Below are positions 1 through 64,000 of a stretch of DNA of 64,000 nt, in pieces. The notes under the pieces are model-generated. The model ran no database searches, had not been told where the DNA came from, and worked only from the letters and a program-made list of their open reading frames with translations. The position numbers were made by a program, and so were the translations under genes. The DNA is from an uncultured bacterium (GTDB lineage: Bacteria > Verrucomicrobiota > Kiritimatiellia > RFP12 > UBA1067). How positions within the stretch are numbered: position 1 is the first letter of the stretch; each line of letters begins with the position of its first letter. The stretch lies in NCBI GenBank assembly GCA_902761035.1, contig CACWIW010000015.1, positions 1,586 to 65,585 of the forward strand. The letters run 5' to 3'.

Positions 1-1352
1 GCAACAGCTACATTGGCGTGCCCTATTTCTCGTCGCCCGGACACACTTTCGCGGGAGTCCCTGTAGGCGACGCATCGCATGACAACACAAAAACCCTCCG
101 CCAGACGTTCGCTCTCGTCTCCTCATTCAGGAAGGCGCCGGTCAAAAATCCTGACATCGGCCTTGGCGTCGGCACCGAAGGGTATTTGTGGACGACATCC
201 GGGACATACCCCTGGTCCATCGATTACGGGACGTCAAACGGGGACGGCGACTCCGCCCGGAGCTGCGAGATGACGGGCGGGACAACGTCGTGGGCCAGCA
301 CTACCGTGCGCGGGCCCGCCGAGCTGGAGTTTTCGTACATGCTTCGCACATACGGAGGAACATTCTCCGTGACCTGCGACGGCGAGACGCTTCTGGAACA
401 TTCGGGCGAGGCCCACTACGGCGGGTCCTGGCAGCAGGCGAGCCTTCAGATTCCGGACGGGGTCCACACAGTCCGGTTTGCATACACGCATTCGTCACAG
501 AGTTTTACGACCGGAGGCAATGGCGTGTGGGTGGATTCGCTCGCGTTTGTCGGCGGGACGCCGGCTTCCTGGTATACTGTCGCTTTTCACCGCAACGACG
601 GGAGCAATGAGGCAGTTTCGACGCAGGACATTGAATTCGGCGACGAGGTGCGTCTGCCGTCTATTGCCAACGGCCTGGGCTGGGCACGGCGCGGCTACAC
701 ATTCAAGGGCTGGGGGCGAAGCGCTAACGCGAAGGTTGTGTGGAAGAAGGACTGGGCGGTGGTCAAAGACCTTGCGGCCCCCGGCGAGAACATCGACCTG
801 TACGCGATCTGGGACGTCTCGCCCGGATGCTACGCGCTGCAGTACATCCGCAACGACGGCGCGGGGACGTGGCGGACGGTCGGGTTCAAGCATGGCGAGA
901 AGACGCGCATGCCGTCGTTGGCGAACGGCCTTAAGTGGGCGCGGCGCGGATACGATTTCATGGGCTGGGAACTGACGACCGCGGCGGCGAACGACAACAC
1001 GCGCGCGGCGCCATGGAAGGGAGACTGGGCGTATGTCGCCGAGCCGACGAAGCCCCAGAGCACATTGCCCGTCTATGCGCGCTGGTCGCTGAAGCCGGGG
1101 TATTATCAGATCCGCTTCAACAAGAACGACGGCACTGGCAAATGGCGGACGCTCGGCTTCCAGCTCGATGCGTCGACGAAGCTCTCGACGATCGCCGGTC
1201 TCGGCTGGGAGCGTCCGGGCTATTCGTTCAAGGGCTGGGCGTCGAACAAGGCCAACGCCGACGCCGGCAAGGTGTGGAAGGCCGACGGCGAGTGGATCAA
1301 GAACGTCGCCGCCGAGGGCAAGACGCTCAGCATCTACGCCATCTGGGATTGA
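1..1352 (+). CDS. Secreted surface protein, 5'-truncated by the window edge: beta-sandwich head followed by four Listeria-Bacteroides (flg_new-type) repeats
   Basis: The frame is open from nt 3, with no stop before the GTG at 18, so the gene probably starts upstream of the window. There are four ~70-aa repeats with the signature F..NDG.G.W.....G......L......W.R.GY.F.GW..........W..DW......G..L..YA.W. Stop TGA is at 1350-1352 and is followed by a terminator. Confidence 0.8.
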   Translation, partial: NSYIGVPYFSSPGHTFAGVPVGDASHDNTKTLRQTFALVSSFRKAPVKNPDIGLGVGTEGYLWTTSGTYPWSIDYGTSNGDGDSARSCEMTGGTTSWASTTVRGPAELEFSYMLRTYGGTFSVTCDGETLLEHSGEAHYGGSWQQASLQIPDGVHTVRFAYTHSSQSFTTGGNGVWVDSLAFVGGTPASWYTVAFHRNDGSNEAVSTQDIEFGDEVRLPSIANGLGWARRGYTFKGWGRSANAKVVWKKDWAVVKDLAAPGENIDLYAIWDVSPGCYALQYIRNDGAGTWRTVGFKHGEKTRMPSLANGLKWARRGYDFMGWELTTAAANDNTRAAPWKGDWAYVAEPTKPQSTLPVYARWSLKPGYYQIRFNKNDGTGKWRTLGFQLDASTKLSTIAGLGWERPGYSFKGWASNKANADAGKVWKADGEWIKNVAAEGKTLSIYAIWD

Positions 1353-1374
1353 TCCGGTCCTGAAACGCAGGAAG

Positions 1375-1403
1375 GGGCGCGGCAATTCTGCCGCGCCCTT
1401 TTT
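1375..1403 (+). terminator. Rho-independent terminator
   Basis: A 10-bp GC stem, GGGCGCGGCA (1375-1384) pairing with TGCCGCGCCC (1389-1398), has loop ATTC and is followed by TTTTT (1399-1403). It lies 23 nt after the stop codon. Confidence 0.75.
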
Positions 1404-1431
1404 CGCCTGCGCAAAAAAAAGATTTTCTCAC

Positions 1432-1460
1432 TTGATTCGGCATGGGCGATTTGATAAAAT
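1432..1460 (+). promoter_or_regulatory. Sigma70-like promoter candidate with extended -10
   Basis: TTGATT (1432-1437), a 17-nt spacer, then TGaTAAAAT (1452-1460). It sits in the intergenic region upstream of the C10 protease gene. Confidence 0.35.
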
Positions 1461-1604
1461 CACCCCGCACCTTAAAAGGTCATGCATGTGAATAGTATAA
1501 GTCTAGTATGGGCAGAAATGCGCAGAAACACGGTAGAACGCCGTGTAAGGTGTTCGTTTAATCCTATTCCACACCCTATTCCTAACCGCACAGAGAAGCG
1601 CCCC

Positions 1605-4442
1605 ATGCGAATTATTAGAACATTGTTAATGGCAATTGCGGCTGCGTCATGCTCAGTCGCATTGGCTGTTGAGGTTTCGCAGGCAGATGCCCGTATCGCA
1701 GCACAATCGTGGATTGCGCGTGGCGGAAAGCGTCTTACGGCATCCTTTGAAGGGCAAGGCGAATTTCGCAGCACCAAGACATTGTTCGATGATGTGGGAA
1801 AGCCTGTTTGCCATGCATTTGAAACGGCAGAAGGAGGATTCGTCGTCATGTCTGCGGACACGATGCTTCCCCCTGTGATTGCTTTTTCGTCCAAGAGAGG
1901 CGTTGGACTGGGTGATAGGGGGACTCCATTCGTCGAATTCCTGATTGAGGATATGAGGCGGCGCATGTCTAGCCTTGGCGCGAACAGCAGAAAACATGCG
2001 TCCGCCAGCACAGTAGCCGCGAATTCGGGTGCTAGATTTGTTGAAGACAGAGGATTCCGCGACGAATGGGATGCATTGAGAGCGCCTAAAGCCGAGCGTG
2101 ACGGGCAAGCAGCTCCGAAAATGGCCAGGGCCGAAATCTCAGAAGTACGGGTAGCGCCGATAGTGGAAGCGCGGTGGGGGCAGGATGCGTGGAATAGACT
2201 GCCTACATTCAACTATTATACACCGAACAACTACGTGTGCGGGTGTGTAGCAACGGCGGTTGCTCAGGTCATGCGCCATTGGAGAGAGCCATCGCAGCCT
2301 GTTTCGCGCGATGTATATAGGTGCTGGATTGACGGTGAAGAGACCGAGATGACGATGTTGGGCGGGGTCTACCAATGGGAACAAATGCCATTGACCGAAG
2401 ACGAGTGTACAAGCGAAGACGAACGCAAGGCCCTGGGGCATCTGCTGTATGATGTCGGGGTGGCCTCGCAGATGCAGTGGTCGAGCGATGGATCTGGCAC
2501 CTGGGGAGCCGTAGCCGCGAAAGGCTTGCGCGAGAGTTTTGGGTATGCCTCCGCCTCTTCCTATATTCTTGCGAAGCCGCTTAAGCGTAACATCTCGACA
2601 AATGACGGGATCCGAAGTGCGATCCTTGGCAGTCTGGACGCGGGGATGCCAGTGGTTATCGGAGTCACTTCGAATCGTGCCGGGGGGCATGAAGTGGTTG
2701 TTGACGGATATGGTTTCTGTGGTGATTCACTTGTCTACTGCCATGTGAACTGCGGGTGGGACGGCAGTAGCCAGGATGCCTGGTACAATCTCATTGGAGA
2801 GCCGTTGACGCAGTCGTACGGGTTTTCGGAATTGGATGACGTTGTCTACAACATTCATCCGAGCGAGACGGGCTCTGTTGTTTCTGGAAGAGTGTTGGAC
2901 AAGAGCGGGAACCCCGTTGCCGGGGCAGTTGTCACAATCGTGTCTGAGGCGGGGGATTCGCAGGAAACGCTTTCAAATGACAAAGGCATATATGTATTCC
3001 GTACTGGAGAAGAAGGGACGTTTAAGGTGTCGGCCGAGAATGGAAACCTGGTCTCGAATCTGCGGGAGATAACGGTCGGGCAGTGCGTAGATACACAGTG
3101 GAGCATAACTGACGATGCTTACCTGACATATTCGACAAGCGGCAAAGCCGCTGGGGCGATTGGTAATGTATGGGGTGTGGATTTGACCCTGAATCCAAAG
3201 AAAACCGTGTATTGCATCGTCAGATTCGATGCTAACGGCGGCTATGTGTCGGAGTCGATCCGTTATGTCGCAAAGGGGACCGCTATCGGGGCGTTGCCTG
3301 TTCCCAATTCGGCGGACAACGTTTTTAACGGATGGATGACTGCGCGCGAAGGGGGGAGCATTGTCCAATCCGAAGATACTGTCGAAAATGATGTCACGCT
3401 CTATGCATGTTGGAGTGAGAGCCAGGTTGAATGGGACTTTGTGGTTGATGGAGATTCCGCCACTGTTACAGGCGTGACGGGCGCCAAAGGCGATTTGATT
3501 GTTCCAAGTTCATTGGGCGGCTTTCCGGTGCGGTCAATCGGGAATCGGGCGTTTGAATGCTGTGATGCGTTGCGGAAAGTCAAGTTGGCGGACAGCATTA
3601 CGAACATAGGGGAACGTGCTTTTTTCTTCTGCCGAGGGATGTCGAACGTAGAGATTCCAGCTTCAATCCTGAATATAGACGTTGCCGCATTTGAGGGGTG
3701 CGTGGCGTTGACAAAACTGTGGATCCCCTCTGGGATCGAGCAAGTGTCGCCGCGTGCCTTCAAGGGATGTCGGCGGCTCAATGCGGCCTATCTGCCCAAT
3801 GTACTAAGAAATATGATTTGCGAGGGCACCCCAGATTACGTCTTTGATGACTGCGATGATGCATTGAATATAGTTTTCTATGATCCCGACGGTCTGTATT
3901 CAATACGATTCCACCGTAACGATGGAACGGGTTTGAGTCAGGAGACGCTTTTTGTCTATGGGGAGAAGACCCGGATGCCCGCGCTCAGGAATGGGTTGGA
4001 TTGGGTTAGGCCGAATTATGAGTTCTTGGGATGGGCTACCAGCGTTGCAAACGTGACTGCGCGAAAGATATGGAAGCAGGACTGGGCTTATGTTGCCAAG
4101 CCGGTTGACCCTGGCAAGACATTGAATGCGTATGCCGTGTGGGATGTAGCATCGCCTTACGCATATACAATCGTGTTCAACAAGAATGACGGGTCCGGGC
4201 AGAGCCAATCCGTGCGATTCTTGTATGGAGAAAAGACTAGGTTGCCGTCCGTGGCTAACGGGCTCGGCTGGCATAGACCTGGATATCGGTTTGTTGGATG
4301 GGCGACGGGGACCAAGATATGGAAGCCGGACTGGGCTTATGTCGAGCGCCCCGTAGGAATAGGCCAGACGCTGACGGTGTATGCAGTTTGGGGGAAATCA
4401 GCAAGTGTGACAAACACAAACACAAACCAAAGAAAGGAATGA
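1605..4442 (+). CDS. Secreted peptidase C10 (streptopain family) fused to CarboxypepD_reg-like, BspA-LRR and Listeria-Bacteroides repeat domains
   Basis: The ORF spans 1482-4442. ATG 1605 is preferred because it gives the signal peptide MRIIRTLLMAIAAASCSVALA. The C10 catalytic Cys context is NYVCGCVATAVAQVMRHW and the His context is GGHEVVVDGYG. Downstream come SGRVLDKSGNPVAGAVVTIV...GIYVF, LRR units (IP.S....G..AF..C..L) and three flg_new repeats. Confidence 0.9.
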   Translation: MRIIRTLLMAIAAASCSVALAVEVSQADARIAAQSWIARGGKRLTASFEGQGEFRSTKTLFDDVGKPVCHAFETAEGGFVVMSADTMLPPVIAFSSKRGVGLGDRGTPFVEFLIEDMRRRMSSLGANSRKHASASTVAANSGARFVEDRGFRDEWDALRAPKAERDGQAAPKMARAEISEVRVAPIVEARWGQDAWNRLPTFNYYTPNNYVCGCVATAVAQVMRHWREPSQPVSRDVYRCWIDGEETEMTMLGGVYQWEQMPLTEDECTSEDERKALGHLLYDVGVASQMQWSSDGSGTWGAVAAKGLRESFGYASASSYILAKPLKRNISTNDGIRSAILGSLDAGMPVVIGVTSNRAGGHEVVVDGYGFCGDSLVYCHVNCGWDGSSQDAWYNLIGEPLTQSYGFSELDDVVYNIHPSETGSVVSGRVLDKSGNPVAGAVVTIVSEAGDSQETLSNDKGIYVFRTGEEGTFKVSAENGNLVSNLREITVGQCVDTQWSITDDAYLTYSTSGKAAGAIGNVWGVDLTLNPKKTVYCIVRFDANGGYVSESIRYVAKGTAIGALPVPNSADNVFNGWMTAREGGSIVQSEDTVENDVTLYACWSESQVEWDFVVDGDSATVTGVTGAKGDLIVPSSLGGFPVRSIGNRAFECCDALRKVKLADSITNIGERAFFFCRGMSNVEIPASILNIDVAAFEGCVALTKLWIPSGIEQVSPRAFKGCRRLNAAYLPNVLRNMICEGTPDYVFDDCDDALNIVFYDPDGLYSIRFHRNDGTGLSQETLFVYGEKTRMPALRNGLDWVRPNYEFLGWATSVANVTARKIWKQDWAYVAKPVDPGKTLNAYAVWDVASPYAYTIVFNKNDGSGQSQSVRFLYGEKTRLPSVANGLGWHRPGYRFVGWATGTKIWKPDWAYVERPVGIGQTLTVYAVWGKSASVTNTNTNQRKE

Positions 4443-4446
4443 CACG

Positions 4447-7400
4447 ATGAAAAAAACAGTTCACGTGCCAGAATCATGCGCGAGCAATTCTGGCGGAACT
4501 TTCAAAGGAGCGCGGCCTGTGCAAGGCAAAGGCGCACGCAGACAATCCATCTGGGCGAGTTTCAAGTCGCTTGCAATTGGAATCTTTGCGGCGGCGGTTT
4601 TGCTTTTGCATCAAGCCGCATACGGGGTGGTGGTTACAGACAAGACTGGGATGTGGCGGTACGAACTCGTTGGCATGAATGCGACATTGGTCGGAATCGT
4701 GAAAAATGCGAGCGGCTACATAACCATCCCGGCCAAAGTTGATGGCTATAGGGTCGTTGTATTGGGTGAAAGCCTTTTTGAAGACTGTGCGTACATTACA
4801 GGCGTATCCATTCCTTATGGGGTGCGCGAGATTGGCAATTATGCGTTTTGTAACTGTTCCAGCCTTCAAGAAGTCATCCTGCCGTACGGCGTTTCTAGTC
4901 TTGGACATCAGGTTTTTTTAAACTGTTTTGGGCTCACCGAAATAACGTTGCCTGCCACATTGGAAAGCATTGGTCTTGCACCGTTTGGACTTACAGGGAT
5001 AAAGAAATTCAAGGTTGATTCGCAGAATCAGTTCTATGCGGTCAAAGACAACTTGCTGTGCGATAAAAAAGGCAAGGTCGTCGTCGCGTGTCCAAACGCA
5101 CTCGACGCCACTACTGTGACCGTGCCGTCTGGCGTCGAAGAAATCGGCGACGGCGCTTTTTATGGATGCGACCGGCTTTCGCGCGTCACCCTGCCAGCAT
5201 CGGTGAAAACAATTGGGCACTATGCGTTTAGGTGGTGTACTGATCTTCAGAGCATTGAATTAACGTCTGGATTGAAAACTATCGGTGACTTTGCTTTTGA
5301 ATTCTGCAGTGGACTTTCAAAGGTGACAATTCCTTCAGGTGTGACGAAGATTGGCGATGGAGCATTTGAAAACTGTACGGGACTTACCTCTGTATCGATA
5401 CCCGGTAGTGTCGTGGAGATTGGGTCTGGGGTGTTTTACGAATGCAATCCTGCATTGTTCGATCTCAAGACAATTCCCAATTTGCGCTTGGTGGACGGCT
5501 GGATTGTGGGACCTCAAAAGGATGAACTGCCCGGTAACCTCGTGTTGGACAAAGGGCGCGGTATCGCGGCATTCGCTTTGTGTGACACGGAATTGACAGA
5601 GATTACTATCAATGTGCCGTACAAGGGTATCGGAGCAGGGGCGTTCGCCTCGTGCGAAGATCTGCTTTCCGTGGATGTGAAGTCTACGCTCAACTTCCTT
5701 GGAGACGGGGCATTTTATGGATGCACGAGCCTGGACACCGCGTTATTGCCGCCTGACGTAACGTATATGGGTAAGGAAGCTTTTGGCGGATGCTGGGATC
5801 TCAAGAATGATAAAGGGTTCATCATCGTTAACAATGTTCTCTATGGATATGAGGCTGACGATCCATATCCCGACAAAGGCTACAAGGTCACTATTCCAAG
5901 CGGTGTTACGCGCATCAGCAAAGGTGCTTTTTATGGTGACCCATGGTTGTTGTCCGTAGTTGTCCCGGACAGCGTTAAGACGATTGACGTTGGGGCGTTT
6001 GCCGAGTGCCCCGAACTGGCGAAAGTCACGATAGGGAAAGGCGTGACGGACATTACGTGGTTTGACATCTCGGCCGACACGTCGTGGTGCGACGACTGGT
6101 TTTACAATGGAGGTGGGCGGAAAAGAGAACCACGTTCGTTTTGCGACTGCGATAAACTAGGGTCGGTTAATATTTCTCCGGAAAATCCCATGTACAAGAC
6201 GGTTAACTCCTATGTCTGTGACAAGGCGGGCGGCACTCTGCTTTACTGCCCGCCGAATATGCTGAATGTAGTCACGCCCAAGAGCGTTAGAAACATTGCA
6301 CCGGGTGCATTCTACCGTTCATCCAACATCAGAGGACTGTCGTTTGAGGGAAGCGTGACAAATATTAGTAGCTTTGCGTTCCAGGAATGCAGTCATCTTG
6401 AGACGGTTGAACTTCCCGTCGGTTTGACCAGTATCGGTCAGTATGCATTCAACTGGTGTGGATCCATCGAGTATGATTCGAACGGTACTCTTGTCACCAA
6501 TGGCTTGAAGCTTATCCGTATCCCGCATACGGTTAAAAGCATCGGCTACGCGGCGTTCAGGGGATGTATAGGGCTTAAAAAAGTACAGGTAGCGGAAACC
6601 ATTGACGAGGACGTGATCGATCTCGGCGCTGCCTTCCTAGACTTCGACGTGGATGACATCGAATACTACAAATTGACATACAAGATCGTGTTTCACCGTT
6701 ACGACGGCAGTGCGGACACAACAGAGACGATTGAGGTGAACGCCGATGAGACAATCCGGCTGACTTCTCTTAGCAGACTAGGCTGGGCTAGGAGAGGATA
6801 TGATTTCAAGGGGTGGGCGACGAGCCGTGCCAAAGCCGACAGCGGCACGATTTGGAAACTGGACTGGGCGAAGGTCACAAACGCCATAGCCATTGGAAAG
6901 ACGCTTCATATATATGCCGTGTGGGCGGTCGCCAGCGACTCTTATGCATTATATTTAGTTCGAAATGACGGTGCCGGCACATGGCGTACGATAGGTTTCA
7001 AGCATGGGGTCAGTACTGCCATCCCGACTATTAAAGCCCTTGGATGGGCTCGGCGTGGATATGTTTTCAAGGGCTGGTCCCTTACGACGGCAGATGCACG
7101 CAACAACAAGATATGGAAAGCAGATGGTGAGAAGATCGCTACTGCCGCAGCAAAAGGCAAGACCCTGACCGTGTATGCTTCCTGGGCCATAGCGCCGGAT
7201 TATTATGCCATCCAGTTCAACAAGAACGATGGTTCGGGCAAGTGGCGGTCGGTTGGATTCAAATGGGGCGAGAATACGAAGTTGCCGACCCTCGATAAAG
7301 GACTTGGCTGGGATCGTTCGGCTACGGGATATGCCTTTGTCGGCTGGTCTACAAATCCTAAAGGTAGTATCTGGAAGGGTGACGGTGCCGTGGTTGCGTC

Positions 7401-7866
7401 GCCTGTCGCAAAAGGCAAAGTCTTGCAGGTATATGCGCTATGGACATACGTAGGGGTGTACCAAGTCGCGGCTGCAAAGACCGAGGACGGAGGGAATGTC
7501 TCCGGGGAATCTAATCAGGTCCAATCTGAACCAACGCAAACAGCGACACAGCAGGTGGTTGCAGATGGGGCGGGGCACTCGGCTGTCGCGGCCGGATGCG
7601 TGGCCTTGGCGGGTGCGCCAGCCGCCGACGAGGATAGTCTAACCTATCTGTACGGCGCACTCGAGGATGGAACTGGGCAGTATTGGCTGTGCCTCTGGGA
7701 CCTGTCCGATGCGACGACCGGACTTCTGCGTGTCGTCATAGAGGACGGCGAGGCGCTCACGACGACGTGGTGCGACGTCGATAGGGTCGGCGAGATGCTG
7801 CTCCTCTCGACGGAGGATGGTGACGTCGCCGTCATCAGCTCAGACGGGACGGCGCGTCTGCTGTAG
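4447..7866 (+). CDS. BspA-type leucine-rich-repeat surface protein with three Listeria-Bacteroides repeats
   Basis: ATG 4447 lies 4 nt after the upstream stop. The N-terminal hydrophobic segment is SLAIGIFAAAVLLLHQAAYG. Many LRR_5-like units follow (V.IP..V..IG..AF..C..L..V), then flg_new repeats at ~6690-7440 and a unique acidic C-terminal ~140 aa. A terminator follows the gene. Confidence 0.9.
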   Translation: MKKTVHVPESCASNSGGTFKGARPVQGKGARRQSIWASFKSLAIGIFAAAVLLLHQAAYGVVVTDKTGMWRYELVGMNATLVGIVKNASGYITIPAKVDGYRVVVLGESLFEDCAYITGVSIPYGVREIGNYAFCNCSSLQEVILPYGVSSLGHQVFLNCFGLTEITLPATLESIGLAPFGLTGIKKFKVDSQNQFYAVKDNLLCDKKGKVVVACPNALDATTVTVPSGVEEIGDGAFYGCDRLSRVTLPASVKTIGHYAFRWCTDLQSIELTSGLKTIGDFAFEFCSGLSKVTIPSGVTKIGDGAFENCTGLTSVSIPGSVVEIGSGVFYECNPALFDLKTIPNLRLVDGWIVGPQKDELPGNLVLDKGRGIAAFALCDTELTEITINVPYKGIGAGAFASCEDLLSVDVKSTLNFLGDGAFYGCTSLDTALLPPDVTYMGKEAFGGCWDLKNDKGFIIVNNVLYGYEADDPYPDKGYKVTIPSGVTRISKGAFYGDPWLLSVVVPDSVKTIDVGAFAECPELAKVTIGKGVTDITWFDISADTSWCDDWFYNGGGRKREPRSFCDCDKLGSVNISPENPMYKTVNSYVCDKAGGTLLYCPPNMLNVVTPKSVRNIAPGAFYRSSNIRGLSFEGSVTNISSFAFQECSHLETVELPVGLTSIGQYAFNWCGSIEYDSNGTLVTNGLKLIRIPHTVKSIGYAAFRGCIGLKKVQVAETIDEDVIDLGAAFLDFDVDDIEYYKLTYKIVFHRYDGSADTTETIEVNADETIRLTSLSRLGWARRGYDFKGWATSRAKADSGTIWKLDWAKVTNAIAIGKTLHIYAVWAVASDSYALYLVRNDGAGTWRTIGFKHGVSTAIPTIKALGWARRGYVFKGWSLTTADARNNKIWKADGEKIATAAAKGKTLTVYASWAIAPDYYAIQFNKNDGSGKWRSVGFKWGENTKLPTLDKGLGWDRSATGYAFVGWSTNPKGSIWKGDGAVVASPVAKGKVLQVYALWTYVGVYQVAAAKTEDGGNVSGESNQVQSEPTQTATQQVVADGAGHSAVAAGCVALAGAPAADEDSLTYLYGALEDGTGQYWLCLWDLSDATTGLLRVVIEDGEALTTTWCDVDRVGEMLLLSTEDGDVAVISSDGTARLL

Positions 7867-7902
7867 TTTTCCCCGAACGGCCGGTTCTTCCGGCACTCAG
7901 TG

Positions 7903-7938
7903 CATGTGCGCGGCGGTTTCGCCGCGCACATGGCTTTT
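7903..7938 (+). terminator. Rho-independent terminator
   Basis: A 12-bp stem, CATGTGCGCGGC (7903-7914) pairing with GCCGCGCACATG (7921-7932), has loop GGTTTC and is followed by GCTTTTC. The stem core and the trailing CTTTTCGCCTGCGC match the terminator at 1375. Confidence 0.75.
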
Positions 7939-7965
7939 CGCCTGCGCGAAGGCCTGTAGAGTTAG

Positions 7966-7995
7966 TTGACTTATGCCAAAAAATTATGGTATAAT
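7966..7995 (+). promoter_or_regulatory. Near-consensus sigma70-like promoter (extended -10) of the glycan export/assembly operon
   Basis: TTGACT (7966-7971), an 18-nt spacer, then TGgTATAAT (7987-7995). ATG 8003 lies 7 nt after the -10 element and there is no Shine-Dalgarno sequence between them. Confidence 0.55.
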
Positions 7996-8002
7996 TACAG
8001 CG

Positions 8003-8770
8003 ATGTTCAAGAAATTGAAGAGGCAGCGATTCCTGTTCGAGGAACTAGTAAAACGCGATTTCAAGAAAAAGTACAAACGTACTATCCTTGGGATGGGGTG
8101 GAGCATGCTTTCACCCCTTTTAATGCTTCTCGTGATGAAGATCGTGTTTGAGCAGTTTTTCGGGCGCACGATGAATCACTACACCACTTACCTGTTTTGC
8201 GGGCTTCTCACGTTCAACTGGTTTTCTGAATCAACTAATGGCGGAATGAGGTGCCTGTTCGGCAATGCGAGCATTTTCACGAAGGTGAATGTGCCTAAAT
8301 ATATGTTCCTTTTTTCGATAAACGTCCAGGTCCTGTTGAACTTCGCGTTGACGCTTCTGGTTTTCTTCGTGTTCTGCGCGATAGACCACGTGCAGTTCAC
8401 ATGGCGGTTCATTTGCCTTGCCTATCCCATCATGACCATGTTGCTGTTCAATTTGGGCATTGGCATGGTTCTTTCCGCGCTTTTCATCTTTTTCCGTGAC
8501 ATCGACTATCTATGGTCGGTCGCGCTTCAGCTTCTCATGTACGGTTCGGCCATCTTCTATACCGTGGGCAATTTCCCGCCGAATGTCCATTTGGTCTTTT
8601 CCTTGAACCCCGTCTATCGACACATAGCATATATCCGCGAGATTGTCCTGAAGGGGACCGTCCCCTCGCTTGAAACGCACTTGACGCTTTTGGGGTTCGC
8701 CGTCGCCGCTTTTCTTGCCGGCGCGTTTATGTACAAACACTACAACACGAAGTTCCTTTACTATGTCTAA
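8003..8770 (+). CDS. wzm: ABC-2 type polysaccharide/teichoic-acid exporter permease (Wzm/TagG-like)
   Basis: A multi-TM protein with the N-terminal motif ELVKRDFKKKYKRTILGMGWSMLSPLL, typical of ABC-2 permeases. The ORF opens at ATG 7973, but that codon lies inside the promoter spacer, so ATG 8003 is preferred. The stop overlaps the next gene's start (ATGTCTAA). Confidence 0.85.
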   Translation: MFKKLKRQRFLFEELVKRDFKKKYKRTILGMGWSMLSPLLMLLVMKIVFEQFFGRTMNHYTTYLFCGLLTFNWFSESTNGGMRCLFGNASIFTKVNVPKYMFLFSINVQVLLNFALTLLVFFVFCAIDHVQFTWRFICLAYPIMTMLLFNLGIGMVLSALFIFFRDIDYLWSVALQLLMYGSAIFYTVGNFPPNVHLVFSLNPVYRHIAYIREIVLKGTVPSLETHLTLLGFAVAAFLAGAFMYKHYNTKFLYYV

Positions 8771-10217
8771 TGCGAAGGTCATGCTCTCCTGCCAGAAAGT
8801 CTCCATCCTCTACCAGGTTGGGGACTTCAAGAACATTGGCCTGAAGGAGTGGGTGATGCGCCGTCTTACCGGCCGGTACGAGGTCATTAACTTCTGGGCA
8901 GACAAGGACGTGACCTTCTCGCTTAACAAGGGGGACATGTTGGGGATAATCGGCCTCAACGGGGCTGGAAAGTCAACGTTGCTCAAAGCGGTTTCGGGCA
9001 TAATGGAGCCTACGTCGGGCACGATTTCGCGCAGGGGAAACGTGGTGGCGCTTTTGGAGCTTGCGAGTGGATTTGACGGTGATCTCAATGTGAAGGAAAA
9101 TGCGTATCTGCGCGGGGCCATGCTCGGCTACACGCGCGCGTTCATGGACAAGACGTATCCCGACATAATCGAATTCGCGGAGCTGAAGGAGTTTGAGGAT
9201 CGTCCGTTCAAGCAGCTTTCGTCTGGCATGAAGTCGCGCCTGGCTTTTGCAATCGCCTCGCTTGTCAAGCCCGAGATACTGATTCTGGACGAGGTGCTTG
9301 CCGTGGGCGACGGGGCATTCCGCAAGAAGAGCGAGGCAAAGATGCGCGAGATCATCAAAGGAGGCGCGACCACGATCCTTGTTTCGCATTCCACATCGCA
9401 AGTGCGTTCGCTTTGCAATAAGGTTCTGTGGTTGGACAAGGGGCGTCAAGTCGTTTGCACGGACGATGTGGGAGGTGCTTGCGACTGTTATGACAAGTTT
9501 CTGCGCGGTGCTTCGCCTGCAGTCTATATCCCTCACGCACCGAAGGCTCGTATCGATATGCATGTGGCGGAGAACATAACTCCCCCTGTTGCCAAGTCGC
9601 AGGTGGCGACCACGCAGAGCCGTCCGAATGTCGCTGTTGGGACGGGCAAGGGGCCGGGGCAGAAAGCCAGCGTGCCCAGAACGCCGATCATGCCATTCCG
9701 CCGTGATGTCAATTTTGCGAAGCGAGTGACAGAGAGGAAGGGGACCGGAGAGATTAAGTATACGGCAGCAGATTTCTACGATCAGTTCGGGAGGCCGATT
9801 CGCGTGGCCAAGTGCGGGCAGCTTGTTCGCTTCGTCGTTTCGTTTTCAGTGGTAAAAGGAGTTCCTGCTGGAACCGTTGTTGGATTTGATTGCTGCGACC
9901 AATCTGGCAAGCAGTTGATCAGCCTGAATCTGCACACTTTTAGTTGTTCTCTGCCTGCTCTCAAAGCGGGTGCCAACCGGACGGTGGAATTCTCTATTCA
10001 CATCCCGCTTAACACGGGTAAGTATTCTTGGTCTGTGAACTTACGGCCCAATCCGGACAAACCCAATTTTTATGATTACTGCCATAATGCGGCGATATTG
10101 ACAGTTGTGAAAGGCAGCACGCGCTACTCCCAGTACCAGGGGGGGGCTTTTCTCGCATGTCCAGCCAGCATATCTTTTGTCGGAGAAGGACGCTCCAGCG
10201 TCTTGTTCAGGAAATGA
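8763..10217 (+). CDS. wzt: Polysaccharide ABC exporter ATP-binding protein with extra C-terminal domain (Wzt/TagH-like)
   Basis: The ORF opens at 8715; ATG 8763 is preferred because it is coupled to the permease stop. Motifs: Walker A GLNGAGKST, signature LSSGMKSRL, Walker B ILILDEVLAVGD, H-loop VSHS. A low-complexity linker and a beta-rich ~170-aa C-terminal domain (~9700-10214) follow. Confidence 0.9.
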   Translation: MSNAKVMLSCQKVSILYQVGDFKNIGLKEWVMRRLTGRYEVINFWADKDVTFSLNKGDMLGIIGLNGAGKSTLLKAVSGIMEPTSGTISRRGNVVALLELASGFDGDLNVKENAYLRGAMLGYTRAFMDKTYPDIIEFAELKEFEDRPFKQLSSGMKSRLAFAIASLVKPEILILDEVLAVGDGAFRKKSEAKMREIIKGGATTILVSHSTSQVRSLCNKVLWLDKGRQVVCTDDVGGACDCYDKFLRGASPAVYIPHAPKARIDMHVAENITPPVAKSQVATTQSRPNVAVGTGKGPGQKASVPRTPIMPFRRDVNFAKRVTERKGTGEIKYTAADFYDQFGRPIRVAKCGQLVRFVVSFSVVKGVPAGTVVGFDCCDQSGKQLISLNLHTFSCSLPALKAGANRTVEFSIHIPLNTGKYSWSVNLRPNPDKPNFYDYCHNAAILTVVKGSTRYSQYQGGAFLACPASISFVGEGRSSVLFRK

Positions 10218-10284
10218 ATAGTTGCATCTACAATCCATCGGCAGCCTTAGAAATGAGGCTTCGCAAAGAATAAGGAGGAGATTT

Positions 10285-13200
10285 ATGTGTAAGGTGTCCA
10301 TCGTAGTTCCTGTCTATAATCGCGAGAGCGTGCTTCGGACGTGTCTTGAGTCGCTTGTCGGCCAGACTCTGAAGGAGATTGAGATTATATGCATTGACGA
10401 CGGATCGTCGGATGGATCGGGGGTCGTCCTTGACGAATTTGCCGCACGCGATTCGCGCATCCGTGTGATCAAAAAGGAGAACGGGGGCGCAGCCTCTGCG
10501 AAAAACGCGGGACTTGCCGCCGTGAGCGGCAAGTATGTGGTGTTTGTTGAACCAGATGACTGGTGCGACTTAGACATGATGAGGGGATTGTATGAGACTG
10601 CGGAGCGGACTGGGGCGGACGTGACCATCTGCGGGTTCAAGACATACGACGACCAGATCGGAAAGTTTGTTTCGGAGAAAACGTATCCGCACGACATTGC
10701 TGGACGGGAGCAGCCCTTTTCTGCAAAGAGCATTGCCGATAACGCATTCATCTGGTTTGGACAGGGGCTTGGGGACAAGTTTATCAACAGTGCCTATCTT
10801 TCGCAGTTGGGGGTGAAGTTCCTTGATCTCCCTCATGCGGAGGATTTGTGTGTTGTCGAAACGTGCATCGCCTGTGCGGACAAAATCTCCGTGGCGAATT
10901 TCCCGTACTACAACTACAGAATTCGGAGCAAAAGCTCGCAAAATCAGAATGACAAGTCACCGCTTGCGTTTTGCGAGGGATATGTGGAGCTTCGTCACCA
11001 GCTTGAGAAGCGCGGCTTATGGGATTTGTTTAGGTCAAGTTTCCGCCAGTCCGTCCTTGCTTCTATCGTATATGCTCTGAAGTCTCTTTCGGATGATAAA
11101 GCCCTTCGGCGCGTCTATCGCGAAGTTCGCGAGAAGTGGGTGTCTAGATTCGGGCTAAACCACCTGGAAAAATCAGAGTTGAAGGTTCCGGAGCATCTGT
11201 ATGATTCGCTTAATATCATCCGCGAAAACTCCGATCCTGTCAGGTTCATGTTGCACGCGCTACGTGTCGATGCCGAGTCGGCCAATAAGGTCGGTGCTGA
11301 ACTGCGGTCTGCGAAAGCCCAGGCTTTTGACATTGGAGACAGCGCTCCCCTCGTTTCTGTAATCATTGCCGTCAGGAACGGACAGGATACAATCGAGAAT
11401 TGCGTGCGGTCGGTTCTTGGACAGACGCTTCGCCAGATCGAAGTGATCTGCGTTGACGACGGGTCGACGGACGGGACTGTTTCGGCACTTAATTCACTAG
11501 CCATTGGCGATGTGCGCTTGCGAGTGATTCGGCAGGGGAAGCTTGGTGTCAGCGCTGCCCGGAATGCGGGGCTTGAGGCCGCTTGCGGAAAATATGTCGC
11601 CTTTCTGGATGCCGATGACGAGTACGTTGCGACCCATCTTTGGAATCTCGTTGCAAAGGCGGAAGCCGGGATGTGTGATGTCGTTCAGGCCGCACACTGC
11701 GAGGTCGTCGACGGGCAGGTGTCTCGCACTTCCCTGCCGCACGAGAAATGCACGGCGACCGACCTCCGGTCATGTCCGCAAATTGTTCGTTTTCAGACGA
11801 AGTACATCTGGGACAAGCTTTTCCGCCGTGAAATGCTAGAGCGAAACAACATCCGCTTTGCACCATACGGATATCACGAAGACCACCTGTTCCTTTTCGA
11901 CGTTGATCTTGTCGCCAGGAATTTTGCAACAGTGCCCGAGGTGGGATATCGTTATTCGAAGTCCAGCGTGGGTGCGGCAACGCGCTCTTACGATGAGCGG
12001 CTTCTTGACTGCCCCAAAGCGTATTGGGACATCTGCCGCAAGGCGCGTGAAGCCGGGCTGTTCGATGAACTTGCCGATTCTATTTGGGCCAACTGCTCCA
12101 TGAGTTATGCATGGCGGATATGGGCGTTCCCAAAATACGACAACCCCGATCTCAAGAGCAAAATCGTCAACGGGTGGTATGAGTTCTTCCAGGCGACTTT
12201 CCCGCACTGGCAGAAGGACATGCATCTCCTCGGCTACCCGGTCGCCCTTCCCCCGCATGATTACCGAAAGGTTTTGTTGCTTGGCGGCACGGGCGCACTT
12301 GGTGCGCACCTTGCGGAAATCCTCGCGGAGCAGGGTTGCCAAGTCTACGTGACGAGCCGCAGCGAGCATGACGATGTGCCGGGCATCTGCTATCTGAAGG
12401 GTGATGCACAGGACATAGGCTTCTTCCGTAAATTGACGCAGTCTAGATGGGATGCAATCGTTGATTTCATGGTTTATGGGCCAATCGCGTTCCAGCAACG
12501 CCTGACCAAGTTCCTGGAGATGACGGACCAGTACGTTTTTCTCAGTTCCTCCCGCGTATATGCCGACGCCCATGGTCAGTTGATAACGGAAAACTCGCCG
12601 CGGCTTCTGGACACGGTGACTGACGACGCCTATCTCAAGACGAGCGAATATGCGTTGGCGAAGGCGCGTGCAGAGAATGCGCTGAGGGCCAGCGGAAGTA
12701 CGAATTGGACAATTATACGCCCTTATGTGACGTTTAGCGAGCAGCGCCTTCAGTTGGGTACGCTCGAGAAGGAACACTGGCTAAAGAGAGTCCTTGAAGG
12801 CAAGCCCATCGTCTTTTCGGACGATGTAGCCGCCAGGACTACGACTTTGACGTATGGCCGCGATGTCGCGCGAGGGATGGCGTCGCTTATTGGACGAAAA
12901 GAAGCGCTTGGCGAGTGTTTCCATATCACGTCCTCCAAAAGTCTGGTCTGGAGGGACGTGCTTGAAATTTACGTCAGGGTCATCCGCGAGGTTACGGGGC
13001 GGGCCTGCCCTGTGGTAATGACGAGAAATTCCTGTCAGCTAAATACGCCGGGCAAATACCAAGTCTTGTATGACCGTCTCTTTGACCGCAGGTTTGACAA
13101 TACGAAGATCGGGAGGTTCATCGACGTATCCACGTTCCGTGATCCCGTCGAGGCATTGGAGAGCTGCCTGAGGGCGTTTTTGGCCGCTCCCAAGTTCCTC

Positions 13201-16200
13201 AAGGTCAATGAATTACTTGAATCTCTGCATGACAAGGCCTGTGGCGCACTGCCTACGGTTTCTGGAGGCTATACCGTTGAACGTAACGTGCAGATTCTCA
13301 TTGCGGCCTTGAAAGCACACGGCATAAGGCAGGTGATTGCATCTCCAGGCACTACGAACCTGACGTTTGTTGCCAGCATACAGCACGATTCATTTTTCAC
13401 CGTCAAGTCAGCTCCAGACGAACGTTCCGCGGCGTACATGGCCTGTGGCTGGGCTGCGGAGTCGGGGGCTCCGGTGGTCATCAGCTGCACTGGAGCCACT
13501 GCGAGCCGCAACTACCTGCCAGGCCTCACTGAGGCGTATTACCGCAAATTGCCGATCCTGGCCGTTACGGGGACGTTATACGAGCCAAGGGGCGGACATC
13601 TCACTCCGCAGTTTATTGTACGCACGCAGGCACCTACGGACACAGTCCGCCTTCAGGTGTCGATGCCGTTCGTGCGCGACAAGAACGACGAATGGGCAAA
13701 TACGGTTGCCGCCAATCATGCGATACTTGAGTTGGTACGGCATGGTGGCGGCCCTGTACACATCAATCTCGAAACGATGCACAGCCGTGACTATTCCGTG
13801 GCACGGCTTCCACCGGTTCGCGTAATTCACCGTCACTTCCCCGGTGAAGGGATGCCGCCGATTCCAGACGGTCGTGTTGCCGTGTTCATCGGCGCCCATG
13901 TGCCTTGGTCTGAGGCGCTGACCCTGGAGGTGGAGAAGTTCTCCGAGAAGTTCGACGCGCCGGTGTTTTGCGACCACGGCTCGAACTATCGCGGGAAAGG
14001 CGAGATGAACTTCACGCTTGCCTGCTACCAGCAGAGCGCGACATACAAGGAATACCTGCCTGACGTTCTCATCCACATCGGCGAAGTCTCGGCAGACTAT
14101 CCTTCGTTGAAAATCGTAGGAATGTCGAAAGTCTGGCGAGTGAGTGCCGATGGCGAGATCCGCGACCAGTTCCGCAGGCTTGTTGATGTGTTCGAGATGG
14201 ACGAACTGTCTTTTTTCCGGTTTTACAATAATGATTCGGAGAGTTCCCGCGCTTCTGGATATCGTACGGCTTGTGAACGAAAGCTCGCAAGCCTTCGCTC
14301 TCGGTTCCCGGATGTCCCGTTCTCGAACATCTGGGTAGCAAGTGTGTCGTCTCCCAAGGTTCCGGAAGGGGCATTCCTCCACCTAGGCATACTTAATTCA
14401 TTCAGGGCATGGAGCCTGTTCCAGTTGCCGAAGACGGTTCTAGCATCCTGCAATGCGGGCGGCTTCGGAATAGACGGTTGCCTTTCGACTTTGCTTGGCG
14501 CTTCATTCGCCCATCCCGACCGGATTCATTTTGCGGTGCTTGGAGACCTCGCTTTCTTCTACGATCTTAACTCGCTGGGGAATCGTCATGTAGGGGCCAA
14601 TCTGCGTATTCTGCTTATCAACAACGGCAAGGGAATGGAATTCCGTAATTTTAACCATCCTGCCTATCAATTCGGAAAGGCGGCCGACGAGTTTGTGGCA
14701 GCTGGCGGACACTACGGGAACAAGTCCCGTGAACTCGTGCGCCACTATGCGCAAGACTTGGGTTTTGACTATCTTTCCGCAGCTGACAAGCATGAATACA
14801 TGAAGGTGGCGGAGTCGTTCTGGTCGCCAGTGAAGCGGTCGAAGCCGCTCATACTCGAGGTTTTTACCGATGAGGAGTGCGAAAACGGGGCGCTTGAAAC
14901 TGTCACGTTGATGGAGGGAGCACCACCGCCCCCCAAACCCGTGGCGGCGCCTCCGCCCGCCAAACCCGCGTCGGCGCCTCCGCCCCCCAAAAAACCTGCG
15001 TCGGCGCCTCCGCCCACCAAGCCCGCGCCCCCAGCCCCTAAGGCCGCCCCCGCAAAGGCCCCCGCCGCGAAGGCGGTGCAGCCTATTAAGGTGGAGAGGG
15101 CAACTGTGGCGTCTCGGAAAATCGCCATCTTGACCTTCCACTGTGCCTACAATTGCGGTGCGTATCTGCAGGGATGGGCTCTTCAGACAATTCTTCGGCG
15201 CATTGGCTTCGAACCAGAGTTTCCGGATTGCACGCGCGTTGGTTATTTCCCGCGTTTCGGGGATGTCTGGTACAAGCAAAAGCCTAGCCCGGAGGCGGGC
15301 TGGTTCTCGCGTATGCTCTTCCGTCTTAAGACGGAGATTTGTGCCCTTGGACATGAGGATGTGAAACGGCATCGCTTTCGCATGTTTGCAAAGCATTGCC
15401 TCGCCATAAAGGTAATGAAACCTAAAGAAATCGAACGTCGATATCCGGCTGTAATAGTCGGCAGCGATCAAGTCTGGAACCCCGCCATAACGAGAAAAGA
15501 GACGGAATATTTCCGTACGACGATTTTCAAGAACCCGGCGCTGAAACGGTATTCCTACGCGATTAGCGTTGGCGATGCAATGCCAAAGAAGGAGAGCATC
15601 TCCTATTTGACGGCTGCGGCGAAGCTATTTGAGAACCTTTCGTTTAGAGAGAATCTATTGCCTCAGCTAGTGGATAAACATGGTCGTCATCCGACCGTTG
15701 ACCTAGATCCGACGTTGTTGCTGTCGAAGGCAGACTTCAACCGTATTGCCTATCCCAAGCGTTTGGAACGGAAGCCGTATCTTCTTGTCTATTCGCTCAT
15801 GTACAACGAGAAGACGTGGAACGCTGCGCGGACAGTGGCTAAACGGCTGGGGCTCAAGCCAGTGTTCATTCTGGTCTATCAGTACGGTCACAGTCAGATG
15901 GTCGATCCCGATGGTGTGCAAATCTCTGTTTCGCCTGATCGTTTTCTTGCTTACATTCGTGACGCCGAGGTGGTGATTACATCGTCTTTCCATGGCACGG
16001 CATTTTCCCTCATCTATCAGAAGAAGTTCGCTACCCTGCCATTTGTTCATGGGAAGGTGTCGCTTCGCTGTCAGAAGCTTCTCAAGTCGGTACACGAGGA
16101 GATTCACCAGATCGACAACCCTGATGATATTGAGGCGATTACCGCCGCGCTTACTTACACTCCGAGGCCTGAGACCATGCAGGCGCTTTCCAGGCTTTCG

Positions 16201-16410
16201 AACATGACGATTCGCAAACTGCGCGCGACGCTGCCTAATGTCGATGGTGTGCCGCGTTCACCAGCGCGTCCTGTCTATAGTACGCTCACTTGGCCGTTCC
16301 ATAAGATGTGGGGCGGGATAAAGTGTATCAAAGAGAACGGCGTTGGCTACACAGTCAAGCATGCCTGGGGTAAGGTCCTCCGGTTTGCAGGCGTCAGAAG
16401 CCCGCTTTAA
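10285..16410 (+). CDS. Five-domain glycan assembly enzyme (2,041 aa): GT2 - GT2 - extended SDR - MenD-like ThDP enzyme - Pro-rich linker - polysaccharide pyruvyl transferase
   Basis: ATG 10285 follows AAGGAGGAG (10272-10280). GT2 #1: VSIVVPVYN..QTLKEIEIICIDDGSSDGS. GT2 #2 from ~11350: VSVIIAVRN..QTLRQIEVICVDDGSTDGT. SDR from ~12262: LLLGGTGALGAHL and YALAK. ThDP domain at ~13270-14900: DERSAAYMACG and GDLAFFYDLNSLG..LLINNGKG. Pyruvyltransferase at ~15115-16130: AILTFHCAYNCGAYLQ and ITSSFHGTAFS. Confidence 0.9.
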   Translation: MCKVSIVVPVYNRESVLRTCLESLVGQTLKEIEIICIDDGSSDGSGVVLDEFAARDSRIRVIKKENGGAASAKNAGLAAVSGKYVVFVEPDDWCDLDMMRGLYETAERTGADVTICGFKTYDDQIGKFVSEKTYPHDIAGREQPFSAKSIADNAFIWFGQGLGDKFINSAYLSQLGVKFLDLPHAEDLCVVETCIACADKISVANFPYYNYRIRSKSSQNQNDKSPLAFCEGYVELRHQLEKRGLWDLFRSSFRQSVLASIVYALKSLSDDKALRRVYREVREKWVSRFGLNHLEKSELKVPEHLYDSLNIIRENSDPVRFMLHALRVDAESANKVGAELRSAKAQAFDIGDSAPLVSVIIAVRNGQDTIENCVRSVLGQTLRQIEVICVDDGSTDGTVSALNSLAIGDVRLRVIRQGKLGVSAARNAGLEAACGKYVAFLDADDEYVATHLWNLVAKAEAGMCDVVQAAHCEVVDGQVSRTSLPHEKCTATDLRSCPQIVRFQTKYIWDKLFRREMLERNNIRFAPYGYHEDHLFLFDVDLVARNFATVPEVGYRYSKSSVGAATRSYDERLLDCPKAYWDICRKAREAGLFDELADSIWANCSMSYAWRIWAFPKYDNPDLKSKIVNGWYEFFQATFPHWQKDMHLLGYPVALPPHDYRKVLLLGGTGALGAHLAEILAEQGCQVYVTSRSEHDDVPGICYLKGDAQDIGFFRKLTQSRWDAIVDFMVYGPIAFQQRLTKFLEMTDQYVFLSSSRVYADAHGQLITENSPRLLDTVTDDAYLKTSEYALAKARAENALRASGSTNWTIIRPYVTFSEQRLQLGTLEKEHWLKRVLEGKPIVFSDDVAARTTTLTYGRDVARGMASLIGRKEALGECFHITSSKSLVWRDVLEIYVRVIREVTGRACPVVMTRNSCQLNTPGKYQVLYDRLFDRRFDNTKIGRFIDVSTFRDPVEALESCLRAFLAAPKFLKVNELLESLHDKACGALPTVSGGYTVERNVQILIAALKAHGIRQVIASPGTTNLTFVASIQHDSFFTVKSAPDERSAAYMACGWAAESGAPVVISCTGATASRNYLPGLTEAYYRKLPILAVTGTLYEPRGGHLTPQFIVRTQAPTDTVRLQVSMPFVRDKNDEWANTVAANHAILELVRHGGGPVHINLETMHSRDYSVARLPPVRVIHRHFPGEGMPPIPDGRVAVFIGAHVPWSEALTLEVEKFSEKFDAPVFCDHGSNYRGKGEMNFTLACYQQSATYKEYLPDVLIHIGEVSADYPSLKIVGMSKVWRVSADGEIRDQFRRLVDVFEMDELSFFRFYNNDSESSRASGYRTACERKLASLRSRFPDVPFSNIWVASVSSPKVPEGAFLHLGILNSFRAWSLFQLPKTVLASCNAGGFGIDGCLSTLLGASFAHPDRIHFAVLGDLAFFYDLNSLGNRHVGANLRILLINNGKGMEFRNFNHPAYQFGKAADEFVAAGGHYGNKSRELVRHYAQDLGFDYLSAADKHEYMKVAESFWSPVKRSKPLILEVFTDEECENGALETVTLMEGAPPPPKPVAAPPPAKPASAPPPPKKPASAPPPTKPAPPAPKAAPAKAPAAKAVQPIKVERATVASRKIAILTFHCAYNCGAYLQGWALQTILRRIGFEPEFPDCTRVGYFPRFGDVWYKQKPSPEAGWFSRMLFRLKTEICALGHEDVKRHRFRMFAKHCLAIKVMKPKEIERRYPAVIVGSDQVWNPAITRKETEYFRTTIFKNPALKRYSYAISVGDAMPKKESISYLTAAAKLFENLSFRENLLPQLVDKHGRHPTVDLDPTLLLSKADFNRIAYPKRLERKPYLLVYSLMYNEKTWNAARTVAKRLGLKPVFILVYQYGHSQMVDPDGVQISVSPDRFLAYIRDAEVVITSSFHGTAFSLIYQKKFATLPFVHGKVSLRCQKLLKSVHEEIHQIDNPDDIEAITAALTYTPRPETMQALSRLSNMTIRKLRATLPNVDGVPRSPARPVYSTLTWPFHKMWGGIKCIKENGVGYTVKHAWGKVLRFAGVRSPL
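14920..15075 (+). repeat. Pro/Ala/Lys-rich interdomain linker encoded by three imperfect 27-30-nt tandem units
   Basis: The protein reads APPPPKPVAAPPPAKPASAPPPPKKPASAPPPTKPAPPAPKAAPAKAPAAKA. The unit GCGCCTCCGCCC..AA.CC.GCG recurs three times. The linker contains a C6A6 tract at 14983-14994. Confidence 0.8.
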
Positions 16411-16420
16411 TCAGCGGCCC

Positions 16421-17725
16421 ATGAAATTGTCGGTCATAATTCCGGCCTTTAATGCCGCCCAGTGGATAAAGGACGCCGTTGATTCGGTGTTGGTGCAGGA
16501 TTTTAGGGATTTTGAGCTTATTGTCGTTGATGACGGGTCTACGGATGAAACTTTAGCCATAATTGATCGGATTGCCGCATCGGATGGCAGGGTGTCCGTC
16601 ATCCATCAACGGAATGCGGGGCCCGGCGTTGCACGGAACGCAGGGCTCGACCATGCCAGTGGTGAATATGTGGCATTCGTTGATTCGGACGATAAGTTGG
16701 CATCGCCAAACGCGCTGTCGTCAATGATGCAAAGGGCTGTCGAGACCGGATGTGATGTGCTGCTGGCGCGCGCGCGCAAGATCGGTCTTCGAGGTGAGCT
16801 TGGAAATGAACTTGACTGGTGCCTGAGGAAAAACCTTATTCCAGCGCGGGATGTGTTCTCACCCGAAGAAGTCGGGGTCTCGTTGTTTTTTGTCGCCGGC
16901 CCGGTGCCTTGGGGAAAGCTCTATCGCCGCGAGTTCGTTAACGGCGAAAAGCTGCGATTCCCGCCATTGCCAAGATCCGAAGATTTCCCATTTGTTCAGA
17001 CGGCGATGGCATGTGCGGGGAAGATTGCGGTTTATGATGACATTGTGATTTTGCATAGAGTGGCGCGTGTCGATTCCCTTGAAAGCACGAAGGATGCGAC
17101 CCCCTTGATTTTTGCGGAAGCCGAAAGCATCTTTGCAAAAATGCTTGGCGAACGGGGGCTTTGGGAAAAATTCGCTTTGGCTGCAAAGGCGCGTGCCATG
17201 CTGAGGTTGGCTTATAACCTGACGGCGGTTCAATCCTTCGACGGTATCCGGAAGGTGTTCGCATTCGCGTATGAGGAACGAAAGAATTTGTGCATTGATG
17301 ATGTTGCCGACTCCTTCCGTGACTATGCTTTGGCGAAGAGGAATGTAGACGGTATTCTCGCACATGAATCTGCGGAAGCGTGGATGTACGCAAGAATGGT
17401 GGCTGCGGAAAAGAACTTACGGGCGAAGGTTGTGGAACTACGGAGGTACGACAGGGATCATAAGGCGCTGGCGGCGTTGAAGGCTGCTCAGGACGCATCA
17501 CTGGTTCAATCGCAGCGGGAGGTGTCGCGGCTCAAGCAAAAGGTCATGTCGCTGGAAGAGAAGTCGTTGGCGCTTGAATGTTCCGAGGCGTACCGCGTCG
17601 GAATGGCCGTCACATGGCCGGCGCGGAGGGCGTGGGGCGGCGTGAAGTGCCTGCGCGAGAACGGCTTGAAGTACACCATAGAACACGCCATTGGAAAGGT
17701 GTTTAGCAGACGCGGCAGGCAATGA
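16421..17725 (+). CDS. GT2 glycosyltransferase with C-terminal coiled coil and conserved tail
   Basis: ATG 16421 lies 10 nt after the upstream stop (the ORF opens at 16343). The GT2 head reads MKLSVIIPAFN...DFELIVVDDGSTDET. A C-terminal heptad-rich segment (~17390-17570) is followed by SEAYRVGMAVTWPARRAWGGVKCLRENGLKYTIEHAIGKV. Confidence 0.9.
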   Translation: MKLSVIIPAFNAAQWIKDAVDSVLVQDFRDFELIVVDDGSTDETLAIIDRIAASDGRVSVIHQRNAGPGVARNAGLDHASGEYVAFVDSDDKLASPNALSSMMQRAVETGCDVLLARARKIGLRGELGNELDWCLRKNLIPARDVFSPEEVGVSLFFVAGPVPWGKLYRREFVNGEKLRFPPLPRSEDFPFVQTAMACAGKIAVYDDIVILHRVARVDSLESTKDATPLIFAEAESIFAKMLGERGLWEKFALAAKARAMLRLAYNLTAVQSFDGIRKVFAFAYEERKNLCIDDVADSFRDYALAKRNVDGILAHESAEAWMYARMVAAEKNLRAKVVELRRYDRDHKALAALKAAQDASLVQSQREVSRLKQKVMSLEEKSLALECSEAYRVGMAVTWPARRAWGGVKCLRENGLKYTIEHAIGKVFSRRGRQ

Positions 17726-17766
17726 GTTGCCCGTGTAAAACCCATAAAAAGGACAGGAGAGACGCT

Positions 17767-20700
17767 ATGCCCAAAATATCATTTGTCGTTCCCGTATGCA
17801 ACACCGCGCAGTTTCTGTCCGCGACGCTCGACAGCATCCTCGCGCAGACGTACAGAAACATCGAAGTCATCTGTTCCAACGACTGTTCGACAGACTCGTC
17901 ATCGCAGATGCTCGACGAGTATGCAAAGAAAGACTCCCGCGTCAAAGTAGTGACGGCCGAGAAAAACGGCGGGGTTTCGTGCGCGCGAAATCAGGGGTTG
18001 GAACATGTGACCGGCGAATACGTTTGGTTCTTTGATTCGGACAACCTCCTTCATCCCCAGGCGGCGGAGATCATGCTCCGCGCCTGTGAGGGCAACAAAG
18101 CCGATTTCGCCTATACGCCGGTCGAGCGCGTCCAAGAGGAGGCTGCGCTTGCCGATTGCGTCAAGCCTGTTGCCTGCACGGTGGAATGCATGGCCAGCCC
18201 GACCGATCCCTACAGATTGTACGGCAACGACTATGGGATGCAGCACATATTGGCGAAGGCGGAGCTTGTAAGGGATAACAGATTCGAGCGGGGGGTGACT
18301 TATGGCGAGGATGTCCTTTTTGTGTATCGATTCCTCATCAAGAACCCCAAAGGCGTGTATATCCACGAACCGCTTGTTTACTACCGCCAGAGGGAGTCTT
18401 TGGCCGTTCAAGGCCAGGGAGGTGTGCGCATACAAAGAAGTGTAGACCGCGTGGTAGAATGCCTCAAACCGCTTCTGATGCTTGACATGCCATCCGAGAC
18501 AAGGACGGTTTTGACACGATGGCTTAAAGCCAATAACGCTGGTAGCCTGCCGCAGCTGGAAAGCGAAAGCTCTTGCTACGCCGTCATGGCATCTGACGAT
18601 ATCCGGGCGAAATCGACATCCGGCGGCGTGTTCACCGTCTTGGCGGAGGATGTCATCGCGCACGGCGGTTGCGTGGCCGGCGCGGTCTATGCGAACGACT
18701 GGTCGGTTAAACACGAATTGGTCGAAACCGTTGAGGGCATAGCGGCCATGCGTGGCTCCAAATATGTTCGCGGCGTCATAGACAAGAACTTTCTTGCCCG
18801 TCTTGACGAGGCGGTCGCATTGGGGAGAACCGTGCTTTTCACCGGACTGCCGTGCCAGGTCGCCGCGATGCGTAAGCGTTACGGCAATCGACAGAACGTC
18901 ATTTTTCTGGATATCATCTGCCACGGCGCGCCGGATGCCAGGTTGTGGCGGAAGCGTGTGGAGGAGCTTTCGTCGGGAAGTAGGAGAATAACCGGCATCA
19001 ACTTCAGGGACAAGCGCAACGGATGGGGTGGATTGACGAGTACGTTCGCCGTGAACTATGACGACGGCTCCGAGTATGCAGTAGATCTTTACAAAGACCC
19101 TTACGGTGTGGCGTTCGGAATCGATCTGCTTCTTCCCGAAGAATGCACCCGCTGTCCGTTCTCTTGCGAAAAACGCGTAGGTGACATTACGATTGGCGAC
19201 TTCTGGGACTTGGCAAATAGTTCACTTAATGATCGCAAGGGCCTTTCATGCGTGGTCGTGAACACGCTAAGAGGCTTGGAATTGTTTGAGCGCGTCCGCA
19301 ATCGCTTTTGTCAAGCCCTGCCGTACCCTGTATCTTATGTTAAACAACCGAATTTCCACATGCCATCGCGACCGCATCCGTTCAGCAGGGAATTCCAGAA
19401 AGATGTCCTTGCTGGGATGCCGTTTGACGCGGCGGTAGCGAAGTACGCAGAGCACCCAAAAAGCGTCGCCGTGCTGAATTTCCATTGGGAACAGACGAAT
19501 TTCGGGGCGATACTCACGTCTTTTGCACTTTCACGGCATCTCACGGATATCGGGTGGCAGCCACAGAACATCGATTACTCCCCGCTGGATTCCGACCTCG
19601 CCGCCATGCGCGAAAATGTTGGTTTCGAGTCGTTCAGATACCGTCATCTGCCGCGGACGCGGAAAATTACGGACGGCAGATCGTTGTGGAATTATACGAA
19701 GAGGTTTAAGACGTTTATCGTCGGCAGCGATCAGGTCTGGTCTAAGAAATTGACCGAAGGCAAGGAAGATGCCTTCTACCTCTCTTTCGTCGGGCCTGGT
19801 AGGAGGCTGATTGCGGCTGCGGCGAGTTTTGGGATGGTACCGGCTGCCGAACGGGACGAGGAAGCTCTGACGGCGCGGCTCAGGGTCTTCAGTGCCATCA
19901 GCGTGCGGGAAATGCAAGACGCACAAACAGTCAGGAATCTTGTGGGTAAAGGCGAGTGCGTCCCGGATCCAGTATTTTGGGTCGATCGGTCGGTCTGGGA
20001 CGAGCTTGCCGACAAGGCGAAGCGCAAAACCGTTGGAAAGGTCGTCGTCTATAGCGTAAACATGTCGGAGACTGCGGGGATTCTGAAGTTTCTTGAGATG
20101 AGCGGCCTTACGACCCCGAAAAAGCCTGCAAGGATGCTTTCCAGTTCCATGAGCCCCGAGGAATGGCTCTCGGCCATCCGTGCAGCGAAGCTTGTTGTGA
20201 CCGATTCATTTCATGGCGCATGTTTCTCGGTTTTGTTCCACACGCCTTTCATCTGCATCCAAGCGGATGAAAACCGCTCTGCACGGCACCGCACGATGTT
20301 GGAGGGACTTGGCCTTTCGGGGCATCTTTTCAAAGATGGCGAGAGTGCCTTTCAGGCTTACAGCGTCGGGATGAACGTCGACTGGGCCAAGGTGGACGAT
20401 GGGATTGCGCAGTATCGCAGCAAGGGGCGGGATTTCATAGAGTCCGCCCTCGCGACAGATGACATGGCGTCCCCGGAAATGGCGGCAGCTTGGACGCAGC
20501 TTGAAGATTACCGCAAGGAGCACCCCTGTTTGTGGACTAGAGGCCAATCTGCAATGCGGTCTGCCATGATGGCAGACGCTAAGATTTGGGCGCAGCGATG
20601 TCGGTTCAAGGAGGAGCGCGACGCACTGCGCGTGCGGGTCGAGGAACAGAAGGCTAAAGAGGCTGCGCTGTGGGCGGAACGCAGCAAGTTCTTGGAGGAG

Positions 20701-22377
20701 CGCGACGCGCTGCGCGGGCGGGTCGAGGAACAGAAGGCGAAGGAGACCGCGCTGTGGGCGGAGCGCTGCAAGTTCTTGGAGGAACGCGACGCGCTGCGCG
20801 GGCGGGTCGAGGAACAGAAGGCAAAGGAGACCGCGCTGTGGGCGGAACGCAGCAAGTTCTTGGAGGAGCGCGACGCATTGCGCGAGCGGGTAGAGGAACA
20901 GAAGGCGAAGGAGACCGCTCTGTGGGCGGAACGCTGCAAGTTCTTGGAGGAGCGCGACGCATTGCGCGAGCGGGTAGAGGAACAGAAGGCGAAAGAGACC
21001 GCGCTGTGGGCTGAGCGCTGCAAGTTCTTGGAAGAGCGCGACGCACTGCGCGGGCGGGTCGAGGAGCAGAAGGCGAAAGAGACCGCGCTGTGGGCGGAGC
21101 GCTGCAAGTTCTTGGAAGAGCGCGACGCGCTGCGCGGGCGGGTCGAGGAACAGAAGGCGAAGGAGACCGTGCTGTGGGCGGAACGCTGCAAGTTCTTGGA
21201 GGAACGCGACGCACTGCGCGGACGGATCGAGGAGCAGAAGGCGAAAGAGGCTGCGCTGTGGGCGGAGCGCAGCAAGTTCTTGGAGGAGCGTGACGCGCTG
21301 CGCGGGCGGGTCGAGGAACAGAAGGCAAAGGAGACCGCTCTGTGGGCGGAACGCTGCAAGTTCTTGAAGGAACGCGACGCACTTCGCGGGCGGGTCGAGG
21401 AACAGAAGGCGAAGGAGACCGCTCTGTGGGCGGAACGCTGCAAGTTCTTGGAGGAACGCGACGCACTTCGTGGGCGGGCCGAGGAGCAGAAGGCGAAGGA
21501 GGCTGCACTGTGGGCGGAACGGTGCAAGTTCTTGGAGGAGCGTGACGCATTGCGCGGGCGGGTCGAGGAACAGAAGGCAAAGGAGACTTCGCTGTGGGCG
21601 GAACGCTGCAAGTTCTTGGAGGAGCGTGACGCATTGCGCGGGCGGGTTGAGGAGCAGAAGGCGAAGGAGGCCGCACTGTGGGCGGAACGGTGCAAGTTCT
21701 TGGAGGAGCGTGACGCATTGCGCGGTCGGGTCGAGGAGCAGAAGGCGAAGGAGGCCTCGCTGTGGGCGGAACGCTGCAAGTTCATGGAGGAACGTGACGC
21801 ATTGCGTGGACGGGTCGAGGAACAGAAGGCGAAGGAGACCGCGCTATGGGCGGAACGGTGCAAGTTCTTGGAGGAGCGTGACGCGCTGAGCGGTAGGGTC
21901 GAGGAGCAGAGGGCGAAGGAGGCCGCGCTGTGGGCTGAGCGCGGAAAAATCATGGCCCAGCGCGATGCGCTGCGCGAACGGAATGAGGCGCAGAAGGCGA
22001 AAGAGGCAAAACTGTGGGCTGAACGCGGCAAATTCAAGGACGAGCGCGATGCGCTACTCGAACGGATTGAGGTACAGAAGGTTAAGGAGTCCAAGCTCTG
22101 GGCTGATCGCTGCAAGTTCCTGGGTGAGCGCAACGAACTTCGAATGGTGGTTGCCGAGAAGGATGCGTCACTGGCTGCGGATGCCGGCTGGATAGCGGAA
22201 CTTTGCGACGCGCTTATGGTCGCCGAAAAAGAGGTGTCGGCCCTCCGGGAGTCCGCTTCCTATAAGTTGGGGCGTGCGCTCACCAAGCCGTTCCGTGCCA
22301 TCCGTGATAGGTTCAACCAAAAAACGGCAATTAGAAATGATATAAGCCACAAAGAACAGGATAAAACAGGAGAATGA
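17767..22377 (+). CDS. Multidomain enzyme: GT2 - FrhB-like (coenzyme F420 hydrogenase beta-type Fe-S/flavin) - polysaccharide pyruvyl transferase - 19 x 28-aa helical repeat stalk - conserved tail
   Basis: ATG 17767 (MPKISFVVPVCN) follows AGGAGA; ATG 17722, which overlaps the upstream stop, is an alternative start. GT2: QTYRNIEVICSNDCSTDSS. FrhB-like at ~18570-19330: STSGGVFTVLAE, LPCQVAAMRK, CTRCPFSC. Pyruvyltransferase at ~19460-20320: VAVLNFHWEQTNFGAIL and VTDSFHGACFS. Repeats occupy 20578-22173. The tail reads SASYKLGRALTKPFRAIRDRF. Confidence 0.9.
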   Translation: MPKISFVVPVCNTAQFLSATLDSILAQTYRNIEVICSNDCSTDSSSQMLDEYAKKDSRVKVVTAEKNGGVSCARNQGLEHVTGEYVWFFDSDNLLHPQAAEIMLRACEGNKADFAYTPVERVQEEAALADCVKPVACTVECMASPTDPYRLYGNDYGMQHILAKAELVRDNRFERGVTYGEDVLFVYRFLIKNPKGVYIHEPLVYYRQRESLAVQGQGGVRIQRSVDRVVECLKPLLMLDMPSETRTVLTRWLKANNAGSLPQLESESSCYAVMASDDIRAKSTSGGVFTVLAEDVIAHGGCVAGAVYANDWSVKHELVETVEGIAAMRGSKYVRGVIDKNFLARLDEAVALGRTVLFTGLPCQVAAMRKRYGNRQNVIFLDIICHGAPDARLWRKRVEELSSGSRRITGINFRDKRNGWGGLTSTFAVNYDDGSEYAVDLYKDPYGVAFGIDLLLPEECTRCPFSCEKRVGDITIGDFWDLANSSLNDRKGLSCVVVNTLRGLELFERVRNRFCQALPYPVSYVKQPNFHMPSRPHPFSREFQKDVLAGMPFDAAVAKYAEHPKSVAVLNFHWEQTNFGAILTSFALSRHLTDIGWQPQNIDYSPLDSDLAAMRENVGFESFRYRHLPRTRKITDGRSLWNYTKRFKTFIVGSDQVWSKKLTEGKEDAFYLSFVGPGRRLIAAAASFGMVPAAERDEEALTARLRVFSAISVREMQDAQTVRNLVGKGECVPDPVFWVDRSVWDELADKAKRKTVGKVVVYSVNMSETAGILKFLEMSGLTTPKKPARMLSSSMSPEEWLSAIRAAKLVVTDSFHGACFSVLFHTPFICIQADENRSARHRTMLEGLGLSGHLFKDGESAFQAYSVGMNVDWAKVDDGIAQYRSKGRDFIESALATDDMASPEMAAAWTQLEDYRKEHPCLWTRGQSAMRSAMMADAKIWAQRCRFKEERDALRVRVEEQKAKEAALWAERSKFLEERDALRGRVEEQKAKETALWAERCKFLEERDALRGRVEEQKAKETALWAERSKFLEERDALRERVEEQKAKETALWAERCKFLEERDALRERVEEQKAKETALWAERCKFLEERDALRGRVEEQKAKETALWAERCKFLEERDALRGRVEEQKAKETVLWAERCKFLEERDALRGRIEEQKAKEAALWAERSKFLEERDALRGRVEEQKAKETALWAERCKFLKERDALRGRVEEQKAKETALWAERCKFLEERDALRGRAEEQKAKEAALWAERCKFLEERDALRGRVEEQKAKETSLWAERCKFLEERDALRGRVEEQKAKEAALWAERCKFLEERDALRGRVEEQKAKEASLWAERCKFMEERDALRGRVEEQKAKETALWAERCKFLEERDALSGRVEEQRAKEAALWAERGKIMAQRDALRERNEAQKAKEAKLWAERGKFKDERDALLERIEVQKVKESKLWADRCKFLGERNELRMVVAEKDASLAADAGWIAELCDALMVAEKEVSALRESASYKLGRALTKPFRAIRDRFNQKTAIRNDISHKEQDKTGE
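20578..22173 (+). repeat. In-frame tandem repeat, 19 x 84 bp (28 aa), inside the CDS at 17767-22377
   Basis: The unit is x-x-LWAER(C/S)KFLEERDALRGRVEEQKAKE. Unit k starts at 20578+84(k-1) and there are no indels across all 19 copies. Copy 1 and copies 17-19 are degenerate; the central copies differ at only a few positions. Confidence 0.95.
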
Positions 22378-22413
22378 GAACGCCGTGTTTTCCGTTGCGT
22401 TTTCCATAGTGTA

Positions 22414-22442
22414 TTTACAAGCCGAATGATTTTTGCTATGAT
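22414..22442 (+). promoter_or_regulatory. Sigma70-like promoter candidate with extended -10
   Basis: TTTACA (22414-22419), a 17-nt spacer, then TGcTATGAT (22434-22442). It lies in the 273-nt AT-richer gap between two GT genes. Confidence 0.4.
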
Positions 22443-22510
22443 ATACGCCGCTACATGGGTTAGGTAGAGTGTGCCCGCCCATAAAAGGCAACTGGAATGA
22501 GGCGACAATC

Positions 22511-22639
22511 GTGAAAAAAGTAATTAAACTTTGTGCAGTGAAGGCGTTAGCCATTGGCATCGCTTTCGTGCTCGCGCTCTTGTCCGAGGCGGCGACGCAG
22601 AAGGTCGGCGACGATACTGGGTGTTGCGGTGTAGCGTAG
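22511..22639 (+). CDS. Candidate 42-codon small ORF with signal-peptide-like N-terminus (MKKVIKLCAVKALAIGIAFVLALLSEAATQKVGDDTGCCGVA)
   Basis: GTG 22511 lies 8 nt after GAGG. The stop TAG (22637-22639) is embedded in the TAGGAGGGG ribosome-binding site of the next gene. The ORF lies downstream of the candidate promoter. I recognise no homology, so it is a low-confidence call. Confidence 0.3.
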   Translation: MKKVIKLCAVKALAIGIAFVLALLSEAATQKVGDDTGCCGVA

Positions 22640-22650
22640 GAGGGGCATTT

Positions 22651-24072
22651 ATGCCAAGAGTTTCAATTATAATACCTGTATATAATGTAGAAAAGTATCT
22701 TCGGCAGTGCCTTGAGTCAGTCCTCAACCAGACGCTGCGCGACATTGAGATAATATGTGTGGACGACGGTTCGACCGACGCCAGCGCGGCGATACTTAGG
22801 GAATATGCGGACAAAGACAGCCGCGTGAAGGAGCTGTTCCACGAACACACGAATGCTGGGGCGGCGCGCAACGCCGGTATGGCAGTTGCAACGGGGGAGT
22901 ATCTGGGTTTTGTCGATTCTGACGACTGGTGCGATTCGACGCTCTTCGAAAAGGCGTATGCCAAGGCCAAAGCCGATGATGCAGATGTGGTTTCGTGGCG
23001 ATTTCATCAATATGATGAACGGACGAAGAAGACGGGTACTCCGCGTGTTTTCCCTCCGTCTGTGGTGAAATCTGAAACGCCGTTTACTGCAGAGGTGCTG
23101 GGGGATGGCATTTTTGTGCCCATTACATACGCGCCGTGGGGAAGAATTGTGCGGCGTACATTCGTCATGGCGGAAGACCTTCGGTTTCAGGAGATTGTGC
23201 GGACGAACGATGTCTACTTTTGCTGCCTGGTTCGGGCTCTTGCGCCACGGCAGACGATTGTTGACGAAGTCCTTTACACCTACCGCGTAGGGACGGGGAC
23301 GAATTTGCAGGCCAACAACGCGGCGTCTCCTGCATCGGCTTTTGAAGCGTGGAAGGCTGTTGCTGAAGCGCTTGGACGGCGCGGATTGCGCGATCACATG
23401 AGAAAGGCGTTGATTTCAGCATCGGCGAATTCGTTTTTCTATACGTTGAACACGATGTCGGCAGCGTCATCATGGTGCGATTTTCATGAGCGATTGCGAA
23501 AGTTGTATGGCATGGATGCCTTTTATTCCTCAATAAATGTGGATGAAATCGATAATCCGCAGACGGCAGCCTATTTCCGCATTCTGAAGGAGACCGACGC
23601 GCCGTTGGAGTTTCTGGTTCGCCAAGAGAACTATTATCGGGAACGTTTGGCGATGGAATACTGGACGCGCATAGGTTCGCAGAAATTCAATCGCGAGTTG
23701 CAGGAATGTGAAGTTCGGATGCGTAAAGAACTTGCGGAGCAGACTATGCGTATCGACGCGCTTGGGGACGAAAAGGCGCGATTAGCTGCAGATGTCGAGT
23801 GTTTGAAAGATGAGAAGACCAAATCAGAAGCCGTTATCGGGCGACTGATGGCAGAGAAGGAGCTTATAGAAAACGCAAGAGACGAATTGCAAAAGGATAA
23901 CGTAGAGCTTTCGAAAAGAGTCGCCGAGCAGATCGAAATCAACGCTGCACTGCAGAACCGGATTGCGCAAGAGCGCATTGACAAGGAGACGTTGAAACGT
24001 TCTCTGTCATATCGCATTGGCCGCGCTGTAACATGGTTGCCAAGGTATATCTTGGGCAGCTTTCGAAGATAA
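22651..24072 (+). CDS. GT2 glycosyltransferase with ~125-aa C-terminal coiled coil and conserved tail
   Basis: ATG 22651 follows TAGGAGGGG (the ORF opens at 22531). The GT2 head reads MPRVSIIIPVYNVEKYLRQCLESVLNQTLRDIEIICVDDGSTDAS. The coiled coil spans ~23690-23990. The tail reads SLSYRIGRAVTWLPRYILGSFRR. Confidence 0.9.
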   Translation: MPRVSIIIPVYNVEKYLRQCLESVLNQTLRDIEIICVDDGSTDASAAILREYADKDSRVKELFHEHTNAGAARNAGMAVATGEYLGFVDSDDWCDSTLFEKAYAKAKADDADVVSWRFHQYDERTKKTGTPRVFPPSVVKSETPFTAEVLGDGIFVPITYAPWGRIVRRTFVMAEDLRFQEIVRTNDVYFCCLVRALAPRQTIVDEVLYTYRVGTGTNLQANNAASPASAFEAWKAVAEALGRRGLRDHMRKALISASANSFFYTLNTMSAASSWCDFHERLRKLYGMDAFYSSINVDEIDNPQTAAYFRILKETDAPLEFLVRQENYYRERLAMEYWTRIGSQKFNRELQECEVRMRKELAEQTMRIDALGDEKARLAADVECLKDEKTKSEAVIGRLMAEKELIENARDELQKDNVELSKRVAEQIEINAALQNRIAQERIDKETLKRSLSYRIGRAVTWLPRYILGSFRR

Positions 24073-24123
24073 AATTGTTGAATGATGTGGAAGAATGAGT
24101 CTAAATTGCCTGAGGAGAAGCCA

Positions 24124-27030
24124 ATGAAGTCCATCAATGTAAGCATAATCATTACTGGCCCCGATAAGTTCGCTGTTGCGGCGGCTGAAGCGGGACTTTC
24201 GGCTCAGACGCTTCGCCCCTGTCAGGTTCAATCGTTTGTGGCTCCCATGCCAGATGAGTTGCGAAATGCCATTTCCAGTCTTGCAGGGGACTATGTGTAT
24301 GTAATGAGATCTTCAAGCAAATTTCTAACCGACTATTCGCTTGAAAGAAAGGTGCTTGAGAAAGTTCTCCATCCTGTGGAGCCGAGGAAGCAGAGGTTGG
24401 TGCCGTCTGGCTTCTGGGATGTTGTTCTCACACGGGAGGAACTTCCGATAGATGCCGCAGAAATTCTGGCGTGGCCTGAGGATGTCCCGTCAGAGGTACA
24501 ACCGACACCGCTTGATGACAGAATGAAGCGGCGACTTGCTGGTGTCGCTAAAAGCTTGTGGGCATTGGATATGCTACCAGAGTCAGGGCGTTTCTTCCAA
24601 CTCGTCGGGCGCCTTTCCGAACTGTATCGTGATGACGAATCCCGCCGTTTTCTATGTGCGATGCTTCATGTTGCAGATTATTTCAATCGGCGGGAATTCT
24701 TGAATGACAAGGATTGGCTGTCGATGCGCGAATCATTGGATGAGTTGCATAACCTTGCATGGGAGAATGTACAGGTGCCGGAGATACGCGTTTCTGAAAC
24801 ACGTGTCAAGTGTCCATCCGAATCTCCAGACATCACGTATATCGTGCCAGTTCACGATGTGGCTCAGTATTTGCCTAGATGTCTTGAGTCGTTGCGGCGG
24901 CAGATATTGTCCAATCTTGAGATAATCTGCATAGATGACGGCTCTACAGATGCGTCGCCGATGATCTTGGACGCATTTGCGGCGAGAGATGAGCGTATTC
25001 GTGTTGTTCATAAGGAGAATGAAGGTGTAGGTGCAGCGCGAAATCTAGCCTTGAGCATGGCGAGGGGCAAGTTTGTGTCATTTGTCGATGGAGACGATTG
25101 GATTTCCGTTGAAACGGCTGCCACCGCAGTTGCGGTTGCAGAATGCAATAGGCTTGATTTCTGCTCATACGATATTGCCGCTTTCAATCACAAGACGAGG
25201 GCTAACATCCCGATCTACTGGTCGTTGGCGAATCAGGCGAGACGGATGTCTGTGGGCAAGGTATTGGACATGTCGGCTCTTCAGTATCTTATGATTCATG
25301 CGTCGGCGTGTTTGGCAGTTTACCGCAAATCGTTTTTGGATTCGGTCGGGTTTCGTTTCGCTAATCTCAAACTGGGAGAAGACCTAACATTTACAATGAC
25401 AATTTGGCCGCAGGCCAGGCAGTTCATGCTGCTCAACCGTCCTTTTTATCATTACCGTCGAGGTCAACCAGGGTCTGCCGTGTCCAGATTGACTGCCGGT
25501 GTGGCATCGAGATCGGCGGATGATGCGCAGATTGCAATGATGGAAGCGCTGCTTAGGCTTTATCGTGAAGTCTATAAGAAAAACTATTCTGACAAAGTTC
25601 AGGAGCTCTTTCGAGGCCGCATTCTTGCCGACATCTTGTTTTACGCTGAAAAAAACCCAGCGGTTCGCAAATGGTTGGCGGATGGTGGTTGGGCCGGTTT
25701 CGATTTTGATCTTGTAGAGGAACCGAATCTAGGAGAGAAGGGGTTCTATGTCCGATGGGAGAAGATGCGAAACCGGATCTTCAGCAACGAGCGCGAATAT
25801 GATGTTGTCTGTGAGGACGTATTCCCGCATGCCTTGAAAGTCGCCGTTGCTAAGATCGAGCGCCGCCGCAAGACCTCTACTAAAGATCTTTATATCGTCA
25901 CAGGACAGTTAAATTCTCGGACTAATGAACCTATTGATTCGTGGACATTTTTCAAGTGGCTTCAGAAGCAAGGGGTGCCCTCGCGCTATGTCATCTGGAA
26001 AGAACATGCTTGGTATGCCAAGATGCGTGACGCAGGCGAGTTGAAGGATGTCATCGTGATGAATGGCGATGGAGTTGGAGACTATGAGTTTGTGGCCAAA
26101 TGTTCTGAGCCGCTGATCCGGGCGCGGGCCGTTGTACAAGAAAATGCGGCACTGAACAGCTGTGTGAGGAGTTGGCTAAAAGAGTTGCCTGATTGCAGTT
26201 ATGTTTTCTTGCAACACGGAGTGTTTTACACTTGGTTTACGTCTGTGGTGGCAAAAACACTTTCGCTTTTCAACTTCACCAATGTGGCATCTGAGCGCGA
26301 ACGCGAATTCATTCTTGAACGTACGCCTAAAGAGATAGAATTGACCAATGATAATTTCATCATTGCAGGTTTGCCGCGTTGGGATCTGTTGGAGGATTTG
26401 TCGCGTGCAGATCAATCGGCGAACGTCATCTTTGTGATGTTGACTTGGCGCATGTCATTGGGGTTGGGCGTTGATCGTTTGGAGAGATCTGCCTACTATC
26501 ATCGTCTCAAGGATTTTCTGTCTGCCGATAATGTGAAACGGCTTGCGGATCTTGGAGTTCGCATAGTGCTGGCACCGCACCACCATTTGGCCAACAAGGT
26601 GAAAGATCTCGATTTTGGATTGCCGGTTGAAATCGCTCCCCCGGAAAATGTTTCGTACTGGATCAGACATGCGAAAATGCTAGTGACGGATTTCTCTAGC
26701 GTGTCAATTGATTTTCTGTTTCAGGGGAAGCCAACCGTCTATTGGATGCTTGATCATGACGACTTGTTACTTGATCGGGCCAACACTAACGATGGCGCGA
26801 AGGTTGTCAGTGCATTGAAGGAAGTGCGAGGGCTGTTCAATCAAGTGTTCAAGGTGTCTGAAGTAATGGGGTTGATTGAGCATTATGCGAAGAATGGATT
26901 TGTGCTTGAGCCGGAAAAGAAGGCTATCGCAGAGACGTTTTTTGCCCACAAAACGGATGTTTGCAGACATCTATACGAGGGGTTAGAGGCTGTTGCCGCA
27001 AAGAGTGAGGCGAAGGAGGTGCAGGTGTGA
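24124..27030 (+). CDS. Fusion of a degenerate N-terminal domain, a GT2 domain, and a CDP-glycerol/ribitol-type glycerophosphotransferase (TagB/TagF family)
   Basis: ATG 24124 follows GAGGAGA (the ORF opens at 24082). GT2 from ~24832: ITYIVPVHDVAQYLPRCLESLRRQILSNLEIICIDDGSTDAS. TagF-like C-terminal part at ~25880-26950: IVLAPHHHL and MLVTDFSSVSIDFLFQGKPTVYWMLD. Confidence 0.85.
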   Translation: MKSINVSIIITGPDKFAVAAAEAGLSAQTLRPCQVQSFVAPMPDELRNAISSLAGDYVYVMRSSSKFLTDYSLERKVLEKVLHPVEPRKQRLVPSGFWDVVLTREELPIDAAEILAWPEDVPSEVQPTPLDDRMKRRLAGVAKSLWALDMLPESGRFFQLVGRLSELYRDDESRRFLCAMLHVADYFNRREFLNDKDWLSMRESLDELHNLAWENVQVPEIRVSETRVKCPSESPDITYIVPVHDVAQYLPRCLESLRRQILSNLEIICIDDGSTDASPMILDAFAARDERIRVVHKENEGVGAARNLALSMARGKFVSFVDGDDWISVETAATAVAVAECNRLDFCSYDIAAFNHKTRANIPIYWSLANQARRMSVGKVLDMSALQYLMIHASACLAVYRKSFLDSVGFRFANLKLGEDLTFTMTIWPQARQFMLLNRPFYHYRRGQPGSAVSRLTAGVASRSADDAQIAMMEALLRLYREVYKKNYSDKVQELFRGRILADILFYAEKNPAVRKWLADGGWAGFDFDLVEEPNLGEKGFYVRWEKMRNRIFSNEREYDVVCEDVFPHALKVAVAKIERRRKTSTKDLYIVTGQLNSRTNEPIDSWTFFKWLQKQGVPSRYVIWKEHAWYAKMRDAGELKDVIVMNGDGVGDYEFVAKCSEPLIRARAVVQENAALNSCVRSWLKELPDCSYVFLQHGVFYTWFTSVVAKTLSLFNFTNVASEREREFILERTPKEIELTNDNFIIAGLPRWDLLEDLSRADQSANVIFVMLTWRMSLGLGVDRLERSAYYHRLKDFLSADNVKRLADLGVRIVLAPHHHLANKVKDLDFGLPVEIAPPENVSYWIRHAKMLVTDFSSVSIDFLFQGKPTVYWMLDHDDLLLDRANTNDGAKVVSALKEVRGLFNQVFKVSEVMGLIEHYAKNGFVLEPEKKAIAETFFAHKTDVCRHLYEGLEAVAAKSEAKEVQV

Positions 27031-27449
27031 CGTTCATCAAGTTCAGGAAAGATGACAGGCACAGGTTTAAGTATCTGTTGCCTTATGGTTATATGCGTCG
27101 GCATCTTGCCAAGGCCTATGGATTCAAGGTGGAGAATGGCGATTTTGTCAAGGCAAGGATACTGGAGGCCGACGTAAAAGGCTTCCATCTGATTGACCTC
27201 CTGCCACTGGGGATCGTCATGGCTTTGCAAAGATGTTCTGGGGGCAGCCCACATCGGACAGGTCCTTTAGAGGCGAAGATGGATATGCTTCGCAAAGATG
27301 TTGAACTTCTGAGGCGGCAGTTCGCGGCGTATAGGGCGAATTCAGAGCGCGAGATTGAACGGCTCAGTGTGGAATGCATGAGGCTGCAGTTGTTTAATGA
27401 GCAGAAGTGCCTGAATGAATGCCATACGAGTGGCGAAGAGAAGGATTAA
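27027..27449 (+). CDS. Hypothetical 140-aa protein with C-terminal coiled-coil segment
   Basis: GTG 27027 lies 7 nt after AGGAGG (27014-27019) and overlaps the upstream stop (GTGTGA). I recognise no domain. The C-terminal part is heptad-like (KMDMLRKDVELLRRQFAAYRANSEREIERL). Confidence 0.55.
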   Translation: MTFIKFRKDDRHRFKYLLPYGYMRRHLAKAYGFKVENGDFVKARILEADVKGFHLIDLLPLGIVMALQRCSGGSPHRTGPLEAKMDMLRKDVELLRRQFAAYRANSEREIERLSVECMRLQLFNEQKCLNECHTSGEEKD

Positions 27450-27462
27450 AAACAGGATTATT

Positions 27463-28992
27463 ATGATTGGGAAAAGCATCTCAATGTTTCTTGTGAATGC
27501 AGTCCTGTGTGTTGCGGTTGCATTCTCTGTTGCAATGTTGGCGGCTACTGTTTGCACCACGAGCGGGGCATCGTTCGCAGACGGTGCGCTGCCGTTCTCG
27601 CTCTTGATTGCCACCCTGTGGATGGCATTTGAATATTCAGGTCGTGCGAATAGTTTCGTTTATCGGAATGAGATATGGATTTTGATGGTCATTGTACTTC
27701 TCTCTTTTCTCTTTTGTATATCCATCCTGCCGGCGTTGGGACAGAGTTGTTTATATGCTCCATGGGATCCTAAAACCGCGCTTGAGTGTATGGGCAAGGG
27801 GAAGATAGTCATAACTCATGAATTGCGTAATCAGGCATGGGCGAATTACGAGGTTTTTTTGTCGTTGCTTTCAATTGTCTTTGGAGGTACGTTGTCGGTC
27901 GCTCAGACGGCAAATGCGATTGCCCATACTGTCGTTTTGTATCCGATTTTCGTTTTGTCAGAACGAATTTGCGGGAGGCGGATGGCGCGGTTGGTAGTAC
28001 TGCTTGCGGCATTCTTGCCTTCTGTGTATTTCTATGCCTTTGTTTTGAACAGTGAGAACATCTCATCTTGCCTTATCATGTTTGCGGGATATTTCGTTTT
28101 GACGGCTTTCAGGGGGGAATCAACGTTAGGGCCTGCTTTGTCGCAAGCCTTCTTCGCGGGGTTCTTTCTTGGCGTGTCTCATTTGTTCAAGGGAATCACT
28201 GTGGTTTTTGTGACAGCGCTGTTCGGGATTGCAGCCATCGCATGTTTTCGATTGACGGCCAAGGCGTTTGTCGTGAAAGTTGTGTTTTTTGTCCTGTTGA
28301 TGATCCCCATGTACATGGGAACCAAATATGTTGCTCAGAAGACGGTCTCACTTCTTGCCGACAAGTCCGAATTGTGTACGGCAGTAGCCGAATCGTCCCC
28401 TCTTCTTTATGAGCTTACGCTTGGTTTTAACATTGCGAGTATGGGGCATTACAATCATCGTTTGTGCCAGCAGTTCCTGAAGTTGTCGGAAGAAGAGCGA
28501 TGGTCGTTCTTCAAGAATAGAGTAAAAAATGATTGGCGCAAATATCCTGAGTTTATGGTGGGTAAGTTTACACGAATACATGGCGCCCCCACGCAACAAG
28601 CTGGGAGCAGTACCTATTTCTCCTGGACGTTCATTGATTCTAATGGGAAAAATCGAACACCGGCGTTCTTGCTTGAATGGGGGGATGCCGGGTCCCTTGT
28701 CTTCAAATTCCTGTTCATAATGGCGGTATTGGGGACATGTCTTTGCCGATGGCGCTCACTCGAATATCTAATTCCCGGACTTTTCTCTCTTATAGTCATT
28801 CTGTTGTTTGCTGGGATACAGCAGTTGATTGAAAGCAATGGGCGGTATAAAATCAGCATCTATCCTTTTTACTTCATGGTACTCCCATACATGTGCGTGT
28901 GGTTTGAAAGAGACAATCCAGTATATGTTCGCCTGTCGAGATGGGTTGGAGCATTGAAGTTCAGGCCGAGAAGGGTTGAAAATGTGTGCTAA
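27463..28992 (+). CDS. Polytopic inner-membrane protein (~12 TM); candidate GT-C-fold glycosyltransferase or polymerase
   Basis: ATG 27463 lies 14 nt after the upstream stop (the ORF opens at 27415). Hydrophobic segments run throughout the protein. It sits in an Und-P-sugar module, in the position of ArnT/GtrC-type enzymes. The functional call rests on context only. Confidence 0.8.
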   Translation: MIGKSISMFLVNAVLCVAVAFSVAMLAATVCTTSGASFADGALPFSLLIATLWMAFEYSGRANSFVYRNEIWILMVIVLLSFLFCISILPALGQSCLYAPWDPKTALECMGKGKIVITHELRNQAWANYEVFLSLLSIVFGGTLSVAQTANAIAHTVVLYPIFVLSERICGRRMARLVVLLAAFLPSVYFYAFVLNSENISSCLIMFAGYFVLTAFRGESTLGPALSQAFFAGFFLGVSHLFKGITVVFVTALFGIAAIACFRLTAKAFVVKVVFFVLLMIPMYMGTKYVAQKTVSLLADKSELCTAVAESSPLLYELTLGFNIASMGHYNHRLCQQFLKLSEEERWSFFKNRVKNDWRKYPEFMVGKFTRIHGAPTQQAGSSTYFSWTFIDSNGKNRTPAFLLEWGDAGSLVFKFLFIMAVLGTCLCRWRSLEYLIPGLFSLIVILLFAGIQQLIESNGRYKISIYPFYFMVLPYMCVWFERDNPVYVRLSRWVGALKFRPRRVENVC

Positions 28993-29191
28993 AGACATTG
29001 CTCACCTTTATCTTGTGGCGAAAGATGCGCTGCGGGTCAAGAATTGGGCGCACGAGACGGTCTTGCGTAATCAGCTGATATCTGCTAAAGATGTGCGGAT
29101 TTACGGATACATCATGGAGTTGGCGGATCTACAGAGTTCTGAGACGTATCGTCTGGGCTGGATGCTGCCCTGGTCGGCTAGAAAACCATAA
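28982..29191 (+). CDS. Small 69-aa protein carrying the coiled-coil/S-x-x-Y-R-L-G tail motif of the neighbouring GT2 enzymes
   Basis: ATG 28982 (TTG 28976 is an alternative start) overlaps the upstream stop by 11 nt. The C-terminus LQSSETYRLGWMLPWSARKP matches the tails at 17573, 22243 and 23992. Confidence 0.5.
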   Translation: MCAKDIAHLYLVAKDALRVKNWAHETVLRNQLISAKDVRIYGYIMELADLQSSETYRLGWMLPWSARKP

Positions 29192-29205
29192 GAGATCATC
29201 TGGGG

Positions 29206-30507
29206 GTGTTGATGAGTGCACAAACAACCTGTGAAATATCAGGAGAATCGGAGGTTACCATCGTGAAAACTAGTGAAGACATGCAAGATGTCATTAAAAA
29301 TAACTGGCAAGGAAGGATTTGTTCGGTTCTTACCTGGTTTGCCATAGGCACACTGCTGTTTTTTGTATCAGTTGCCGCAGTATTGAAGATGGTTGATGTA
29401 AGGATTGACTATCCCACGCATATAAGAATCGCGTCTAGAATTACATGGGAGGGCTTATGTCATCCGATTGCGTTTTTTAAAGGGAACTGTTATCCTGTAT
29501 GGCACATCCTGACATGGGGGACAATGCGCGTGTTCAATTGTGGCGGACGGTTGGCGGCTGCCATTGTGACGGGAGGATGCGTGGTTGGAGTCTGGTCCTG
29601 TGCAGTCTGGTATTTTTTTAGGAAACATCGAGATGTCGAGAAAAGCGTCCTGTGGGCGGCAAGTGTGCTCTTGATGCTGGTCATGCCGATATGGCTTCCA
29701 TTCTTCAATCCGAGCATCGTTGTTGGGCAGGGTGGCCCTAACGTGCTTCACAATCCAACCAATATTATGGTTAGACTTCTGGCCTTTCCCTGTTTTTTGT
29801 GGTATGTGGCGATCATGGATGGGATCGGGAAGGGCTCTGTTTCGCGGATGGGTGCCCTCAAAATTGCCGCGCTGTCTTTATTTGTTCTTTTGACAGCTTT
29901 TGCAAAGCCGAGTTTCGTGCAGATGTTTCTCCCGGCGATGCTTATTCTGTCGATACTCAAGTTAATCGAGTACAAGAAAGCCGCGATTAGGTCCGTTGCC
30001 GACGTTATTCTTTCGTTCGTTCCAGTTTTTTCCCTCATGGCCTTGCAGATGTGGATTTCGTTCTATCACGGCAGAGGTTCGGGGTGCTCAGTAGCTTTCC
30101 TTAAAGTGTGGCGGCATTATAGCCCCAATGTTTTCGTGTCGATGGTTGTGTCGATTCTTTTCCCGGCGATTGTCCTGTTGTGGAGCATTCGGGCCCGGAA
30201 GGTTTCCACTGCTGATGTTCTTACGTGGATCATGTACGGTGTGGCAACCGCACAATATATTCTCCTGATTGAGAAAGGGGGGCGGTGGAGTCATGGGAAT
30301 TTTTCTTGGGCGATGCTTCTAGCGCAGTTCTTCCTGTTCTTCACTTCAATCGATAGGTTTGTATCCTTGGTAAGGGAGGGCGTCAACAAGATCGCCGGGA
30401 CCGAAAGAAAATTATGGTTGGGGTGTGCCTCTGTCGCATGTACTCTTCATCTAGCGTCTGGGCTTTGCTATCTTTGGCGAGTGATAGTTCTGGACATTTG
30501 GCGTTGA
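29206..30507 (+). CDS. Polytopic inner-membrane protein (~10-11 TM); candidate GT-C-fold glycosyltransferase or polymerase
   Basis: The start is GTG 29206 or ATG 29212. The protein is hydrophobic throughout (for example FAIGTLLFFVSVAAVL and LLMLVMPIWLPFF). No soluble domain is apparent. Confidence 0.8.
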   Translation: MLMSAQTTCEISGESEVTIVKTSEDMQDVIKNNWQGRICSVLTWFAIGTLLFFVSVAAVLKMVDVRIDYPTHIRIASRITWEGLCHPIAFFKGNCYPVWHILTWGTMRVFNCGGRLAAAIVTGGCVVGVWSCAVWYFFRKHRDVEKSVLWAASVLLMLVMPIWLPFFNPSIVVGQGGPNVLHNPTNIMVRLLAFPCFLWYVAIMDGIGKGSVSRMGALKIAALSLFVLLTAFAKPSFVQMFLPAMLILSILKLIEYKKAAIRSVADVILSFVPVFSLMALQMWISFYHGRGSGCSVAFLKVWRHYSPNVFVSMVVSILFPAIVLLWSIRARKVSTADVLTWIMYGVATAQYILLIEKGGRWSHGNFSWAMLLAQFFLFFTSIDRFVSLVREGVNKIAGTERKLWLGCASVACTLHLASGLCYLWRVIVLDIWR

Positions 30508-30532
30508 TGTCGCCAGTAAAATATGGTATACT
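30504..30532 (+). promoter_or_regulatory. Sigma70-like promoter candidate with extended -10 (leaderless geometry)
   Basis: TTGATG (30504-30509), a 17-nt spacer, then TGgTATACT (30524-30532). ATG 30539 lies 6 nt after the -10 element, with no Shine-Dalgarno sequence. Confidence 0.45.
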
Positions 30533-30538
30533 ACCGAC

Positions 30539-30931
30539 ATGAATGCAAAAATCATAGCTCATTTTTACTTGGCGGCTACGATTGTGACGTCGGTCTACTC
30601 GCAGATGATAATGAAGTGGCGGATCAGCGGAAGGTTCGCCGGGCTGAAGATACCTGAAGGCATCTGGCCGAAAGTTGTCACGCTTTTCACAGTCCTTTTC
30701 GATCCGTTCGTTTTCAGCGGACTCGTTGCGACGTTCGTGTCGGGACTTTGCTGGATGGCGACGATGAGCAAACTGGAGATCAGTTACGCCTATCCGTTCA
30801 CCAGCTTGGGTTTTGTGCTGGTCGTGATGCTTTCCGGTTTCTTCTTTGGAGAGTCGCTGAACGCTTGGCGCATCTGGGGCGTTCTCCTGATCGTAGCAGG
30901 GATAACCATAGCTAGTCAAGGAGCAAAGTGA
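30539..30931 (+). CDS. Small 4-TM EamA/SMR-like protein; ArnE/ArnF-like Und-P-sugar flippase subunit candidate
   Basis: The 130-aa protein has four hydrophobic helices and ends ...WRIWGVLLIVAGITIASQ, typical of EamA-type half-transporters. It lies immediately upstream of a GtrB/ArnC-like gene. Confidence 0.8.
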   Translation: MNAKIIAHFYLAATIVTSVYSQMIMKWRISGRFAGLKIPEGIWPKVVTLFTVLFDPFVFSGLVATFVSGLCWMATMSKLEISYAYPFTSLGFVLVVMLSGFFFGESLNAWRIWGVLLIVAGITIASQGAK

Positions 30932-31872
30932 TGAAAATATCTTTTGTAATACCATGTTATCGTTCCGAGAAGACGATTGAAGGCGTTGTCTCGGAGATAA
31001 AATCTGTCGTTTCCCAGCGTCCAGAGGTGGAATACGAGATTATAATGGTGAGCGACCATTCGCCGGATGACGTTTATAGCGTTATAGAGCGGTTGTGCCG
31101 CGAAGACCCTGTGCATCTGAAGGGATTGAAGCTGGCGAAAAATTTCGGGCAGCCTGCGGCGCAAATGGCTGGATTCTCTCGGACCACAGGCGACATCGTG
31201 TTTTCAGTGGACGATGACGGACAGGCACCAGTCGATGCTATTTATGATGTGGTGGATTGTCTGCTTAACAATGATAATGACATAGTGTATGGCGTTTACC
31301 AACACAAGAAACACAGTCTCTTTAGGAATTTTGGCAGTTGGGTGAACCATTTGATGGCTGTAGTGCTGATCGGTATTCCCCATGGATTGCATCCCACTAG
31401 TTTTTTTGCCATTAGGCGGTTCGTTGCATCAGAAGTGTTACATTATGATGGGCCATTTCCATATATAAGTGGATTGGTGTTTCGGGTGACACGCAATTTC
31501 GGCACAGTAGTAGTTCAGCACAGAGTGCGGAAAGACGGGGAAAGCGGATATACATTCACAAAATTGATCAAGTTGTGGGTAAATGGATTTACGGCCTTTT
31601 CTGTCAAGCCGCTTCGATTGGCTACAATTTTAGGTCTGCTCTGTGCGGTTGCTGGATTCTCTTTCGGTTTTTGGATTGCGCTTAGAAAGTTGTTACTGAA
31701 TCCTAATGCGCCTGTCGGGTATAGTTCAATCATGAGTGTAGTGCTTTTTATCGGTGGTGTACTCATGTTGATTCTCGGTCTTATTGGCGAATACATTGGT
31801 CGCATATACATAAGCATAAATCGTTCTCCTCAGTTTGTGATATCACAAGAGACCTCAAGGATGGACAAATGA
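30931..31872 (+). CDS. Polyisoprenyl-phosphate glycosyltransferase (GT2, GtrB/ArnC-like, two C-terminal TM helices)
   Basis: ATG 30931 (TGATG overlap with the upstream stop) follows AAGGAG at 30918-30923. Motifs: MKISFVIPCYRSEKTI, FSVDDDGQ, and the C-terminal TM pair with GLIGEYIGRIYISINRSPQFVI. Confidence 0.9.
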   Translation: MKISFVIPCYRSEKTIEGVVSEIKSVVSQRPEVEYEIIMVSDHSPDDVYSVIERLCREDPVHLKGLKLAKNFGQPAAQMAGFSRTTGDIVFSVDDDGQAPVDAIYDVVDCLLNNDNDIVYGVYQHKKHSLFRNFGSWVNHLMAVVLIGIPHGLHPTSFFAIRRFVASEVLHYDGPFPYISGLVFRVTRNFGTVVVQHRVRKDGESGYTFTKLIKLWVNGFTAFSVKPLRLATILGLLCAVAGFSFGFWIALRKLLLNPNAPVGYSSIMSVVLFIGGVLMLILGLIGEYIGRIYISINRSPQFVISQETSRMDK

Positions 31873-33014
31873 AGACTTTGGCAGTGATAGGGGCGGGGTA
31901 TTTACAGTTGCCGCTTGTTACAAAGGCGAAGCAAATGGGTTTACGTGTAATCTGTTTCGCTTGGCCGGAGGGTGCTGTTTGTGCCGAAGTGTGCGATGTT
32001 TTCTATCCAATTTCGATTGTTGACAGGGAAAAGATACTTGAAATCTGTAGGAGCGAGCGAGTGGATGGCGTTACCTCCATTGCATCGGATGTCGCAGTTC
32101 CTACTATATCTTATGTTGCGCAGAAGATGGGATTGGTTGGTAACAGTGTCGAGTCGGCAGCGAAGAGTACTAATAAATATCTGATGCGTCAGGCACTTTG
32201 GGATGCTGGCGTTCCGTGCCCAAAATTCGTTGTCGTCAGTGAAGGTGAGAATGTGTCGTCATGTGTTGACAAGATGTCGTTTCCGCTTGTCGTAAAGCCT
32301 ACCGACCGTTCTGGCAGCATGGGTGTAACAAGAGTCGATCATAATGATGAACTCGGTACGGCAGTTACTACGGCTATATCAGATTCATTCTGCCATAAGG
32401 CAATTGTGGAGGAATGCATTACGGACATGCGTGAGATCAGTGTCGAGGGTATCTCGTGGAATGGTCAGTATCATCTTCTTCAGATTACCGACAAGGTGAC
32501 AACTGGAGCACCCCATTATGTGGAGTTGGCGCATCATCAACCGGGATGCATCTCTGAAGAATTGCGAAATCGTATTGCTGAAATCGTCAGTAGGGGCATT
32601 TCCGCGTTAGACATCCGTTACGGTGCCTCTCATGCCGAACTCATGATTACATCTGATGACCGGGTGTTTGTCACTGAAATCGGCGCACGCATGGGCGGTG
32701 ATTTCATTGGTTCGGATCTTGTTCATCTTTCAACGGGATATGACTTTCTGGAAGGGGTTATCAAATGTGCGCTGGGCGAGTTTGACGGAATACGGTTTGG
32801 TGCGCATTCTCGATTCTCGGGTGTGTGGTTCTATGCTCCGCAAACGCGGTGGGTTCGCGATGTGATCAATGGTCGTACGGCAATGCAGAATGTTGATCTT
32901 GTAAGCTGCGAGTTACAGAGTGAAGATGTTGTGCCATTGACCCGCAGTGCAGACCGTTCGGGATATTTCATTTACAAAAGCGACATTGAGCGCTTTAATC
33001 CAAAAGGAGTCTGA
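31869..33014 (+). CDS. ATP-grasp domain protein (carboxylate-amine ligase type)
   Basis: ATGA overlap with the upstream stop. Motifs: LAVIGAGYLQLPLV, PLVVKPTDRSGSMGV and HAELMITSDDRVFVTEIGARMGGDFI. Confidence 0.85.
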   Translation: MKTLAVIGAGYLQLPLVTKAKQMGLRVICFAWPEGAVCAEVCDVFYPISIVDREKILEICRSERVDGVTSIASDVAVPTISYVAQKMGLVGNSVESAAKSTNKYLMRQALWDAGVPCPKFVVVSEGENVSSCVDKMSFPLVVKPTDRSGSMGVTRVDHNDELGTAVTTAISDSFCHKAIVEECITDMREISVEGISWNGQYHLLQITDKVTTGAPHYVELAHHQPGCISEELRNRIAEIVSRGISALDIRYGASHAELMITSDDRVFVTEIGARMGGDFIGSDLVHLSTGYDFLEGVIKCALGEFDGIRFGAHSRFSGVWFYAPQTRWVRDVINGRTAMQNVDLVSCELQSEDVVPLTRSADRSGYFIYKSDIERFNPKGV

Positions 33015-33015
33015 A

Positions 33016-34038
33016 ATGAGTAAAAGAAGGTTATTGGTTTTCGGGGCTACAGGGTATGTCGGAAGGTACCTGTGTTGCCGTTTGAAAGAGTTAGGGCATG
33101 ATTTCCTTGCAATAGGAAGATCGCCGAAGGTGGCGGAGTTCTTTGCCGAGAATGGAATACCGTTTGTCAAATTTGACTTAAATGGTAATGTGCCAATCCA
33201 CGATGTCATAGAGGGGAAGAGTAGTGATGTAATTGTAAACTTGGCTGCATGTCTTGCCGAGCATGAGACGCCAGTTGAACGTTTTTTTGAAGTAAATACA
33301 ATAGGTACATATAGACTTCTCGAGTTTGCTCGGTACATTGGTACCTCCAAATATGTCATGACGACCTCCCATAAGGTGTACAATGATGTGGATGTTCCCG
33401 CAGGGACTCTGATTTCGGAAGATGTGCCGCTTAAGTATCGTGGAGATCACACGCCTTACATTATTTCAAAGGTTGCGGCGGAGAACTTTGTGGAATATTA
33501 TAACCGAGATTTTGGCATGGATGGGATTTGTTTGCGGTTGACAGGCGTACATGGTTACGGGGAGATATTAGGACATCTTACCGCAGATGGACATTACAAG
33601 AAAAGTACTTTTGAGATTTTCTTTGAAAAGGCATTGCATGGCGATACTATTGAAGTTTGGGGCGACCAGAGTGTTAAGCGTGATCATGTTTATATAAAAG
33701 ATGTGGTTTCGGCAATTATCGCAGCGGCTGGAGCAGACAATGCCCGTGGAATATTCAACATCGCCTCAGGAGTCGGTTATTCTCAATATGAAGAGGCGTG
33801 TGTTTTGGCCAAGGTGTTTTCAAAGGACAAAGTGTCTTCGGTTGTATGTGTGCCTGAAAAACCTGGACTAAAGCATGGATATGTTTATGACATATCAAAG
33901 GCGAAATCTATGCTGGGATGGGCACCCGCGTATGCTGACTTGCAGGTTGCCTACGAAGACTATAAGCAAGAATGGAAATCCAAAAAATTCCACAACTATC
34001 ATAAAATAAAATCCGATGAGGCTCCGTTGTCGCTGTGA
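33016..34038 (+). CDS. NAD-dependent sugar epimerase/dehydratase (extended SDR)
   Basis: ATG 33016 follows AAGGAG (33003-33008); the ORF opens at 32947. It has the Rossmann motif LLVFGATGYVGRYL and the catalytic YIISK (YxxxK). Confidence 0.9.
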   Translation: MSKRRLLVFGATGYVGRYLCCRLKELGHDFLAIGRSPKVAEFFAENGIPFVKFDLNGNVPIHDVIEGKSSDVIVNLAACLAEHETPVERFFEVNTIGTYRLLEFARYIGTSKYVMTTSHKVYNDVDVPAGTLISEDVPLKYRGDHTPYIISKVAAENFVEYYNRDFGMDGICLRLTGVHGYGEILGHLTADGHYKKSTFEIFFEKALHGDTIEVWGDQSVKRDHVYIKDVVSAIIAAAGADNARGIFNIASGVGYSQYEEACVLAKVFSKDKVSSVVCVPEKPGLKHGYVYDISKAKSMLGWAPAYADLQVAYEDYKQEWKSKKFHNYHKIKSDEAPLSL

Positions 34039-35078
34039 GAAACAGGTCTATATTTTCTCTTAGGAAGCATTCCGCCGTAGTGGGGAGGGCTGCTGCTGGC
34101 ATTTACGCTATCTTAAAGGTGAATTTCAGTCACGGAGAAGTCGTCGTTCCCGCCAACATTTGTCCAATGGCGGTCTACCCTATTGTTTATGCTGGACTTC
34201 AGCCTCGGTTTTGCGATGTTGATGTGTTGTCTGGCAATGTAACGTTGAATATCATCAAGGATAAGGTTTCAGATAGCACAAAAGCCGTTGTTGTCCCGCA
34301 TATGTATGGCAATCCGGTCAAAGATATTGTGCAGATGAAGGAATTTTGTAAGTTGAAGGGTGTCTTGCTTATAGAAGATTGCGCTTCTGCTATGGGGGCA
34401 TCTTTTGACGGATTGCCGTTGGGGACATGGGGAGATTATGCTATTTTCAGCACAGGTCATGCAAAGACACTTGATTTGGGAGGCGGTGGTGTTGTTGTTT
34501 CCGACAGGGATTTGTCGGACATTGAACATGTTCTTAACGACATCACATCAGACCCACTTGCGTCTGATGAACAGGAAAAAGTGTTCTCCACGACATATAG
34601 ACGATTTCTAAATACCCGGGCTTCGTTGGCTGAGTTTCCAGAAAGGAGTTTTTTTAAAGGTGATTTTCGTGCAATGATTCTTAAACCTATCGATGAGGCC
34701 TTGTCACATACTATCGTGAAAAGAATTTCCGAAGAATTGGAGTCAACTGTTACTTGGAGAAGGAATAGGCAAAAACTGTTTGAGGATATCTTTGATAGAA
34801 CTGTTGACGGTGTATTTCGATATCATTATGCAGATGGCGCAGTCCCTTGGCGCTTTTCGTTTTTTGTTGGGCAGAGTAGTCGACAGCATTTGGCGTGTGC
34901 GATGTTGTCAGAGTCGTTGCCAGTAAGTGACTGGTATCCTGTTGCCACGGAACTGTTTGGTGATAGTTCTCATTATCCACAGGCATCACAACATGGAAAG
35001 GCGATCCTGAATCTGCCGCTGTCGCTTGCTGTGACGGATTTCGAGAAAGCTTGTCAGTTGATTTCGAGGCATTCATAA
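34035..35078 (+). CDS. DegT/DnrJ/EryC1/StrS-family PLP aminotransferase-like protein (N-terminally short)
   Basis: GTG 34035 overlaps the upstream stop (GTGA). Motifs: VVPANICPMAVYPIVYAG, LLIEDCASAMGA and FSTGHAKTLDLGGGGVVV (putative PLP lysine). Confidence 0.8.
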   Translation: MRNRSIFSLRKHSAVVGRAAAGIYAILKVNFSHGEVVVPANICPMAVYPIVYAGLQPRFCDVDVLSGNVTLNIIKDKVSDSTKAVVVPHMYGNPVKDIVQMKEFCKLKGVLLIEDCASAMGASFDGLPLGTWGDYAIFSTGHAKTLDLGGGGVVVSDRDLSDIEHVLNDITSDPLASDEQEKVFSTTYRRFLNTRASLAEFPERSFFKGDFRAMILKPIDEALSHTIVKRISEELESTVTWRRNRQKLFEDIFDRTVDGVFRYHYADGAVPWRFSFFVGQSSRQHLACAMLSESLPVSDWYPVATELFGDSSHYPQASQHGKAILNLPLSLAVTDFEKACQLISRHS

Positions 35079-35112
35079 ATAATGTTTTAAAACACATTCC
35101 TGAAAGAAGATT

Positions 35113-36246
35113 ATGATGACAACATTCAACAAACCATACATGACAGGCCGGGAGACGGAGTACATTCGTCTGGCCGTCGAGTCGGGAAAGATTTCCGGAA
35201 ATGGCATCTTCACCAAGAGATGTCAGGCGTTCTTTGAGGAGCGTTACGGTTTCAGGAAGTGCCTCCTGACGACCAGCTGCACGGACGCGCTAGAGATGGC
35301 TGCGATCTTGACGGGCGTAGGCCCTGGCGACGAGGTAATCGTCCCCTCCTACACGTTCGTCTCGTCCGCGCTCGCGTTCGTGCGGCAAGGCGCGAAGATT
35401 GTCTTTTGCGACAGCTTCCGCGACAACCCGAACATCGACCCCGTGGAGATCGAGAAGCTGGTCTCGTCACGCACGAAGGTTATCGTGCCGGTTCATTACG
35501 CGGGCGTCGCGTGTGACATGGACGCCATCATGGACATCGCCCGTCGGCACGATCTTCTTGTGGTGGAAGACGCCGCACAGGCGATTGATTCGTTCTACAC
35601 GGGAAAAGACGGCGTACGGCGTCCGCTTGGTTCAATTGGGCATCTGGCGGCGTTCTCCTTCCACGAGACGAAGAACATCATCTCCGGCGAGGGCGGCATG
35701 TTGGTCGTAAACGATCCCAGATTCATCCGCCGCGCCGAGATCATCTGGGAGAAGGGCACGAACCGCGCCGAGTTCTTCCGGGGCGAGGTCAACAAGTACG
35801 GGTGGGTCGATACGGGCAGCTCGTTTCTGCCGTCGGAGATCGTCGCGGCGTTCCTCTGGGCGCAGCTGGAAAATCTGGACCGGATCCAGGCGAGGCGCCG
35901 CCAGATATGGGATTCCTATCACGCGCAGTTGTCGCCATTTGCCGCACGGGGCGAGTTCTCCCTGCCGGACATCCCCGGATACGCGACCAACAATGCCCAC
36001 ATGTTCTACCTTGTGTTCCCGGACCTGGAGAAACGTACGAAGTTCATCGGAGATATGAAAGCGCAAGATGTTCAGTGCGTCTTCCATTATCTTGCGTTAC
36101 ATGCTTCTGCATTCTACGCTGGGAAACACGATGGGCGTGCGTTGCCCAATTGCGACCGTTTTGCCGATTGCCTCGTTAGGATGCCGCTGTTTTACGAACT
36201 AGATCCGGAAATTGTCGTGCGGGCTATTTCAAAGGTCTGTTCATAG
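35113..36246 (+). CDS. wecE: dTDP-4-amino-4,6-dideoxyhexose transaminase (WecE/RffA type, DegT family)
   Basis: Blocks match E. coli WecE as I recall it: PSYTFVSSALAFVRQGAKIVF, RTKVIVPVHYAGVACDMDAIM, VVEDAAQ, FSFHETKN, EKGTNRAEFFRGEVNKYGW, AHMFY and RMPLFYEL. There is an abrupt rise in GC relative to the upstream genes. Confidence 0.9.
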   Translation: MMTTFNKPYMTGRETEYIRLAVESGKISGNGIFTKRCQAFFEERYGFRKCLLTTSCTDALEMAAILTGVGPGDEVIVPSYTFVSSALAFVRQGAKIVFCDSFRDNPNIDPVEIEKLVSSRTKVIVPVHYAGVACDMDAIMDIARRHDLLVVEDAAQAIDSFYTGKDGVRRPLGSIGHLAAFSFHETKNIISGEGGMLVVNDPRFIRRAEIIWEKGTNRAEFFRGEVNKYGWVDTGSSFLPSEIVAAFLWAQLENLDRIQARRRQIWDSYHAQLSPFAARGEFSLPDIPGYATNNAHMFYLVFPDLEKRTKFIGDMKAQDVQCVFHYLALHASAFYAGKHDGRALPNCDRFADCLVRMPLFYELDPEIVVRAISKVCS

Positions 36247-36256
36247 AGCAGTATCG

Positions 36257-37261
36257 ATGCGTATTTCCGTCATAATTCCTGTCTATAATGCCGCGCCGTG
36301 GCTTGGCGCATGCCTGGATTCGGTCCTTGGCCAGACATTGCGCGACATCGAGGTCGTGTGCGTGGACGACGGTTCGACGGATGGTTCCGCCGTCATTCTT
36401 GCGGAGCGTGCCCAAGGGGATTCGCGCGTCAAGGTGCTGACGCAGGTGAACTGCGGGCAGGGCGCGGCGCGGAACCGGGGACTGGAGATCGCACAGGGCG
36501 AATACGTCTACTTCATGGACGCCGACGACGAACTCGCGGATCTCTGCGCGCTTGAGCGACTGGCAGATGAGGCCCAACGCGAATGGTTGGACGCGCTTTT
36601 CTTTGACGCCGAGACGCGCGTGGACGAGGAACTTGACGTTCCGCCGTCGGTGGTCCGGGCCGAAGAATATGTCAGGCGGCACGACTATTCAGGCCTGCGG
36701 TCGGGCCTGACGCTGTTCATGGATTTCCTCAAGAACCGCGAATACACTGTGAGTCCCTGCCTTGTCTTGCTGCGCCGCGGTTTTCTGGAAAGATGCACTG
36801 TCCGGTTCCCCGATGAGCGTATTTTTTACGAAGACAACATCTTCATGACGCGCGTGTTGCTGGCGGCGCCCCGGGTAAGTCACCGTCCGTGGAGGTTGTA
36901 TCGCCGCAGGGTGCGCGTTGGCAGCACGATGACTTCCAGTCCGACGATGCGGCATTTGCGTGGAAGCCTGGCTTGCTACGAGAACTGCCTGGCGTTAATG
37001 GCGATGGCGGGCTGGGATAGAAAGACGCGGCGCGCACTTGCCGATCAGCTTGCCATGTTCAAGTTGCGCGTGCGGCGAATTGTAGATTCCTGCCCTGAAC
37101 TGTCGGCGGCGGCCGCGTGTGAACTGTCTCCTTCTGAACTGAGCCTCTTGCAGGCGATTCGAGTCTATCCATTAAGCGAGAAGATTGCCAACGCCTGGCG
37201 TTGCCTGCGCGACAACGGCCTGATGTACACGCTTCGTCGTATTTTTATGGGGCGGCAGTAG
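36257..37261 (+). CDS. GT2 glycosyltransferase
   Basis: ATG 36257 (the ORF opens at 36212). The head reads MRISVIIPVYNAAPWLGACLDSVLGQTLRDIEVVCVDDGSTDGS. The tail reads ANAWRCLRDNGLMYTLRRIFMGRQ. Confidence 0.9.
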   Translation: MRISVIIPVYNAAPWLGACLDSVLGQTLRDIEVVCVDDGSTDGSAVILAERAQGDSRVKVLTQVNCGQGAARNRGLEIAQGEYVYFMDADDELADLCALERLADEAQREWLDALFFDAETRVDEELDVPPSVVRAEEYVRRHDYSGLRSGLTLFMDFLKNREYTVSPCLVLLRRGFLERCTVRFPDERIFYEDNIFMTRVLLAAPRVSHRPWRLYRRRVRVGSTMTSSPTMRHLRGSLACYENCLALMAMAGWDRKTRRALADQLAMFKLRVRRIVDSCPELSAAAACELSPSELSLLQAIRVYPLSEKIANAWRCLRDNGLMYTLRRIFMGRQ

Positions 37262-37277
37262 GTGTGAATGTTAAATG

Positions 37278-37286
37278 TGGTATAAT
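37278..37286 (+). promoter_or_regulatory. Extended -10 promoter element (leaderless geometry)
   Basis: TGgTATAAT (37278-37286). ATG 37294 lies 7 nt downstream with no Shine-Dalgarno sequence. No convincing -35 element is present. Confidence 0.35.
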
Positions 37287-37293
37287 ACATCTC

Positions 37294-38328
37294 ATGCCCT
37301 TGATTTCCATCATCATACCAGTTTACAATGCCGAAACTTACCTTCGGCAGTGCATTGATTCGGTGTTGGGGCAGACGTTTCACAACATAGAAGTCATTTG
37401 TGTCAACGACGGATCGACTGACGGAAGTGCGGCGCTTCTGGACGAGTTCGCCGTCAGGGATGCGCGCGTTAGGGTATTGTCGCAGGCGAATGCGGGACAG
37501 GGTGCCGCCCGCAACGCGGGGTTGACCGCCGCACATGGCGAGTTCGTCGCGTTCCTAGACGCGGATGATCTCTATCCCGACAGCTCAGTCCTTGCCGACC
37601 TGGCCGCCGCCGCCGCACGCAGCGGTGCAGACGTGTGTGGCGGTAGTCTGGAGGAACTTCTTCCAAACGGTGCCGTCAATACGAAATTCACGGGGCTGGC
37701 GGCGGCATGCACCTTCGAGAAAGAGGGCCACATCGATTTCCGTGACTATGCCTACGATTATGGGTTCTACCGTTTCATCTACCGACTCGACTTCTTGAGG
37801 AGACATGGAATCGTATTTCCGTCTTACCGTAGGTTTCAGGATCCGCCGTTCATGGTGGAGGCTCTTGCGGCTGCTGGATCATTCCATGCAATCCCGCGAG
37901 CCACTTACCGTTACCGTGTGGAGATGCGAAAAACGGATTGGCGGGCGGACGGAATGCGCAAGGCTCGCGATTTGTTCATGGGGCTTGCCGACGTTGCGGC
38001 GGCGGCAGTACGACTTAAGTTGCCGCATCTGGCGGAAACCGTACTCTTCCAGGCGTGCGAACAGCATGCCGAGGTCTTGTTGGACGAAGAGGTAACGCAT
38101 GTATGTGCCGGTGAGGTCGCTGGATTGTGCAAAGCCTTTGACGAAAAGGATTTGCACCATTTGCTCAGCCGTGACTATCAGGGTCGAACGCCGCTTCTGT
38201 ACCGGCGAGCGAAATGCTGTTTCAGACAACATGGTGGAGCCGTGTTCCGTTGTTGCCGTTTTGCCTTAGATGTGTTCAGGCACGGCATGCCGTATGCTAT
38301 CGGGCGTTTTAAGGGGCATGCATTATGA
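37294..38328 (+). CDS. GT2 glycosyltransferase
   Basis: ATG 37294 (the ORF opens at 37201). The head reads MPLISIIIPVYNAETYLRQCIDSVLGQTFHNIEVICVNDGSTDGS, with FLDADD further on. Confidence 0.9.
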   Translation: MPLISIIIPVYNAETYLRQCIDSVLGQTFHNIEVICVNDGSTDGSAALLDEFAVRDARVRVLSQANAGQGAARNAGLTAAHGEFVAFLDADDLYPDSSVLADLAAAAARSGADVCGGSLEELLPNGAVNTKFTGLAAACTFEKEGHIDFRDYAYDYGFYRFIYRLDFLRRHGIVFPSYRRFQDPPFMVEALAAAGSFHAIPRATYRYRVEMRKTDWRADGMRKARDLFMGLADVAAAAVRLKLPHLAETVLFQACEQHAEVLLDEEVTHVCAGEVAGLCKAFDEKDLHHLLSRDYQGRTPLLYRRAKCCFRQHGGAVFRCCRFALDVFRHGMPYAIGRFKGHAL

Positions 38329-39209
38329 GATCGATCTGCATAGTGGTAGTTACATGGAACCGCCTCGATATGCTGAAGGCGTGCGTTGCGGCGGCAAAAA
38401 AGAATGCGCGCGAGGCCGATCTACTTGTGGTGGACAACGCATCGACCGACGGAACTGGCGAATGGCTATCGGGGCAAATTGGCCTGCATGTCCTTTCCCT
38501 TGCCGAGAATATGGGCGGTGCCGGTGGCTTTGCGGCGGGAATGAAATGGGCGAATGAGCGCGGATACGATTGGATGTGGATAATGGATGATGACGTCGTC
38601 CCTCTTGAAGGGGCTTTGGATGTAATTGCCGAGAATGCAGCGCGGGCCGATGTTATACAAGCTGCCAAGTATGGTGCGGATGGGGGCGAATGCGTGTTTG
38701 AAGGTTTGCTTAACCCGCGAACGATGCATCGTCGCAGGATTCCCGTCTCGTCTGTGCCGGCGTGTGGGTTCGTTTCGTGCAATGTGGCTACTTTTGAAGG
38801 GCTTTTCGTGAGTCGGCGCGCTGTGGATCGCATTGGACTCCCAGATGCGTCGTTCTTTTACGGGTTGGACGACCTTCTGTACGGTTACCGCGCGTCCGAG
38901 GCGGCGCGGTTCATCTTCGTCCCGAAGTTTGTCCTCAGGAAACAGGTCGACAAAAGTCGTGCAAAGTTATGCGGCCGACATTTCTATTCGTCTTCTCCGC
39001 AAAGCCGTTACTACCATGTGCGTAACTACTGGAAGGTTATGCGCTATCTTAGGGCTACGGGCAAGGGATCGTGGCGCATGTACTTGACTTACGCATACGA
39101 GGCGGCGAAGGCGCTTGCCATTACACTTCTGGTCGAGTTTGACGTAAGGGGATTTGCGCGTGTGTTGCGCGGAATCGTGGATGGCGTGCGTGGAAAGGGT
39201 GGCAGATGA
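38325..39209 (+). CDS. GT2 glycosyltransferase (rhamnosyltransferase-like subgroup)
   Basis: ATGA overlap with the upstream stop. Motifs: ICIVVVTWNRLDMLKACV, LLVVDNASTDGT and WIMDDDV. Confidence 0.85.
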   Translation: MRSICIVVVTWNRLDMLKACVAAAKKNAREADLLVVDNASTDGTGEWLSGQIGLHVLSLAENMGGAGGFAAGMKWANERGYDWMWIMDDDVVPLEGALDVIAENAARADVIQAAKYGADGGECVFEGLLNPRTMHRRRIPVSSVPACGFVSCNVATFEGLFVSRRAVDRIGLPDASFFYGLDDLLYGYRASEAARFIFVPKFVLRKQVDKSRAKLCGRHFYSSSPQSRYYHVRNYWKVMRYLRATGKGSWRMYLTYAYEAAKALAITLLVEFDVRGFARVLRGIVDGVRGKGGR

Positions 39210-40123
39210 AGATTGCCTATTTGCTTGACCGGCAATCCGTCGGCGGCGGAACGGAATACGTCCGGCATCAGATGGCGGCGCATCCGCATGATGAGTGCCG
39301 GGTGTTTGCGTCGGTTCGCGGCGAATGCACTGCCGCCTGTATGAACGAATGGGGGGCGGATGTCGTTCACGTCAACCACTTGAAGGCGCTCATACAGCTC
39401 TTCCGAAACCCTTTCAGGAAGCCCCGGGGAAAGGTTGTGTTCACCGTTCACGGCATACATCTGAGGAAATACGATTTTCTCCCAAAGACGATTATGAACC
39501 GCCTGAAGCGTTTCCTGCGCCTTTTACTTGAACGTTGGCTCTACCGCAGATGCGACGAGTTGATCGCTCTTACGGAAACGGACGCGGCGGATATCCAGCG
39601 ACTTTACGGCCCCGCGCTTCCTGTAGTAGTAGAACCTAATTCGGTGAACGTAGATGAACTGGCGCAGCCGATGGATACGCTCCGCTACCCGCTCGGCGAG
39701 TTCGCGTTCGTCTGCATCGCACGGTTCGACTTCCCCAAGGGGCAGGATATCCTCCTTCGCGCGATTGCCCAGGTCCAGGACCGCCTGCGGGCGAGCAGGC
39801 GGCGGACGCTTCTCATCGGCGGTGGTCAGATGCTGGACTCGATGAAGCGTTTTGCGGAGGCGTCTGGAATCTCTGACCTCGTTGAGTTCGCCGGAGAAAT
39901 CCCGGATGCAGGCGTCTACATGTTGTGCGGTGAAAAACTTGTTGCGCCAAGCCGTTGGGAGGGAATGCCGTACCTTCTTCTGGAGGCTGTTGCGCGCGGA
40001 CGCTCCGTCATTGCCAGCGACTGCCCCGGCAACCGTGACGTCCTGAAGGACTACGCCTCTGCACGGCTTTTCAAGGTTGAGGACGCGGAAGGGCTTGCCG
40101 CGTTGATGGAGGAGGGCGCTTGA
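39206..40123 (+). CDS. GT4 glycosyltransferase (Glycos_transf_1)
   Basis: ATGA overlap with the upstream stop. The EX7E motif is intact: SRWEGMPYLLLEAVARGRSVIASDCPGNRDVL. Confidence 0.85.
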   Translation: MKIAYLLDRQSVGGGTEYVRHQMAAHPHDECRVFASVRGECTAACMNEWGADVVHVNHLKALIQLFRNPFRKPRGKVVFTVHGIHLRKYDFLPKTIMNRLKRFLRLLLERWLYRRCDELIALTETDAADIQRLYGPALPVVVEPNSVNVDELAQPMDTLRYPLGEFAFVCIARFDFPKGQDILLRAIAQVQDRLRASRRRTLLIGGGQMLDSMKRFAEASGISDLVEFAGEIPDAGVYMLCGEKLVAPSRWEGMPYLLLEAVARGRSVIASDCPGNRDVLKDYASARLFKVEDAEGLAALMEEGA

Positions 40124-41114
40124 TGAAGACGGCGTTGCTGCATTACTGGTTGACCAACCGTCGCGGGGGCGAGCAGGTCTTGTCCGCACTGGGGCGCCTG
40201 TTGCCGGACGCCGACATCTACACGCATGCGTTCGGGCATAAAATACGCACGCCTGGCGAGGACGGCGTGTGGGAAGGGCATCGCGTCTGGGAGACTTTCA
40301 TCGCCCGCCTGCCTTTGGGACGACGGAAACCGCAGGCGTATCTGCCGTTAATGCCCGTTGCGACGCGCAGGATCGCGCTCGACGGATACGATCTCATCGT
40401 TTCCAGCGAGTCTGGGCCGATCAAGGGTATACGTAAGCCGAAGGGCGCGCGACATATCTGCTACTGCCATACGCCCATGCGCTATCTTTGGGATCTGCAC
40501 GATGAGTACTACCGCGACGCAGGTCCGTTGGGGAAGCTTGCAATGCGTCTCTTCACGCCGTATCTCCGGCGCGAGGATTTAAAGAGCGCGGAGTGTGTCG
40601 ATACGTTTGTCGCCAACAGCGCGTTCGTCGCGGATCGTATAAAGCGTATTTATGGTCGTGATTCTACGGTCGTCTATCCCCCTGTGGACGTGGATTTCTT
40701 CGGTGACTGCGAGCGTACCCCCGGCGACTATTACCTATTCGCCGGTGCGCCCGTGAAGTACAAGCGGCTAGACCTCGCACGCGCGGCCTGCGCACGGCTT
40801 GGCAGACGCCTCGTCGTGGCTGGCGGCGGGGAATTCACGCGCGAGGACATGCGCGCGGCATACGCGGGCGCGCGGGCGCTGCTTTTCCCGGGCGAACGCC
40901 CGTCATCGCCTACGGCTTTGGCGGGGCGCGCGAAACGGTCGTATCAGGCGAGACGGGACTTTTCTTCGCGGAGCAGACGGTTGATTCGCTCTGTGCCGCC
41001 ATGGAAGAGTTCGAGAGCCGCACATGGGCTCCCGAACGCTGCCGTGCTCAGGCCGCACGTTTCGCCCCGGCAGTTTTCAGCCGGAGCATGAATACTGTGC
41101 TGTATGGCCAATAA
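40123..41114 (+). pseudogene. GT4 glycosyltransferase disrupted by an internal deletion/frameshift that removes the EX7E block
   Basis: The start is ATG 40123 (TGATG overlap with the upstream stop). The frame reads ...ARALLFPGE (to ~40896) and then turns into Arg/Ser-rich nonsense ending at 41091. The conserved GT4 continuation PVIAYGFGGARETVVSGETGLFFAEQTVDSLCAAMEEFE is found in the shifted frame from 40899 to TAA 41112-41114. The expected E-D-F-G...E-A-x-A-x-G segment is absent. Confidence 0.6.
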
Positions 41115-41151
41115 GTCATCACTCAAAAGTAACTCGAACACTCCATCTAGT

Positions 41152-41297
41152 ATTGTTCACAAATCTTCATTGCCACCATTGTTCACAAATCACAAATATC
41201 AATAGTGGAGGGGGAAGGTCCCTCCTATTTGTATTGGTGGCAATGGTGACATTTGTGAACAATTGAGATTTGTGAACAATCGCAATTGTTCACAAAT
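41152..41297. repeat. Cluster of five copies of the 13-mer ATTGTTCACAAAT (orientation + + - - +) around a GC hairpin
   Basis: Copies lie at 41152-41164 (+), 41178-41190 (+), 41251-41263 (-), 41268-41280 (-) and 41285-41297 (+). Copies 4 and 5 form a perfect 13-bp inverted repeat with spacer CGCA. Extra inverted pairs are CATTGCCACC (41168-77) with GGTGGCAATG (41236-45), and ACAAATA (41192-98) with TATTTGT (41226-32). The central hairpin is GGAGGG (41207-12) pairing with CCCTCC (41220-25). Confidence 0.9.
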
Positions 41298-41337
41298 GTG
41301 CAAGTTATTGTTGAGCAACGACTAAGCCAAGAGAGCC

Positions 41338-42270
41338 TTACGAATTGGCCATGTGTACGCTGAGCTGCGGGAACGGAATCGAGATGCCCTCGCGCTCGAA
41401 CGCCTCCTTGACCGCCTGCTGGGCACCGGAGAATACGGTCCAATAGTCCGCACATGCCGCCCACGGGCGCACGTTGATCGTCACAGAAGATTCGCCGAGC
41501 AATCCGACGGCCACGGTCGGCGCGGGGTCGGGCAGCACGCCGGGGACCTTCGCGAGTGCCGCTCGTGCCGCAGACACGGCCTTCGTGAGGTCGGTGCCGT
41601 AGGCGACGGCTACGACGGTGTCCACACGACGCTTGCCGAGCGCGCTGAAGTTCGTGATCGCGCTGCCCCAGACGGATGCGTTCGGCACCGTGATTTTCTT
41701 GTTGTCCGCCGTTGCAAGTACCGTTGCCATCATGTTGAGTTCAATTACGGAACCCTCCACGCCGCCTGCGATGATGTAGTCGCCCACCTTGAACGGGTGG
41801 TTGAGAGCGATCATCAGTCCACTTGCAAGGCTTCCGAGAGACTCCTTGAACGCGAAACCCAGCACGACTCCGGTTACGCCGAGGCTCGCCACTAGCGGCC
41901 CCACGTCCACCCCGAGGCGGCCCAGCGCGACGACGAACAGGATTGCCCAGCACGTCTTCGAGACGACGCTGCAGATGAACGTGCGCAGAAGCTCGTCCAC
42001 GCGCTTTGCCTTTGAGAGGGATTTCCGTACCGCCGCGACGATGCCTTTCACGACGAGCCCGCCGACGAACAGTATCAGCACGGCTGAAAGCAGGTTGACG
42101 GCCAGGTCAAGACCGTTCTCGGTCAGCCATGTCGTCGCCTGCTTAAAGGCCGCCTGGCCCTCCGCCGCCTGCCGGCTCACGGTATCAACAAGCTTTGCAC
42201 CTGCCGTCTGTGCGGCGCACGTGAGCGCGTTGGTCGTGTTTGCCGCTGCTTCAACTACTTCGTTTGTCAT
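41338..42270 (-). CDS. mscS: Small-conductance mechanosensitive channel (MscS family)
   Basis: 310 aa starting at ATG 42270, with RBS AAGGAG upstream on the minus strand. The 515-aa ORF in the track extends spuriously into the upstream gene. The motif GVTGVVLGFAFKESLGSLASGLMIALNHPFKVGDYI is present. Confidence 0.9.
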   Translation of the reverse strand: MTNEVVEAAANTTNALTCAAQTAGAKLVDTVSRQAAEGQAAFKQATTWLTENGLDLAVNLLSAVLILFVGGLVVKGIVAAVRKSLSKAKRVDELLRTFICSVVSKTCWAILFVVALGRLGVDVGPLVASLGVTGVVLGFAFKESLGSLASGLMIALNHPFKVGDYIIAGGVEGSVIELNMMATVLATADNKKITVPNASVWGSAITNFSALGKRRVDTVVAVAYGTDLTKAVSAARAALAKVPGVLPDPAPTVAVGLLGESSVTINVRPWAACADYWTVFSGAQQAVKEAFEREGISIPFPQLSVHMANS

Positions 42271-44075
42271 TTCTTTTTTCTCCTTTTGTAGACCATCATG
42301 AGGTTGCGGCCCTTGAAGGCCAGACATACCACGAGAAGCGCGAATACGGAGAGCAGTATCTCCGAGCCGTCGACGAGCCCGTTGATCGGCGTCGGAAGAT
42401 TGCTCTTTAGAGACGGGAAGACAAGGCTCGCGAGGTTGAACAGTAGTACCGTCGCAGATACGAACAGCACAGACCAGAAAAGCCATGTGCGCAGTGATGC
42501 GTTGAACGACGGCAATTGCGCGGGCTTCGGTGCGGGCAGCGTGGGCAGCGGCGGCAGAAGGGCCCCATCCTGCTGTTTCGGCATTGTGCGCTGCACTTGG
42601 ATCTTGCCGGACGCCGTGCGAGGGAAAGGCTCTTTGCGCGTGATGGCGTGTTTGATGCGCTTGTGGACAGGAAGTTGTCGGTTCAAGGAGTCGATCTGCC
42701 TCTTTACGGTCTCCTCGGATACTACGGCGTAGACTTCCGCCACGATCTCTCGCGTTGCGCCGTCTCCGTACACTACGGCTTCGTGAATGCCGGGTATTGA
42801 GAGGATTTTCTCCTCCAGTTCCTCCGGTGCCACCTTCTTGCCGGAGGAGAGCACGATCGTGCGAGAGGCGCGCCCCGTGATCCACACGTAGCCGTCTTCG
42901 TCAATGCGTCCGATGTCCCCTGTCCGGAACCATCCGTCCGCATCTAGCACGTCTGCCGTGCGCGTCGGCTCCTTGTAATAGCCCTTCAGTACGGCGGGGC
43001 CGCGCAGGAGGAGCTCGCCCTCCGGGGATACTTTCGCCTCCATGCCGCCGAAGCCGTTACAACACTTGCCCGCGCTGCCGGGGCGGGGATCGTCCACGGG
43101 AGCAAGGGAGTAGAGCGAAGTAGTCTCCGTGAGGCCGTAGCCGCCGAGCGGACGGATGCCGAGCGACAACAGCCTTTCGTATGTGCGGCGCGCGAGCGGT
43201 GCGCCGCCCACGAGGATCCAGTCTATCGGCGTGCCGAGCACGGTTTCCGCCGATGGACCGTGCTGGGCTATCTTGTTGGCAAGGATGTCCGCGAGCGCGG
43301 GCACTAGGAATAGATAGTTCGCGCGGAAGCGTGCCACCGCGTCGTAGATGCGGCGGAAGTCGGGGCACACGCCGAGCGACACGCCGTGCGCGAGCATAGA
43401 GTAGGTGGTGCAGAGTCCGAAGATGTGGTAGAGCGGCAGCAGCATGAGCGAGCGCGAGCCCGGCTGGAAGCCGAAGGCAGTCTGGGCGAACTCCGAGAAC
43501 GTGCGGATGCCACGCAGCGTCAGCTCCGCTCCGCGCGGCTTGGACGTGGTGCCGCTCGTGAACACGATCATCGCCGTCTCGTCCTCGTTACGCGGCGGGA
43601 GGTCGAACACGCTGTCATCGCCCATGTCGAGCGCCGCGCGCGCGAGGGCCATCAGTTCGTCCGCCTTGTGGGAGCCGAATCCGCCCACCACGAGGCCGGG
43701 CAGCAGACGCTCCACTTCGCGCGCCTTCTCCACGTAGAGCGCGCTGTGGACGAGGTACGTGGCGCCGGTGAAGGCGAGGCGGTCCACGATTTCCTGCGCG
43801 GAGAGGTTGACCTCAAGCGGCACCACCGTCACGCCGGCGAACAGCCCTGCCGCGTGCGCCGTAATCCACTCGTATGAGTTTTCGCCGAGAAGCCCCACCA
43901 CCGCGCCGGGGGCATAATGATTCACTATCCAGGCGATCTCCTCGATGTCCTCGGCGAATTCGCGCCAGGTGATGGGTACGGAACGGTCGCCGGCGGCGAT
44001 GAGGAATGCCGGTTCGTCCGGGCGCCCGTCCCGGTTCTGTCGGAATTGCTCCAGTAATGTAGTTGCGCGTGTCAT
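42267..44075 (-). CDS. AMP-dependent synthetase/ligase (long-chain acyl-CoA ligase-like) with two C-terminal TM helices
   Basis: The start is ATG 44075 (MTRATTLLEQ). Motifs: FTSGTTSKPRGA, GGYGLTET and WFRTGDIGRIDEDGYVWITGR. The C-terminal hydrophobic segments are WLFWSVLFVSATVLLFNLASLVF and ILLSVFALLVVCLAF. The stop overlaps the mscS start (ATGA). Confidence 0.9.
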   Translation of the reverse strand: MTRATTLLEQFRQNRDGRPDEPAFLIAAGDRSVPITWREFAEDIEEIAWIVNHYAPGAVVGLLGENSYEWITAHAAGLFAGVTVVPLEVNLSAQEIVDRLAFTGATYLVHSALYVEKAREVERLLPGLVVGGFGSHKADELMALARAALDMGDDSVFDLPPRNEDETAMIVFTSGTTSKPRGAELTLRGIRTFSEFAQTAFGFQPGSRSLMLLPLYHIFGLCTTYSMLAHGVSLGVCPDFRRIYDAVARFRANYLFLVPALADILANKIAQHGPSAETVLGTPIDWILVGGAPLARRTYERLLSLGIRPLGGYGLTETTSLYSLAPVDDPRPGSAGKCCNGFGGMEAKVSPEGELLLRGPAVLKGYYKEPTRTADVLDADGWFRTGDIGRIDEDGYVWITGRASRTIVLSSGKKVAPEELEEKILSIPGIHEAVVYGDGATREIVAEVYAVVSEETVKRQIDSLNRQLPVHKRIKHAITRKEPFPRTASGKIQVQRTMPKQQDGALLPPLPTLPAPKPAQLPSFNASLRTWLFWSVLFVSATVLLFNLASLVFPSLKSNLPTPINGLVDGSEILLSVFALLVVCLAFKGRNLMMVYKRRKKK

Positions 44076-44110
44076 ATATACTTTCGTTGGCCTAAAGGCG
44101 GCATGTGGAT

Positions 44111-44119
44111 AGTATACCA
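44111..44119 (-). promoter_or_regulatory. Extended -10 element for the minus-strand ligase-mscS operon
   Basis: The minus strand reads TGGTATACT (plus-strand AGTATACCA at 44111-44119), 35 nt upstream of ATG 44075. Confidence 0.35.
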
Positions 44120-44188
44120 TACTTCCCACGCTTCTACACGGCCAAACATGACCATGGTAGAGTGGCTGGTCACGCAAAATAAGAAATA

Positions 44189-44197
44189 TGGTACACT
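44189..44197 (+). promoter_or_regulatory. Extended -10 element for the FAD-oxidoreductase gene (divergent from the previous one)
   Basis: TGgTACACT (44189-44197). An AAGGAGAG Shine-Dalgarno sequence and ATG 44227 lie downstream. Confidence 0.35.
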
Positions 44198-44226
44198 ATT
44201 GGTCAAACAACCCGTAAGGAGAGTCG

Positions 44227-45570
44227 ATGGAAAAGAAGATGGGCGTGGTTTTCGATGGTAGGATGCGTGTGTTCTGCCTTGTGTTGACGGCATTTGCGGC
44301 AACTGCCTCGTGGGCGGAGGTCCAGATCGGCCGGTTGTACGACGTCGTGGTCGTCGGCGGCGGGCCGGCCGGAATCGGCGCGGCGCTCGCCGCGGCCAAG
44401 ACCGGCGCGAAGACCGCGCTTGTCGAGCGCGATTCCGTGGTCGGCGGGACGACGGTCCAGGCCAAGGTGTGCGACATGGGGCTCTTCAGCGCGTGGAAGC
44501 GGCCGATCATCGCGGGCCCGGCGTGGGATCTCGTGACGAACGCCGTGGCCGCCGCGCACGGGACGCTCCCCGACATCGCCGCGCAGCGTCCCGACAAGTG
44601 GATGGAAAGCTGCGTGCGCGTGGATCCGGACATCTATTCGCGCCTCGCGGAGGAGGCGCTGCGGAAGGCGGGGGTGACGATTTTCATGAACGCGGAGGTT
44701 TCTGCGGTCACGAGGACGGCGGATGGCTGGGACACGGGATTCGCCGTCGGACGGCAGGTCGTCGATGCGACGGGAAACGCCACGGTCGCCGCGCTCGCAG
44801 GGGCGAGGCGCGAGAAGTCGCCTGACGACCAGCGGCAGCCGGGATCGTTCTTCTTCTGGATTTCCTCGAAGGGCGCGAAGTTCGACTCGGCCGCGGTTGA
44901 CCGCGCGTTCAAGAAGGCCGTCGCGGCTGGCGAGCTTCTCCCGACGGACGTCCATGTGGGGATGGCGTACTTCATCCGCAAGGGCGGAGGTTCGGGGTGC
45001 TATATCCCGCTCGCGGACAATTCGACGCCCGGGGCGCGCGCGGCCACCAACAGGCGCGGAATCGAGGCGAGGGATCGCGTCCTCGCGTTCATCCGTCGCC
45101 AACCCGGACTTGAGAACGTGTCGCTCGTGTCGTCCGCGCGGGAAGTCGGCGTGCGCGAGACGTATCGCGTCGTCGGCGAGAAGACGGTCTCCGAACGCGC
45201 CTATCTTGACGGTATCGTCGAGGAAGACGCGCTGTGCTGGTCCTACTGGATGGTCGATGCGCACAGCGCGAAGAGGTCCCATGCGCGTCTCGTGTTCCAC
45301 ACGGATGGCAAGGTCGGCTCGGTACCGCTTGGCGCGATGATCCCGAAGGGCGTGGGCGACATGCTGGTGGCAGGCCGTGCGGTCTCAAGCGACCAGGGGG
45401 CGAACTCCGCCCTGCGCGTCCAGGCGTCGTGCATGGCGATGGGGCAGGCCGCCGGCGTCGTCGCGGCACTCGCCGCGGCAAGGCGCTGCGACCCGCGCGA
45501 AGTCCCGCTCGCGGACATAAAGGCCAGCCTTTCCAAGATCGGGCATATCGTCCCCGTCCCCGATTCGTAG
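44227..45570 (+). CDS. Secreted FAD-dependent oxidoreductase (FAD_oxidored/GlcG-type family)
   Basis: The signal peptide ends ...VFCLVLTAFAATASWA. The dinucleotide-binding motif is YDVVVVGGGPAGIGAALAAAKTGAKTALVERD. The region is very GC-rich, so the antisense ORFs there are judged spurious. Confidence 0.9.
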   Translation: MEKKMGVVFDGRMRVFCLVLTAFAATASWAEVQIGRLYDVVVVGGGPAGIGAALAAAKTGAKTALVERDSVVGGTTVQAKVCDMGLFSAWKRPIIAGPAWDLVTNAVAAAHGTLPDIAAQRPDKWMESCVRVDPDIYSRLAEEALRKAGVTIFMNAEVSAVTRTADGWDTGFAVGRQVVDATGNATVAALAGARREKSPDDQRQPGSFFFWISSKGAKFDSAAVDRAFKKAVAAGELLPTDVHVGMAYFIRKGGGSGCYIPLADNSTPGARAATNRRGIEARDRVLAFIRRQPGLENVSLVSSAREVGVRETYRVVGEKTVSERAYLDGIVEEDALCWSYWMVDAHSAKRSHARLVFHTDGKVGSVPLGAMIPKGVGDMLVAGRAVSSDQGANSALRVQASCMAMGQAAGVVAALAAARRCDPREVPLADIKASLSKIGHIVPVPDS

Positions 45571-45595
45571 TTGGATGACGAAAGAACTTTTGTTG

Positions 45596-45638
45596 AAAAT
45601 ATCTCCTAAATCATGTTTTAGGGTTTAGGAGATATTTT
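45596..45638 (+). terminator. Stem-loop terminator candidate
   Basis: A perfect 15-bp inverted repeat, AAAATATCTCCTAAA (45596-45610) pairing with TTTAGGAGATATTTT (45624-45638), has a 13-nt loop and ends in TTTT. It begins 26 nt after the stop. Confidence 0.6.
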
Positions 45639-45642
45639 GCTG

Positions 45643-45672
45643 TGGACTATAACCATCTATTTGTGGTACAAT
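45643..45672 (+). promoter_or_regulatory. Sigma70-like promoter candidate with extended -10
   Basis: TGGACT (45643-45648), an 18-nt spacer, then TGgTACAAT (45664-45672). ATG 45695 follows after AAAGGAAAAA. Confidence 0.4.
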
Positions 45673-45694
45673 ATGTGCGCAAAGGAAAAATAGC

Positions 45695-47140
45695 ATGAAA
45701 TATGCATTTTATGGACGTGAAGAGCAAATCGCCGATTTGGAGAGGTTGTGGAACAAGCGAACCTCTTCATTCGTCACATGCAGAGGTCGTCGGCGCATTG
45801 GCAAATCAACGTTGATTGAACGATTTGCCGAGGTGTCTGGTGCCAGGTTCATCATGATTGAAGGCTTGCGTCCGACGAAAAGCCTTTCAAATGCTGCGGA
45901 ACTGGCGCACTTCGCGGCGCAGTTGTCTGAAACTATCGGTGAGGACGTTGAAGTTCCGGCAAATTGGTGGAAGGCCTTTCTTGATCTTGATTCCGCGATC
46001 AGAGACGGCAAGCGTACCGTCGTGTTGCTTGACGAGATATCGTGGATGGCCCATTATGACCCGTCGTTCGCGGGAACGCTCAAGACCGCATGGGATCGGT
46101 ATTTGAAGAAACATCCAAAGCTGATTCTGGTCGTCTGCGGCAGCGTGTCTAGTTGGATAAGGGAAAACATAATCGACGACGGCGCGTTCTTCGGACGTCG
46201 TTCGCTGGACATCGTGGTTCCTGAACTGCCCCTCTCTGAGTGTGTGAAGTTCTGGGGCAAGTCGATCGAGCGCCTTGATCTGAGTGAAGTGATTGACATC
46301 CTTTCCGTGGTTGGAGGCATCCCAAGGTATTTGGAGGAACTTACGACGGCAAACAGCGCCAACGAGAACATACGCGCGATGGCGTTCCGTCCAAAGTCGA
46401 TCCTGCGGACGGATTTCGACGAGATGTTTCAGGATGCCATCACGAGACAGCCGACGATGTGCGCACGAATAATCCGTCTGCTTGTCGCGGATTCGATGAG
46501 CGCGTCCGAGATAGCGGCAAAGCTTGACATCGACCGTAACGGCAATGTCAACAAGGCGCTGTCGCAATTGGAGGAGGCTGGACTTGTCGCCTGCGATGAA
46601 GGCAAGAATCCAGAGACGGGTGAGGACCTTCGCGAGAAACGCTATCGCCTCAAGGACAACTACTGCAGATTCTACCTCAAGTACATCGAGCCTGAAAAGA
46701 ACGTCATCGACAAAGGACAGTATGAGCTTGGATCTTTGGATCAGCTGGAGGGATGGGATGGCGTGAAGGGTCTTGCGTTCGAGAATCTCGTGGTGAACAA
46801 CTGCGCGGCGCTTCGTCCATTGCTCGGAATCGGTAAGGCGACGATCACCTCCATCGCCCCATACCGGCGCGCTGGATCGAGGGACGGAACGAGAAGCGGA
46901 CTGCAGGTGGATCTGCTTCTCCAGACGCGCAGGGCGGTCTATCTCATAGAGGTCAAGCGCAAGCGTGAAATCGGAAGGGAAGTGATACGGGAAATGGAGG
47001 AGAAAGTTCGCCTTCTGCCGAAACGCCCCGGGGTGTCGGTGCGTACCGCACTCGTGTACGAGGGAAATCTCGCACCAATTGTCGAGGCGGATGGCTATTT
47101 TGATGCGATTATTCCGTTCCGCCGTTTGCTTGGAGTGTGA
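45695..47140 (+). CDS. ATP-binding protein: archaeal-type ATPase (ATPase_2-like) with C-terminal DUF234/PD-(D/E)XK-like domain
   Basis: Motifs: Walker A CRGRRRIGKST, Walker B VVLLDEISW, and the C-terminal QVDLLLQTRRAVYLIEVKRKRE (a D...E.K nuclease-fold motif). Confidence 0.85.
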   Translation: MKYAFYGREEQIADLERLWNKRTSSFVTCRGRRRIGKSTLIERFAEVSGARFIMIEGLRPTKSLSNAAELAHFAAQLSETIGEDVEVPANWWKAFLDLDSAIRDGKRTVVLLDEISWMAHYDPSFAGTLKTAWDRYLKKHPKLILVVCGSVSSWIRENIIDDGAFFGRRSLDIVVPELPLSECVKFWGKSIERLDLSEVIDILSVVGGIPRYLEELTTANSANENIRAMAFRPKSILRTDFDEMFQDAITRQPTMCARIIRLLVADSMSASEIAAKLDIDRNGNVNKALSQLEEAGLVACDEGKNPETGEDLREKRYRLKDNYCRFYLKYIEPEKNVIDKGQYELGSLDQLEGWDGVKGLAFENLVVNNCAALRPLLGIGKATITSIAPYRRAGSRDGTRSGLQVDLLLQTRRAVYLIEVKRKREIGREVIREMEEKVRLLPKRPGVSVRTALVYEGNLAPIVEADGYFDAIIPFRRLLGV

Positions 47141-47242
47141 CTACAGCGATCCCTGTCCTTCGGTGACTGTCATGTAGGCAGCCCACAGAGGGAATTATCT
47201 AGCCCAAAAGTGCAGAAATGTAAAATTTTTATGCCGAGGGGG

Positions 47243-47272
47243 TTGCGCGGGCGGCGGCTTCTTTGATATACT
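47243..47272 (+). promoter_or_regulatory. Promoter candidate with extended -10 upstream of giant beta-helix gene A
   Basis: TTGCGC (47243-47248), an 18-nt spacer, then TGaTATACT (47264-47272). This would give a ~170-nt 5' UTR before ATG 47442. Confidence 0.3.
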
Positions 47273-47441
47273 TACCCGCGATGCGGCGTAGTGTCACTAC
47301 AGGGTTGACAAGAGGTGATGAATATATTGCCAAAAGCCCGTGTAAATAAAAGGGGGTCGACGAATGCTCGATCTGGCGCACCGACTGCCACCCGCGTACG
47401 CTTCGCACACGAAGAATTTGAAACCCAAAAAGGAACAGGCA

Positions 47442-49814
47442 ATGAAGACACGAACCAGTCAAAACGGGGTAGCCGGGCTCATGTCCAGGCTCATCCACAA
47501 CATCAAGTCCGCGGCGCTCGCCCTCGCCGCGCTCGCCCTCGCCGCGCCGTCGGCGTGGGGAGCGTACACCTCCGGCATGCAATGGAAGGACGGAGTCAGC
47601 GGGAACTTGAACGCCGCCGTCAACTGGACGGGTGGGAAGGCTCCGGCGTCCGGCAATATCTTGGGATTCGTCAATTCGGGCGCCGGCGTTTCGTATGTCA
47701 CGAACAGCGCCGCCGCTTCATATCAGCCGCGGTTTGACAAGGGCAATTTCGTTCTTGTTGCAAGCAAGACACTCACGGCCAACAACGCCTTCCATCTTGC
47801 CAGTGGTGACGGCAATTATACAGGTCCGGCTTCCGTGACTAAATATGGCGATGTCGTGGCGAAGGGTTATCTGCATCTGGCGCAAGTAGCCAACTCTCAC
47901 GCCTACTTCACCAACATGACGGGAAGGCTCGTGGCAAATGACACCACGACTGGCGCACACCAGAACGGCCTTCGTCTTGCGACCGGTCAAGGCGCGGAGG
48001 CGGAATTCGTCATCCAAGGCGGATATGCGGTGTCGTCGAACGGCGTCACGATTGCGCATGGCAGCGACTCAACTGGGCGCATGATCATCAATGGTGGTTA
48101 TTTCTTCTCGTATGGAAACGGAAACGGCAAGAAGGTCGGCACGAACACGGTTGCCCATGCGTCGAACTCGACGGGACTGATCGAAATCAACGGCGGCGCG
48201 TACACGAACGAGAACTGGCTGTTCGTCGGCAATACGGCGGGGGCAACTGGAACGATACACGTGAAGAACGGCACCTTCAACCAGAAATGCACGACCGCGA
48301 ATTCGTTCGTCGTCGGCGGCGCACGCAGCACGGCATCGCATGGTTATTACATTCAGGAGGGCGGCACGGCCACGGCGGCGGCCGCAATGATCGTCGGCTT
48401 TGCGAATGGCGCGGACGGCCATGTGTTCATGAAGGGCGGAACTCTGAATCTCAACGGACAGAACCTCCATGTCGGCCCGACAAATGGCGGCTCTGGCGAG
48501 TTCGTCCAGAGCGGCGGCTCGGTCAACGTCAACATGGACTTCAAGCTCGGCAGGGCCGGTGCCGGTACGCTGACCGTCAGCAACGGCACGTTCACGGTCG
48601 CGAGCGGCAAGCAGATCTACATGTGCGAGGTCAACACCGGCAATGCGACCGTCAATCTCTGCGGCGGCACGCTTGTGACGAAGCACATGAGCATGGGCCC
48701 AGGCACTGCCGTTGTCAACTTCGACGGCGGCACGCTCAAGTCCAACAACACCAGCAACGATGGTCTGATTCAAGCCACCGTGCCGGTCAACGTCGGCCCC
48801 AAGGGCGGCACGATTGATACGGGCAACCGCGCCATCACGGTTCCGGCGGTTCTCGCGAGCGGCGTGAGCGGCGAGACCGACGGCGGCATGACGTTCAAGG
48901 GCGGCGGCACGGTCACGCTTACCGGCGTGAACACCTACACGGGCGCGACGGTGATCGACGCGGGCACGACGCTCCAGATGCCGGCGGCGAACAACCTTGC
49001 GGGCAATATCGTCGTCACGAACGCGACGTTTGCCGACTGTCCGCTTACAGTCCTCACGCTCACAGGCGGGAGCGACGTCGACGCCGCGCTTCTCGCGCGT
49101 TGCAGCCTCGCGGCGGACGCGCCCGATACGGTTGAGCTGACGGCTGACGGCGCGTCGGTGGTGGTTACAGCCAAAGCGTCCGTTCCTGTGACCGCCCGCA
49201 AGGTTTACGATTCGGGTGCGTATGTCTGGCGGTTCTACGACGTCAACGGCAACCTGATAACAGGAGCGGTCGATGAAAGCACTCTCGAAGCGGATTCCGT
49301 CACGGTGATCTTCGGATCGACCGCCGAACTGGCGGCGATTGGCACCGCCCCGGCGTGGGTTGGCGGCTGGCAGATGGCCTCGACGTTCGCGTTCGATCCT
49401 TCCTCTTCCGCCTCGCTTCCTGCGGGGTACACGTTTGACGCGGGGACGGTCATCGACCTGAGGGGCAGCAGCTGGACGCTTCCTGATGAGTGGAAGTCCG
49501 CCACGGTCGATTTCACCGTCACGAACAGCGTTGACGCGACGAAGGCCGTGCTGACGGTTGATGTTGCATCCGGCGCAACGTTCACCGAGACGCATCTCAC
49601 GCTTGGCGGCAACATTGAGCTGCGCAAGACCGGCGCGGGGACGTATGCCATGACGAAGGACCAGCAGCACACCGGCGGCTCGGTCGTCACGGCGGGCCCG
49701 CTGACCAGGGCTGGCACAGTGACGGTCGGCGTCGTAGCGGGTTCGTCGCAGAGCCTTTCCGTCGAGGGCGGGAGTTTCACCATGTCCGACAACGGAAGTC
49801 TGGTTGTCGGTTGA
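47442..49814 (+). CDS. Giant beta-helix surface protein A, N-terminal fragment (signal peptide plus autotransporter-associated beta-strand repeats); the gene is split by a frameshift
   Basis: ATG 47442 (the ORF opens at 47364) gives MKTRTSQNGVAGLMSRLIHNIKSAALALAALALAAPSAWGA, near-identical to the start of paralogue B. Repeated G-G-T-L/G-x-G-x-L beta-helix units follow. The fragment ends at TGA 49812-49814, where paralogue B reads on. Confidence 0.8.
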   Translation: MKTRTSQNGVAGLMSRLIHNIKSAALALAALALAAPSAWGAYTSGMQWKDGVSGNLNAAVNWTGGKAPASGNILGFVNSGAGVSYVTNSAAASYQPRFDKGNFVLVASKTLTANNAFHLASGDGNYTGPASVTKYGDVVAKGYLHLAQVANSHAYFTNMTGRLVANDTTTGAHQNGLRLATGQGAEAEFVIQGGYAVSSNGVTIAHGSDSTGRMIINGGYFFSYGNGNGKKVGTNTVAHASNSTGLIEINGGAYTNENWLFVGNTAGATGTIHVKNGTFNQKCTTANSFVVGGARSTASHGYYIQEGGTATAAAAMIVGFANGADGHVFMKGGTLNLNGQNLHVGPTNGGSGEFVQSGGSVNVNMDFKLGRAGAGTLTVSNGTFTVASGKQIYMCEVNTGNATVNLCGGTLVTKHMSMGPGTAVVNFDGGTLKSNNTSNDGLIQATVPVNVGPKGGTIDTGNRAITVPAVLASGVSGETDGGMTFKGGGTVTLTGVNTYTGATVIDAGTTLQMPAANNLAGNIVVTNATFADCPLTVLTLTGGSDVDAALLARCSLAADAPDTVELTADGASVVVTAKASVPVTARKVYDSGAYVWRFYDVNGNLITGAVDESTLEADSVTVIFGSTAELAAIGTAPAWVGGWQMASTFAFDPSSSASLPAGYTFDAGTVIDLRGSSWTLPDEWKSATVDFTVTNSVDATKAVLTVDVASGATFTETHLTLGGNIELRKTGAGTYAMTKDQQHTGGSVVTAGPLTRAGTVTVGVVAGSSQSLSVEGGSFTMSDNGSLVVG

Positions 49815-52800
49815 ACATCAACGGCGGCCAGGTGACAGTCAGCGGCTGGTCCTACCTTGCCAACAGCGCCACTTCCGGCGGTGCCGTGCTCAACCTGAAC
49901 GGCGGCACGCTTGCAACCAGGCGCATAAACGTCGGCACGACGGCAGACTCGCTGATTCTCTTCAACGGCGGCACTCTGTACATCAATGGGCTTACGAACG
50001 ACGGCTTCACCCTTGGCACCTCCGGCGGTGCGACCCCTGAACACCTGACCATCGCCGTCGCTGAAAAGGGCGGTACGATCAAGACGACAAACAACGATGA
50101 CCGGGTCAAGGTCTGCGCTGGCGTCGTCAAGGCTGACGGCGTAGCGGCTGACGGAGGACTGAAGATTGTCGGCGGCGGCAAGCTGACCTTCACGGGTTCG
50201 CTCGCCTACACGGGCGGCACGACGGTCGAGATCGGCACGACGCTCGTCGTCCCCGACACGTCGCTTGGCGGCGGACTTGCCGCGTCGCTCCCCGCGACGC
50301 AGTTTGCCGTCGGCACGACGAACACTCTCGTGACGACGACGGGCGCAGGTACGTTTACTGCTTCCGACCTCCCGGACGTTTCGGCGTGCCCGTTCTACCG
50401 GGCGATGCTTTCCGACGACGCGAAGAGCATCCTGGTCGTGCGCGTCGCCCCGGCGATGTCCGTGACGGGCTTCGATCCCGTGACAGGCGAGATAACGCTT
50501 GGGTTCGAGAACATGGACGGTGCGCTTGATGTCGTTGTCGCATGGGATTCGAGCGACCACGGCGCGACTCTCGCAAGCTGGCCTTCCGGCAAGAGCGTCA
50601 TCCTCGGCACGGTTGCGGCAGGCGCGACGACTGGCACGTTCACGCTTCCTGCGGAAGTCCTTAATGTAGGCACGCACTACCGCCTCTTCCTCGGCGGCGG
50701 CGCGGACACCGTTTACGATCAAGAGGTCAGATGGATCCGTCCCACCGCCCTTGGAGCCTACATCAAGACGGACTACAAGCCGACGGCAGGTTCCACGATG
50801 TACGCGAGGATTAATCTCAACAGTCGGACGTATTCCGCCGAGCCGGACTTCTATCAGGCATCGGGGAACTACCGCATCGGCATAAGCACGGCCGGCACGA
50901 GCTTCCACGTGTATATGCCTGGCAACGGCAATGACACGTTCGGAACGTATTCGGCATCATCCGACTTGAAGATATCGATGCATTATGTGAAAGGCACCTC
51001 GAATGTATTCTTTGTCAACGGTGCCGGCAAGGCCAGCAATAATTTTAACTGGGGTGGCAGCAACTATAACGTGACCGACTCGTCCAACCCGCTCTACATC
51101 TTCTCGAACTACGGCGGCACAGACCGTTATTCCCGTCCGATACTCTACAGTATGTCGTGGACGAATTCGTCGAACAAGGTTGCGGCGGACTTCATTCCCG
51201 TGAAGAAGGGTAGCGAATACGGCCTGTACGACAAGGTCGCCAAGAAGCTTTACCGCAACGCAGGTACGCAGGCGTTTGAATGCACCGATTCGACGGTTGT
51301 CTCCCTTGGCCCCGTCACCTTCGCCGACGGGCAGATGACGGCATCGGACGCGCAGCAGTATCATGGCGCGACGGTTCTCGACACGGCGAACTGCTCGATA
51401 ACCCAAAGCGGCTCGACGGCGACCATCAACTGGTCTTTGACCCAGCCGGGAGGCGCGTCGGCGGAGATCGTGGCCGTGTACCAGACCGGAAGCTCGTATG
51501 TCACGAACGTCATCGCGAGCGGCGCGGTTGCCGGAGATACCGGCAGCTACACGCAGAACGACCTCTGGGCCACGGGCGCCTTCACGATCACCCTGTTCGC
51601 AAGAAGCGGACAATACGAATCCGAGAAGGTCGTGAAGAACTGCTCCGCGACCACCGTGGCGAGCGTGCCGTCCGCGCCGGCGCTTTCTGCCGACGAGACG
51701 CTGCACCAGATCGCGGCGAGCGGCACGGTCGCGCTGGGCAGCGGCACGACGGTTGCGTGGCTCGACTACGGCGCGACCACGTCCTACGGCAAGAAGATCG
51801 ACCTGACGCTCAACGAGGGCGCGTGGGCGGCGACGATCCCCTACGACGACGTGCTCTGGAATGCGGGCGTGGTCCATGTGCGCGTGACGGCGTCGAACGA
51901 AGTGACGGGCGTGTTCGGTTCTTCCAAGTGTCAGAACTCCGCGACGGCAAACACCACATTTGCCACGGCCGGGCGCACGGTCACGCAGGGCAAGCTTAAT
52001 TCAAAGACTGGCGAAGTGCCGCTCACCTTCGGCGGCGGCGCGATGGCGGCGCAGGTTCTCGTCGTCGCGTGGGGCGACCACGACTACGGCGACGACCTTG
52101 CGTCCTGGCCGAGCGCAAACCGCAAGGTGATCGACACGGTTGCGGCAGACGCGACGACCGGCACGTTTACGCTTCCTGCCGAAGCGCGGGCTCTCGGCAC
52201 GTACTACCGCTTCTTCCTCGGCGACAGCGCGATTGTGCCCTACGACGAGGAAGTCGCGTGGATCCAGCCCAACGGCGTAGGCGCCTGCATCACGACAAGC
52301 TTTAAGCCCACGCAACAGCCAACTTTCGAAACAAAGATAAACCTTACGGATAATGCTATCGAAAGTGGATGCGACTATGGCAGTGTGTTCGATGCCGGCA
52401 CGGCCTATGCGTATGGCGTATGGGCGTTCTGCAACGCCTCCGGTAAAATTGGCGCAAGGCGTTGCGGTTTCGCTTATTCCTCCAAGACATACTCGGGCGA
52501 TGTAACGTTGTATGGAATATGGAGCGTTATCAAAAGCTCGGCACCGAATGCGACGTTCATGGTGAACAGCGATGTGGTGTACGCGTCGGGTTTCAACAAC
52601 ACCATGAGCGGCAATCCTTCGGTCGTCCGCTTCTGGGCGGGATTCAAGGGAGAGGCAGACGACAAGCAGTTCGGTGCTTCCGCCTACCGTTTCATCTATT
52701 CAAAGTGGTGGAATTCTGGGAAGACCACGCTGGAGGCCGACTTCATTCCCGTAAAGAAAGGCAACGAATACGGCCTGTACGACAAGATCGGCAAGAAACT

Positions 52801-52945
52801 TTACCTGAACGCGGGAGCGGAAGGGACGTCATTCAAGGGCGGCGAGAAGGTCGGCTACTCGCCTGTCACGTTCACCACGGTGCAGACGGCGGCGTCGGGC
52901 TCGAATCGTGTGCTGAAGCGCGGATCGGTCATTGCGGTGTACTAA
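49811..52945 (+). pseudogene. Giant beta-helix surface protein A, C-terminal fragment (-1 frame relative to the N-terminal fragment)
   Basis: TTG 49811 overlaps TGA 49812-49814 (TTGA). From MNINGG onward the product is collinear with paralogue B residues encoded from 60199. It has no signal peptide of its own. It contains two copies of a beta-sandwich plus FIPVKKG.EYGLYDK module and the tail LKRGSVIAVY. Confidence 0.7.
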
Positions 52946-52960
52946 GCTGAGGCTGAGAAA

Positions 52961-55738
52961 ATGAAGACGTACGGTAAAATGCTTAAAATCGCAACCATCG
53001 CACTGGTTGCTGCGGCTGGTTCCGCGCTGGCGGAACCGGTTGACGCCGACGAAGCCAGGGCTGCTGTTGAAAACTGGCTTAAGTCCGGACGCGCCATGGG
53101 ATGCACGGGCATGGGGGATGTGTCCGACGTACAGGCGTACGACGGCAGGGAGGGCGTGGGCAAGTTCTACGTCATCTCGCTTAGGAACGGCGCGGGCGAG
53201 GCGGCGGGCTACGTCGTGACCTCCGCAGACCGCAAGCTGAATCCGGTGCTTGCCTACTCCGACGACGGCATATTTGGGGCGACTGACGAAAACCCGCTCT
53301 GGACGATGCTCACAATCGACGTGTCCGCCGTTACGAAGGGTCTGGCGGCAGAGGAGGCGGCGCAGCCGGCCGCGTCGTCCGGCAAGCGTCTTAGTGCGGC
53401 GGCGCCGACCGAAAACGAGAGGAAGTGGGCGGAGCTTCTGGGCGGCGCGTCGGCGGGCGGCTCCGGCACCCGCCTTCGCGGTAGTGCGTATTCAAGCATA
53501 TCCGACGTGCGTGTCACGCCGCTTCTCAGCACCAAGTGGGATCAGGACTACGACAAGCACTACAACGATACGTGGAACCTGATGACGCCGAGCAACTACG
53601 TATGCGGATGCGTGGCTACTGCGGCCGCCCAGATCATGAAATACTGGGCGTGGCCTGGCGCATCGACGAACATAACCGCCAAGACCGACTATACGGGAAA
53701 GGTGATCGTTGGCAGCGTCACAAATACCTGGAGGCTCTCCGACTTCACGACCGGCGCGAACAAGTACAGGCCCGCTTTCGGCGGCACCTACCAGTGGAGC
53801 GAAATGGCCGACGAATACAGCAATAGCAGCTCGGAAGCGTCCAGACTGGCCGTTGCCAAGCTCGTGCGCGACCTCGGCATGTCCGTACACATGTCCTACA
53901 AGTCCGGCGCCAGCAGCTCGATGAACCCGATCATGGCGGTGCGTTTCACCGACCAGTTCGCCTACGCCAACGCCATGTGCCGCTACCCGAACAACGAGAA
54001 CTGGGATGCGGAGAGGGACAACACGATTCGCGCGAACCTCGACGCCGGTCTTCCGCTTGGCGTGTCGGTTCCCGGACACGCAATCATCGCGGATGGCTAT
54101 GGCTACGAAAGCGGGACCCTTTACGTCCATTTCAACATGGGATGGGGCGGCTCCAAGAACTACTGGTACAATCCTCCCGACCTCACGGCCGCGGGTTACA
54201 CGGACTTCAACTCCATATCGTGCCTGATATTCAACGTCTATCCGCCGACGAAATGTGCCGAAGCCGGACGTTCGGTCGTGAGCGGTCGCATTTTCGATGA
54301 CTCAGGAAGACCGCTCGCCGGCGTCACGGTGGAGGCGCGGAAGGGAACGACGACATTCGCCACGACGACCTCGAACGACAAGGGCATCTACGCATTCCTG
54401 CTCCCGAAGGCGCAATACACTTTCCGCGCCGCGACAGACGAAGCCTACGCAACGACGAACATCACCGTCAAGGCCTGTACGTCTAACAGCATAAAGGCGG
54501 ACGAAACGGCTTTTTACGCCGGAGGCGACTCGACGGGCAACATCTACGGTGCGGATATTGTCGTAGACATCCCGGTTGTGCCGGTCGCCACGCCGGCGTT
54601 CTCGCCGAAATCTGGAACCAAGTTCTTCCGGGACGGGCAACTCGTCTCCATCACGTGCGGCACGAGCGGCGCGGAGATCCGTTATACGCTTGACGGTACG
54701 GAGCCAACGTCCGAAAGCGCTCTCTACAAGGGGGCCTTCAGCATTTCGTCGAGCGTGACAGTCAAGGCCCGGGCGTTCAAGATGGATTTCCCGGATAGCG
54801 AAATCGCCACGGCCACGTATGTGCGCAGTCCGATCGTCGGCGCGAACTTCGTACAGGACGCCGCCCCGGCGGCGGGGACGTCCCAGACCGTCAGCCTGCC
54901 CGTCGTCGGCGACTACTCCGTTTCGTTCTCGTACGCCGGCACGGCAGGACACTACGGCGAGAGCGTGGAGCTGCGCCTCGTCCGGGAAGGCGTCACGAAC
55001 GTCGTCGCGACGGTCGCGGCCTCCGGCGCGGGAACGTTCTCCACGAACCTCACGTGGATGGCGGACGCGGCGGGCGACTGGGAGCTTTACCTGTACGACG
55101 CCAACGGCTCATCGTCGGTCGCGCTCTCCGGCCTCAGCATCTCGATTCCCGCGACCGATGACAACCTGAAGCGCTACTGGGTCTATGAGACCCCGTTCAC
55201 GTTCGGCGCGACGGGCACGTGGGCGGAGGCCCCGGCGACGGCGGATGGACTTCTCAACCAAGATGGCGACAATGAGTTTACGCCGACGGCCTCTCCGGCG
55301 GGACGGACTGTCATCTACACGGCGCAGGTGAGCCTTGACGCGGGCGAGGACCTGCACGAGGATGCGAACGCGAAGGCGGCGGTGGGAATGCGTACCGTGA
55401 ACAATGCGCCCACGTTCGCGCTGCTCACGAAGTCCGCAGGCACGAACGCGTGGGTGGACGTCTCCGCCAATGGGCTTGGCGCGCCCCAGGCGAGTGTGGA
55501 ATACACCATCGTGTTCTACCTCGACTGCACGAGCCGCACCTACAAGGCGTCTGTTGTCGTGGACGGCAAGCCACGGACGCTGTTCGCCGCCGACGGGAGG
55601 AAACGCTTTGCGTTTGCCGGCACTGCCACGCCCGTTGCCGGCAAAGTGGAGTTCTCGGACTGCAAAGGCGCGACGAAACTCACCGGCGAGTATTCAGATG
55701 AAAGGATCAAGGATGGCGTAATCATTGTGGTCCATTGA
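52961..55738 (+). CDS. Secreted peptidase C10 (streptopain family) with CarboxypepD_reg-like and chitobiase/hexosaminidase-C-like (CHB_HEX_C_1) domains
   Basis: The signal peptide is MKTYGKMLKIATIALVAAAGSALA. The Cys context is NYVCGCVATAAAQIMKYW and the His context is PGHAIIADGYGY. Downstream come SGRIFDDSGRPLAGVTVEA..GIYAF and FSPKSGTKFFRDGQLVSITCGTSGAEIRYTLDGTEPT. The tail reads IKDGVIIVVH. Confidence 0.9.
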   Translation: MKTYGKMLKIATIALVAAAGSALAEPVDADEARAAVENWLKSGRAMGCTGMGDVSDVQAYDGREGVGKFYVISLRNGAGEAAGYVVTSADRKLNPVLAYSDDGIFGATDENPLWTMLTIDVSAVTKGLAAEEAAQPAASSGKRLSAAAPTENERKWAELLGGASAGGSGTRLRGSAYSSISDVRVTPLLSTKWDQDYDKHYNDTWNLMTPSNYVCGCVATAAAQIMKYWAWPGASTNITAKTDYTGKVIVGSVTNTWRLSDFTTGANKYRPAFGGTYQWSEMADEYSNSSSEASRLAVAKLVRDLGMSVHMSYKSGASSSMNPIMAVRFTDQFAYANAMCRYPNNENWDAERDNTIRANLDAGLPLGVSVPGHAIIADGYGYESGTLYVHFNMGWGGSKNYWYNPPDLTAAGYTDFNSISCLIFNVYPPTKCAEAGRSVVSGRIFDDSGRPLAGVTVEARKGTTTFATTTSNDKGIYAFLLPKAQYTFRAATDEAYATTNITVKACTSNSIKADETAFYAGGDSTGNIYGADIVVDIPVVPVATPAFSPKSGTKFFRDGQLVSITCGTSGAEIRYTLDGTEPTSESALYKGAFSISSSVTVKARAFKMDFPDSEIATATYVRSPIVGANFVQDAAPAAGTSQTVSLPVVGDYSVSFSYAGTAGHYGESVELRLVREGVTNVVATVAASGAGTFSTNLTWMADAAGDWELYLYDANGSSSVALSGLSISIPATDDNLKRYWVYETPFTFGATGTWAEAPATADGLLNQDGDNEFTPTASPAGRTVIYTAQVSLDAGEDLHEDANAKAAVGMRTVNNAPTFALLTKSAGTNAWVDVSANGLGAPQASVEYTIVFYLDCTSRTYKASVVVDGKPRTLFAADGRKRFAFAGTATPVAGKVEFSDCKGATKLTGEYSDERIKDGVIIVVH

Positions 55739-55792
55739 TATGCGGCAGCACACCCCTTTCGCAAAAATTACCACAGGTTCAGCACAAATTTA

Positions 55793-55801
55793 TGCTATAC
55801 T
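55793..55801 (+). promoter_or_regulatory. Extended -10 element
   Basis: TGcTATACT (55793-55801), 50 nt upstream of the TTG 55851 start. AGGAG at 55839-55843 serves as the Shine-Dalgarno sequence. Confidence 0.3.
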
Positions 55802-55850
55802 ATGCGCTGATAAGGAAAATTAGGTAAAGGTTTCACACAGGAGCACAGAG

Positions 55851-57629
55851 TTGGAGAAAAAACGCAAGATACCATACGGCGTCATCAACTGGGCCAAACT
55901 GGTCCGGGAATGCCTGTTTGTTGACAACACGGCCTACATCCGCAAGCTGGAGGATGTGGACACTCCCGTGTTCCTGCGTCCAAAGCGGTTTGGCAAGTCG
56001 ATCGTCTGTTCCATGCTCGCGCACTACTACGACGTCAACCTCAAGGATCGTTTCGACGAACTCTTCGGAAAGACCGACATCGGACGCAACCCGACGCCGC
56101 TCCGCAACTCGTTTCTCGTCCTCCAGTTCGACTTCTCGACCATACAGGTGGGGACTCTCGCGGAGATCGAGCGGAACTTCGTTGAACACGTCCGGGGACG
56201 TGTGGAGCGTTTTGCGACGCAATACGCCTCGTTAGCCGACTGGTCGAGGGCTTTGGAACCAGATGGCCCAGCAGCCATGATTGACAAGGTGCGTGACATC
56301 ATCAAGAACGCTGAGCTGCCCCCCCTCTACGTCATCATCGACGAGTACGACAACTTCACGAACGAGCTGGTGGTCTCGGGGCGCGACTTGGAGTACAACG
56401 CCGTCTGCGGGCACGATTCGAAGGGCGACGTGACGAGAGAATCGTTCTTCAAGGCGTTCTTCAAGTCGTTCAAGGCGGGCCTTGCGGACGGCACGGTTGG
56501 GCGCACGTACTTCACGGGCGTGTTGCCAATCACGCTCGACGATCTCTCCAGCGGCTTCAACGTTGGAACGGTCGTGAGTCTGGACAAGTCGCTGCTGGGG
56601 CTTGCTGGCTTCTCGAAGGCCCAGGTGAAGCGGTACGTCGACGAAGTCTTCGTCGAACATGGACTCGACCCCTCGATCAAGCCTGCTGTGCTGGCCGACC
56701 TCAAGGCGTTCTACGACGGCTACCGCTTCCTGCCGGACGCGGAGTCGTTGTACAACTCGACCATCTGCAACTGGTATCTGCGCAACCTCGTGAGTTCACG
56801 CAAACTGCCGACGGACGTCATAGATGCAAACGTCAGGACTGACATCGGCTGGTTCCGGCGGTTGGCGGGAAGCTCGGCGAACGCGCTTGCGAAAGTTCGC
56901 CAATATGTCGAAAGCGGCGAGGGGGAGAAGGTGTTCAGGGCGTCTCTTTCCTCCAAGTTCGGACGTGCGAAGTTCTTCACCGAGGAGTTCTTCCCCTACG
57001 CGATGTACTATCTCGGCCTTCTGACTTTTGAGAATCCGTTCAGGCTCAACATCCCGAACCTGACGATCAAGAACATGTTTGTCGATTACTACGACGAGCT
57101 TTCCGAGTTCACGAACGTCGATGAGGCGCGCACGGCGTTCAGCGACGCGGCCGAAGCGCTCGCCCTGGGAGATGGTTTGTGGAAAGCCCTCTTCGACGCC
57201 TACTGGCGGCACTACGTGAAGGCCCGCATCCCCGCGCAGGCATTCGACAAGATGAACGAGAACTTCTTCCGCACCACGTTCACCTCGCGCTGCATGGACG
57301 TTCTGCCGATGTTCTACTCCTTCGAGACGGAGTACAACTCGTCCGAGGGACGCTGCGACTTCCTCGCGATACCGAAGCCCGGCGTCGCCAAGCCCGCGCA
57401 GCTTGTCGAGTTCAAGTACTTCACGAACGCGGCGGCGGAGAAGGGGAACGCCCTCGGCCGCGCCGAACCGGACGCGGAGACGGTCGAGCAGGCGCTCGCC
57501 TACCGCAAGGCCCTCGCGCGGCGTCCCGACTGGAACCACCCGATCGCGGCGACGGTCGTCGAGGTCTGCGGCAACACGGGCTACAACTGGTTCGACTTGC
57601 CGGAGAGCAAACCCTTGCCTATAAGTTGA
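55851..57629 (+). CDS. Predicted AAA-ATPase (AAA-ATPase_like family) with C-terminal PD-(D/E)XK nuclease-fold domain (PDDEXK_9-like)
   Basis: The start is TTG 55851. Motifs: KIPYGVINWAKLVRECLFVDNTAYIRKL, Walker A-like RPKRFGKS, Walker B YVIIDEYDN, and the C-terminal GRCDFLAIPK...LVEFKY. Confidence 0.85.
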   Translation: MEKKRKIPYGVINWAKLVRECLFVDNTAYIRKLEDVDTPVFLRPKRFGKSIVCSMLAHYYDVNLKDRFDELFGKTDIGRNPTPLRNSFLVLQFDFSTIQVGTLAEIERNFVEHVRGRVERFATQYASLADWSRALEPDGPAAMIDKVRDIIKNAELPPLYVIIDEYDNFTNELVVSGRDLEYNAVCGHDSKGDVTRESFFKAFFKSFKAGLADGTVGRTYFTGVLPITLDDLSSGFNVGTVVSLDKSLLGLAGFSKAQVKRYVDEVFVEHGLDPSIKPAVLADLKAFYDGYRFLPDAESLYNSTICNWYLRNLVSSRKLPTDVIDANVRTDIGWFRRLAGSSANALAKVRQYVESGEGEKVFRASLSSKFGRAKFFTEEFFPYAMYYLGLLTFENPFRLNIPNLTIKNMFVDYYDELSEFTNVDEARTAFSDAAEALALGDGLWKALFDAYWRHYVKARIPAQAFDKMNENFFRTTFTSRCMDVLPMFYSFETEYNSSEGRCDFLAIPKPGVAKPAQLVEFKYFTNAAAEKGNALGRAEPDAETVEQALAYRKALARRPDWNHPIAATVVEVCGNTGYNWFDLPESKPLPIS

Positions 57630-57655
57630 AAGGTTGAAAAGTTGAAGGTTGAAAG
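57625..57655 (+). repeat. Tandem octamer GTTGAAAG x4 (GTTGAAAG GTTGAAAA GTTGAAG GTTGAAAG)
   Basis: Read directly from the sequence. The first unit contains the ATPase stop codon (TGA 57627-57629). Each unit contains a -35-like TTGAA(A/G). The repeat lies 62 nt upstream of ATG 57717. Confidence 0.85.
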
Positions 57656-57716
57656 GTTTCTCTACTTATCCTCATTTACATTCAAAAAAAGAGCAAACAC
57701 AAAAAGGAACAAAACC

Positions 57717-60700
57717 ATGAAGACACGAACCAGCCAAAACGGGGTAGCCGGGCTCATGTTCAGGCTCATCCTCAACATCAAGTCCGCGGCGCTCGCCCTC
57801 GCGGCGCTCGCCCTCGCCGCGCCGTCGGCGTGGGGGGCTGACTACACCTGGAAAGACGGCGCGAGTGGCAATACCAATGTCGGCTCGAACTGGACGGGGG
57901 GAACTGCTCCCACAAGCGGGGTGAACAAGCCGATCTTCAACAATACCGGGACTGCGCTTTCGACGGTGAACAACAACATCACAATGTCGAATAGCACGCG
58001 TTTCGACGATGGGACAGTAAAAAACGGTGTTTTCAGTTTCACAGGCAATTGGTATTTCAAGACCTTCAGCATGGCGGATACGGAAAACAGCCAGGCGACT
58101 GTGACAAAGACCGGTACATGGACTTGCAACAACGGAGGGGGCTCTACATACCAGTTCAGATATGGCATAGGCAAGAACTCCAAAGCATCGTTCACGAACG
58201 TATCTGGCGACATCGGCGATATCGCCACGGGGCGTGCGACCCGCGACATGGATTTTACAGTTGGACATGGCGAAGGTTCCGACGCGGAGTTCATTCTCAA
58301 GGCGGGTACGGTGACGTCCAGCACGGCGCTTGTCCTCGGGTACGGCACATCCTCAAAGGGATTGCTCGTGATGGACGGCGGCGCGATGAACTGCAAGACC
58401 ACGAACGTCGTTGCCCGTGGGACGGGATCAACTGGCATAGCGAGAATCAACGGCGGAACCTTTACCGGCAACAGCAAGCCGTTTTATGTCGCCAAGGGTG
58501 CGAACTCGACCGGCACGGTTGTCGTCAACGGCGGCACGCTCAAAACAGCAGATGTCTTTCTTGGCAACGATACTGGCGCAAATGCCTCTGTCATCGTCAG
58601 CAACGGCACCGTATCGGCGAGCGGACACACCCATATCGGGTACAAGTCAGGCGGCGTGACGACCAACTATTTCGAGGTTGCAGGCGGAGACTTTTCGCAG
58701 ACTGCGGCAAACATGCACTTGTACATCGGAAGCGAGGGCGCGACCGGCACGAAGGCGGAAGTCTGCGCGAAGGGCAACGGCAAGATGAACATCTCGCGTT
58801 CCATAATCCTCGGAAACAAGGTCGGCGGGACGCTGACGGTCAAGGACAACGCGCAGGTCACGCTCGGCACGAAGACAGCCGACGGCCATGTCAACATGTG
58901 CTACGCTTCGACATACAACGGCGACCCCAGCTACCTGAATCTCGACGGCGGTACGCTTACAACAAAGATGGTCACCTACGGCAGCGGTACCTCCGGCAAT
59001 GCGTTTGTGACGTTCAACGGTGGCACGCTCAAGGCCAATCAGGCAACAACGACGTTCATCGCGGACAAACCAAGGCTTTTCGCAAAGGTTGGCGCCAAGG
59101 GTGGCACGATCGACTCGGCTGGCTTCGCCATCACGATTCCGAAGGCGATTGAGAGCGGCGTGAGCGGCGAGACCGACGGCGGCATGACGTTCAAGGGCGG
59201 CGGCACGGTCACGCTTACCGGCGCGAATACCTACACTGGCGTGACGGTGATCGACGCGGGAACGACGATTCAGATGCCGGCGGCGAACAACCTTGCGGGC
59301 AATATCGTCGTCACGAACGCGACGTTTGCCGACTGTCCGATTACGGTTCTCACGCTTACCGGCGCGGGCGCGGACGCAAGCGACATCCTCTCGCGTTGCA
59401 GCCTTGCGGCTGATGCGCCCGATACGGTTGAGCTGACGGTCGACGGCGCGTCGGTGAAGGTTGTCCAGAAGGCATCCGCCCCTGCGACCGCCCGGTTGGT
59501 CTATGATCAGGGCACGGACTCCTGGAACTGGGAGTTCCGCGACACAACGGATGCTGTGATTCCCTCTGTCGATCAAAGTGCGCTTGAAGCGTCTTCCATC
59601 ACCGTACGCTTTGGCTCGACCGACGAACTGGCGGCGATTGGCACAGCCCCGGCGTGGGTCGGCGGCTGGCAGATGACTGCGGCGTTCGATCTCGTCTCCG
59701 CCAGCGCCGCAACCGCGCTTCCGGCTGGATTCACCATCGGGGCGGGAACTGTCATCGACTTGAAGGGCTGCAACTGGACGCTTCCCGACGGGCTGAAGTC
59801 CGCCACGGTCGATTTCACCGTCACGAACAGCGTTGACGCGACGAAGTCCGTGCTGACGGTCGATGTCGCGTCCGGCGCAACGTTCACCGAAACATATCTC
59901 ACGCTTGGCGGCAATCTTGAGCTTCGCAAGACCGGCGAGGGTACGTACGCGATGACGAAGGACCAGCCCCATACGGGCGGCACGGTCGTCACGGATGGCC
60001 CGCTGACCAGGTCTGGCACAGTGACGGTTGGCGTCGTAGCGGGTTCGTCGCAGAGCCTCTCCGTCGAGGGTGGGAGTTTCACTACGTCCAACAGCGGGAA
60101 TCTGGTTGTCGGTGCAAACGGCGTCGGCGAGTTCACCATCACGAACGCCACGGCGACGATGAACAGTCTCTACGTCGGCAACGGCACGGGGTCCGGGACG
60201 ATGAACATCAACGGCGGGACGCTGACGGTCGGCGGCTGGTCCTTCCTTGCCAACAGTGCCACTTCCGGCGGAGCCGTGCTCAACCTGAACGGCGGCACGC
60301 TTGCAACCCGGCGCATAAACGTCGGCACGACGGCGGACTCGCTGATTCTCTTCAACGGCGGCACGCTGTACATCAATGGAGTTACGACCGACGGCTTTAC
60401 CCTCGGCACCTCCGCCGGGGCGACCCCCGAACACCTGACCATCGCCGTCGGCGAAAACGGCGGCACGATCAAGACGACATACGACGATGACAAGGTCAAG
60501 GTCTGCGCCGGCATCGTCAAGGCGGACGGCGTGGAGACGGACGGCGGACTTCGCATCGAGGGCGGCGGCAAGCTGACCGTCACGGGTTCGCTCTCCTACA
60601 CGGGCGGCACGACGGTCGAGATCGGCACGACGCTCGTCATCCCCGACACGTCGCTCGGCGGCGGGCTTTCCGCCACCATTCCTGATACTCAGCCTGACGT

Positions 60701-63700
60701 CGGCACGACGAACATTCTCGTGAAGACGGCGGGCGAGGGCGTGTTCACCGACTCCGACCTTCCCGATGTCACGGCGTTCCCGTACTACAGGGCGATGCTT
60801 TCCGAGGACGCGAAGAGCATCCTGGTTGTGCGCGTCGCCCCGGCGATGTTCGTGACGGGATTCAATCTCGAGACGGGCGAGATAACCTTGGGATTCGAGA
60901 ACATGGACGGCGCGCTTGATGTCGTCGTCGCGTGGGACACGACCGACCATGGTGCGCGCTTTGACAACTGGCCAACCGGTAAGAGCACCGTCCTCACCAA
61001 CGAAGTCGCGGCAGGCACGACGACCGCCACGTTTAAGCTTCCTGCGGCAGTCCTTGGCAATGTCGGCATGTACTACAGGATATTCCTCGGTATTGAGGAT
61101 ACAATCTACGATCAACAAGTTGCATGGATTCAGCCCGCAGCCCTCGGTGCCTACATCAAGACGGACTACAAGCCGACGGCGGGTTCATGGATGGCAGCTA
61201 GAATAAACCTCAATGGCCAGACGTATTCCGCAGAGCCGGACTTCTATCAGGCATCGGGGAACTACCGAATCGGCATAAGTACGGCCGGCACGAGTTTCCA
61301 CGTGTACATGCCTAGCATGGGCAATGCCACTTTTGGCACATTCTCACACAACAATGCCTTGAACATATTGATGCATTACGTGAAAAGCGCCCAGAATGTT
61401 TTCTTTGTCGACGGGAGCGGCAAGGCCCACAATAATTTTAACTGGGCTGGCAACTATTCAGTGTCCGACTCGACAAATCCGCTCTACATCTTCTCGAACT
61501 ACGGCGGCACAAGCCGTTATTCCCGTCCGATGCTCTACAGCATGTCGTGGACGAATTCGTCGAACAAGGTTACTGCAGACTTCATTCCCGTGAAGAAGGG
61601 CAGCGAATACGGCCTGTACGACAAGATTGCCAAGAAACTCTACCTGAACTCCGGCGCGGAGGGAACGTCGTTCACGGGCGGCAGTGCGGTGGATGGCGAT
61701 AATCCGCCGATGTCGTTTGGGGCGGGACAGATGGCTGCTACCGACACCCTGCGGTATTACGGCACGACGGTTCTTGACGAGGAGAACTGCTCGATAACCA
61801 TGAACGGCGCCACGGCGAACATCAACTGGGCACTTGAGCAGCCAGGAGGCGAGTCGGCGGATATTGTGGCCGTGTTCAAGACCGGAAGCGCGGCAGTCAC
61901 GAATGTACTTGCGACGGGGGTTGGTGCAGGTAGTAACGATGTCGCCATAGTTGAGAATGTCTATGCCACAGGACAGATCACGGTCACGCTCTTCGCGAGA
62001 AGCGGTGGAAACAAGTCGGTGGATCTCTCGTGGACATTCCCCGGGACTACTGTGGCGAGCGTGCCGTCCGCGCCGGTGCTTTCCGTCGATGAGACGCTGC
62101 ACCAGATCGCGGCGACAGGCATGGTCTCGTTCGGTAGCGGCACGACGTCCGTAAGGCTTGAATACGGCGCGACTACGTCCTACGGCAAGACGATCGATTT
62201 GACGCTTGATGAGGATGCGTGGAGTGCGACGATCCCCTACGATGACGCGCTTTGGAAAGCTGGCAAGGTCTGTGTGTGTGTGAAGGCGGTCAACGAGATT
62301 GTGGGCATCTTTGGCACTTCCAGACAAGAGCGTACCGCAACGGCAAACGCCTCCTTCACAAAAGCCGAAGCGCGCACGATCACGTTGACCGCGTTCAATC
62401 GCGATAATCCCACGCACCCCACGACGGGTACGGCGACGCTCGCATTCGGCGGTGAAGCGGCCGCGGCGCAGGATCTCGTGATCGCGTGGGGCGACCATGA
62501 CTACGGCGAAAACATCGGATCGTGGCCGCGCGCCAACCGCAAGGTCATCGGTTCCGTCGCGGTGGGTGATTTGTCCGGCACTTACACGCTGCCCCCGGAG
62601 GCATTGGTCTCCGGCACGTACTACCGCTTCTTCCTCGGCGACCGCGCGGTCGCGCCCTACGACGAGGAGGTCGAGTGGCTCCAGCCGGAGGTTAGCGGCG
62701 CATACATCAATACGGGCTATACCCCGGCGAGCACTGACAAGGCCGAGTTCAAGTTCAACATGGACAATCAGGTTTACAGTGACGCTGACTACAGGACAAT
62801 CTTTGCCGCCGGCAGCGGATGGCAGAAAACAATGCATACGGCAGTCAATCGGGACGGATGGATGTCCAACGTCCGTGCTGGTACTATTCGCTTCGCGGCG
62901 AAAGGCAGCAACAACATCGTGACAGGATTTGACAGGTTTACCGATCATGTCGTGAAGATTGTCTATCAAGGCGATGTCGACAAGTTCTTCACGATCGATG
63001 GCAAGACCGGAAACAACATCTACCATGAGTATACAGATGGCAGCGCGACCGTGACAAGCACCTGGAACACCTACAACAACACCTTCTACGGGCCGAATTC
63101 CTCGTTGAAGATCTGGGCGAACGGCAGCAGCACGCCGTCGATGGTGAAACTCTACTACATGAAGTGGATGAACTCGTCGGGCACGGTAATACACGAGTAC
63201 ATCCCCGTCGTAAAGAGTGGCGAATATTGCCTGTACGATATAAATACGGCAAAGGTATTGCACAACGTGGGCGCTGAGGGCACGTCGTTCACGGGCGGTT
63301 CGAGGACGGGCTATTCACCGCTCACCTTCGAGGAGGTGCAGACGGCGGTGTCGAGTGTCAGGATGGTGGGCACGGTTGAGATTACCGAGCGCGACTGGGC
63401 GAGACCGAATGAGAACGTGACCTTGGAATGGTCTGCGTCCAGCGTCGCCACAAAGCTGTGGGTCGCGTATTCAACAGAGCCGATTAGTGCCGCTCCGGGC
63501 GAGTTCGCTGATCCAAGCGCATGGAGCTTCTGCACCAATGTTGCCTCCGTCGCGGCGAACGACACGACCGGCACCTACGCGCTTGGCGATCCGCTCGGCG
63601 ACGGCAACAGGTACAAGACAATGCGCTTCATCCTTTCGAAGGACGGGGATACGCTGGTTCCGCTGCTCGTCTCCGAGCCGTACCGCACGCTGAAGCAGGG

Positions 63701-63722
63701 AAGCGTCATCTACATGAGGTAG
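57717..63722 (+). CDS. Giant beta-helix surface protein B (2,001 aa): signal peptide, autotransporter-associated beta-strand repeats, two beta-sandwich/jelly-roll-like modules, an extra C-terminal domain and the conserved tail
   Basis: ATG 57717 (the ORF opens at 57642). The signal peptide ends ...AAPSAWGA. The motif GGTIDSAGFAITIPKAIESGVSGETDGGMTFKGGGTVTLTGANTYTG is typical of PATR-type repeats. The modules end FIPVKKGSEYGLYDKIAKKLYLN and YIPVVKSGEYCLYDINTAKVLHN. The tail reads LKQGSVIYMR. Confidence 0.9.
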   Translation: MKTRTSQNGVAGLMFRLILNIKSAALALAALALAAPSAWGADYTWKDGASGNTNVGSNWTGGTAPTSGVNKPIFNNTGTALSTVNNNITMSNSTRFDDGTVKNGVFSFTGNWYFKTFSMADTENSQATVTKTGTWTCNNGGGSTYQFRYGIGKNSKASFTNVSGDIGDIATGRATRDMDFTVGHGEGSDAEFILKAGTVTSSTALVLGYGTSSKGLLVMDGGAMNCKTTNVVARGTGSTGIARINGGTFTGNSKPFYVAKGANSTGTVVVNGGTLKTADVFLGNDTGANASVIVSNGTVSASGHTHIGYKSGGVTTNYFEVAGGDFSQTAANMHLYIGSEGATGTKAEVCAKGNGKMNISRSIILGNKVGGTLTVKDNAQVTLGTKTADGHVNMCYASTYNGDPSYLNLDGGTLTTKMVTYGSGTSGNAFVTFNGGTLKANQATTTFIADKPRLFAKVGAKGGTIDSAGFAITIPKAIESGVSGETDGGMTFKGGGTVTLTGANTYTGVTVIDAGTTIQMPAANNLAGNIVVTNATFADCPITVLTLTGAGADASDILSRCSLAADAPDTVELTVDGASVKVVQKASAPATARLVYDQGTDSWNWEFRDTTDAVIPSVDQSALEASSITVRFGSTDELAAIGTAPAWVGGWQMTAAFDLVSASAATALPAGFTIGAGTVIDLKGCNWTLPDGLKSATVDFTVTNSVDATKSVLTVDVASGATFTETYLTLGGNLELRKTGEGTYAMTKDQPHTGGTVVTDGPLTRSGTVTVGVVAGSSQSLSVEGGSFTTSNSGNLVVGANGVGEFTITNATATMNSLYVGNGTGSGTMNINGGTLTVGGWSFLANSATSGGAVLNLNGGTLATRRINVGTTADSLILFNGGTLYINGVTTDGFTLGTSAGATPEHLTIAVGENGGTIKTTYDDDKVKVCAGIVKADGVETDGGLRIEGGGKLTVTGSLSYTGGTTVEIGTTLVIPDTSLGGGLSATIPDTQPDVGTTNILVKTAGEGVFTDSDLPDVTAFPYYRAMLSEDAKSILVVRVAPAMFVTGFNLETGEITLGFENMDGALDVVVAWDTTDHGARFDNWPTGKSTVLTNEVAAGTTTATFKLPAAVLGNVGMYYRIFLGIEDTIYDQQVAWIQPAALGAYIKTDYKPTAGSWMAARINLNGQTYSAEPDFYQASGNYRIGISTAGTSFHVYMPSMGNATFGTFSHNNALNILMHYVKSAQNVFFVDGSGKAHNNFNWAGNYSVSDSTNPLYIFSNYGGTSRYSRPMLYSMSWTNSSNKVTADFIPVKKGSEYGLYDKIAKKLYLNSGAEGTSFTGGSAVDGDNPPMSFGAGQMAATDTLRYYGTTVLDEENCSITMNGATANINWALEQPGGESADIVAVFKTGSAAVTNVLATGVGAGSNDVAIVENVYATGQITVTLFARSGGNKSVDLSWTFPGTTVASVPSAPVLSVDETLHQIAATGMVSFGSGTTSVRLEYGATTSYGKTIDLTLDEDAWSATIPYDDALWKAGKVCVCVKAVNEIVGIFGTSRQERTATANASFTKAEARTITLTAFNRDNPTHPTTGTATLAFGGEAAAAQDLVIAWGDHDYGENIGSWPRANRKVIGSVAVGDLSGTYTLPPEALVSGTYYRFFLGDRAVAPYDEEVEWLQPEVSGAYINTGYTPASTDKAEFKFNMDNQVYSDADYRTIFAAGSGWQKTMHTAVNRDGWMSNVRAGTIRFAAKGSNNIVTGFDRFTDHVVKIVYQGDVDKFFTIDGKTGNNIYHEYTDGSATVTSTWNTYNNTFYGPNSSLKIWANGSSTPSMVKLYYMKWMNSSGTVIHEYIPVVKSGEYCLYDINTAKVLHNVGAEGTSFTGGSRTGYSPLTFEEVQTAVSSVRMVGTVEITERDWARPNENVTLEWSASSVATKLWVAYSTEPISAAPGEFADPSAWSFCTNVASVAANDTTGTYALGDPLGDGNRYKTMRFILSKDGDTLVPLLVSEPYRTLKQGSVIYMR

Positions 63723-63749
63723 GCCGCACGACCGGCTGTAATTGGGGCA

Positions 63750-63887
63750 ATGGATGACTTTGACATAAAGGTCGCAGTTGGCGATTCGGATTTCAATTGG
63801 GCCGAGGCGGAAAGGCTCGCCGCGCTGCCCGACTTTGGCGTCCTGGCAGAGCTGCGGAAACTGCGCGAGGAGGTCGAAAATGGCTGA
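63750..63887 (+). CDS. Hypothetical 45-aa ORF (MDDFDIKVAVGDSDFNWAEAERLAALPDFGVLAELRKLREEVENG)
   Basis: ATG 63750 lies 28 nt after the giant gene's stop. The ORF ends at TGA 63885-63887 and overlaps the next ATG (ATGGCTGA). I recognise no homology. Confidence 0.3.
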   Translation: MDDFDIKVAVGDSDFNWAEAERLAALPDFGVLAELRKLREEVENG

Positions 63888-64000
63888 GGAACGCGTGGTG
63901 CGGCTTTCGTGGGATGCATGGCAGGCCGGGAGAGCGGCGAAGCGGGCCGCGCTCGCGGCGCATGGCCTCTCCGGCGAGTCGCGTCGCTCTTCCGCACGAC
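63880..64000 (+). CDS. Hypothetical ORF, 3'-truncated by the window edge (MAEERVVRLSWDAWQAGRAAKRAALAAHG...)
   Basis: ATG 63880 overlaps the previous stop by 8 nt and the frame stays open to the window end. I recognise no domain. Confidence 0.3.
   Translation, partial: MAEERVVRLSWDAWQAGRAAKRAALAAHGLSGESRRSSAR

Follow-up and report, generated by a model that had tools for sequence, protein, structure and literature searches.

A predicted multi-enzyme protein joining glycosyltransferase modules to a reductase-ThDP enzyme-pyruvyl transferase cassette in a Wzm/Wzt surface-glycan locus

Why should one polypeptide carry two GT2 modules, an extended SDR, a ThDP-dependent enzyme and a polysaccharide pyruvyl transferase (PvT)? 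The question is raised by a gene at 10285..16410 on the plus strand of a 64,000-nucleotide stretch of bacterial DNA (the window). The gene encodes 2,041 aa in the order GT2-GT2-SDR-ThDP-linker-PvT-tail, an architecture supported by Pfam domains, by an identical product found elsewhere and by its alleles. The open reading frame spans 10222..16410; the ATG start is at 10285, and the ribosome-binding site AAGGAGGAG is located at 10272-10280, with a spacer of 4 nt. The first-pass annotation had described a single uninterrupted reading frame with a ribosome-binding site, encoding five catalytic modules in this order with a Pro-rich linker. This description held, and all the Pfam matches lie above the gathering score. 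Five profile-supported domains in a reading frame of 6.1 kb are far beyond chance.

The same annotation had raised the concern that ordinary single-domain genes had been merged by a chimeric assembly or by an overlooked frameshift or stop. One observation is in line with such an artefact. At the one GTDB MAG locus that shows the same domain order (L009), the homologue is split into two reading frames with a break near the SDR/ThDP junction. The identical 6.1-kb reading frame, however, was found on at least seven other contigs, with four different samples among the places listed, and the 2,041-aa product is also annotated by gene callers in four other assemblies. Four alleles with 99.6-99.8% identity, carried by 15 contigs, are each 2,041 aa long, and seven diverged homologues on different contigs have the same unbroken architecture. 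The independent assemblies and the full-length alleles effectively refute the artefact, to which we leave almost no chance. Judging from its sequence, the fusion is a genuine full-length predicted multi-enzyme protein of a surface-glycan pathway.

The seven relatives (about 1,650 aa, 59-69% identical) retain the order GT2-SDR-ThDP-linker-PvT-tail, and the catalytic motifs are invariant in every domain across them. The first GT2 module of the fusion (module a; aa 1-352, 10285..11340) is absent from all seven. It was assigned by Pfam (PF00535 at aa 5-133), alignment and blastp, and its acidic motif reads DDGSSDG/EPDD. The second (module b; aa 353-654, 11341..12246) was assigned by Pfam and is conserved in all family members; its motifs DDGSTDG and DADD are invariant in the fusion family. 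The Glycos_transf_2 profile matched twice, with the best stretch at aa 5-133 and the second copy at about aa 357-446 (228.8 bits together, cut-off 23.3), and the two modules share only 33% identity (blastp). The two GT2 domains first annotated are thus both present in the 2,041-aa protein, but the core family, as it appears from these alignments, has one GT2, and module a is a lineage-specific extra.

The fusion is rare. Its Pfam set was found in only 8 clusters in a search of 5.8 billion proteins, and a Kiritimatiellia MAG is the named source of one close homologue. A literature search found no paper on such a GT2-SDR-ThDP-PvT fusion, in agreement with the first-pass annotation, whose author knew of no described enzyme of this kind.

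The extended SDR (aa 655-990, 12247..13254) was assigned on the basis of Pfam PF01370, invariant columns and standalone homologues, which are 44-54% identical. The Epimerase/extended SDR profile matches aa 663-873 with 42.5 bits (cut-off 20.9), and GGTGALG, S754/S755 and Y789-x3-K793 are invariant in 8 fusions and in 12 SDRs of the gene cassette described below. In a profile search of the PDB, the best matches of the SDR among solved structures, though weak, were NDP-sugar enzymes of the dehydratase and epimerase types (E about 1e-6). The hallmark of NDP-sugar 4,6-dehydratases is an Asp-Glu pair after the catalytic Ser/Thr, in a TDEVYG-type motif. This pair is missing from the SDR, which reads SSSRVYA at this position (SSARVYA in the cassette consensus), and assignment as a 4,6-dehydratase was rejected.

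The following segment (aa 991-1540, 13255..14904) is a ThDP-dependent enzyme with a MenD-like fold, as indicated by Pfam, NCBIfam, alignments, AF2 and Foldseek. Members of the ThDP superfamily were recognised by a PYR domain that carries the activating Glu and a PP domain that carries GD(G/L)-x24-27-NN. TPP_enzyme_N (PF02776) matches aa 1003-1097 with 59.9 bits (cut-off 26.8), and both the cofactor-activating Glu1046 and the metal/diphosphate motif GDL(1420-1422)...NN(1446-1447) are invariant. The NCBIfam menD alignment spans aa 1002-1407. Among solved proteins MenD comes nearest in sequence (E 1e-23 across about 450 aa), and it accounts for all the top 50 Foldseek matches (E 1e-24 to 1e-20) of the AF2 model (pLDDT 82); the three-domain layout and the equivalent of BsMenD Arg409 are kept as well. 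The domain is closest to MenD in sequence and fold, yet it fails the tests for MenD itself. It scores 146 bits against the TIGR00173 equivalog cut-off of 244.2 bits. In BsMenD, Arg32 and Arg106 bind isochorismate and Arg428 binds 2-oxoglutarate (PMC2914249). By sequence alignment these residues are replaced by T/N, L and A, respectively, in the motifs SPGTTN, TLY and CNAGG. In addition, unlike MenD, this ThDP family sits in polysaccharide loci beside a reductase and a PvT, in a context of flippases and GTs with no men operon.

A flexible linker rich in Pro, Ala and Lys (about aa 1541-1607, 14905..15105) was recognised from its sequence and its DNA repeats, which are imperfect and 21-30 bp long (14926-15051); the relatives also have this linker, in a shorter form. 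The PvT domain (aa 1608-1985, 15106..16239) was assigned by Pfam PF04230, alignment, AF2 and Foldseek. The PS_pyruv_trans match at aa 1623-1916 is full length (profile positions 1-274 of 280, 78.1 bits, cut-off 25.3), and alignment showed that the motifs GSDQVW, VRE, DPT and SSFHG are common to this domain and the cassette PvTs. The predicted fold is only GT-B-like (AF2 with pLDDT 70, Foldseek), and no solved PvT was detectable for the domain by sequence, even by profile. It resembles the PF04230 enzymes CsaB, WcaK, EpsO and Pvg1 in its full-length Pfam match, its GT-B-like predicted fold and its glycan locus, whereas none of the characterised members is described as coupled to a ThDP enzyme together with a reductase.

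The SDR, ThDP and PvT parts of the fusion are one pre-existing, widespread and uncharacterised cassette of polysaccharide loci. We defined the cassette as a ThDP protein with 50% identity or more to a family of about 580 aa, with a reductase and a PS_pyruv_trans protein adjacent or fused. The 2,041-aa fusion belongs to it, as its domains are contiguous and its ThDP domain is 53-60% identical to the standalone proteins, for which at least 8,000 candidates were found at E <= 1e-5. With the SDR-ThDP segment as query, an exhaustive search recovered 1,108 representatives at E <= 1e-30. Among the carriers are Bacteroidota, Bacillota, Pseudomonadota, Verrucomicrobiota, Synergistota, spirochaetes (Treponema) and Nanosynbacter. 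The usual gene order is reductase, ThDP and PvT, often with a GT2 next. Runella zeae, with SDR(351)-ThDP(582)-PvT(364)-GT2(277), has the same order as the fusion; Ruminococcus albus 7 pRUMAL01 has GT2, PvT, flippase, ThDP and SDR. In 61 of 80 genome loci the reductase is directly beside the ThDP gene. A PvT lies within 6 kb of the ThDP gene in 61 of the 80 and adjacent to it in 44, and reductase and PvT are both present in 55, the PvT counts being lower bounds, since 4 of 10 re-tested neighbours from "PvT-negative" loci were divergent PS_pyruv_trans proteins. The reductase is an extended SDR in 37 loci, a classical SDR in 30 and an aldo/keto reductase (AKR) in 1. Independent fusions were also found: SDR-ThDP (P0242, P0291), ThDP-PvT (P0306), PvT-ThDP (P0287, P0315) and, in either order, ThDP with an aldo/keto reductase carrying a 4Fe-4S domain (P0243, P0245, P0327).

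These results bear on the picture of precursor synthesis, polymerisation and decoration drawn in the first-pass annotation, in which unrelated modules would be fused only for co-expression. The SDR would then make an NDP-sugar precursor, the ThDP enzyme would serve other metabolism, and the PvT would form a ketal. While domain-level annotations alone would allow this, the order and adjacency of the trio are kept across many bacterial groups with repeated pairwise fusion, non-homologous reductases replace the SDR, and the ThDP family resides inside polysaccharide loci, not men operons. We therefore consider it quite improbable, and separate recruitment of the three parts had to be given up. Since the reductase class is interchangeable, a role in NDP-sugar precursor synthesis is disfavoured, and simple reduction of the carbonyl formed by the ThDP enzyme would fit. 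The trio are separate genes of unknown function elsewhere, and their fusion would imply that the three act together.

In the reading that we favour, the protein would attach sugars and furnish them with a single acidic substituent derived from PEP/pyruvate. We infer that the three cassette activities act in sequence on this substituent, not as three unrelated modifications. The two GT2 domains would add sugars to a lipid-linked glycan at the cytoplasmic face. The PvT would then move the C3 unit of PEP onto a hydroxyl of the newest sugar to give an enolpyruvyl ether. In the second step, the MenD-like domain would decarboxylate a small 2-oxo acid, probably pyruvate, and the resulting acyl-anion equivalent would be joined to the ether's =CH2 in a Stetter-type 1,4-addition, giving a 2-O-linked 4-oxo acid. 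Finally, the SDR would reduce the new ketone to a 2-O-linked 2,4-dihydroxypentanoate-type acidic ether. The Pro-rich linker may allow the PvT domain to swing relative to the remainder. Because the cassette enzymes are all uncharacterised, which reaction follows which, on what substrates and to what product, is what we infer for all three steps. The proposed addition and reduction draw on analogy: MenD carries out conjugate addition in a Stetter-like manner (PMC2914249), and sugar ethers with 2,4-dihydroxypentanoic acids are described for the Providencia alcalifaciens O31 O-antigen in a passage of PMC10609480 citing Shashkov et al. 2008. To the explanation as a whole, a multi-enzyme protein of a Wzm/Wzt pathway with a fused decoration cassette and stepwise Stetter-type chemistry, we would give about an even chance.

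Several points run against this proposal. An alpha-alkoxy acrylate accepts Michael additions poorly, and to our knowledge the characterised PS_pyruv_trans enzymes give cyclic ketals rather than stable enolpyruvyl ethers. The cassette occurs very commonly, whereas few glycans are reported to contain 2,4-dihydroxypentanoate ethers; most carriers are without a solved glycan structure. In about a fifth of the loci no PvT was detected within 6 kb of the ThDP gene, and the ThDP-reductase pair may act without a PvT in some loci. The weak matches of the SDR to NDP-sugar enzymes would suit a role at the sugar level.

The last two points would also be in keeping with an acyl-branched sugar route similar to that of YerE/YerF. 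Here the carbonyl of a keto-sugar would receive an acyl anion, acetyl or longer, from the ThDP enzyme, and the SDR would oxidise a sugar hydroxyl to the ketone or later reduce the side chain. This would give a C-branched sugar, to which the PvT would independently add an ordinary pyruvate ketal. There are documented ThDP enzymes that make the acyl-branched sugars found in O-antigens and antibiotics, and the pairing of a ThDP carboligase with a ketoreductase when glycans or deoxysugars are made is a point of likeness (PMC9306805, PMC4753412). This route, however, leaves unexplained the PvT beside the ThDP gene in at least 44 of the 80 loci and at least three ThDP/PvT fusions in both orders. Classical SDRs and AKRs, which also fill the reductase slot, would be unusual for oxidising a glycan hydroxyl, and the 21-kb contig of the L005 homologue showed no enzyme that would form a keto-sugar, for example a 4,6-dehydratase. 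YerE-type enzymes are AHAS-like flavoproteins, whereas the present ThDP domain groups with MenD, its similarity to AHAS being confined to the N-terminal ~100 residues. We regard the acyl-branched route as unlikely, and keep sequential assembly of one acidic substituent as the preferred reading.

The surroundings of the gene are consistent with glycan export. Directly upstream on the plus strand are Wzm, an ABC-2 permease (7973-8770), and Wzt, an ABC ATPase that has a carbohydrate-binding Wzt_C domain (8715-10217), an arrangement that is the same in loci L001-L004. Genes for GTs and sugar modification fill about 30 kb downstream. The L005 homologue is also downstream of Wzm/Wzt, its Wzt having 307 aa and lacking Wzt_C. 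By its predicted gene content, the locus encodes a surface-glycan pathway of the ABC-transporter-dependent (Wzm/Wzt) type. Next to the fusion on the same strand are a GT2 with a coiled-coil stretch (16343..17725; 460 aa as the longest ORF) and a 1,551-aa protein (17722..22377) with a GT2, an FrhB-like domain, a PvT and 18 copies of a 28-aa coiled-coil repeat. The latter is likely a partner in the same pathway, and possibly its chain-length or termination component.

With Wzm/Wzt adjoining and at least two GT modules per chain, the fusion is WbbB/WbdA-like in layout. As in WbbB and WbdA-WbdD, several GT modules and a modifying function are found in large polypeptides, Wzt has a C-terminal carbohydrate-binding domain, and the locus encodes a long coiled coil. 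By the same logic, the SDR-ThDP-PvT decoration could be a cap at the non-reducing end that halts polymerisation and is read by the C-terminal domain of Wzt, which would make the protein a polymerase and terminator. The Wzt_C domain, the union of GT and modifying modules in one polypeptide and the coiled coil of the neighbour would fit, WbdD and WbbB being enzymes that use coiled-coil molecular rulers. However, the cassette is also found in Wzx-flippase loci, where repeat units and not chain ends are decorated, and the homologous L005 Wzt lacks the Wzt_C domain that would read a cap. The coiled coil, unlike in WbbB and WbdA-WbdD, belongs to the protein next door; with a PvT of its own, that protein is the better candidate for a terminator. 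The cap is thus a rather doubtful addition, although it would be compatible with the preferred reading. The fusion also differs from the WbbB/WbdD systems in its modifying part, which is SDR-ThDP-PvT instead of a kinase/methyltransferase or Kdo transferase, and sequence kinship is known only for GT2.

The C-terminal tail of the fusion (TWPFHKMWGGIKCIKENGVGYTVKHAWGKVLRFAGVRSPL, 16240..16407) was delineated by alignment, a tail profile and AF2. It is basic and aromatic, and gives a low-confidence model if predicted alone. A profile built from the family's final 48 aa matches the C-terminus of the next gene (16322-17722 in this search; SEAYRVGMAVTWPARRAWGGVKCLRENGLKYTIEHAIGKV) with E 8.5e-17 and, weakly, the GT2 at 36203-37258 with E 9e-4. 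The sharing first noticed by eye was thus borne out, but the tail is not private to the locus: related motifs are also found within unrelated multi-GT2 proteins and at their ends. In the fusion and the next GT2, the tail probably serves to anchor or dock the enzyme at the membrane or within a complex.

The reading frame at 10222-16410 (+) is uninterrupted in the window, and an ATG at 10285, 4 nt downstream of AAGGAGGAG, gives a product of 2,041 aa (hereafter the fusion). The first-pass annotation had read five catalytic modules in this product, and the order of these modules was borne out by Pfam, every match being above the gathering score. Glycos_transf_2 matched two stretches (aa 5-133, the best match, and a second copy at approximately aa 357-446), followed by an epimerase/extended SDR (aa 663-873), TPP_enzyme_N (aa 1003-1097) and PS_pyruv_trans (aa 1623-1916, profile positions 1-274 of 280; hereafter PvT). 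The NCBIfam menD model aligns over aa 1002-1407, which makes the ThDP module, at about 550 aa, a complete enzyme of three domains. A Pro/Ala/Lys-rich linker at approximately aa 1541-1607 lies between the ThDP module and the PvT. The G+C content of the gene is 0.53-0.56.

A check for missed stop codons or an assembly chimera gave no support for either. The exact 2,041-aa protein is encoded on at least seven contigs, and its four listed places are four different samples with the same neighbours. The 90% cluster contains four 2,041-aa alleles, which differ at 5-8 residues and are found on 15 contigs in total. An assembly artefact is excluded by these independent contigs and full-length alleles. 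Seven more relatives (59-69% identical, 1,649-1,672 aa, one contig each), one of them named as from a Kiritimatiellia MAG, show a continuous GT2-SDR-ThDP-linker-PvT-tail arrangement. The fusion itself is rare: eight protein clusters with this Pfam set were found.

The relatives of about 1,650 aa begin at residue ~353 of the fusion, which makes the first GT2 (aa 1-352) an additional module of the window protein's lineage. A recent duplication as the source of both GT2 modules was ruled out, because their identity over 187 aa is only 33%. In P0269, a further relative, a different N-terminal module of about 367 aa precedes GT2-SDR, and together these facts indicate that the N-terminus of the family is modular. 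A 65%-identical homologue with the same domain order was found in two reading frames in a MAG of an uncultured Verrucomicrobia bacterium (locus L009, CAMNBZ010000002.1), with GT2-SDR at 3956-5989 and ThDP-PvT-tail in a frame ending at 8988. This split, near the SDR/ThDP junction, is either real or a frameshift introduced by sequencing.

The C-terminal modules have separate counterparts in large numbers. The search with the ThDP domain returned standalone proteins of about 580 aa with 53-60% identity, which the databases name 'thiamine pyrophosphate-binding protein' or, wrongly, MenD; the 8,000 candidates scored all had E <= 1e-5. With the SDR-ThDP segment as query, an exhaustive search of 1.84 billion representatives found 1,108 proteins at E <= 1e-30, most of them ThDP enzymes (~580 aa) or SDRs (~350-370 aa, 44-54% identical) that stand alone. 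In a Wzx-type locus of Runella zeae (L007, trio at 8937-12925), the order SDR (351 aa), ThDP (582 aa), PvT (364 aa) and GT2 (277 aa) is that of the fusion. The megaplasmid pRUMAL01 of Ruminococcus albus 7 carries GT2, PvT, flippase, ThDP and SDR genes, the trio being RUMAL_RS18370/18380/18385.

The distribution of this reductase-ThDP-PvT cassette was scanned in one genome per GTDB species, which gave at least 80 loci; the counts rest on the 80 listed. They span Bacteroidota, Bacillota, Pseudomonadota, Verrucomicrobiota and Synergistota, and also occur in spirochaetes (Treponema), SAR324, Anaerolineae and Nanosynbacter. A reductase lies directly beside the ThDP gene in 61 of the 80. PvT neighbours were counted with an HMM built from a diverse alignment and spot-checked with Pfam. 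A PvT was found within 6 kb of the ThDP gene in 61 loci, directly adjoining it in 44 and together with the reductase in 55; these are lower bounds, since four of ten re-tested neighbours in 'PvT-negative' loci proved to be divergent PS_pyruv_trans proteins by Pfam. By a first-pass count, a GT2 lies directly 3' of the PvT in 20 loci. Some loci with no recognisable PvT have a protein of ~410-450 aa with no Pfam match beside the ThDP-reductase pair (L072, 3701-5044; L059, 7862-9082; L032, 3861-5084), possibly a PvT that has diverged strongly or a different transferase in its place.

The reductase slot is interchangeable: 37 of the 80 loci have an extended SDR, 30 a classical adh_short SDR and one an aldo/keto reductase. 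Independent fusions also occur among the proteins from the homologue searches. SDR is fused to ThDP in P0242, whose identity to the window protein is only 40%, and in P0291, ThDP to PvT in P0306, and PvT to ThDP in P0287 and P0315. An aldo/keto reductase with a 4Fe-4S domain is fused to ThDP, in either order, in P0243, P0245 and P0327. The adjacency kept across many bacterial groups, the repeated pairwise fusion in both directions and the non-orthologous replacement of the reductase argue that the SDR, ThDP enzyme and PvT form one pathway. The window protein is the most complete fusion of this cassette, and it is additionally joined to glycosyltransferases. Literature searches with several keyword combinations gave nothing relevant on the cassette and no paper assigning a function to the trio, and the cassette, though very common, appears to be undescribed. 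A blastn search of all complete E. coli genomes with a gammaproteobacterial ThDP gene, in which a link to a solved O-antigen was sought, gave no match.

MenD is the closest solved relative of the ThDP domain both by sequence (7tin, with E 1.3e-23 across ~450 residues) and by fold, the best 50 Foldseek matches of the AF2 model (pLDDT 82) all being MenD with E-values of 1e-24 to 1e-20. Glu1046, which activates the cofactor, and the GDL...NN motif are invariant throughout. Against the menD equivalog cut-off of 244.2 bits, the domain reaches 146 bits. Mutagenesis of B. subtilis MenD (PMC2914249) linked isochorismate to Arg32 and Arg106, 2-oxoglutarate to Arg428 and both substrates to Arg409. When compared by motif (residue numbering varies between entries), SPGSRS of MenD (Arg32) is SPGTTN in the window ThDP family, DRP (Arg106) is TLY and NRGA(N/S)GIDG (Arg428) is CNAGGFGIDG, while the Arg of NS..R (Arg409) is retained as NSFR. 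A MenD function is excluded by the score below the cut-off and the replaced substrate-Arg motifs; these facts point to a MenD-derived enzyme with a different donor and a different acceptor. The context of the family is always polysaccharide synthesis and never menaquinone. A pocket for a distal carboxylate is lacking, and the donor is probably pyruvate.

The SDR retains GGTGALG, Ser754/755 and Y789-x3-K793. The Asp-Glu pair that is the signature of 4,6-dehydratases is missing, and a 4,6-dehydratase function was ruled out on this motif. Its best solved matches are NDP-sugar SDRs, with E-values of only ~1e-6. For the PvT domain, a PDB sequence search with the single sequence and with a profile gave no usable solved relative; its AF2 model (pLDDT 70) matches GT-B enzymes, the fold expected for the PvT family. 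The motifs GSDQVW, VRE, DPT and (D/S)SFHG are common to the PvT of the fusion, the cassette PvTs and the PvT of the 1,551-aa protein encoded nearby.

While the observation in the first-pass annotation was confirmed in every particular, its interpretation, an assembly-line protein for precursor synthesis, polymerisation and decoration, is supported only in part. Our own reading, at about even confidence, is that the three C-terminal activities act sequentially on one substituent of the sugar added by the adjacent GT2. A more specific and rather doubtful proposal is that the cassette, and with it the C-terminal two thirds of the fusion, is a hitherto unrecognised glycan-tailoring pathway in which a Stetter-type C-C bond is formed on a sugar-bound enolpyruvyl ether, followed by reduction to a 2,4-dihydroxypentanoate-type ether. 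The PvT would transfer the enolpyruvate of PEP to a sugar hydroxyl. The ThDP enzyme would then decarboxylate pyruvate and add the resulting acetyl-anion equivalent to the terminal methylene, yielding a 2-O-linked 4-oxopentanoate, which the reductase would convert into 2-O-linked 2,4-dihydroxypentanoate. This scheme uses all three partners and suits the MenD ancestry; MenD itself performs a Stetter-like conjugate addition (PMC2914249). Sugar ethers with stereoisomeric 2,4-dihydroxypentanoic acids occur in Providencia alcalifaciens O31, in its O-antigen, according to PMC10609480, which cites Shashkov et al. 2008. Our literature searches gave no biosynthetic assignment for such ethers and nothing usable on the Providencia O31 gene cluster. 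The main rival is a route to acyl-branched sugars of the YerE/YerF kind, which accounts for the ThDP-reductase pair but leaves the tight coupling to the PvT and the PvT-ThDP fusions unexplained.

If the Stetter-type addition on a glycan is true, it would be a rare reaction type for carbohydrate biochemistry, and a new natural Stetterase family and biocatalyst family, and 'non-sugar acid' ethers of this kind would have a biosynthetic route for the first time. PF04230 enzymes could then release enolpyruvyl ethers as pathway intermediates, and the neighbouring FrhB-PvT fusion would be the lactyl-ether analogue. The fusion serves as a 'Rosetta stone' linking three very common genes whose names in the records examined are only generic or wrong ('thiamine pyrophosphate-binding protein', often MenD; 'NAD-dependent epimerase/dehydratase'; 'polysaccharide pyruvyl transferase') and which lie together, within capsule and O-antigen loci, in bacteria of gut, rumen, marine and soil origin. 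Should the three enzymes build one substituent, a common, unassigned surface-glycan decoration would be directly testable in cultured carrier strains, among them Ruminococcus albus 7, Shewanella hanedai, Bacteroides intestinalis and Stutzerimonas xanthomarina, and the records calling the ThDP family MenD could be corrected.

The window locus is an ABC-transporter-dependent glycan locus. Wzm (7973-8770) and Wzt with a Wzt_C carbohydrate-binding domain (8715-10217) lie upstream of the fusion gene. Downstream on the same strand are a GT2 (16343-17725), the 1,551-aa GT2-FrhB-PvT protein (17722-22377) and another GT2; further on come a GT2 with a CDP-glycerol-type phosphotransferase domain and a PMT_2-like membrane protein, and then more GT2 genes, an ATP-grasp enzyme, an SDR, DegT aminotransferases and GT4 genes, to ~41.1 kb. 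A homologue in another locus, L005, is also downstream of Wzm/Wzt; this compact locus further encodes two GT8-GT2 proteins, a GT2 and RgpF. In ABC-transporter-dependent pathways the entire polymer is made and decorated in the cytoplasm, and multidomain glycosyltransferases and modifying enzymes beside Wzm/Wzt are already known (WbbB, WbdA/WbdD). The window protein differs from these in that its modifying part is the uncharacterised reductase-ThDP-PvT pathway. In this locus it is possible that the substituent caps and terminates the chain and is read by Wzt_C. This cannot be the general role of the cassette, since the cassette also sits in Wzx loci. For the organism, the fusion belongs to an unusually fusion-rich ABC-transporter glycan pathway, which probably shapes its surface in an animal gut.

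The 1,551-aa protein (+) consists of a GT2, an FrhB/FdhB-like domain, PS_pyruv_trans and then a repeat. An 84-bp unit at 20610-22139 (18.2 copies, 87% matches, no indels) encodes a 28-aa coiled-coil unit, ALWAERCKFLEERDALRGRVEEQKAKET, and is followed by SASYKLGRALTKPFR at the protein end. The resulting coiled coil of ~500 residues recalls the chain-length rulers of WbdD/WbbB. In other assemblies the gene is broken at the repeat. The part encoded at 17722-20280 includes PS_pyruv_trans fused to an FrhB-like (flavin/4Fe-4S) reductase. In other loci, as noted above, it is the ThDP enzyme that is joined to 4Fe-4S aldo/keto reductases. PvT and a reductase could together form a MurA/MurB-like route to lactyl ethers.

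The tail of the fusion had also been described as shared with the next gene and, more weakly, with a later GT2. A profile of the last 48 residues confirmed this, with a match at E 8.5e-17 to the C-terminal end of the next gene and one at E 9e-4 only to the GT2 at 36203-37258. The final 46 residues of the AF2 model of PvT plus tail fall below pLDDT 50. The next GT2 closes with a coiled-coil stretch and then SEAYRVGMAVTWPARRAWGGVKCLRENGLKYTIEHAIGKV. The motif is approximately S-x-x-Y-R-x-G-x-x-x-T-W-(L)-P-R-K-x-x-G-G-x-x-C-x-x-E-x-G-x-x-Y-T-x-K, often after a coiled coil; it occurs at 16240-16407, 17590-17722 and 37190-37258 in the window, and in the homologue-search proteins P0037, P0056, P0057, P0071, P0073, P0083 and P0084 (four copies in the last). 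In a scan of 394 proteins, variants were found in unrelated large multi-GT2 proteins, where they sit between GT modules as well as at module ends. No Pfam family covers the motif. We infer that the tail could be a membrane-anchoring or docking element of multi-GT assembly systems. A large homologue search with a 44-aa tail profile gave five ORFs only, of 41-55 aa, and was uninformative on distribution. P0390-P0394, of 41-55 aa and on metagenome contigs, are almost the tail motif alone (e.g. MFVTWPARKAWGGVKCLRENGIKYTVKHAAGKVLRLFGSTCKW) and are probably gene ends severed by contig breaks or frameshifts.

Two DegT-family genes are adjacent at 34035-35078 and 35113-36246. The profile match of the first gene's product (347 aa) is confined to positions 39-202 of 360, and this product may be a divergent or truncated aminotransferase. 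The G+C content is 0.46-0.49 in the middle of the locus (24000-34000) against 0.59-0.63 in the right flank (40000-64000), a pattern suggestive of a mosaic of glycan genes exchanged horizontally. The locus is flanked at 1482-7866 and 52961-55738 by large genes for surface proteins. Two of the flanking surface proteins are Peptidase_C10 with a Spi inhibitor prodomain, others having BspA-type LRR and Listeria-Bacteroides repeat domains, and the protein at 47364-49811 has a PATR repeat. The flanking surface proteins fit a host-associated Verrucomicrobiota/Kiritimatiellia-like organism.

Follow-up and report, generated by a model that had tools for sequence, protein, structure and literature searches.

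Architecture of the multidomain protein and its locus

The window analyzed here, a stretch of 64,000 nucleotides from an uncultured member of the Kiritimatiellia, contains a multidomain open reading frame (ORF) on the + strand at 10285–16410. This ORF encodes 2041 aa from an ATG at 10285, or 2062 aa from a TTG at 10222, and a protein of identical sequence and 2041 aa (P0272) is present in the protein collection. The ORF list, the translation, and Pfam matches give the domain order GT2-GT2-SDR-ThDP-linker-pyruvyltransferase, all on the + strand. The first GT2 glycosyltransferase domain (10285–11331; residues 22–370) matches PF00535 in two stretches, the best at residues 26–154. The second (11332–12246; residues 371–675) matches PF00535, PF10111, and PF13641 from residue 378 and NF007482 at residues 374–605. 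These are followed by an extended-SDR domain (12247–13251; residues 676–1010) with a PF01370 match at residues 684–894, and by a MenD-derived ThDP domain that consists of PYR, middle, and PP parts (13252–14925; residues ~1011–1568). A flexible linker rich in Pro, Ala, and Lys is recognizable in the translation at 14923–15072 and connects the ThDP domain to a polysaccharide pyruvyl transferase (PvT) domain (15112–16407; residues 1631–2062). The PF04230 match of the latter (residues 1644–1937; E 1.4e-21) passes the Pfam gathering threshold (78.1 vs. 25.3 bits). In this genome, the two GT2 domains and the reductase/ThDP/pyruvyltransferase trio are fused into one assembly-line polypeptide.

Upstream on the + strand (7973–10217), a Wzm-like ABC-2 permease (PF01061) and a Wzt-like ATPase with a Wzt_C domain (PF00005 and PF14524) are encoded, and the locus is therefore assigned to an ABC-transporter-dependent glycan pathway. 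A neighboring ORF (17722–22377, + strand) has the Pfam-based composition GT2-FrhB-like-pyruvyltransferase-repeat stalk and carries a PEP-transferase module, the second one in this locus.

The SDR domain lies directly N-terminal to the ThDP domain and is recognized by the Pfam Epimerase model with an E value of 6.7e-11. It contains the motifs GGTGALG (residues 688–694; 12283–12303) and YALAK (residues 810–814; 12649–12663). Both motifs, as well as the Ser in an S-S-S-R segment, are invariant among 28 SDRs of the gene cassette described below. The AlphaFold2 (AF2) model of this domain (pLDDT 91) has an extended-SDR fold, and the fold search returned generic matches to NDP-sugar epimerases, dehydratases, and reductases (TM 0.65–0.73), which are compatible with either oxidation or reduction. 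The domain is likely the ketoreductase of the cassette.

Relationship of the ThDP domain to MenD

The preliminary description had recognized a MenD-like ThDP domain at 13270–14900, inside a glycan enzyme and directly after an SDR. This span falls within the full ThDP domain, and the pyrimidine-block and GD...NN motifs on which the description relied are present in the + strand translation of the ORF at 10222/10285–16410: ASPGTTNLTFVAS (residues 1040–1052; window 13339–13377), DERSAAY...ILAVTG (residues 1066–1117; 13417–13572), and GDLAFFYDLN...NNGKG (residues 1441–1471; 14542–14634). The setting is also as described, with GT2 and PF04230 domains in the same ORF and a link to SDRs and pyruvyltransferases that recurs across loci.

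Several lines of evidence agree that the domain is closer to MenD than to the acetolactate synthase (ALS) type, as had been proposed, and the resemblance goes well past what chance would produce. In NCBIfam, the isolated domain matches the menD model TIGR00173 almost end to end (E 1.9e-42, 146 bits, model positions 3–433 of 435; 140 bits with the whole protein), whereas no ALS model scores above about 44 bits, with alignments confined to the first ~100 residues. A search of PDB sequences gave MenD chains at E 1e-23 to 1e-13, and ALS at E 1e-10 with the N-terminal part only. A match to PF02776 was also obtained in Pfam. The AF2 model of the domain (pLDDT 85.5, pTM 0.87) predicts the three-domain fold of the ThDP superfamily, with an N-terminal pyrimidine-binding and a C-terminal diphosphate-binding domain. 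Foldseek searches with this model gave 417 PDB matches at E ≤ 0.001; MenD structures lead the list and account for all of the 50 best matches (E 1e-24 to 4e-21). The TM-scores of the monomer model against MenD are modest (0.4–0.53), so that the ranking is informative and the superposition is not; these values may arise because the single-chain model positions the three domains differently relative to one another.

Despite this relationship, the domain is not MenD itself. Its score of 146 bits lies under the curated cut-off of the TIGR00173 equivalog model (244.2 bits), and the genuine MenDs P0234 and P0251, in which all MenD residues are present, score 283 and 269 bits. In the phylogenetic tree, a branch with 100% support splits the glycan-associated ThDP clade from MenD. 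Of the ThDP families named for comparison in the preliminary description (MenD, ALS, YerE, and Ppd), MenD is the closest by HMM, sequence, and fold. For the Ppd type (phosphonopyruvate/sulfopyruvate decarboxylase), no NCBIfam or PDB match was obtained and no PEP mutase occurs in the listed neighborhoods, and this candidate was rejected.

The residues of the cofactor site are retained. Glu1067 (13420–13422, + strand), which corresponds to the cofactor-activating Glu55 of Escherichia coli MenD (EcMenD), occupies an invariant column in both alignments; mutation of Glu55 abolishes EcMenD activity (PMC2914249). The diphosphate/metal motif GDL-x24-NN (14542–14634, + strand) is invariant in the alignment and includes Asp1442 and Asn1468, the equivalents of EcMenD Asp442 and Asn469. 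Ile1417 corresponds to MenD Ile418, which holds ThDP in the V conformation, and is invariant in the clade. More broadly, the equivalents of Glu55, Gln118, Arg395, Ile418, Asp442, Asn469, and Phe475 are conserved in the window's domain and in about 100 cluster representatives, and 60 columns are invariant in an alignment of 16 diverse members. A degenerate domain, which missing catalytic residues would have indicated, is therefore not what was found: the activating Glu, the GD...NN motif, and the V-conformation Ile are all invariant in the clade. With cofactor and catalytic residues intact, the domain looks like a complete and active carboligase/decarboxylase.

The substrate site, on the other hand, has lost most of its MenD features. 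In MenD, Arg33, Arg107, and Lys292 bind isochorismate, and Arg413 (Arg428 in Bacillus subtilis) binds the side chain of 2-oxoglutarate, with Arg395 also contributing to 2-oxoglutarate binding (PMC2914249, PMC6618250). The window's domain has Thr1045 for Arg33, Leu1119 for Arg107, and Ala1412 (14455–14457, + strand) for Arg413. Of the four arginines, Arg395 alone is kept (Arg1395); its B. subtilis equivalent Arg409 helps to bind both substrates (PMC2914249). Across the glycan clade, Arg33 is replaced by Thr, Arg107 by Leu or variable residues, and Ser391 by Leu; at the position of Lys292 the alignment is inconsistent, and Lys is never present. Position 413 is Ala, Val, Thr, or Ile in the clade and Arg in proteins above the menD cut-off. 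A further clade-specific residue, Glu1473 (14638–14640, + strand), replaces MenD Ile474 beside the conserved Phe1474; position 474 is Glu in nearly all glycan-clade representatives, whereas genuine MenDs have Ile, Leu, Met, or Thr there. The loss of Arg413 and Ser391 is the single basis for predicting a donor that lacks a distal carboxylate, most likely pyruvate. Thousands of clade proteins are named "SEPHCHC synthase" or "thiamine pyrophosphate-binding protein" in databases, and the former label appears to be wrong because the MenD substrate residues are lost and the genes lie in glycan loci. As far as sequence can tell, the ThDP domain evolved from MenD and no longer makes SEPHCHC.

A reductase–ThDP–pyruvyltransferase cassette across genomes

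Stand-alone homologs of the ThDP domain (~580 aa, 50–59% identical) occur in many phyla, and all surveyed homologs are located in polysaccharide loci. The survey comprised 89 loci, and the 64 with at least 1.3 kb of flank on both sides were used for neighbor counts. A reductase lies within two genes of the ThDP gene in 60 of these 64 loci (28 extended SDR, 33 classical SDR), a pyruvyltransferase within three genes in 53, and both together in 50. In the remaining 11 loci, no pyruvyltransferase is present within three genes; in L031, L059, and L086, none is present within 8 kb. The order SDR-ThDP-PvT is found in 29 of the 64 loci and likewise in L001, L012, and L014. It occurs downstream of a Wzx gene in Runella zeae, on a Sulfurimonas contig, and on a metagenome contig. 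Plasmid pRUMAL01 of Ruminococcus albus 7 has the arrangement PvT-flippase-ThDP-SDR, with RUMAL_RS18370, RS18380, and RS18385 as the three cassette genes.

Natural fusions include ThDP-PvT, PvT-ThDP, SDR-ThDP, SDR-ThDP-PvT, GT2-ThDP-PvT, AKR/4Fe4S-ThDP, and ThDP-AKR/4Fe4S. The occurrence of ThDP/pyruvyltransferase fusions in both orders suggests that the two enzymes share a chemistry rather than that the pyruvyltransferase adds a later, separate decoration. The redox partner varies freely, with extended SDRs, classical FabG-like adh_short SDRs, and AKR-4Fe4S proteins replacing one another, and at least 10 switches of reductase type are forced on the ThDP tree, one of them within the sister pair L009/L010. 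Such repeated swaps would be expected of a generic ketoreductase that works on the product of the ThDP enzyme, and not of a specific sugar oxidase. Another extended SDR resembling NDP-sugar dehydratases or epimerases is present in just five of the 89 loci, a count limited by flanks of at most 8 kb.

The window's protein fits the cassette signature, with Ala1412 (Val/Thr/Ala at position 413), Glu1473 (Glu at position 474), and flanking SDR and PvT domains. Based on these comparisons, the reductase, the MenD-derived ThDP enzyme, and the PF04230 pyruvyltransferase form a conserved, horizontally spread, and uncharacterized cassette with the ThDP enzyme at its center; a literature search found no paper on such a combination. 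The window's ThDP domain is thus very probably an active enzyme other than MenD that works with the reductase and the pyruvyltransferase in glycan decoration.

Proposed chemistry and comparison with known systems

For the reaction sequence, we tentatively favor a Stetter-type route, at somewhat below even confidence, in which all three steps are inferred. First, the PvT domain would use PEP to place an enolpyruvyl ether (2-alkoxyacrylate) on a hydroxyl of the sugar freshly added by the GT2 domains. Second, the ThDP domain would decarboxylate a small 2-oxoacid without a distal carboxylate, most likely pyruvate, and attach the resulting acyl-anion equivalent at the enolpyruvyl group's terminal CH2 in a Stetter-type 1,4-addition, giving a 2-O-glycosyl-4-oxopentanoate. 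Third, the SDR domain would reduce the 4-ketone. The expected end product would be 2,4-dihydroxypentanoic acid joined to the sugar by an ether at its 2-position, or a homolog if another 2-oxoacid served as donor. Several points count against this route. A 2-alkoxyacrylate is electron-rich and a weaker Michael acceptor than isochorismate, and known PF04230 enzymes release ketals rather than enolpyruvyl ethers. A pyruvyltransferase is missing within three genes in 11 of the 64 loci, and the SDR has a fold shared with NDP-sugar enzymes, so that it could conceivably oxidize its substrate or act on an NDP-sugar.

Alternatively, the ThDP domain may be a YerE/YerF analog on a MenD scaffold, although this is unlikely and the reading is weaker than the Stetter-type route. 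The acyl group of a 2-oxoacid would undergo 1,2-addition to the carbonyl of a keto-sugar to give an acyl-branched sugar; the SDR would either make the keto-sugar or, like YerF, reduce the newly formed acyl branch, and the PvT would then ketalize the product. The intact ThDP cofactor site and the match of the SDR fold to NDP-sugar enzymes agree with such a scheme, as does the pairing of a ThDP enzyme and an NAD(P)H reductase within glycan loci, which is the pattern of YerE/YerF and ErwE/ErwF (PMC9306805, PMC12247030). However, the domain is MenD-derived, YerE-like/ALS-type proteins match it weakly and in the N-terminus only, and YerE-like entries are absent from the PDB sequence matches listed and from the Foldseek top 50. 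About half of the loci, as well as sister lineages, have a FabG-like SDR or an AKR instead of an extended SDR, and the scheme leaves the ThDP-PvT fusions in both orders without a reason. For the same reasons, the sequence of events suggested in the preliminary description, namely keto-sugar formation by the SDR, YerE-like branching, and then pyruvylation, finds little agreement with the survey: the reductase was swapped at least 10 times, and a second NDP-sugar dehydratase-like gene for keto-sugar supply occurs in only five of 89 loci within the flanks covered. A later and separate pyruvylation is likewise disfavored by the two fusion orders.

It is improbable that the ThDP enzyme acts mainly on soluble metabolites, as a decarboxylase or acyloin-forming ligase, and yields with the reductase a small hydroxy compound such as an alcohol, diol, or hydroxy-acid. 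In this reading, which involves no Stetter step, the compound would either be joined to the glycan in some other way or serve as substrate of the PvT-family enzyme. The loss of the MenD acceptor-binding arginines could mean that the second substrate was lost altogether, and the gained Glu beside the conserved Phe recalls the catalytic Glu of pyruvate decarboxylases; the loci without a nearby pyruvyltransferase would also be accommodated. Nevertheless, no activating kinase, ligase, or nucleotidyltransferase travels with the cassette, and the ThDP-PvT fusion and the fusion of the trio to GT2 domains point to chemistry on a glycan intermediate. In addition, Arg395 is retained, and its equivalent in B. 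subtilis MenD (Arg409) takes part in binding both substrates (PMC2914249). Finally, it is extremely improbable that the domain is a genuine MenD that became fused to glycan enzymes by chance, or a ThDP fold that has degenerated into a purely structural spacer: although menD is the best HMM and many database records call stand-alone homologs SEPHCHC synthase, true MenD is contradicted by the HMM cut-off, the loss of three of the four substrate arginines, and the genomic context (no men genes near the window's domain, none of the 89 surveyed loci in a men context, and no match above the menD cut-off in the window's own genome), and a degenerate domain by the presence of all cofactor residues and by 50–59% identity across phyla.

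The end product predicted by the Stetter-type route has a counterpart in nature. Ethers in which 2,4-dihydroxypentanoic acid is linked through its 2-position to sugars are described for O-antigens of Providencia alcalifaciens, e.g., β-D-Manp4OR in O31 (PMC10609480, citing Shashkov et al. 2008). Formally, these ethers equal an enolpyruvyl group plus an acetyl anion plus a reduction, which is the structure predicted here; the likeness lies in the structure. A literature search found no paper describing how 2,4-dihydroxypentanoate ethers are made, no Providencia was among the matches listed in a homolog search seeded with the proteobacterial protein P0056, and a review of E. coli O-antigens mentions no ThDP gene. 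With still more caution than for the route itself, the cassette may represent a widespread and mobile "hydroxy-acid ether" module, in which ketoreduction follows a ThDP-dependent Stetter ligation, the first known to act on an enolpyruvyl group that derives from PEP and is bound to a glycan. If so, the orphan ethers of Providencia O-antigens would be explained, a biosynthetic route would be available for a known O-antigen component, and the same or homologous acidic decorations would be expected on gut, rumen, marine, and soil bacteria, with Bacteroides, Prevotella, Ruminococcus albus, Runella, Sulfurimonas, Saccharibacteria, and Kiritimatiellae as predicted carriers. Such an acidic, chiral surface decoration on gut and rumen commensals could influence how phages and the immune system recognize them. 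The reaction would also add a new C–C bond-forming step to the enzymology of polysaccharide tailoring and would bring the natural roles of MenD-type Stetter chemistry to just two. The five-domain fusion, together with the plasmid-borne cassette of the cultured R. albus 7, makes the question directly testable.

Among characterized systems, MenD (TIGR00173; PDB 2JLC, 3HWX, 2X7J, 5ESO, 7TIN, and 9E9B) provides the best HMM, sequence, and structure match and has the three-domain ThDP fold in common with the window's domain. MenD is a Stetter-type enzyme that performs a 1,4-addition to an α,β-unsaturated carboxylate (PMC2914249), and the reaction type proposed for the ThDP domain is the same. However, the window's domain lies in a polysaccharide locus beside a reductase and a pyruvyltransferase, with no men genes, and its donor and acceptor are probably not 2-oxoglutarate and isochorismate. 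YerE/YerF and ErwE/ErwF, which are encoded in surface-glycan loci, each combine a ThDP-dependent C–C ligase and an NAD(P)H reductase and use 2-oxoacid donors to make acyl-branched LPS sugars (PMC9306805, PMC12247030). The adjacent NAD(P)H reductase is common to both cases, and here the SDR is fused directly upstream of the ThDP domain. YerE-like enzymes nevertheless fall into another subclass within the decarboxylase superfamily. They depend on CDP-4-keto-3,6-dideoxyhexose, a sugar nucleotide for which the cassette does not include the pathway genes, and, unlike the ThDP enzyme of the cassette, they are not coupled to a PEP-dependent transferase.

A further parallel is found in the logic of MurA/MurB, where a PEP-derived three-carbon unit is set on a sugar hydroxyl and tailored by a second enzyme, as proposed here, although MurA and PF04230 are not known to be homologous. 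In the known PF04230 enzymes (CsaB, WcaK, and Pvg1p), the three-carbon unit is closed into a cyclic ketal, whereas in the cassette it would instead be extended by two carbons and then reduced.

The fused enzyme and its glycan locus

The MenD-like ThDP domain (window 13252-14925, + strand; residues ~1011-1568) is part of one large fused ORF. According to its translation, this ORF most likely starts from an ATG and spans 10285-16410 (+; 2041 aa), or 10222-16410 if a TTG is used, and P0272 of the protein collection searched is identical to the ATG-started product. Pfam assigned two GT2 domains, an Epimerase-family SDR (residues 684-894), TPP_enzyme_N (residues 1024-1118), and PS_pyruv_trans (PF04230 pyruvyltransferase, PvT; residues 1644-1937), and a Pro/Ala/Lys linker of ~50 residues (PPPPKPVAAPPPAKPASAPPPPKKPASAPPP...; window 14923-15072) separates the ThDP and pyruvyltransferase domains. 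Relatives of 1650-1670 aa have one GT2 domain fewer. Among full-length relatives, the closest named one is a Kiritimatiellae MAG protein (66% identity). Upstream are genes for a Wzm-like permease and a Wzt_C-containing Wzt-like ATPase, and downstream are about 12 more glycosyltransferase or sugar-modification genes; thus, this is an ABC-transporter-dependent surface-glycan locus.

In the next ORF (window 17722-22377), GT2 is fused to an FrhB/FdhB-like flavin/Fe-S domain and to another PF04230 domain. By analogy, it may provide a second way to process an enolpyruvyl ether, for example a MurB-like step that reduces it to a lactyl (1-carboxyethyl) ether. Two large surface-protein genes (window 1482-7866) precede the glycan locus. 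One product combines a C10 peptidase with an Inhibitor_I69 prodomain, Listeria-Bacteroides repeats, and BspA-type LRRs; the second, of 1139 aa, is a BspA-type LRR protein.

Relationship of the ThDP domain to MenD

The sequence strings quoted in the preliminary description are present in the fused ORF (residues 1040-1052, 1066-1117, and 1441-1471), and its view of the domain as MenD-like rather than of the acetolactate-synthase (ALS) type was borne out by HMM, PDB sequence, and fold searches. The isolated domain matched NCBIfam menD (TIGR00173) over nearly the whole model (E 1.9e-42), whereas NCBIfam acetolactate-synthase models matched only the first ~100 residues (≤44 bits). In the PDB sequence search, MenDs of S. 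aureus, Listeria, B. subtilis, E. coli, and M. tuberculosis led (E 1e-23 to 1e-13) and ALS ranked behind them (E 1e-10). An AlphaFold2 model of the domain (36 homologues; pLDDT 85.5, pTM 0.87) had only MenD structures among its top 50 Foldseek hits in the PDB. The TM-scores were only 0.4-0.53, presumably owing to how the three domains are arranged relative to one another in the monomer model.

A true MenD was rejected on the basis of score (146 bits against a curated cut-off of 244.2), replaced substrate residues, and placement in a separate clade. In an alignment with E. coli MenD (EcMenD; MG1655) and ~100 cluster representatives, all cofactor-related residues are conserved: EcMenD Glu55, Gln118, Arg395, Ile418, Asp442, Asn469, and Phe475 correspond to window Glu1067, Gln1130, Arg1395, Ile1417, Asp1442, Asn1468, and Phe1474, respectively. 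With none of these residues missing, the domain is not degenerate, and the idea of a dead structural domain is contradicted. Roles of the MenD substrate residues are assigned from mutagenesis and structures in PMC2914249 and PMC6618250. Among the residues that these papers link to isochorismate, Arg33 is Thr in the window and its clade, Arg107 (Arg in >94% of MenDs) is Leu in the window and variable in the clade, and Lys292 is never Lys in either, the alignment being uncertain there. Ser391 is Leu in the window and clade. Arg413 (B. subtilis Arg428), assigned to 2-oxoglutarate, is Ala, Val, or Thr, and Ile474 (B. subtilis Ile489), assigned to the non-polar side of the active site, is a Glu that is near-invariant in the clade. 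Two collection proteins that are 30-33% identical to the query (P0234 and P0251) score above the menD cut-off, at 283 and 269 bits, and retain every MenD residue. In the maximum-likelihood tree, a long branch with 100% support lies between the glycan clade and genuine MenDs. The window's genome (6.1 Mb, 315 contigs) has no menD match above the cut-off. It is well supported that the domain derives from MenD and works as an active C-C ligase that tailors glycans.

Distribution, gene neighborhoods, and natural fusions

This ThDP family is widespread and mis-annotated. The best 120 of at least 8000 candidates are stand-alone proteins of ~580 aa that are 53-59% identical to the domain, with sources including Runella, Paucibacter, Treponema zuelzerae, Alkalispirochaeta, Sulfurimonas, Sulfurovum, Proteiniphilum, Muribaculaceae, and Cloacimonadota; a second search added Dyadobacter, Emticicia, Hydrogenophaga, Mangrovibacterium, and Desulfosalsimonas. 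A metagenome scan confirmed at least 587 loci, in samples of gut, rumen, marine, compost, and fermenter origin. The gene was found in none of the 40 searched genomes related to that of the window, so its distribution follows glycan loci rather than phylogeny.

The window's own genome has a truncated second copy (G000:C6:69851-70414; locus L023 9798-10433, - strand), a 211-aa ORF limited to the N-terminal PYR domain that shares 54% identity with window-domain residues 7-194. Its neighbors (DUF4062/HATPase_c_4, AAA/nSTAND3, and S8 peptidase) are defence-like rather than those of a glycan locus, and this copy is probably a gene remnant. In a Bacteroides xylanisolvens MAG (L011 8001-9663), the homolog aligns in two pieces that overlap slightly (query residues 7-167 and 163-557), which suggests a frameshift, due either to a pseudogene or to an assembly error.

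In Runella zeae and on one Sulfurimonas and one metagenome contig, separate genes encode a Wzx flippase, an Epimerase-family SDR (~350 aa), the ThDP enzyme, and PS_pyruv_trans, in the same order as the window's fused domains. The 420-kb plasmid pRUMAL01 of Ruminococcus albus 7 (L105; NC_014824.1 350679-356209) carries genes for PvT, flippase, ThDP enzyme, and SDR, in that order. This strain is a cultured and sequenced rumen strain; its SDR is of the NAD-dependent epimerase/dehydratase family, and LicD and nucleotidyltransferase genes adjoin the cassette.

For the neighbor survey, ORFs were called in 89 loci and classified by iterated HMMs checked with Pfam, and counts were restricted to the 64 loci flanked by at least 1.3 kb on each side. 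A reductase gene lies within two genes in 60 of these loci (extended SDR like the window's in 28; classical adh_short SDR of ~280 aa in 33). A PF04230 gene lies within three genes in 53 (directly adjacent in 40), and 50 loci have both partners. In a subgroup, represented by L028 and L031, two tandem classical SDR genes precede the ThDP gene; no pyruvyltransferase was found within ~8 kb on either side in L031, nor in L028, where the downstream flank covers only ~2 kb. This subgroup may represent a variant pathway.

Natural fusions include ThDP-PvT (P0123 and P0186), PvT-ThDP (P0168 and P0195), SDR-ThDP (P0159), SDR-ThDP-PvT (P0281), GT2-ThDP-PvT (P0284 and P0285), GT2-SDR-ThDP-PvT (P0122 and P0273-P0280), and an aldo-keto reductase (AKR) with a 4Fe-4S (dicluster) domain on either side of ThDP (P0124, P0125, P0204, and P0282). 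Because both orders and varied partners occur, these fusions provide strong evidence that the reductase, ThDP, and PvT activities serve a single pathway.

The reductase and a candidate pathway

Three reductase types occupy one slot in the cassette, namely extended SDR, classical SDR, and AKR; the two SDR types are only distant relatives, and AKR is unrelated to both. The SDR partner type switches at least 10 times on the ThDP tree, even when only well-supported branches are counted. The Bacteroidales loci L009 (extended SDR) and L010 (classical adh_short SDR) have sister ThDP genes with end branches of 0.14 and 0.17, which shows recent non-homologous reductase replacement within the cassette. 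Such interchangeability is consistent with a reductase that generically reduces the ketone or aldehyde made by the ThDP enzyme, and agrees poorly with an enzyme dedicated to oxidizing a sugar to a keto-sugar. In the window SDR, the glycine motif and the Ser/Tyr/Lys set are intact. Its model (pLDDT 91) has a generic likeness to NDP-sugar epimerases, dehydratases, and reductases (15-20% identity), a fold that by itself would be compatible with either reaction direction.

The preliminary description is partly supported: an active carbon-ligating enzyme in glycan tailoring has good support, but its proposal that the SDR makes a keto-sugar that the ThDP domain then alkylates or acylates, in the manner of YerE-type enzymes, is the weaker reading. 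YerE/YerF and the cassette share the pairing of a ThDP enzyme with a reductase (PMC9306805; PMC12247030). However, in addition to the reductase swapping, the window enzyme falls into another subclass, 84 of the 89 loci (flanks up to 8 kb) lack a pathway to supply a keto-sugar, and the coupling to a pyruvyltransferase is left unexplained. A decarboxylase of soluble metabolites would not readily account for the fusion with GT2 and PvT domains or for the lack of an activating enzyme in the cassette.

For the MenD-derived ligase, we infer a scheme that would use all three cassette activities and no others. The PF04230 domain would move an enolpyruvyl unit from PEP onto a sugar hydroxyl, the MenD-derived domain would decarboxylate a 2-oxoacid and join the resulting acyl anion to the 2-alkoxyacrylate at its CH2 (Stetter 1,4-addition), and the reductase would turn the 4-ketone into an alcohol. 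With pyruvate as the donor, the product would be a 2,4-dihydroxypentanoic acid 2-ether of the sugar. PMC2914249 presents MenD as the classic enzyme for such addition to an alpha,beta-unsaturated carboxylate and describes B. subtilis Arg409, equivalent to Arg395, as helping to bind both substrates; retention of Arg395 in the window domain is counted in favor of the MenD-like scheme. The aliphatic residues that stand in for Arg413 and Ser391 fit a donor that lacks a distal carboxylate, most simply pyruvate.

A literature search found no paper on the biosynthesis of 2,4-dihydroxypentanoate ethers or on the reductase-ThDP-PvT cassette. As documented in PMC10609480, which cites Shashkov et al. 2008, O-antigens of Providencia alcalifaciens carry 2,4-dihydroxypentanoate 2-ethers in stereoisomeric forms, such as beta-D-Manp4OR in O31. 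The pyruvate-derived product predicted for the cassette would be exactly this type of ether.

Follow-up and report, generated by a model that had tools for sequence, protein, structure and literature searches.

What is a helical stalk of more than five hundred residues, encoded by tandem DNA repeats, doing on an enzyme of glycan synthesis? A coiled-coil ruler is the accepted account of how chain length is set in ABC-transporter-dependent O-antigen synthesis, an account whose experimental basis is a handful of enterobacterial proteins in which insertions and deletions were engineered. In the window, the stretch of 64,000 nucleotides analysed here, such a spacer has seemingly been built by nature from exchangeable 28-residue units, the number of which varies between otherwise identical genomes. 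An earlier sequence-only reading of the locus had proposed that the stalk is an expandable ruler for glycan chain length.

The stalk gene forms one string of plus-strand genes with wzm and wzt (Table 1), and the synteny is kept in L001, L036, L037, L038, L040 and L041. The sequence-only reading had placed at this locus an exporter whose Wzt carries a C-terminal glycan-binding module, and Pfam confirmed it: Wzt_C scored 67.4 bits (cut-off 30.4) over aa 339-468 of a 500-aa ORF. The nucleotide-binding domain of this protein is similar to the Aquifex Wzt structures 8dku and 7k2t (about 1e-48). Wzt_C is present in the window, L001 and L036. Sister loci with 1-12 units carry a short Wzt without Wzt_C; the stalk is therefore independent of that transporter type.

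Table 1. Features of the locus, in positions of the window.
Feature	Position	Strand	Basis or content
Wzm, ABC-2 permease of the glycan exporter	7973..8770	+	PF01061 ABC2_membrane, E 4e-10; position same in L001 and L036
Wzt, ATPase with C-terminal carbohydrate-binding module	8763..10217	+	PF00005 and PF14524 Wzt_C
2062-aa multi-enzyme: GT2, GT2, epimerase, TPP_enzyme_N, pyruvyltransferase; stalkless	10222..16410	+	Pfam
GT2 with short (~60 aa) helical C-terminal segment and shared tail	16343..17725	+	Pfam GT2
Catalytic head of the stalk protein	17722..20577	+	GT2 17779-18138, FrhB-like 18577-19302, pyruvyltransferase 19498-20262
Helical stalk, 19 x 84-bp/28-aa units, 532 residues	20578..22173	+	Repeat analysis, conservation, periodicity, AF2
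Non-repeat helical linker, last unit to tail	22174..22251	+	AF2: continuous with stalk helix; aligns with orthologues
Conserved C-terminal tail SASYKLGRALTKPFRAIRDRF... then stop codon	22252..22377	+	Predicted cationic amphipathic membrane-surface helix
GT2 with non-repetitive helical C-terminal segment (~110-125 aa) and shared tail	22531..24072	+	Pfam GT2

The stalk gene is the plus-strand ORF 17722-22377, with the array in frame; its product has 1551 aa, or 1536 aa (gene callers choose 17767 as the start). The protein consists, in order, of GT2, FrhB-like and pyruvyltransferase domains, stalk and tail. This architecture, first read from the letters, was recovered by Pfam, with GT2 at aa 20-139 (115.6 bits), FrhB_N/C at aa 286-527 (29.8 and 65.0 bits) and PS_pyruv_trans (PF04230, polysaccharide pyruvyltransferase) at aa 593-847 (83.3 bits, cut-off 25.3), all above curated cut-offs. 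The heads of orthologues are 72-99% identical. A PDB sequence search with the head returned relatives for the GT2 part only, which were generic GT2 structures, and in NCBIfam no model exceeded its curated cut-off with the stalk protein, either of the tailed GT2s or two membrane proteins.

The array lies inside this one ORF. Phasing from 20578 gave 19 in-frame units of 84 nt, or 28 aa, without indels, and Tandem Repeats Finder reported an array at 20610-22139 (period 84, 18.2 copies, 87% matches, 0% indels, score 2066); the perfect phasing claimed earlier thus stands. Units 2-16 share 75-81 of 84 nt and 25-28 of 28 aa with the consensus. For unit 1 the figure is 67 nt, and for units 17, 18 and 19 it is 63, 62 and 55 nt, while the 84-nt blocks flanking the array score 19-24 of 84, the chance level. 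To call the central copies near-identical in DNA was an overstatement, as the mean pairwise identity of the core units is 0.892 (range 0.83-0.96). Among these units pS is 0.36 and pN 0.036, a pN/pS of 0.10: the repeats are old at synonymous sites and have been kept as protein by purifying selection. We rejected a minus-strand ORF of 541 aa (20508-22133) as a gene: it arises as a by-product of the repetition, and the plus frame has this ratio and runs on unbroken from conserved domains. We also rejected the unit Cys as a disulphide or metal site. Every unit had been said to bear Cys or Ser at one position; position 8 is Cys in 14, Ser in three and Gly in two of the window's 19 units, and is Gly in the sister clade.

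Other positions hardly vary. Across clades, W4, A5, R7, E13, R14 and L17 are fixed or almost fixed (98-100%), as seen in 144 units of 16 alleles. Such constancy, for all of these residues but A5, together with the low pN/pS, exceeds what a spacer needs and would suit units that each bind a partner, be it a protein, the growing glycan or a lipid carrier, so that capacity rather than length would scale with the number of copies. We regard this as very improbable. There is no known candidate for such a partner, specific inter-helix packing with polar core layers would explain the conserved residues equally well, and the 28-aa unit matched only eight of 1.84 billion representative proteins, which leaves a binding role without independent support.

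The stalk is predicted to be helical, and it has heptad periodicity. It contains no Pro in 532 residues, AF2 predicts units 15-19 to form one helix (pLDDT 91-98), and the Fourier power of its hydrophobicity, absent at 3.6 residues, peaks at exactly 3.5 and 7.0. A crude scan for strict a/d coiled coils in all proteins of the locus picked out segments of two neighbouring GT2s alone and missed the stalk, because its a positions are mostly Arg/Glu (a = R/R/V/E, d = L/F/L/Q). The core is therefore non-canonical, and Fourier periodicity was used in place of the scan. A PDB sequence search with the stalk found no relatives. The AF2 model of a full-length one-unit orthologue (P0003, eight-sequence alignment) had a mean pLDDT of 52, too poor for a fold search.

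The sequence-only reading had offered a coiled coil or an ER/K-type single helix. Helicity and heptads were borne out; the ER/K alternative was not, since the stalk has a conserved hydrophobic seam (L/I3, W4, F10, L17 and V21, in a strict 3.5-residue period), a 25% content of hydrophobic residues and few opposite-charge pairs at i/i+4 (0.10 per residue). A related possibility is that the stalk, as a single alpha-helix or a weakly associated one, is a flexible tether for a head that modifies chains rather than terminating them: pyruvyl or lactyl side groups would be added far along the polymer, and a longer stalk would give a larger working radius. This would agree with the 50% of charged residues, the 0.30 opposite-charge pairs per residue at i/i+3 and i/i+4 combined, the Arg/Glu-rich a positions and the second pyruvyltransferase domain of the locus, which sits in the stalkless giant enzyme. 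Pyruvyltransferases, moreover, usually act on internal repeat units (49 candidates, mostly capsular, PMC10629545). The seam and the hydrophobic content are, however, atypical of ER/K helices, and indels in heptad multiples (see below) suggest that register matters, as it would not for a lone helix. We consider a tether improbable. Most likely the stalk is a rigid helix in a parallel coiled coil, an oligomeric state that we infer, with ~560-580 residues in total and a length of ~80-85 nm.

Does the length of this helix vary in nature? Orthologues were compared for differing repeat counts, as the sequence-only reading had suggested, and such differences were found, even between near-identical strains. 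Loci 98.9-100% identical, forming one 90%-identity cluster, have 19, 16 and 13 units; sister lineages have 0-12. Natural alleles with 4-19 units exist, and four orthologues have none or one (P0003, P0004, P0009 and P0010). Between L001 and L036, stretches of 13,311 and 10,798 nt match without a mismatch, and the sole difference is an indel of 252 nt, or three units. In three allele pairs the heads are identical and the unit counts differ, each time by 252 nt. Mapped unit by unit, the window and L001 are separated by at least two whole-unit events, one hybrid unit included. Within clades, lengths differ in steps of 7 residues or multiples of 7 without exception (35-aa units and a 14-aa indel are among the cases), and the same holds for indels in the linker among orthologues. 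All 16 alleles examined are in frame with an intact tail. Scans for more alleles returned only one close relative in JGI metagenomes, identical to P0130, and one species representative in GTDB genomes (L003, 71%).

All of these copy numbers come from short-read metagenome assemblies, and the 252-nt difference common to three allele pairs could hint at a systematic bias. The differences might then be artefacts of assembly and the true array be of one fixed length, an explanation that we regard as extremely improbable. The longest exact repeat in the arrays is 59-67 nt, shorter than the final k of 141 (the L036 contig bears the label k141_316621). The L036 junction is a hybrid unit that combines SNPs of two separate L001 units; the reads must contain its k-mers, so it cannot stem from k-mer collapse. 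The 19-unit allele is identical in two contigs from different assemblies, and the signatures of units by position are kept between alleles. Copy-number polymorphism is established at the level of assembled sequence.

Recombination and slippage had both been put forward as the source of copy-number change. Recombination is favoured, and slippage is unlikely, because the units are only ~89% identical. Slipped-strand phase variation was rejected on this ground and because the changes are always in frame; as all variants are in frame, the term phase-variable does not apply in its ON/OFF sense. The array also falls outside the simple-sequence-repeat ON/OFF contingency loci, its unit of 84 nt being a multiple of three.

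Beyond the linker, the protein ends in a tail with a hydrophobic moment of up to 0.70 and a net charge of +5 at aa 1510-1533, which AF2 models as a helix with a kink at Pro, followed by a second helix. The tail motif is kept in all stalked orthologues. It is conserved, amphipathic and basic, in keeping with the membrane-proximal tail envisaged earlier, and a C-terminal amphipathic membrane-associated helix, one of the traits of the ruler class (which may have a polymerase recruitment site in its place), is thereby predicted. Profile searches with the last unit, linker and tail, and with the WGGxKC tail, in a set of 5.8 billion proteins returned only short unannotated fragments. Three neighbouring enzymes share the tail, so that four enzymes of the locus end alike: it closes the 2062-aa multi-enzyme (...YSTLTWPFHKMWGGIKCIKENGVGYTVKH), the GT2 just upstream of the stalk gene (...SEAYRVGMAVTWPARRAWGGVKCLRENGLKYTIEH) and the GT2 downstream (...SLSYRIGRAVTWLPRYILGSFRR), in which the crude heptad scan flagged aa 388-442. 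The stalks of these neighbours measure ~0, 60 and 120 residues.

The 28-aa unit is likewise not confined to one enzyme. It occurs on GT8-GT2 heads, which are polymerase-like, and on GT2-only heads, and P0151, an orthologue of the downstream GT2, bears three copies. It is thus a general stalk module, not one specific to terminators. Between P0002 and P0148 the head is swapped, with leader, stalk and tail unchanged. These observations raise the possibility that the stalk is a mere scaffold or oligomerisation module that, with the shared tail, assembles glycosyltransferases into one membrane-bound complex; its length would measure nothing and copy-number differences would be near-neutral. A unit and tail on heads as different as GT2-only, GT8-GT2 and GT2-FrhB-pyruvyltransferase, a tail common to four enzymes, orthologues that work with 0-1 units and sister loci lacking Wzt_C are all as expected of a scaffold. 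A neutral, unstable array should shrink, however, yet 13-19 units persist with a pN/pS of 0.10 per unit. Dimerisation or complex formation needs no 530 residues, and the much shorter, non-repetitive stalks of the neighbours leave a length gap within the locus that looks functional. We judge a mere scaffold unlikely.

We give an even chance to the reading in which a WbdD-like, though non-homologous, stalk keeps a capping head at a distance from the membrane and has its length reset by recombination. The stalk gene would act in wzm/wzt (ABC-transporter-dependent) glycan assembly of a PVC-group bacterium, probably one of the Kiritimatiellae. The stalk would join a cytoplasmic head to the C-terminal cationic amphipathic helix, lying on the inner face of the cytoplasmic membrane, and by analogy with WbdD its length would keep the chain-capping head away from the polymerising enzymes near the membrane. 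Undecaprenyl-linked chains would be capped only once they can reach the head, perhaps with a terminal sugar and a pyruvyl or lactyl group, and in the lineage of the window the capped chain would then be recognised by Wzt_C and exported. Whole units of ~4.2 nm each would be gained or lost through unequal homologous recombination between 84-bp units, and these changes, being always in frame and in heptad phase, would create heritable stepwise alleles of stalk length. Here we infer how the protein is oriented at the membrane, that its head caps chains, and any influence of the stalk on glycan length. For a cap made by a terminal pyruvyltransferase there is a precedent in WbbZ, which by terminal pyruvylation caps and shortens O-polysaccharide in vitro (PMC10629545).

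A wider version of this reading strikes us as possible, if on balance doubtful. In it, strains of one lineage would carry, as natural alleles, glycan rulers of different lengths: recombination among the repeats of a coiled coil of up to ~80 nm would change the length of an exported surface polysaccharide in steps of ~4 nm (often three units, ~12.5 nm). The tailed enzymes would form a vertical assembly line on one shared anchor, with swappable heads at heights of ~0, 60, 120 and 560 residues.

Several observations argue against the WbdD-like reading. Polymerase-like GT8-GT2 heads carry the unit, so that the presence of a stalk is no proof of a terminator; some orthologues make do with 0-1 units; Wzt_C is missing from the Wzt of those sister loci whose stalks have 1-12 units; and the heptad core is non-canonical. 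The terminal pyruvyltransferase of K. pneumoniae O1 does not set chain length (PMC11231755). In classical spacer coiled coils length is conserved and sequence drifts (PMC5082667), whereas this stalk does the reverse, with its sequence kept and its length varying.

If stalk length does track glycan length, the locus would offer a ruler test that is independent and phylogenetically distant, with a ready allelic series of 4-19 units. It would also supply a mechanism by which the surface glycans of gut or rumen bacteria change length heritably and in steps, with a bearing on phage, complement and host interactions, and its modular build of head, stalk units and shared anchor could serve glycoengineering as a means of programming how long a polysaccharide becomes. 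Should length prove irrelevant, the conserved unit and shared tail would still be an undescribed assembly module for glycosyltransferase complexes.

Strain-variable tandem repeats encode length or reach in the type III secretion needle ruler YscP, phage tape-measure proteins and streptococcal M proteins. These measure protein assemblies or are surface antigens, and none is known to measure a glycan from the cytoplasmic side. In the literature we found nothing relevant on tandem-repeat variation of WbdD-type rulers, on FrhB-pyruvyltransferase fusions or on O-antigens of Kiritimatiellae.

The pyruvyltransferases WbbZ and WbmX (K. pneumoniae O1b and O2c) are of the same PS_pyruv_trans type as the domain found here and cap the non-reducing end of an ABC-exported O-polysaccharide (PMC10629545). 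The stalk enzyme differs from them in its fused GT2 and FrhB-like domains and its long stalk, and WbbZ is not reported in the cited papers as part of a coiled-coil ruler protein. In WbbB (K. pneumoniae O12), ORF6-O7 and ORF7-O4, as is proposed here, a coiled coil parts a terminating module from polymerising glycosyltransferases in an ABC-dependent pathway, with catalytic modules variously spread over single- and multi-module proteins (PMC11231755). WbbB and ORF6-O7 carry their polymerase glycosyltransferases at the C-terminal end of the same polypeptide, whereas the stalk protein ends in a short tail only, and the putative polymerases are separate proteins with that tail.

An extended coiled coil on the terminator protein is a characteristic marker of this assembly strategy (PMC11231755), and the closest likeness is to WbdD (E. 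coli O9a; K. pneumoniae O3 and O5). In both proteins an N-terminal catalytic head is followed by an extended helical stretch, a coiled coil in WbdD and most likely in ours, and then by a C-terminal amphipathic helix, membrane-associated in WbdD and predicted to be so in ours; each is encoded at a wzm/wzt locus, with a carbohydrate-binding module on the Wzt protein (PMC11231755, PMC5082667). The likeness is one of build, as Pfam and PDB searches gave no sequence homology of the stalk protein to WbdD or WbbB: the GT99 domain of WbbB and the methyltransferase-kinase domains of WbdD are absent from it by Pfam, and the stalk went unmatched in PDB sequence searches. The head of WbdD is a methyltransferase/kinase, that of the stalk protein GT2, FrhB-like and pyruvyltransferase. 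The ruler function of WbdD was shown by engineered insertions and deletions, whereas the stalk protein is known from sequence and model. Its stalk, at ~80 nm, is about four times longer than the ~20-nm coiled coil of WbdD and, unlike it, is built of tandem 28-aa units, has a non-canonical core and is polymorphic in length between strains.

Tandem Repeats Finder reported a single array at 20610-22139 (period 84, 18.2 copies, 87% matches, 0 indels, score 2066), which resolves into 19 units when phased from 20578 and lies in frame within the 1551-aa ORF of the stalk protein (1536 aa from the gene-caller start at 17767). This confirms the 19 in-frame, indel-free 84-bp repeats of the sequence-only reading. 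Agreement with the core consensus ACCGCGCTGTGGGCGGAACGCTGCAAG... (TALWAERCKFLEERDALRGRVEEQKAKE) is 75-81 of 84 nt, or 25-28 of 28 residues, in units 2-16. The first copy and the last three had been called degenerate and are so, with unit 1 matching at 67 and units 17, 18 and 19 at 63, 62 and 55 of 84 nt; in the 84-nt blocks flanking the array the match is at chance level. The central copies, described as nearly identical in DNA, are less alike than that, with a mean pairwise identity of 0.892 (0.83-0.96). For these core units pS was 0.36 and pN 0.036 (pN/pS = 0.10); judged by their silent sites the units are old, and their protein sequence is strongly conserved. Across 16 alleles (144 units), conservation reaches 100% at R7 and R14, 99% at W4, A5 and L17, 98% at E13 and 89% at F10 (numbering within the unit). 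A Cys, sometimes Ser, had been assigned to position 8 of every unit; the window has 14 Cys, three Ser and two Gly there and the sister clade has Gly, and Cys is not a defining feature of the unit. A 541-aa minus-strand ORF over the array was rejected as a gene, being a by-product of the repeat. The segment 20001-22000 has a GC content of 0.62, a GC skew of 0.26 and an AT skew of 0.18, against a GC content of ~0.52-0.55 alongside, a composition that the purine-rich GAG/CGC/AAG codons of the unit would produce.

Features of the glycan locus, the stalk protein and related loci. Positions are nucleotides of the window or of the locus named; aa, residues of the stalk protein
Feature	Position	Strand	Remarks
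Surface proteins	1482-4442; 4447-7866; 52961-55738		Predicted
Wzm	7973-8770	+	
Wzt with Wzt_C module	8763-10217	+	Pfam, 67.4 bits
Giant enzyme, 2062 aa	10222-16410	+	Pfam: GT2, GT2, epimerase, TPP_enzyme_N, pyruvyltransferase; tail motif
GT2	16343-17725	+	Pfam; tail motif
Stalk protein	17722-22377	+	
GT2 of stalk protein	aa 20-139		Pfam, above curated cut-off
FrhB_FdhB_N/C of stalk protein	aa 286-527		Pfam, above curated cut-offs
PS_pyruv_trans of stalk protein	aa 593-847		Pfam, above curated cut-off
Repeats of stalk protein	aa 953-1484		Then 26-residue non-repeat helix
Tail SASYKLGRALTKPFRAIRDRF... of stalk protein	After non-repeat helix, up to stop codon		
GT2	22531-24072	+	Pfam; tail motif
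GT2 plus Glyphos_transf	24082-27030	+	Pfam
PMT_2-like GT-C membrane protein	27415-28992	+	Pfam
433-aa ORF (no assignment), further glycosyltransferases, aminotransferases, ATP-grasp enzyme	29206-41091	+	Pfam
Small ORF	~30536-30922		
GT2, 314 aa	30928-31872		
Wzt without Wzt_C, sister loci	L037 6778-7785; L038 969-1934; L040 5133-5894; L041 9240-10001		
P0002	L040 5894-9793		GT2-FrhB-pyruvyltransferase-stalk-tail
P0148	L041 10001-12139		GT2-stalk-tail
Tail-motif carrier	L038 8751-10253	+	
Tail-motif carrier	L038 11384-12871	-	

The proposed head of GT2, FrhB-like and pyruvyltransferase domains was recovered with Pfam. By analogy with MurA/MurB, the FrhB-like domain could, speculatively, reduce an enolpyruvyl ether to a lactyl ether. 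The 532-residue repeat region contains no proline, is 49.6% charged and 24.8% hydrophobic, and its hydrophobicity gives Fourier peaks at exactly 3.5 and 7.0 residues, with none at 3.6. AlphaFold2, run as a single-sequence monomer, folded units 15-19 plus the tail as one unbroken helix (residues 2-175, pLDDT 91-98), followed by a kink at the tail proline and a second helix of lower confidence. Together with the periodicity, this model upholds the helical stalk as a prediction. The heptads have an unusual core, in which strong hydrophobicity is confined to one position (L3, F10 and L17, with Q24 as the fourth) and its partner is R7, R14, V21 and E28; the seam is flanked by W4 and L11. For this reason the stalk was not flagged by a strict a/d coiled-coil scan. 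The class of ER/K single alpha-helices was rejected on composition, hydrophobic periodicity and unit conservation, the pattern of conserved residues (R7, R14, W4, A5, L17, E13, F10) being atypical of that class.

If the helix is continuous, arithmetic at 0.148-0.15 nm per residue gives the repeats a span of ~79-80 nm, or ~4.2 nm per unit, which is a calculated and not a measured length. Dimeric or trimeric coiled coils have persistence lengths of the order of 100 nm or more and ER/K single helices nearer 15-20 nm, so that only the coiled-coil form could reliably measure 80 nm. Residues 1510-1533 of the tail reach a helical hydrophobic moment of 0.70 with a net charge of +5, values that predict a helix binding the membrane in its plane.

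Between 7973 and about 41091 every gene is on the + strand and spacing is tight, and the transporter type put forward earlier, Wzm plus a Wzt with a C-terminal module, is borne out by the Wzt_C match. The stalk-protein tail is also found on three neighbours and is therefore a C-terminal module common to four enzymes of one operon. The GT2 just upstream ends in a helical segment of ~60 aa followed by SEAYRVGMAVTWPARRAWGGVKCLRENGLKYTIEH, the GT2 just downstream in ~110-125 aa of non-repetitive helix and then SLSYRIGRAVTWLPRYILGSFRR, and the stalkless giant enzyme in YSTLTWPFHKMWGGIKCIKENGVGYTVKH (a WGGxKCxKENGxxYTxKH tail). The helix preceding the tail thus measures ~0, 60, 120 and 560 residues in the four enzymes. 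The motif S-x-[SAE]-Y-[RK]-x-G-x3-T-x-P-x-R, in many cases with WGG[VI]KC[LI][RK]ENGxxYT after it, ends several different glycosyltransferases here and in locus L038. It has no model in Pfam or NCBIfam, and tail profile searches of protein sets returned fragments only.

The epimerase of the giant enzyme is of the NAD-dependent epimerase/dehydratase type, and its pyruvyltransferase is the second polysaccharide pyruvyltransferase of the locus. A TPP-dependent module is unusual within a glycan-assembly protein; sugar modification of a branched or acyloin type may be its purpose. The PMT_2-like protein, the small ORF (81% nt identity to an EamA-family gene of L001, a related contig) and the 314-aa GT2 are grouped together, resembling the three-component systems described for periplasmic glycan decoration (PMC11127046). 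The large predicted surface proteins on either side of the locus combine Peptidase_C10 (streptopain-like) with an Inhibitor_I69 prodomain, BspA-type LRR_5 arrays and Listeria-Bacteroides Flg_new repeats. Among species-representative genomes the closest is L003 (71% aa identity), and sister locus L037 adjoins heptose/core-LPS genes (Glyco_transf_9, HldE-like, GmhA-like, Bac_transf). The host is most likely a diderm PVC bacterium and the product plausibly an O-antigen-like glycan.

Close orthologues of the three-domain head are 72-99% identical and differ widely in total length. Counted as occurrences of a W[AS][EQD]R anchor, units number 19 in the window, 16 in P0001, 13 in P0122, 12 in P0126, 11 in P0005 and P0125, 10 in P0006, P0008 and P0130, nine in P0002, seven in P0007, P0127 and P0131, five in P0132, four in P0128 and one in P0003. 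P0004 has none and carries a different 14-aa repeat instead; P0009 and P0010 (45-51% relatives) have none. The comparison of orthologues proposed earlier thus revealed counts from 0 to 19, including 19, 16 and 13 at near-identical loci. P0123 (911 aa, 4.6-kb contig, same 90%-identity cluster) has an unrelated 40-aa C-terminus after ~aa 870 and no stalk; truncation of the allele, an insertion or chimeric assembly could account for it.

The 12.8 kb upstream are 98.9% identical between L001 (16 units) and the window (139 mismatches), and their arrays differ by at least two whole-unit events: L001 has one additional unit, similar to window units 10 and 11, and has lost units 12-15 of the window, the junction being marked by a unit that is part 15 and part 16. 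L001 and L036 (13 units), from different samples, are separated by a clean 252-nt indel flanked by 13,311 nt on the left and 10,798 nt on the right without a mismatch. Its junction falls in a 2-nt window bounded by two unit-specific SNPs; the hybrid unit of L036 must be present in reads, because collapse of the longer allele in a de Bruijn assembler cannot produce it. The arrays contain no exact repeat longer than 59-67 nt, and the 19-unit allele has an identical copy in a second contig from a different assembly. Three allele pairs with 100% identical heads (L001/L036, L042/L037 and P0127/P0128; 16 versus 13, 10 versus 7 and 7 versus 4 units) each differ by exactly three units (252 nt), indicating that the array changes faster than point substitutions accumulate. 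A 252-nt super-period was detected by TRF in L003; the window array shows no evident one.

A number of units extend to 35 aa (28 + 7), and a 14-aa indel is present in one allele. Within each clade, the spacing between a conserved HPC motif and the tail does not vary modulo 7, so that every length change keeps the heptad register. The suggested phase variability was not upheld: with all variants in frame and a mean unit identity of 0.892, the array does not qualify as an ON/OFF phase-variable locus. The unit consensus is clade-specific (C8/L11 versus G8/K11) and, in close strains, orthologous units are more alike than paralogous units within one strain; homogenization therefore operates only on longer timescales. 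We are highly confident of a helical stalk with a membrane tail and of a real copy-number polymorphism.

A two-unit query run against the complete set of 1.84 billion representative proteins gave only eight matches, and the unit is therefore rare. P0148 (712 aa) has a different, GT2-only head, but its N-terminal leader (35 aa) is almost the same as that of P0002 (1299 aa), and the two proteins share nine units and the tail; both lie at the equivalent position in related contigs, directly after wzm-wzt, and represent a head swap on a constant stalk. P0151, the orthologue of the GT2 just downstream of the stalk gene, has three units, and the GT8-GT2 enzymes P0150 and P0152 have 4-6 related units. 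This range of heads indicates a general stalk module for the glycosyltransferases of these loci, not one tied to a single catalytic activity. Homology between the window and L001 stops ~620 bp past the stalk gene (window ~22998, L001 ~14980); beyond it the window continues with a GT2 of 513 aa and a GT2/Glyphos_transf protein of 982 aa, and L001 with a single triple-GT2 protein of 1571 aa. Since homology to the 98-99% identical L001 ends there, the glycan locus is a mosaic in which recombination has left a breakpoint close behind the stalk gene.

Several observations count against a stalk that sets glycan chain length. The unit occurs on polymerase-like GT8-GT2 heads, some relatives have 0 or 1 unit, and in sister loci, where stalk proteins have 1-12 units (1-9 in the four loci tabulated), Wzt (253-335 aa) is without Wzt_C. 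The stalk could instead serve purely as a scaffold, tether a chain-modifying head flexibly, or act as a multivalent binding platform. The chances that the stalk acts as a ruler seem evenly balanced, and a ruler is still the most likely mechanism, given the WbdD order of parts, the wzm/wzt locus with Wzt_C and the pyruvyltransferase head. As a ruler, the tail would keep the protein at the membrane beside the short-stalk glycosyltransferases, the stalk would position the putative capping head ~80 nm away, and recombination between units would alter that distance stepwise. A literature search, with the main bioinformatic terminator survey outside its scope, found no tandem-repeat-built or naturally length-polymorphic ruler of the WbdD class. 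Specialists would find no surprise in a coiled coil on such an enzyme; its extreme length, modular repeat build and strain-level allelic series are likely surprises, as are the head swap and an anchor common to enzymes with graded stalk lengths.

In ABC-transporter-dependent O-polysaccharide systems, an extended coiled coil is characteristic of terminators and serves as a molecular ruler; in WbdD, catalytic sites at the N-terminus are followed by a coiled coil and, at the C-terminus, by an amphipathic membrane helix with a site that recruits the polymerase, engineered coiled-coil insertions or deletions shift modal chain length, and the carbohydrate-binding module of Wzt restricts export to capped chains (PMC11231755, PMC5082667, PMC10629545). 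In classical spacer coiled coils it is length, not sequence, that is conserved (PMC5082667); here the reverse holds, with unit sequence conserved and length variable, which argues against a ruler. The pyruvyltransferase domain recalls WbbZ, which adds a terminal pyruvate cap and makes the polymer shorter in vitro (PMC10629545); in Klebsiella pneumoniae O1, chain length is not set by the terminal pyruvyltransferase (PMC11231755), a further argument against. PDB sequence searches found no similarity to WbdD or WbbB. The stalk protein has no catalytic domain in common with WbdD, but it has the same order of parts in a wzm/wzt locus with Wzt_C, and by analogy it most likely works like a WbdD-class ruler without being a WbdD homologue.
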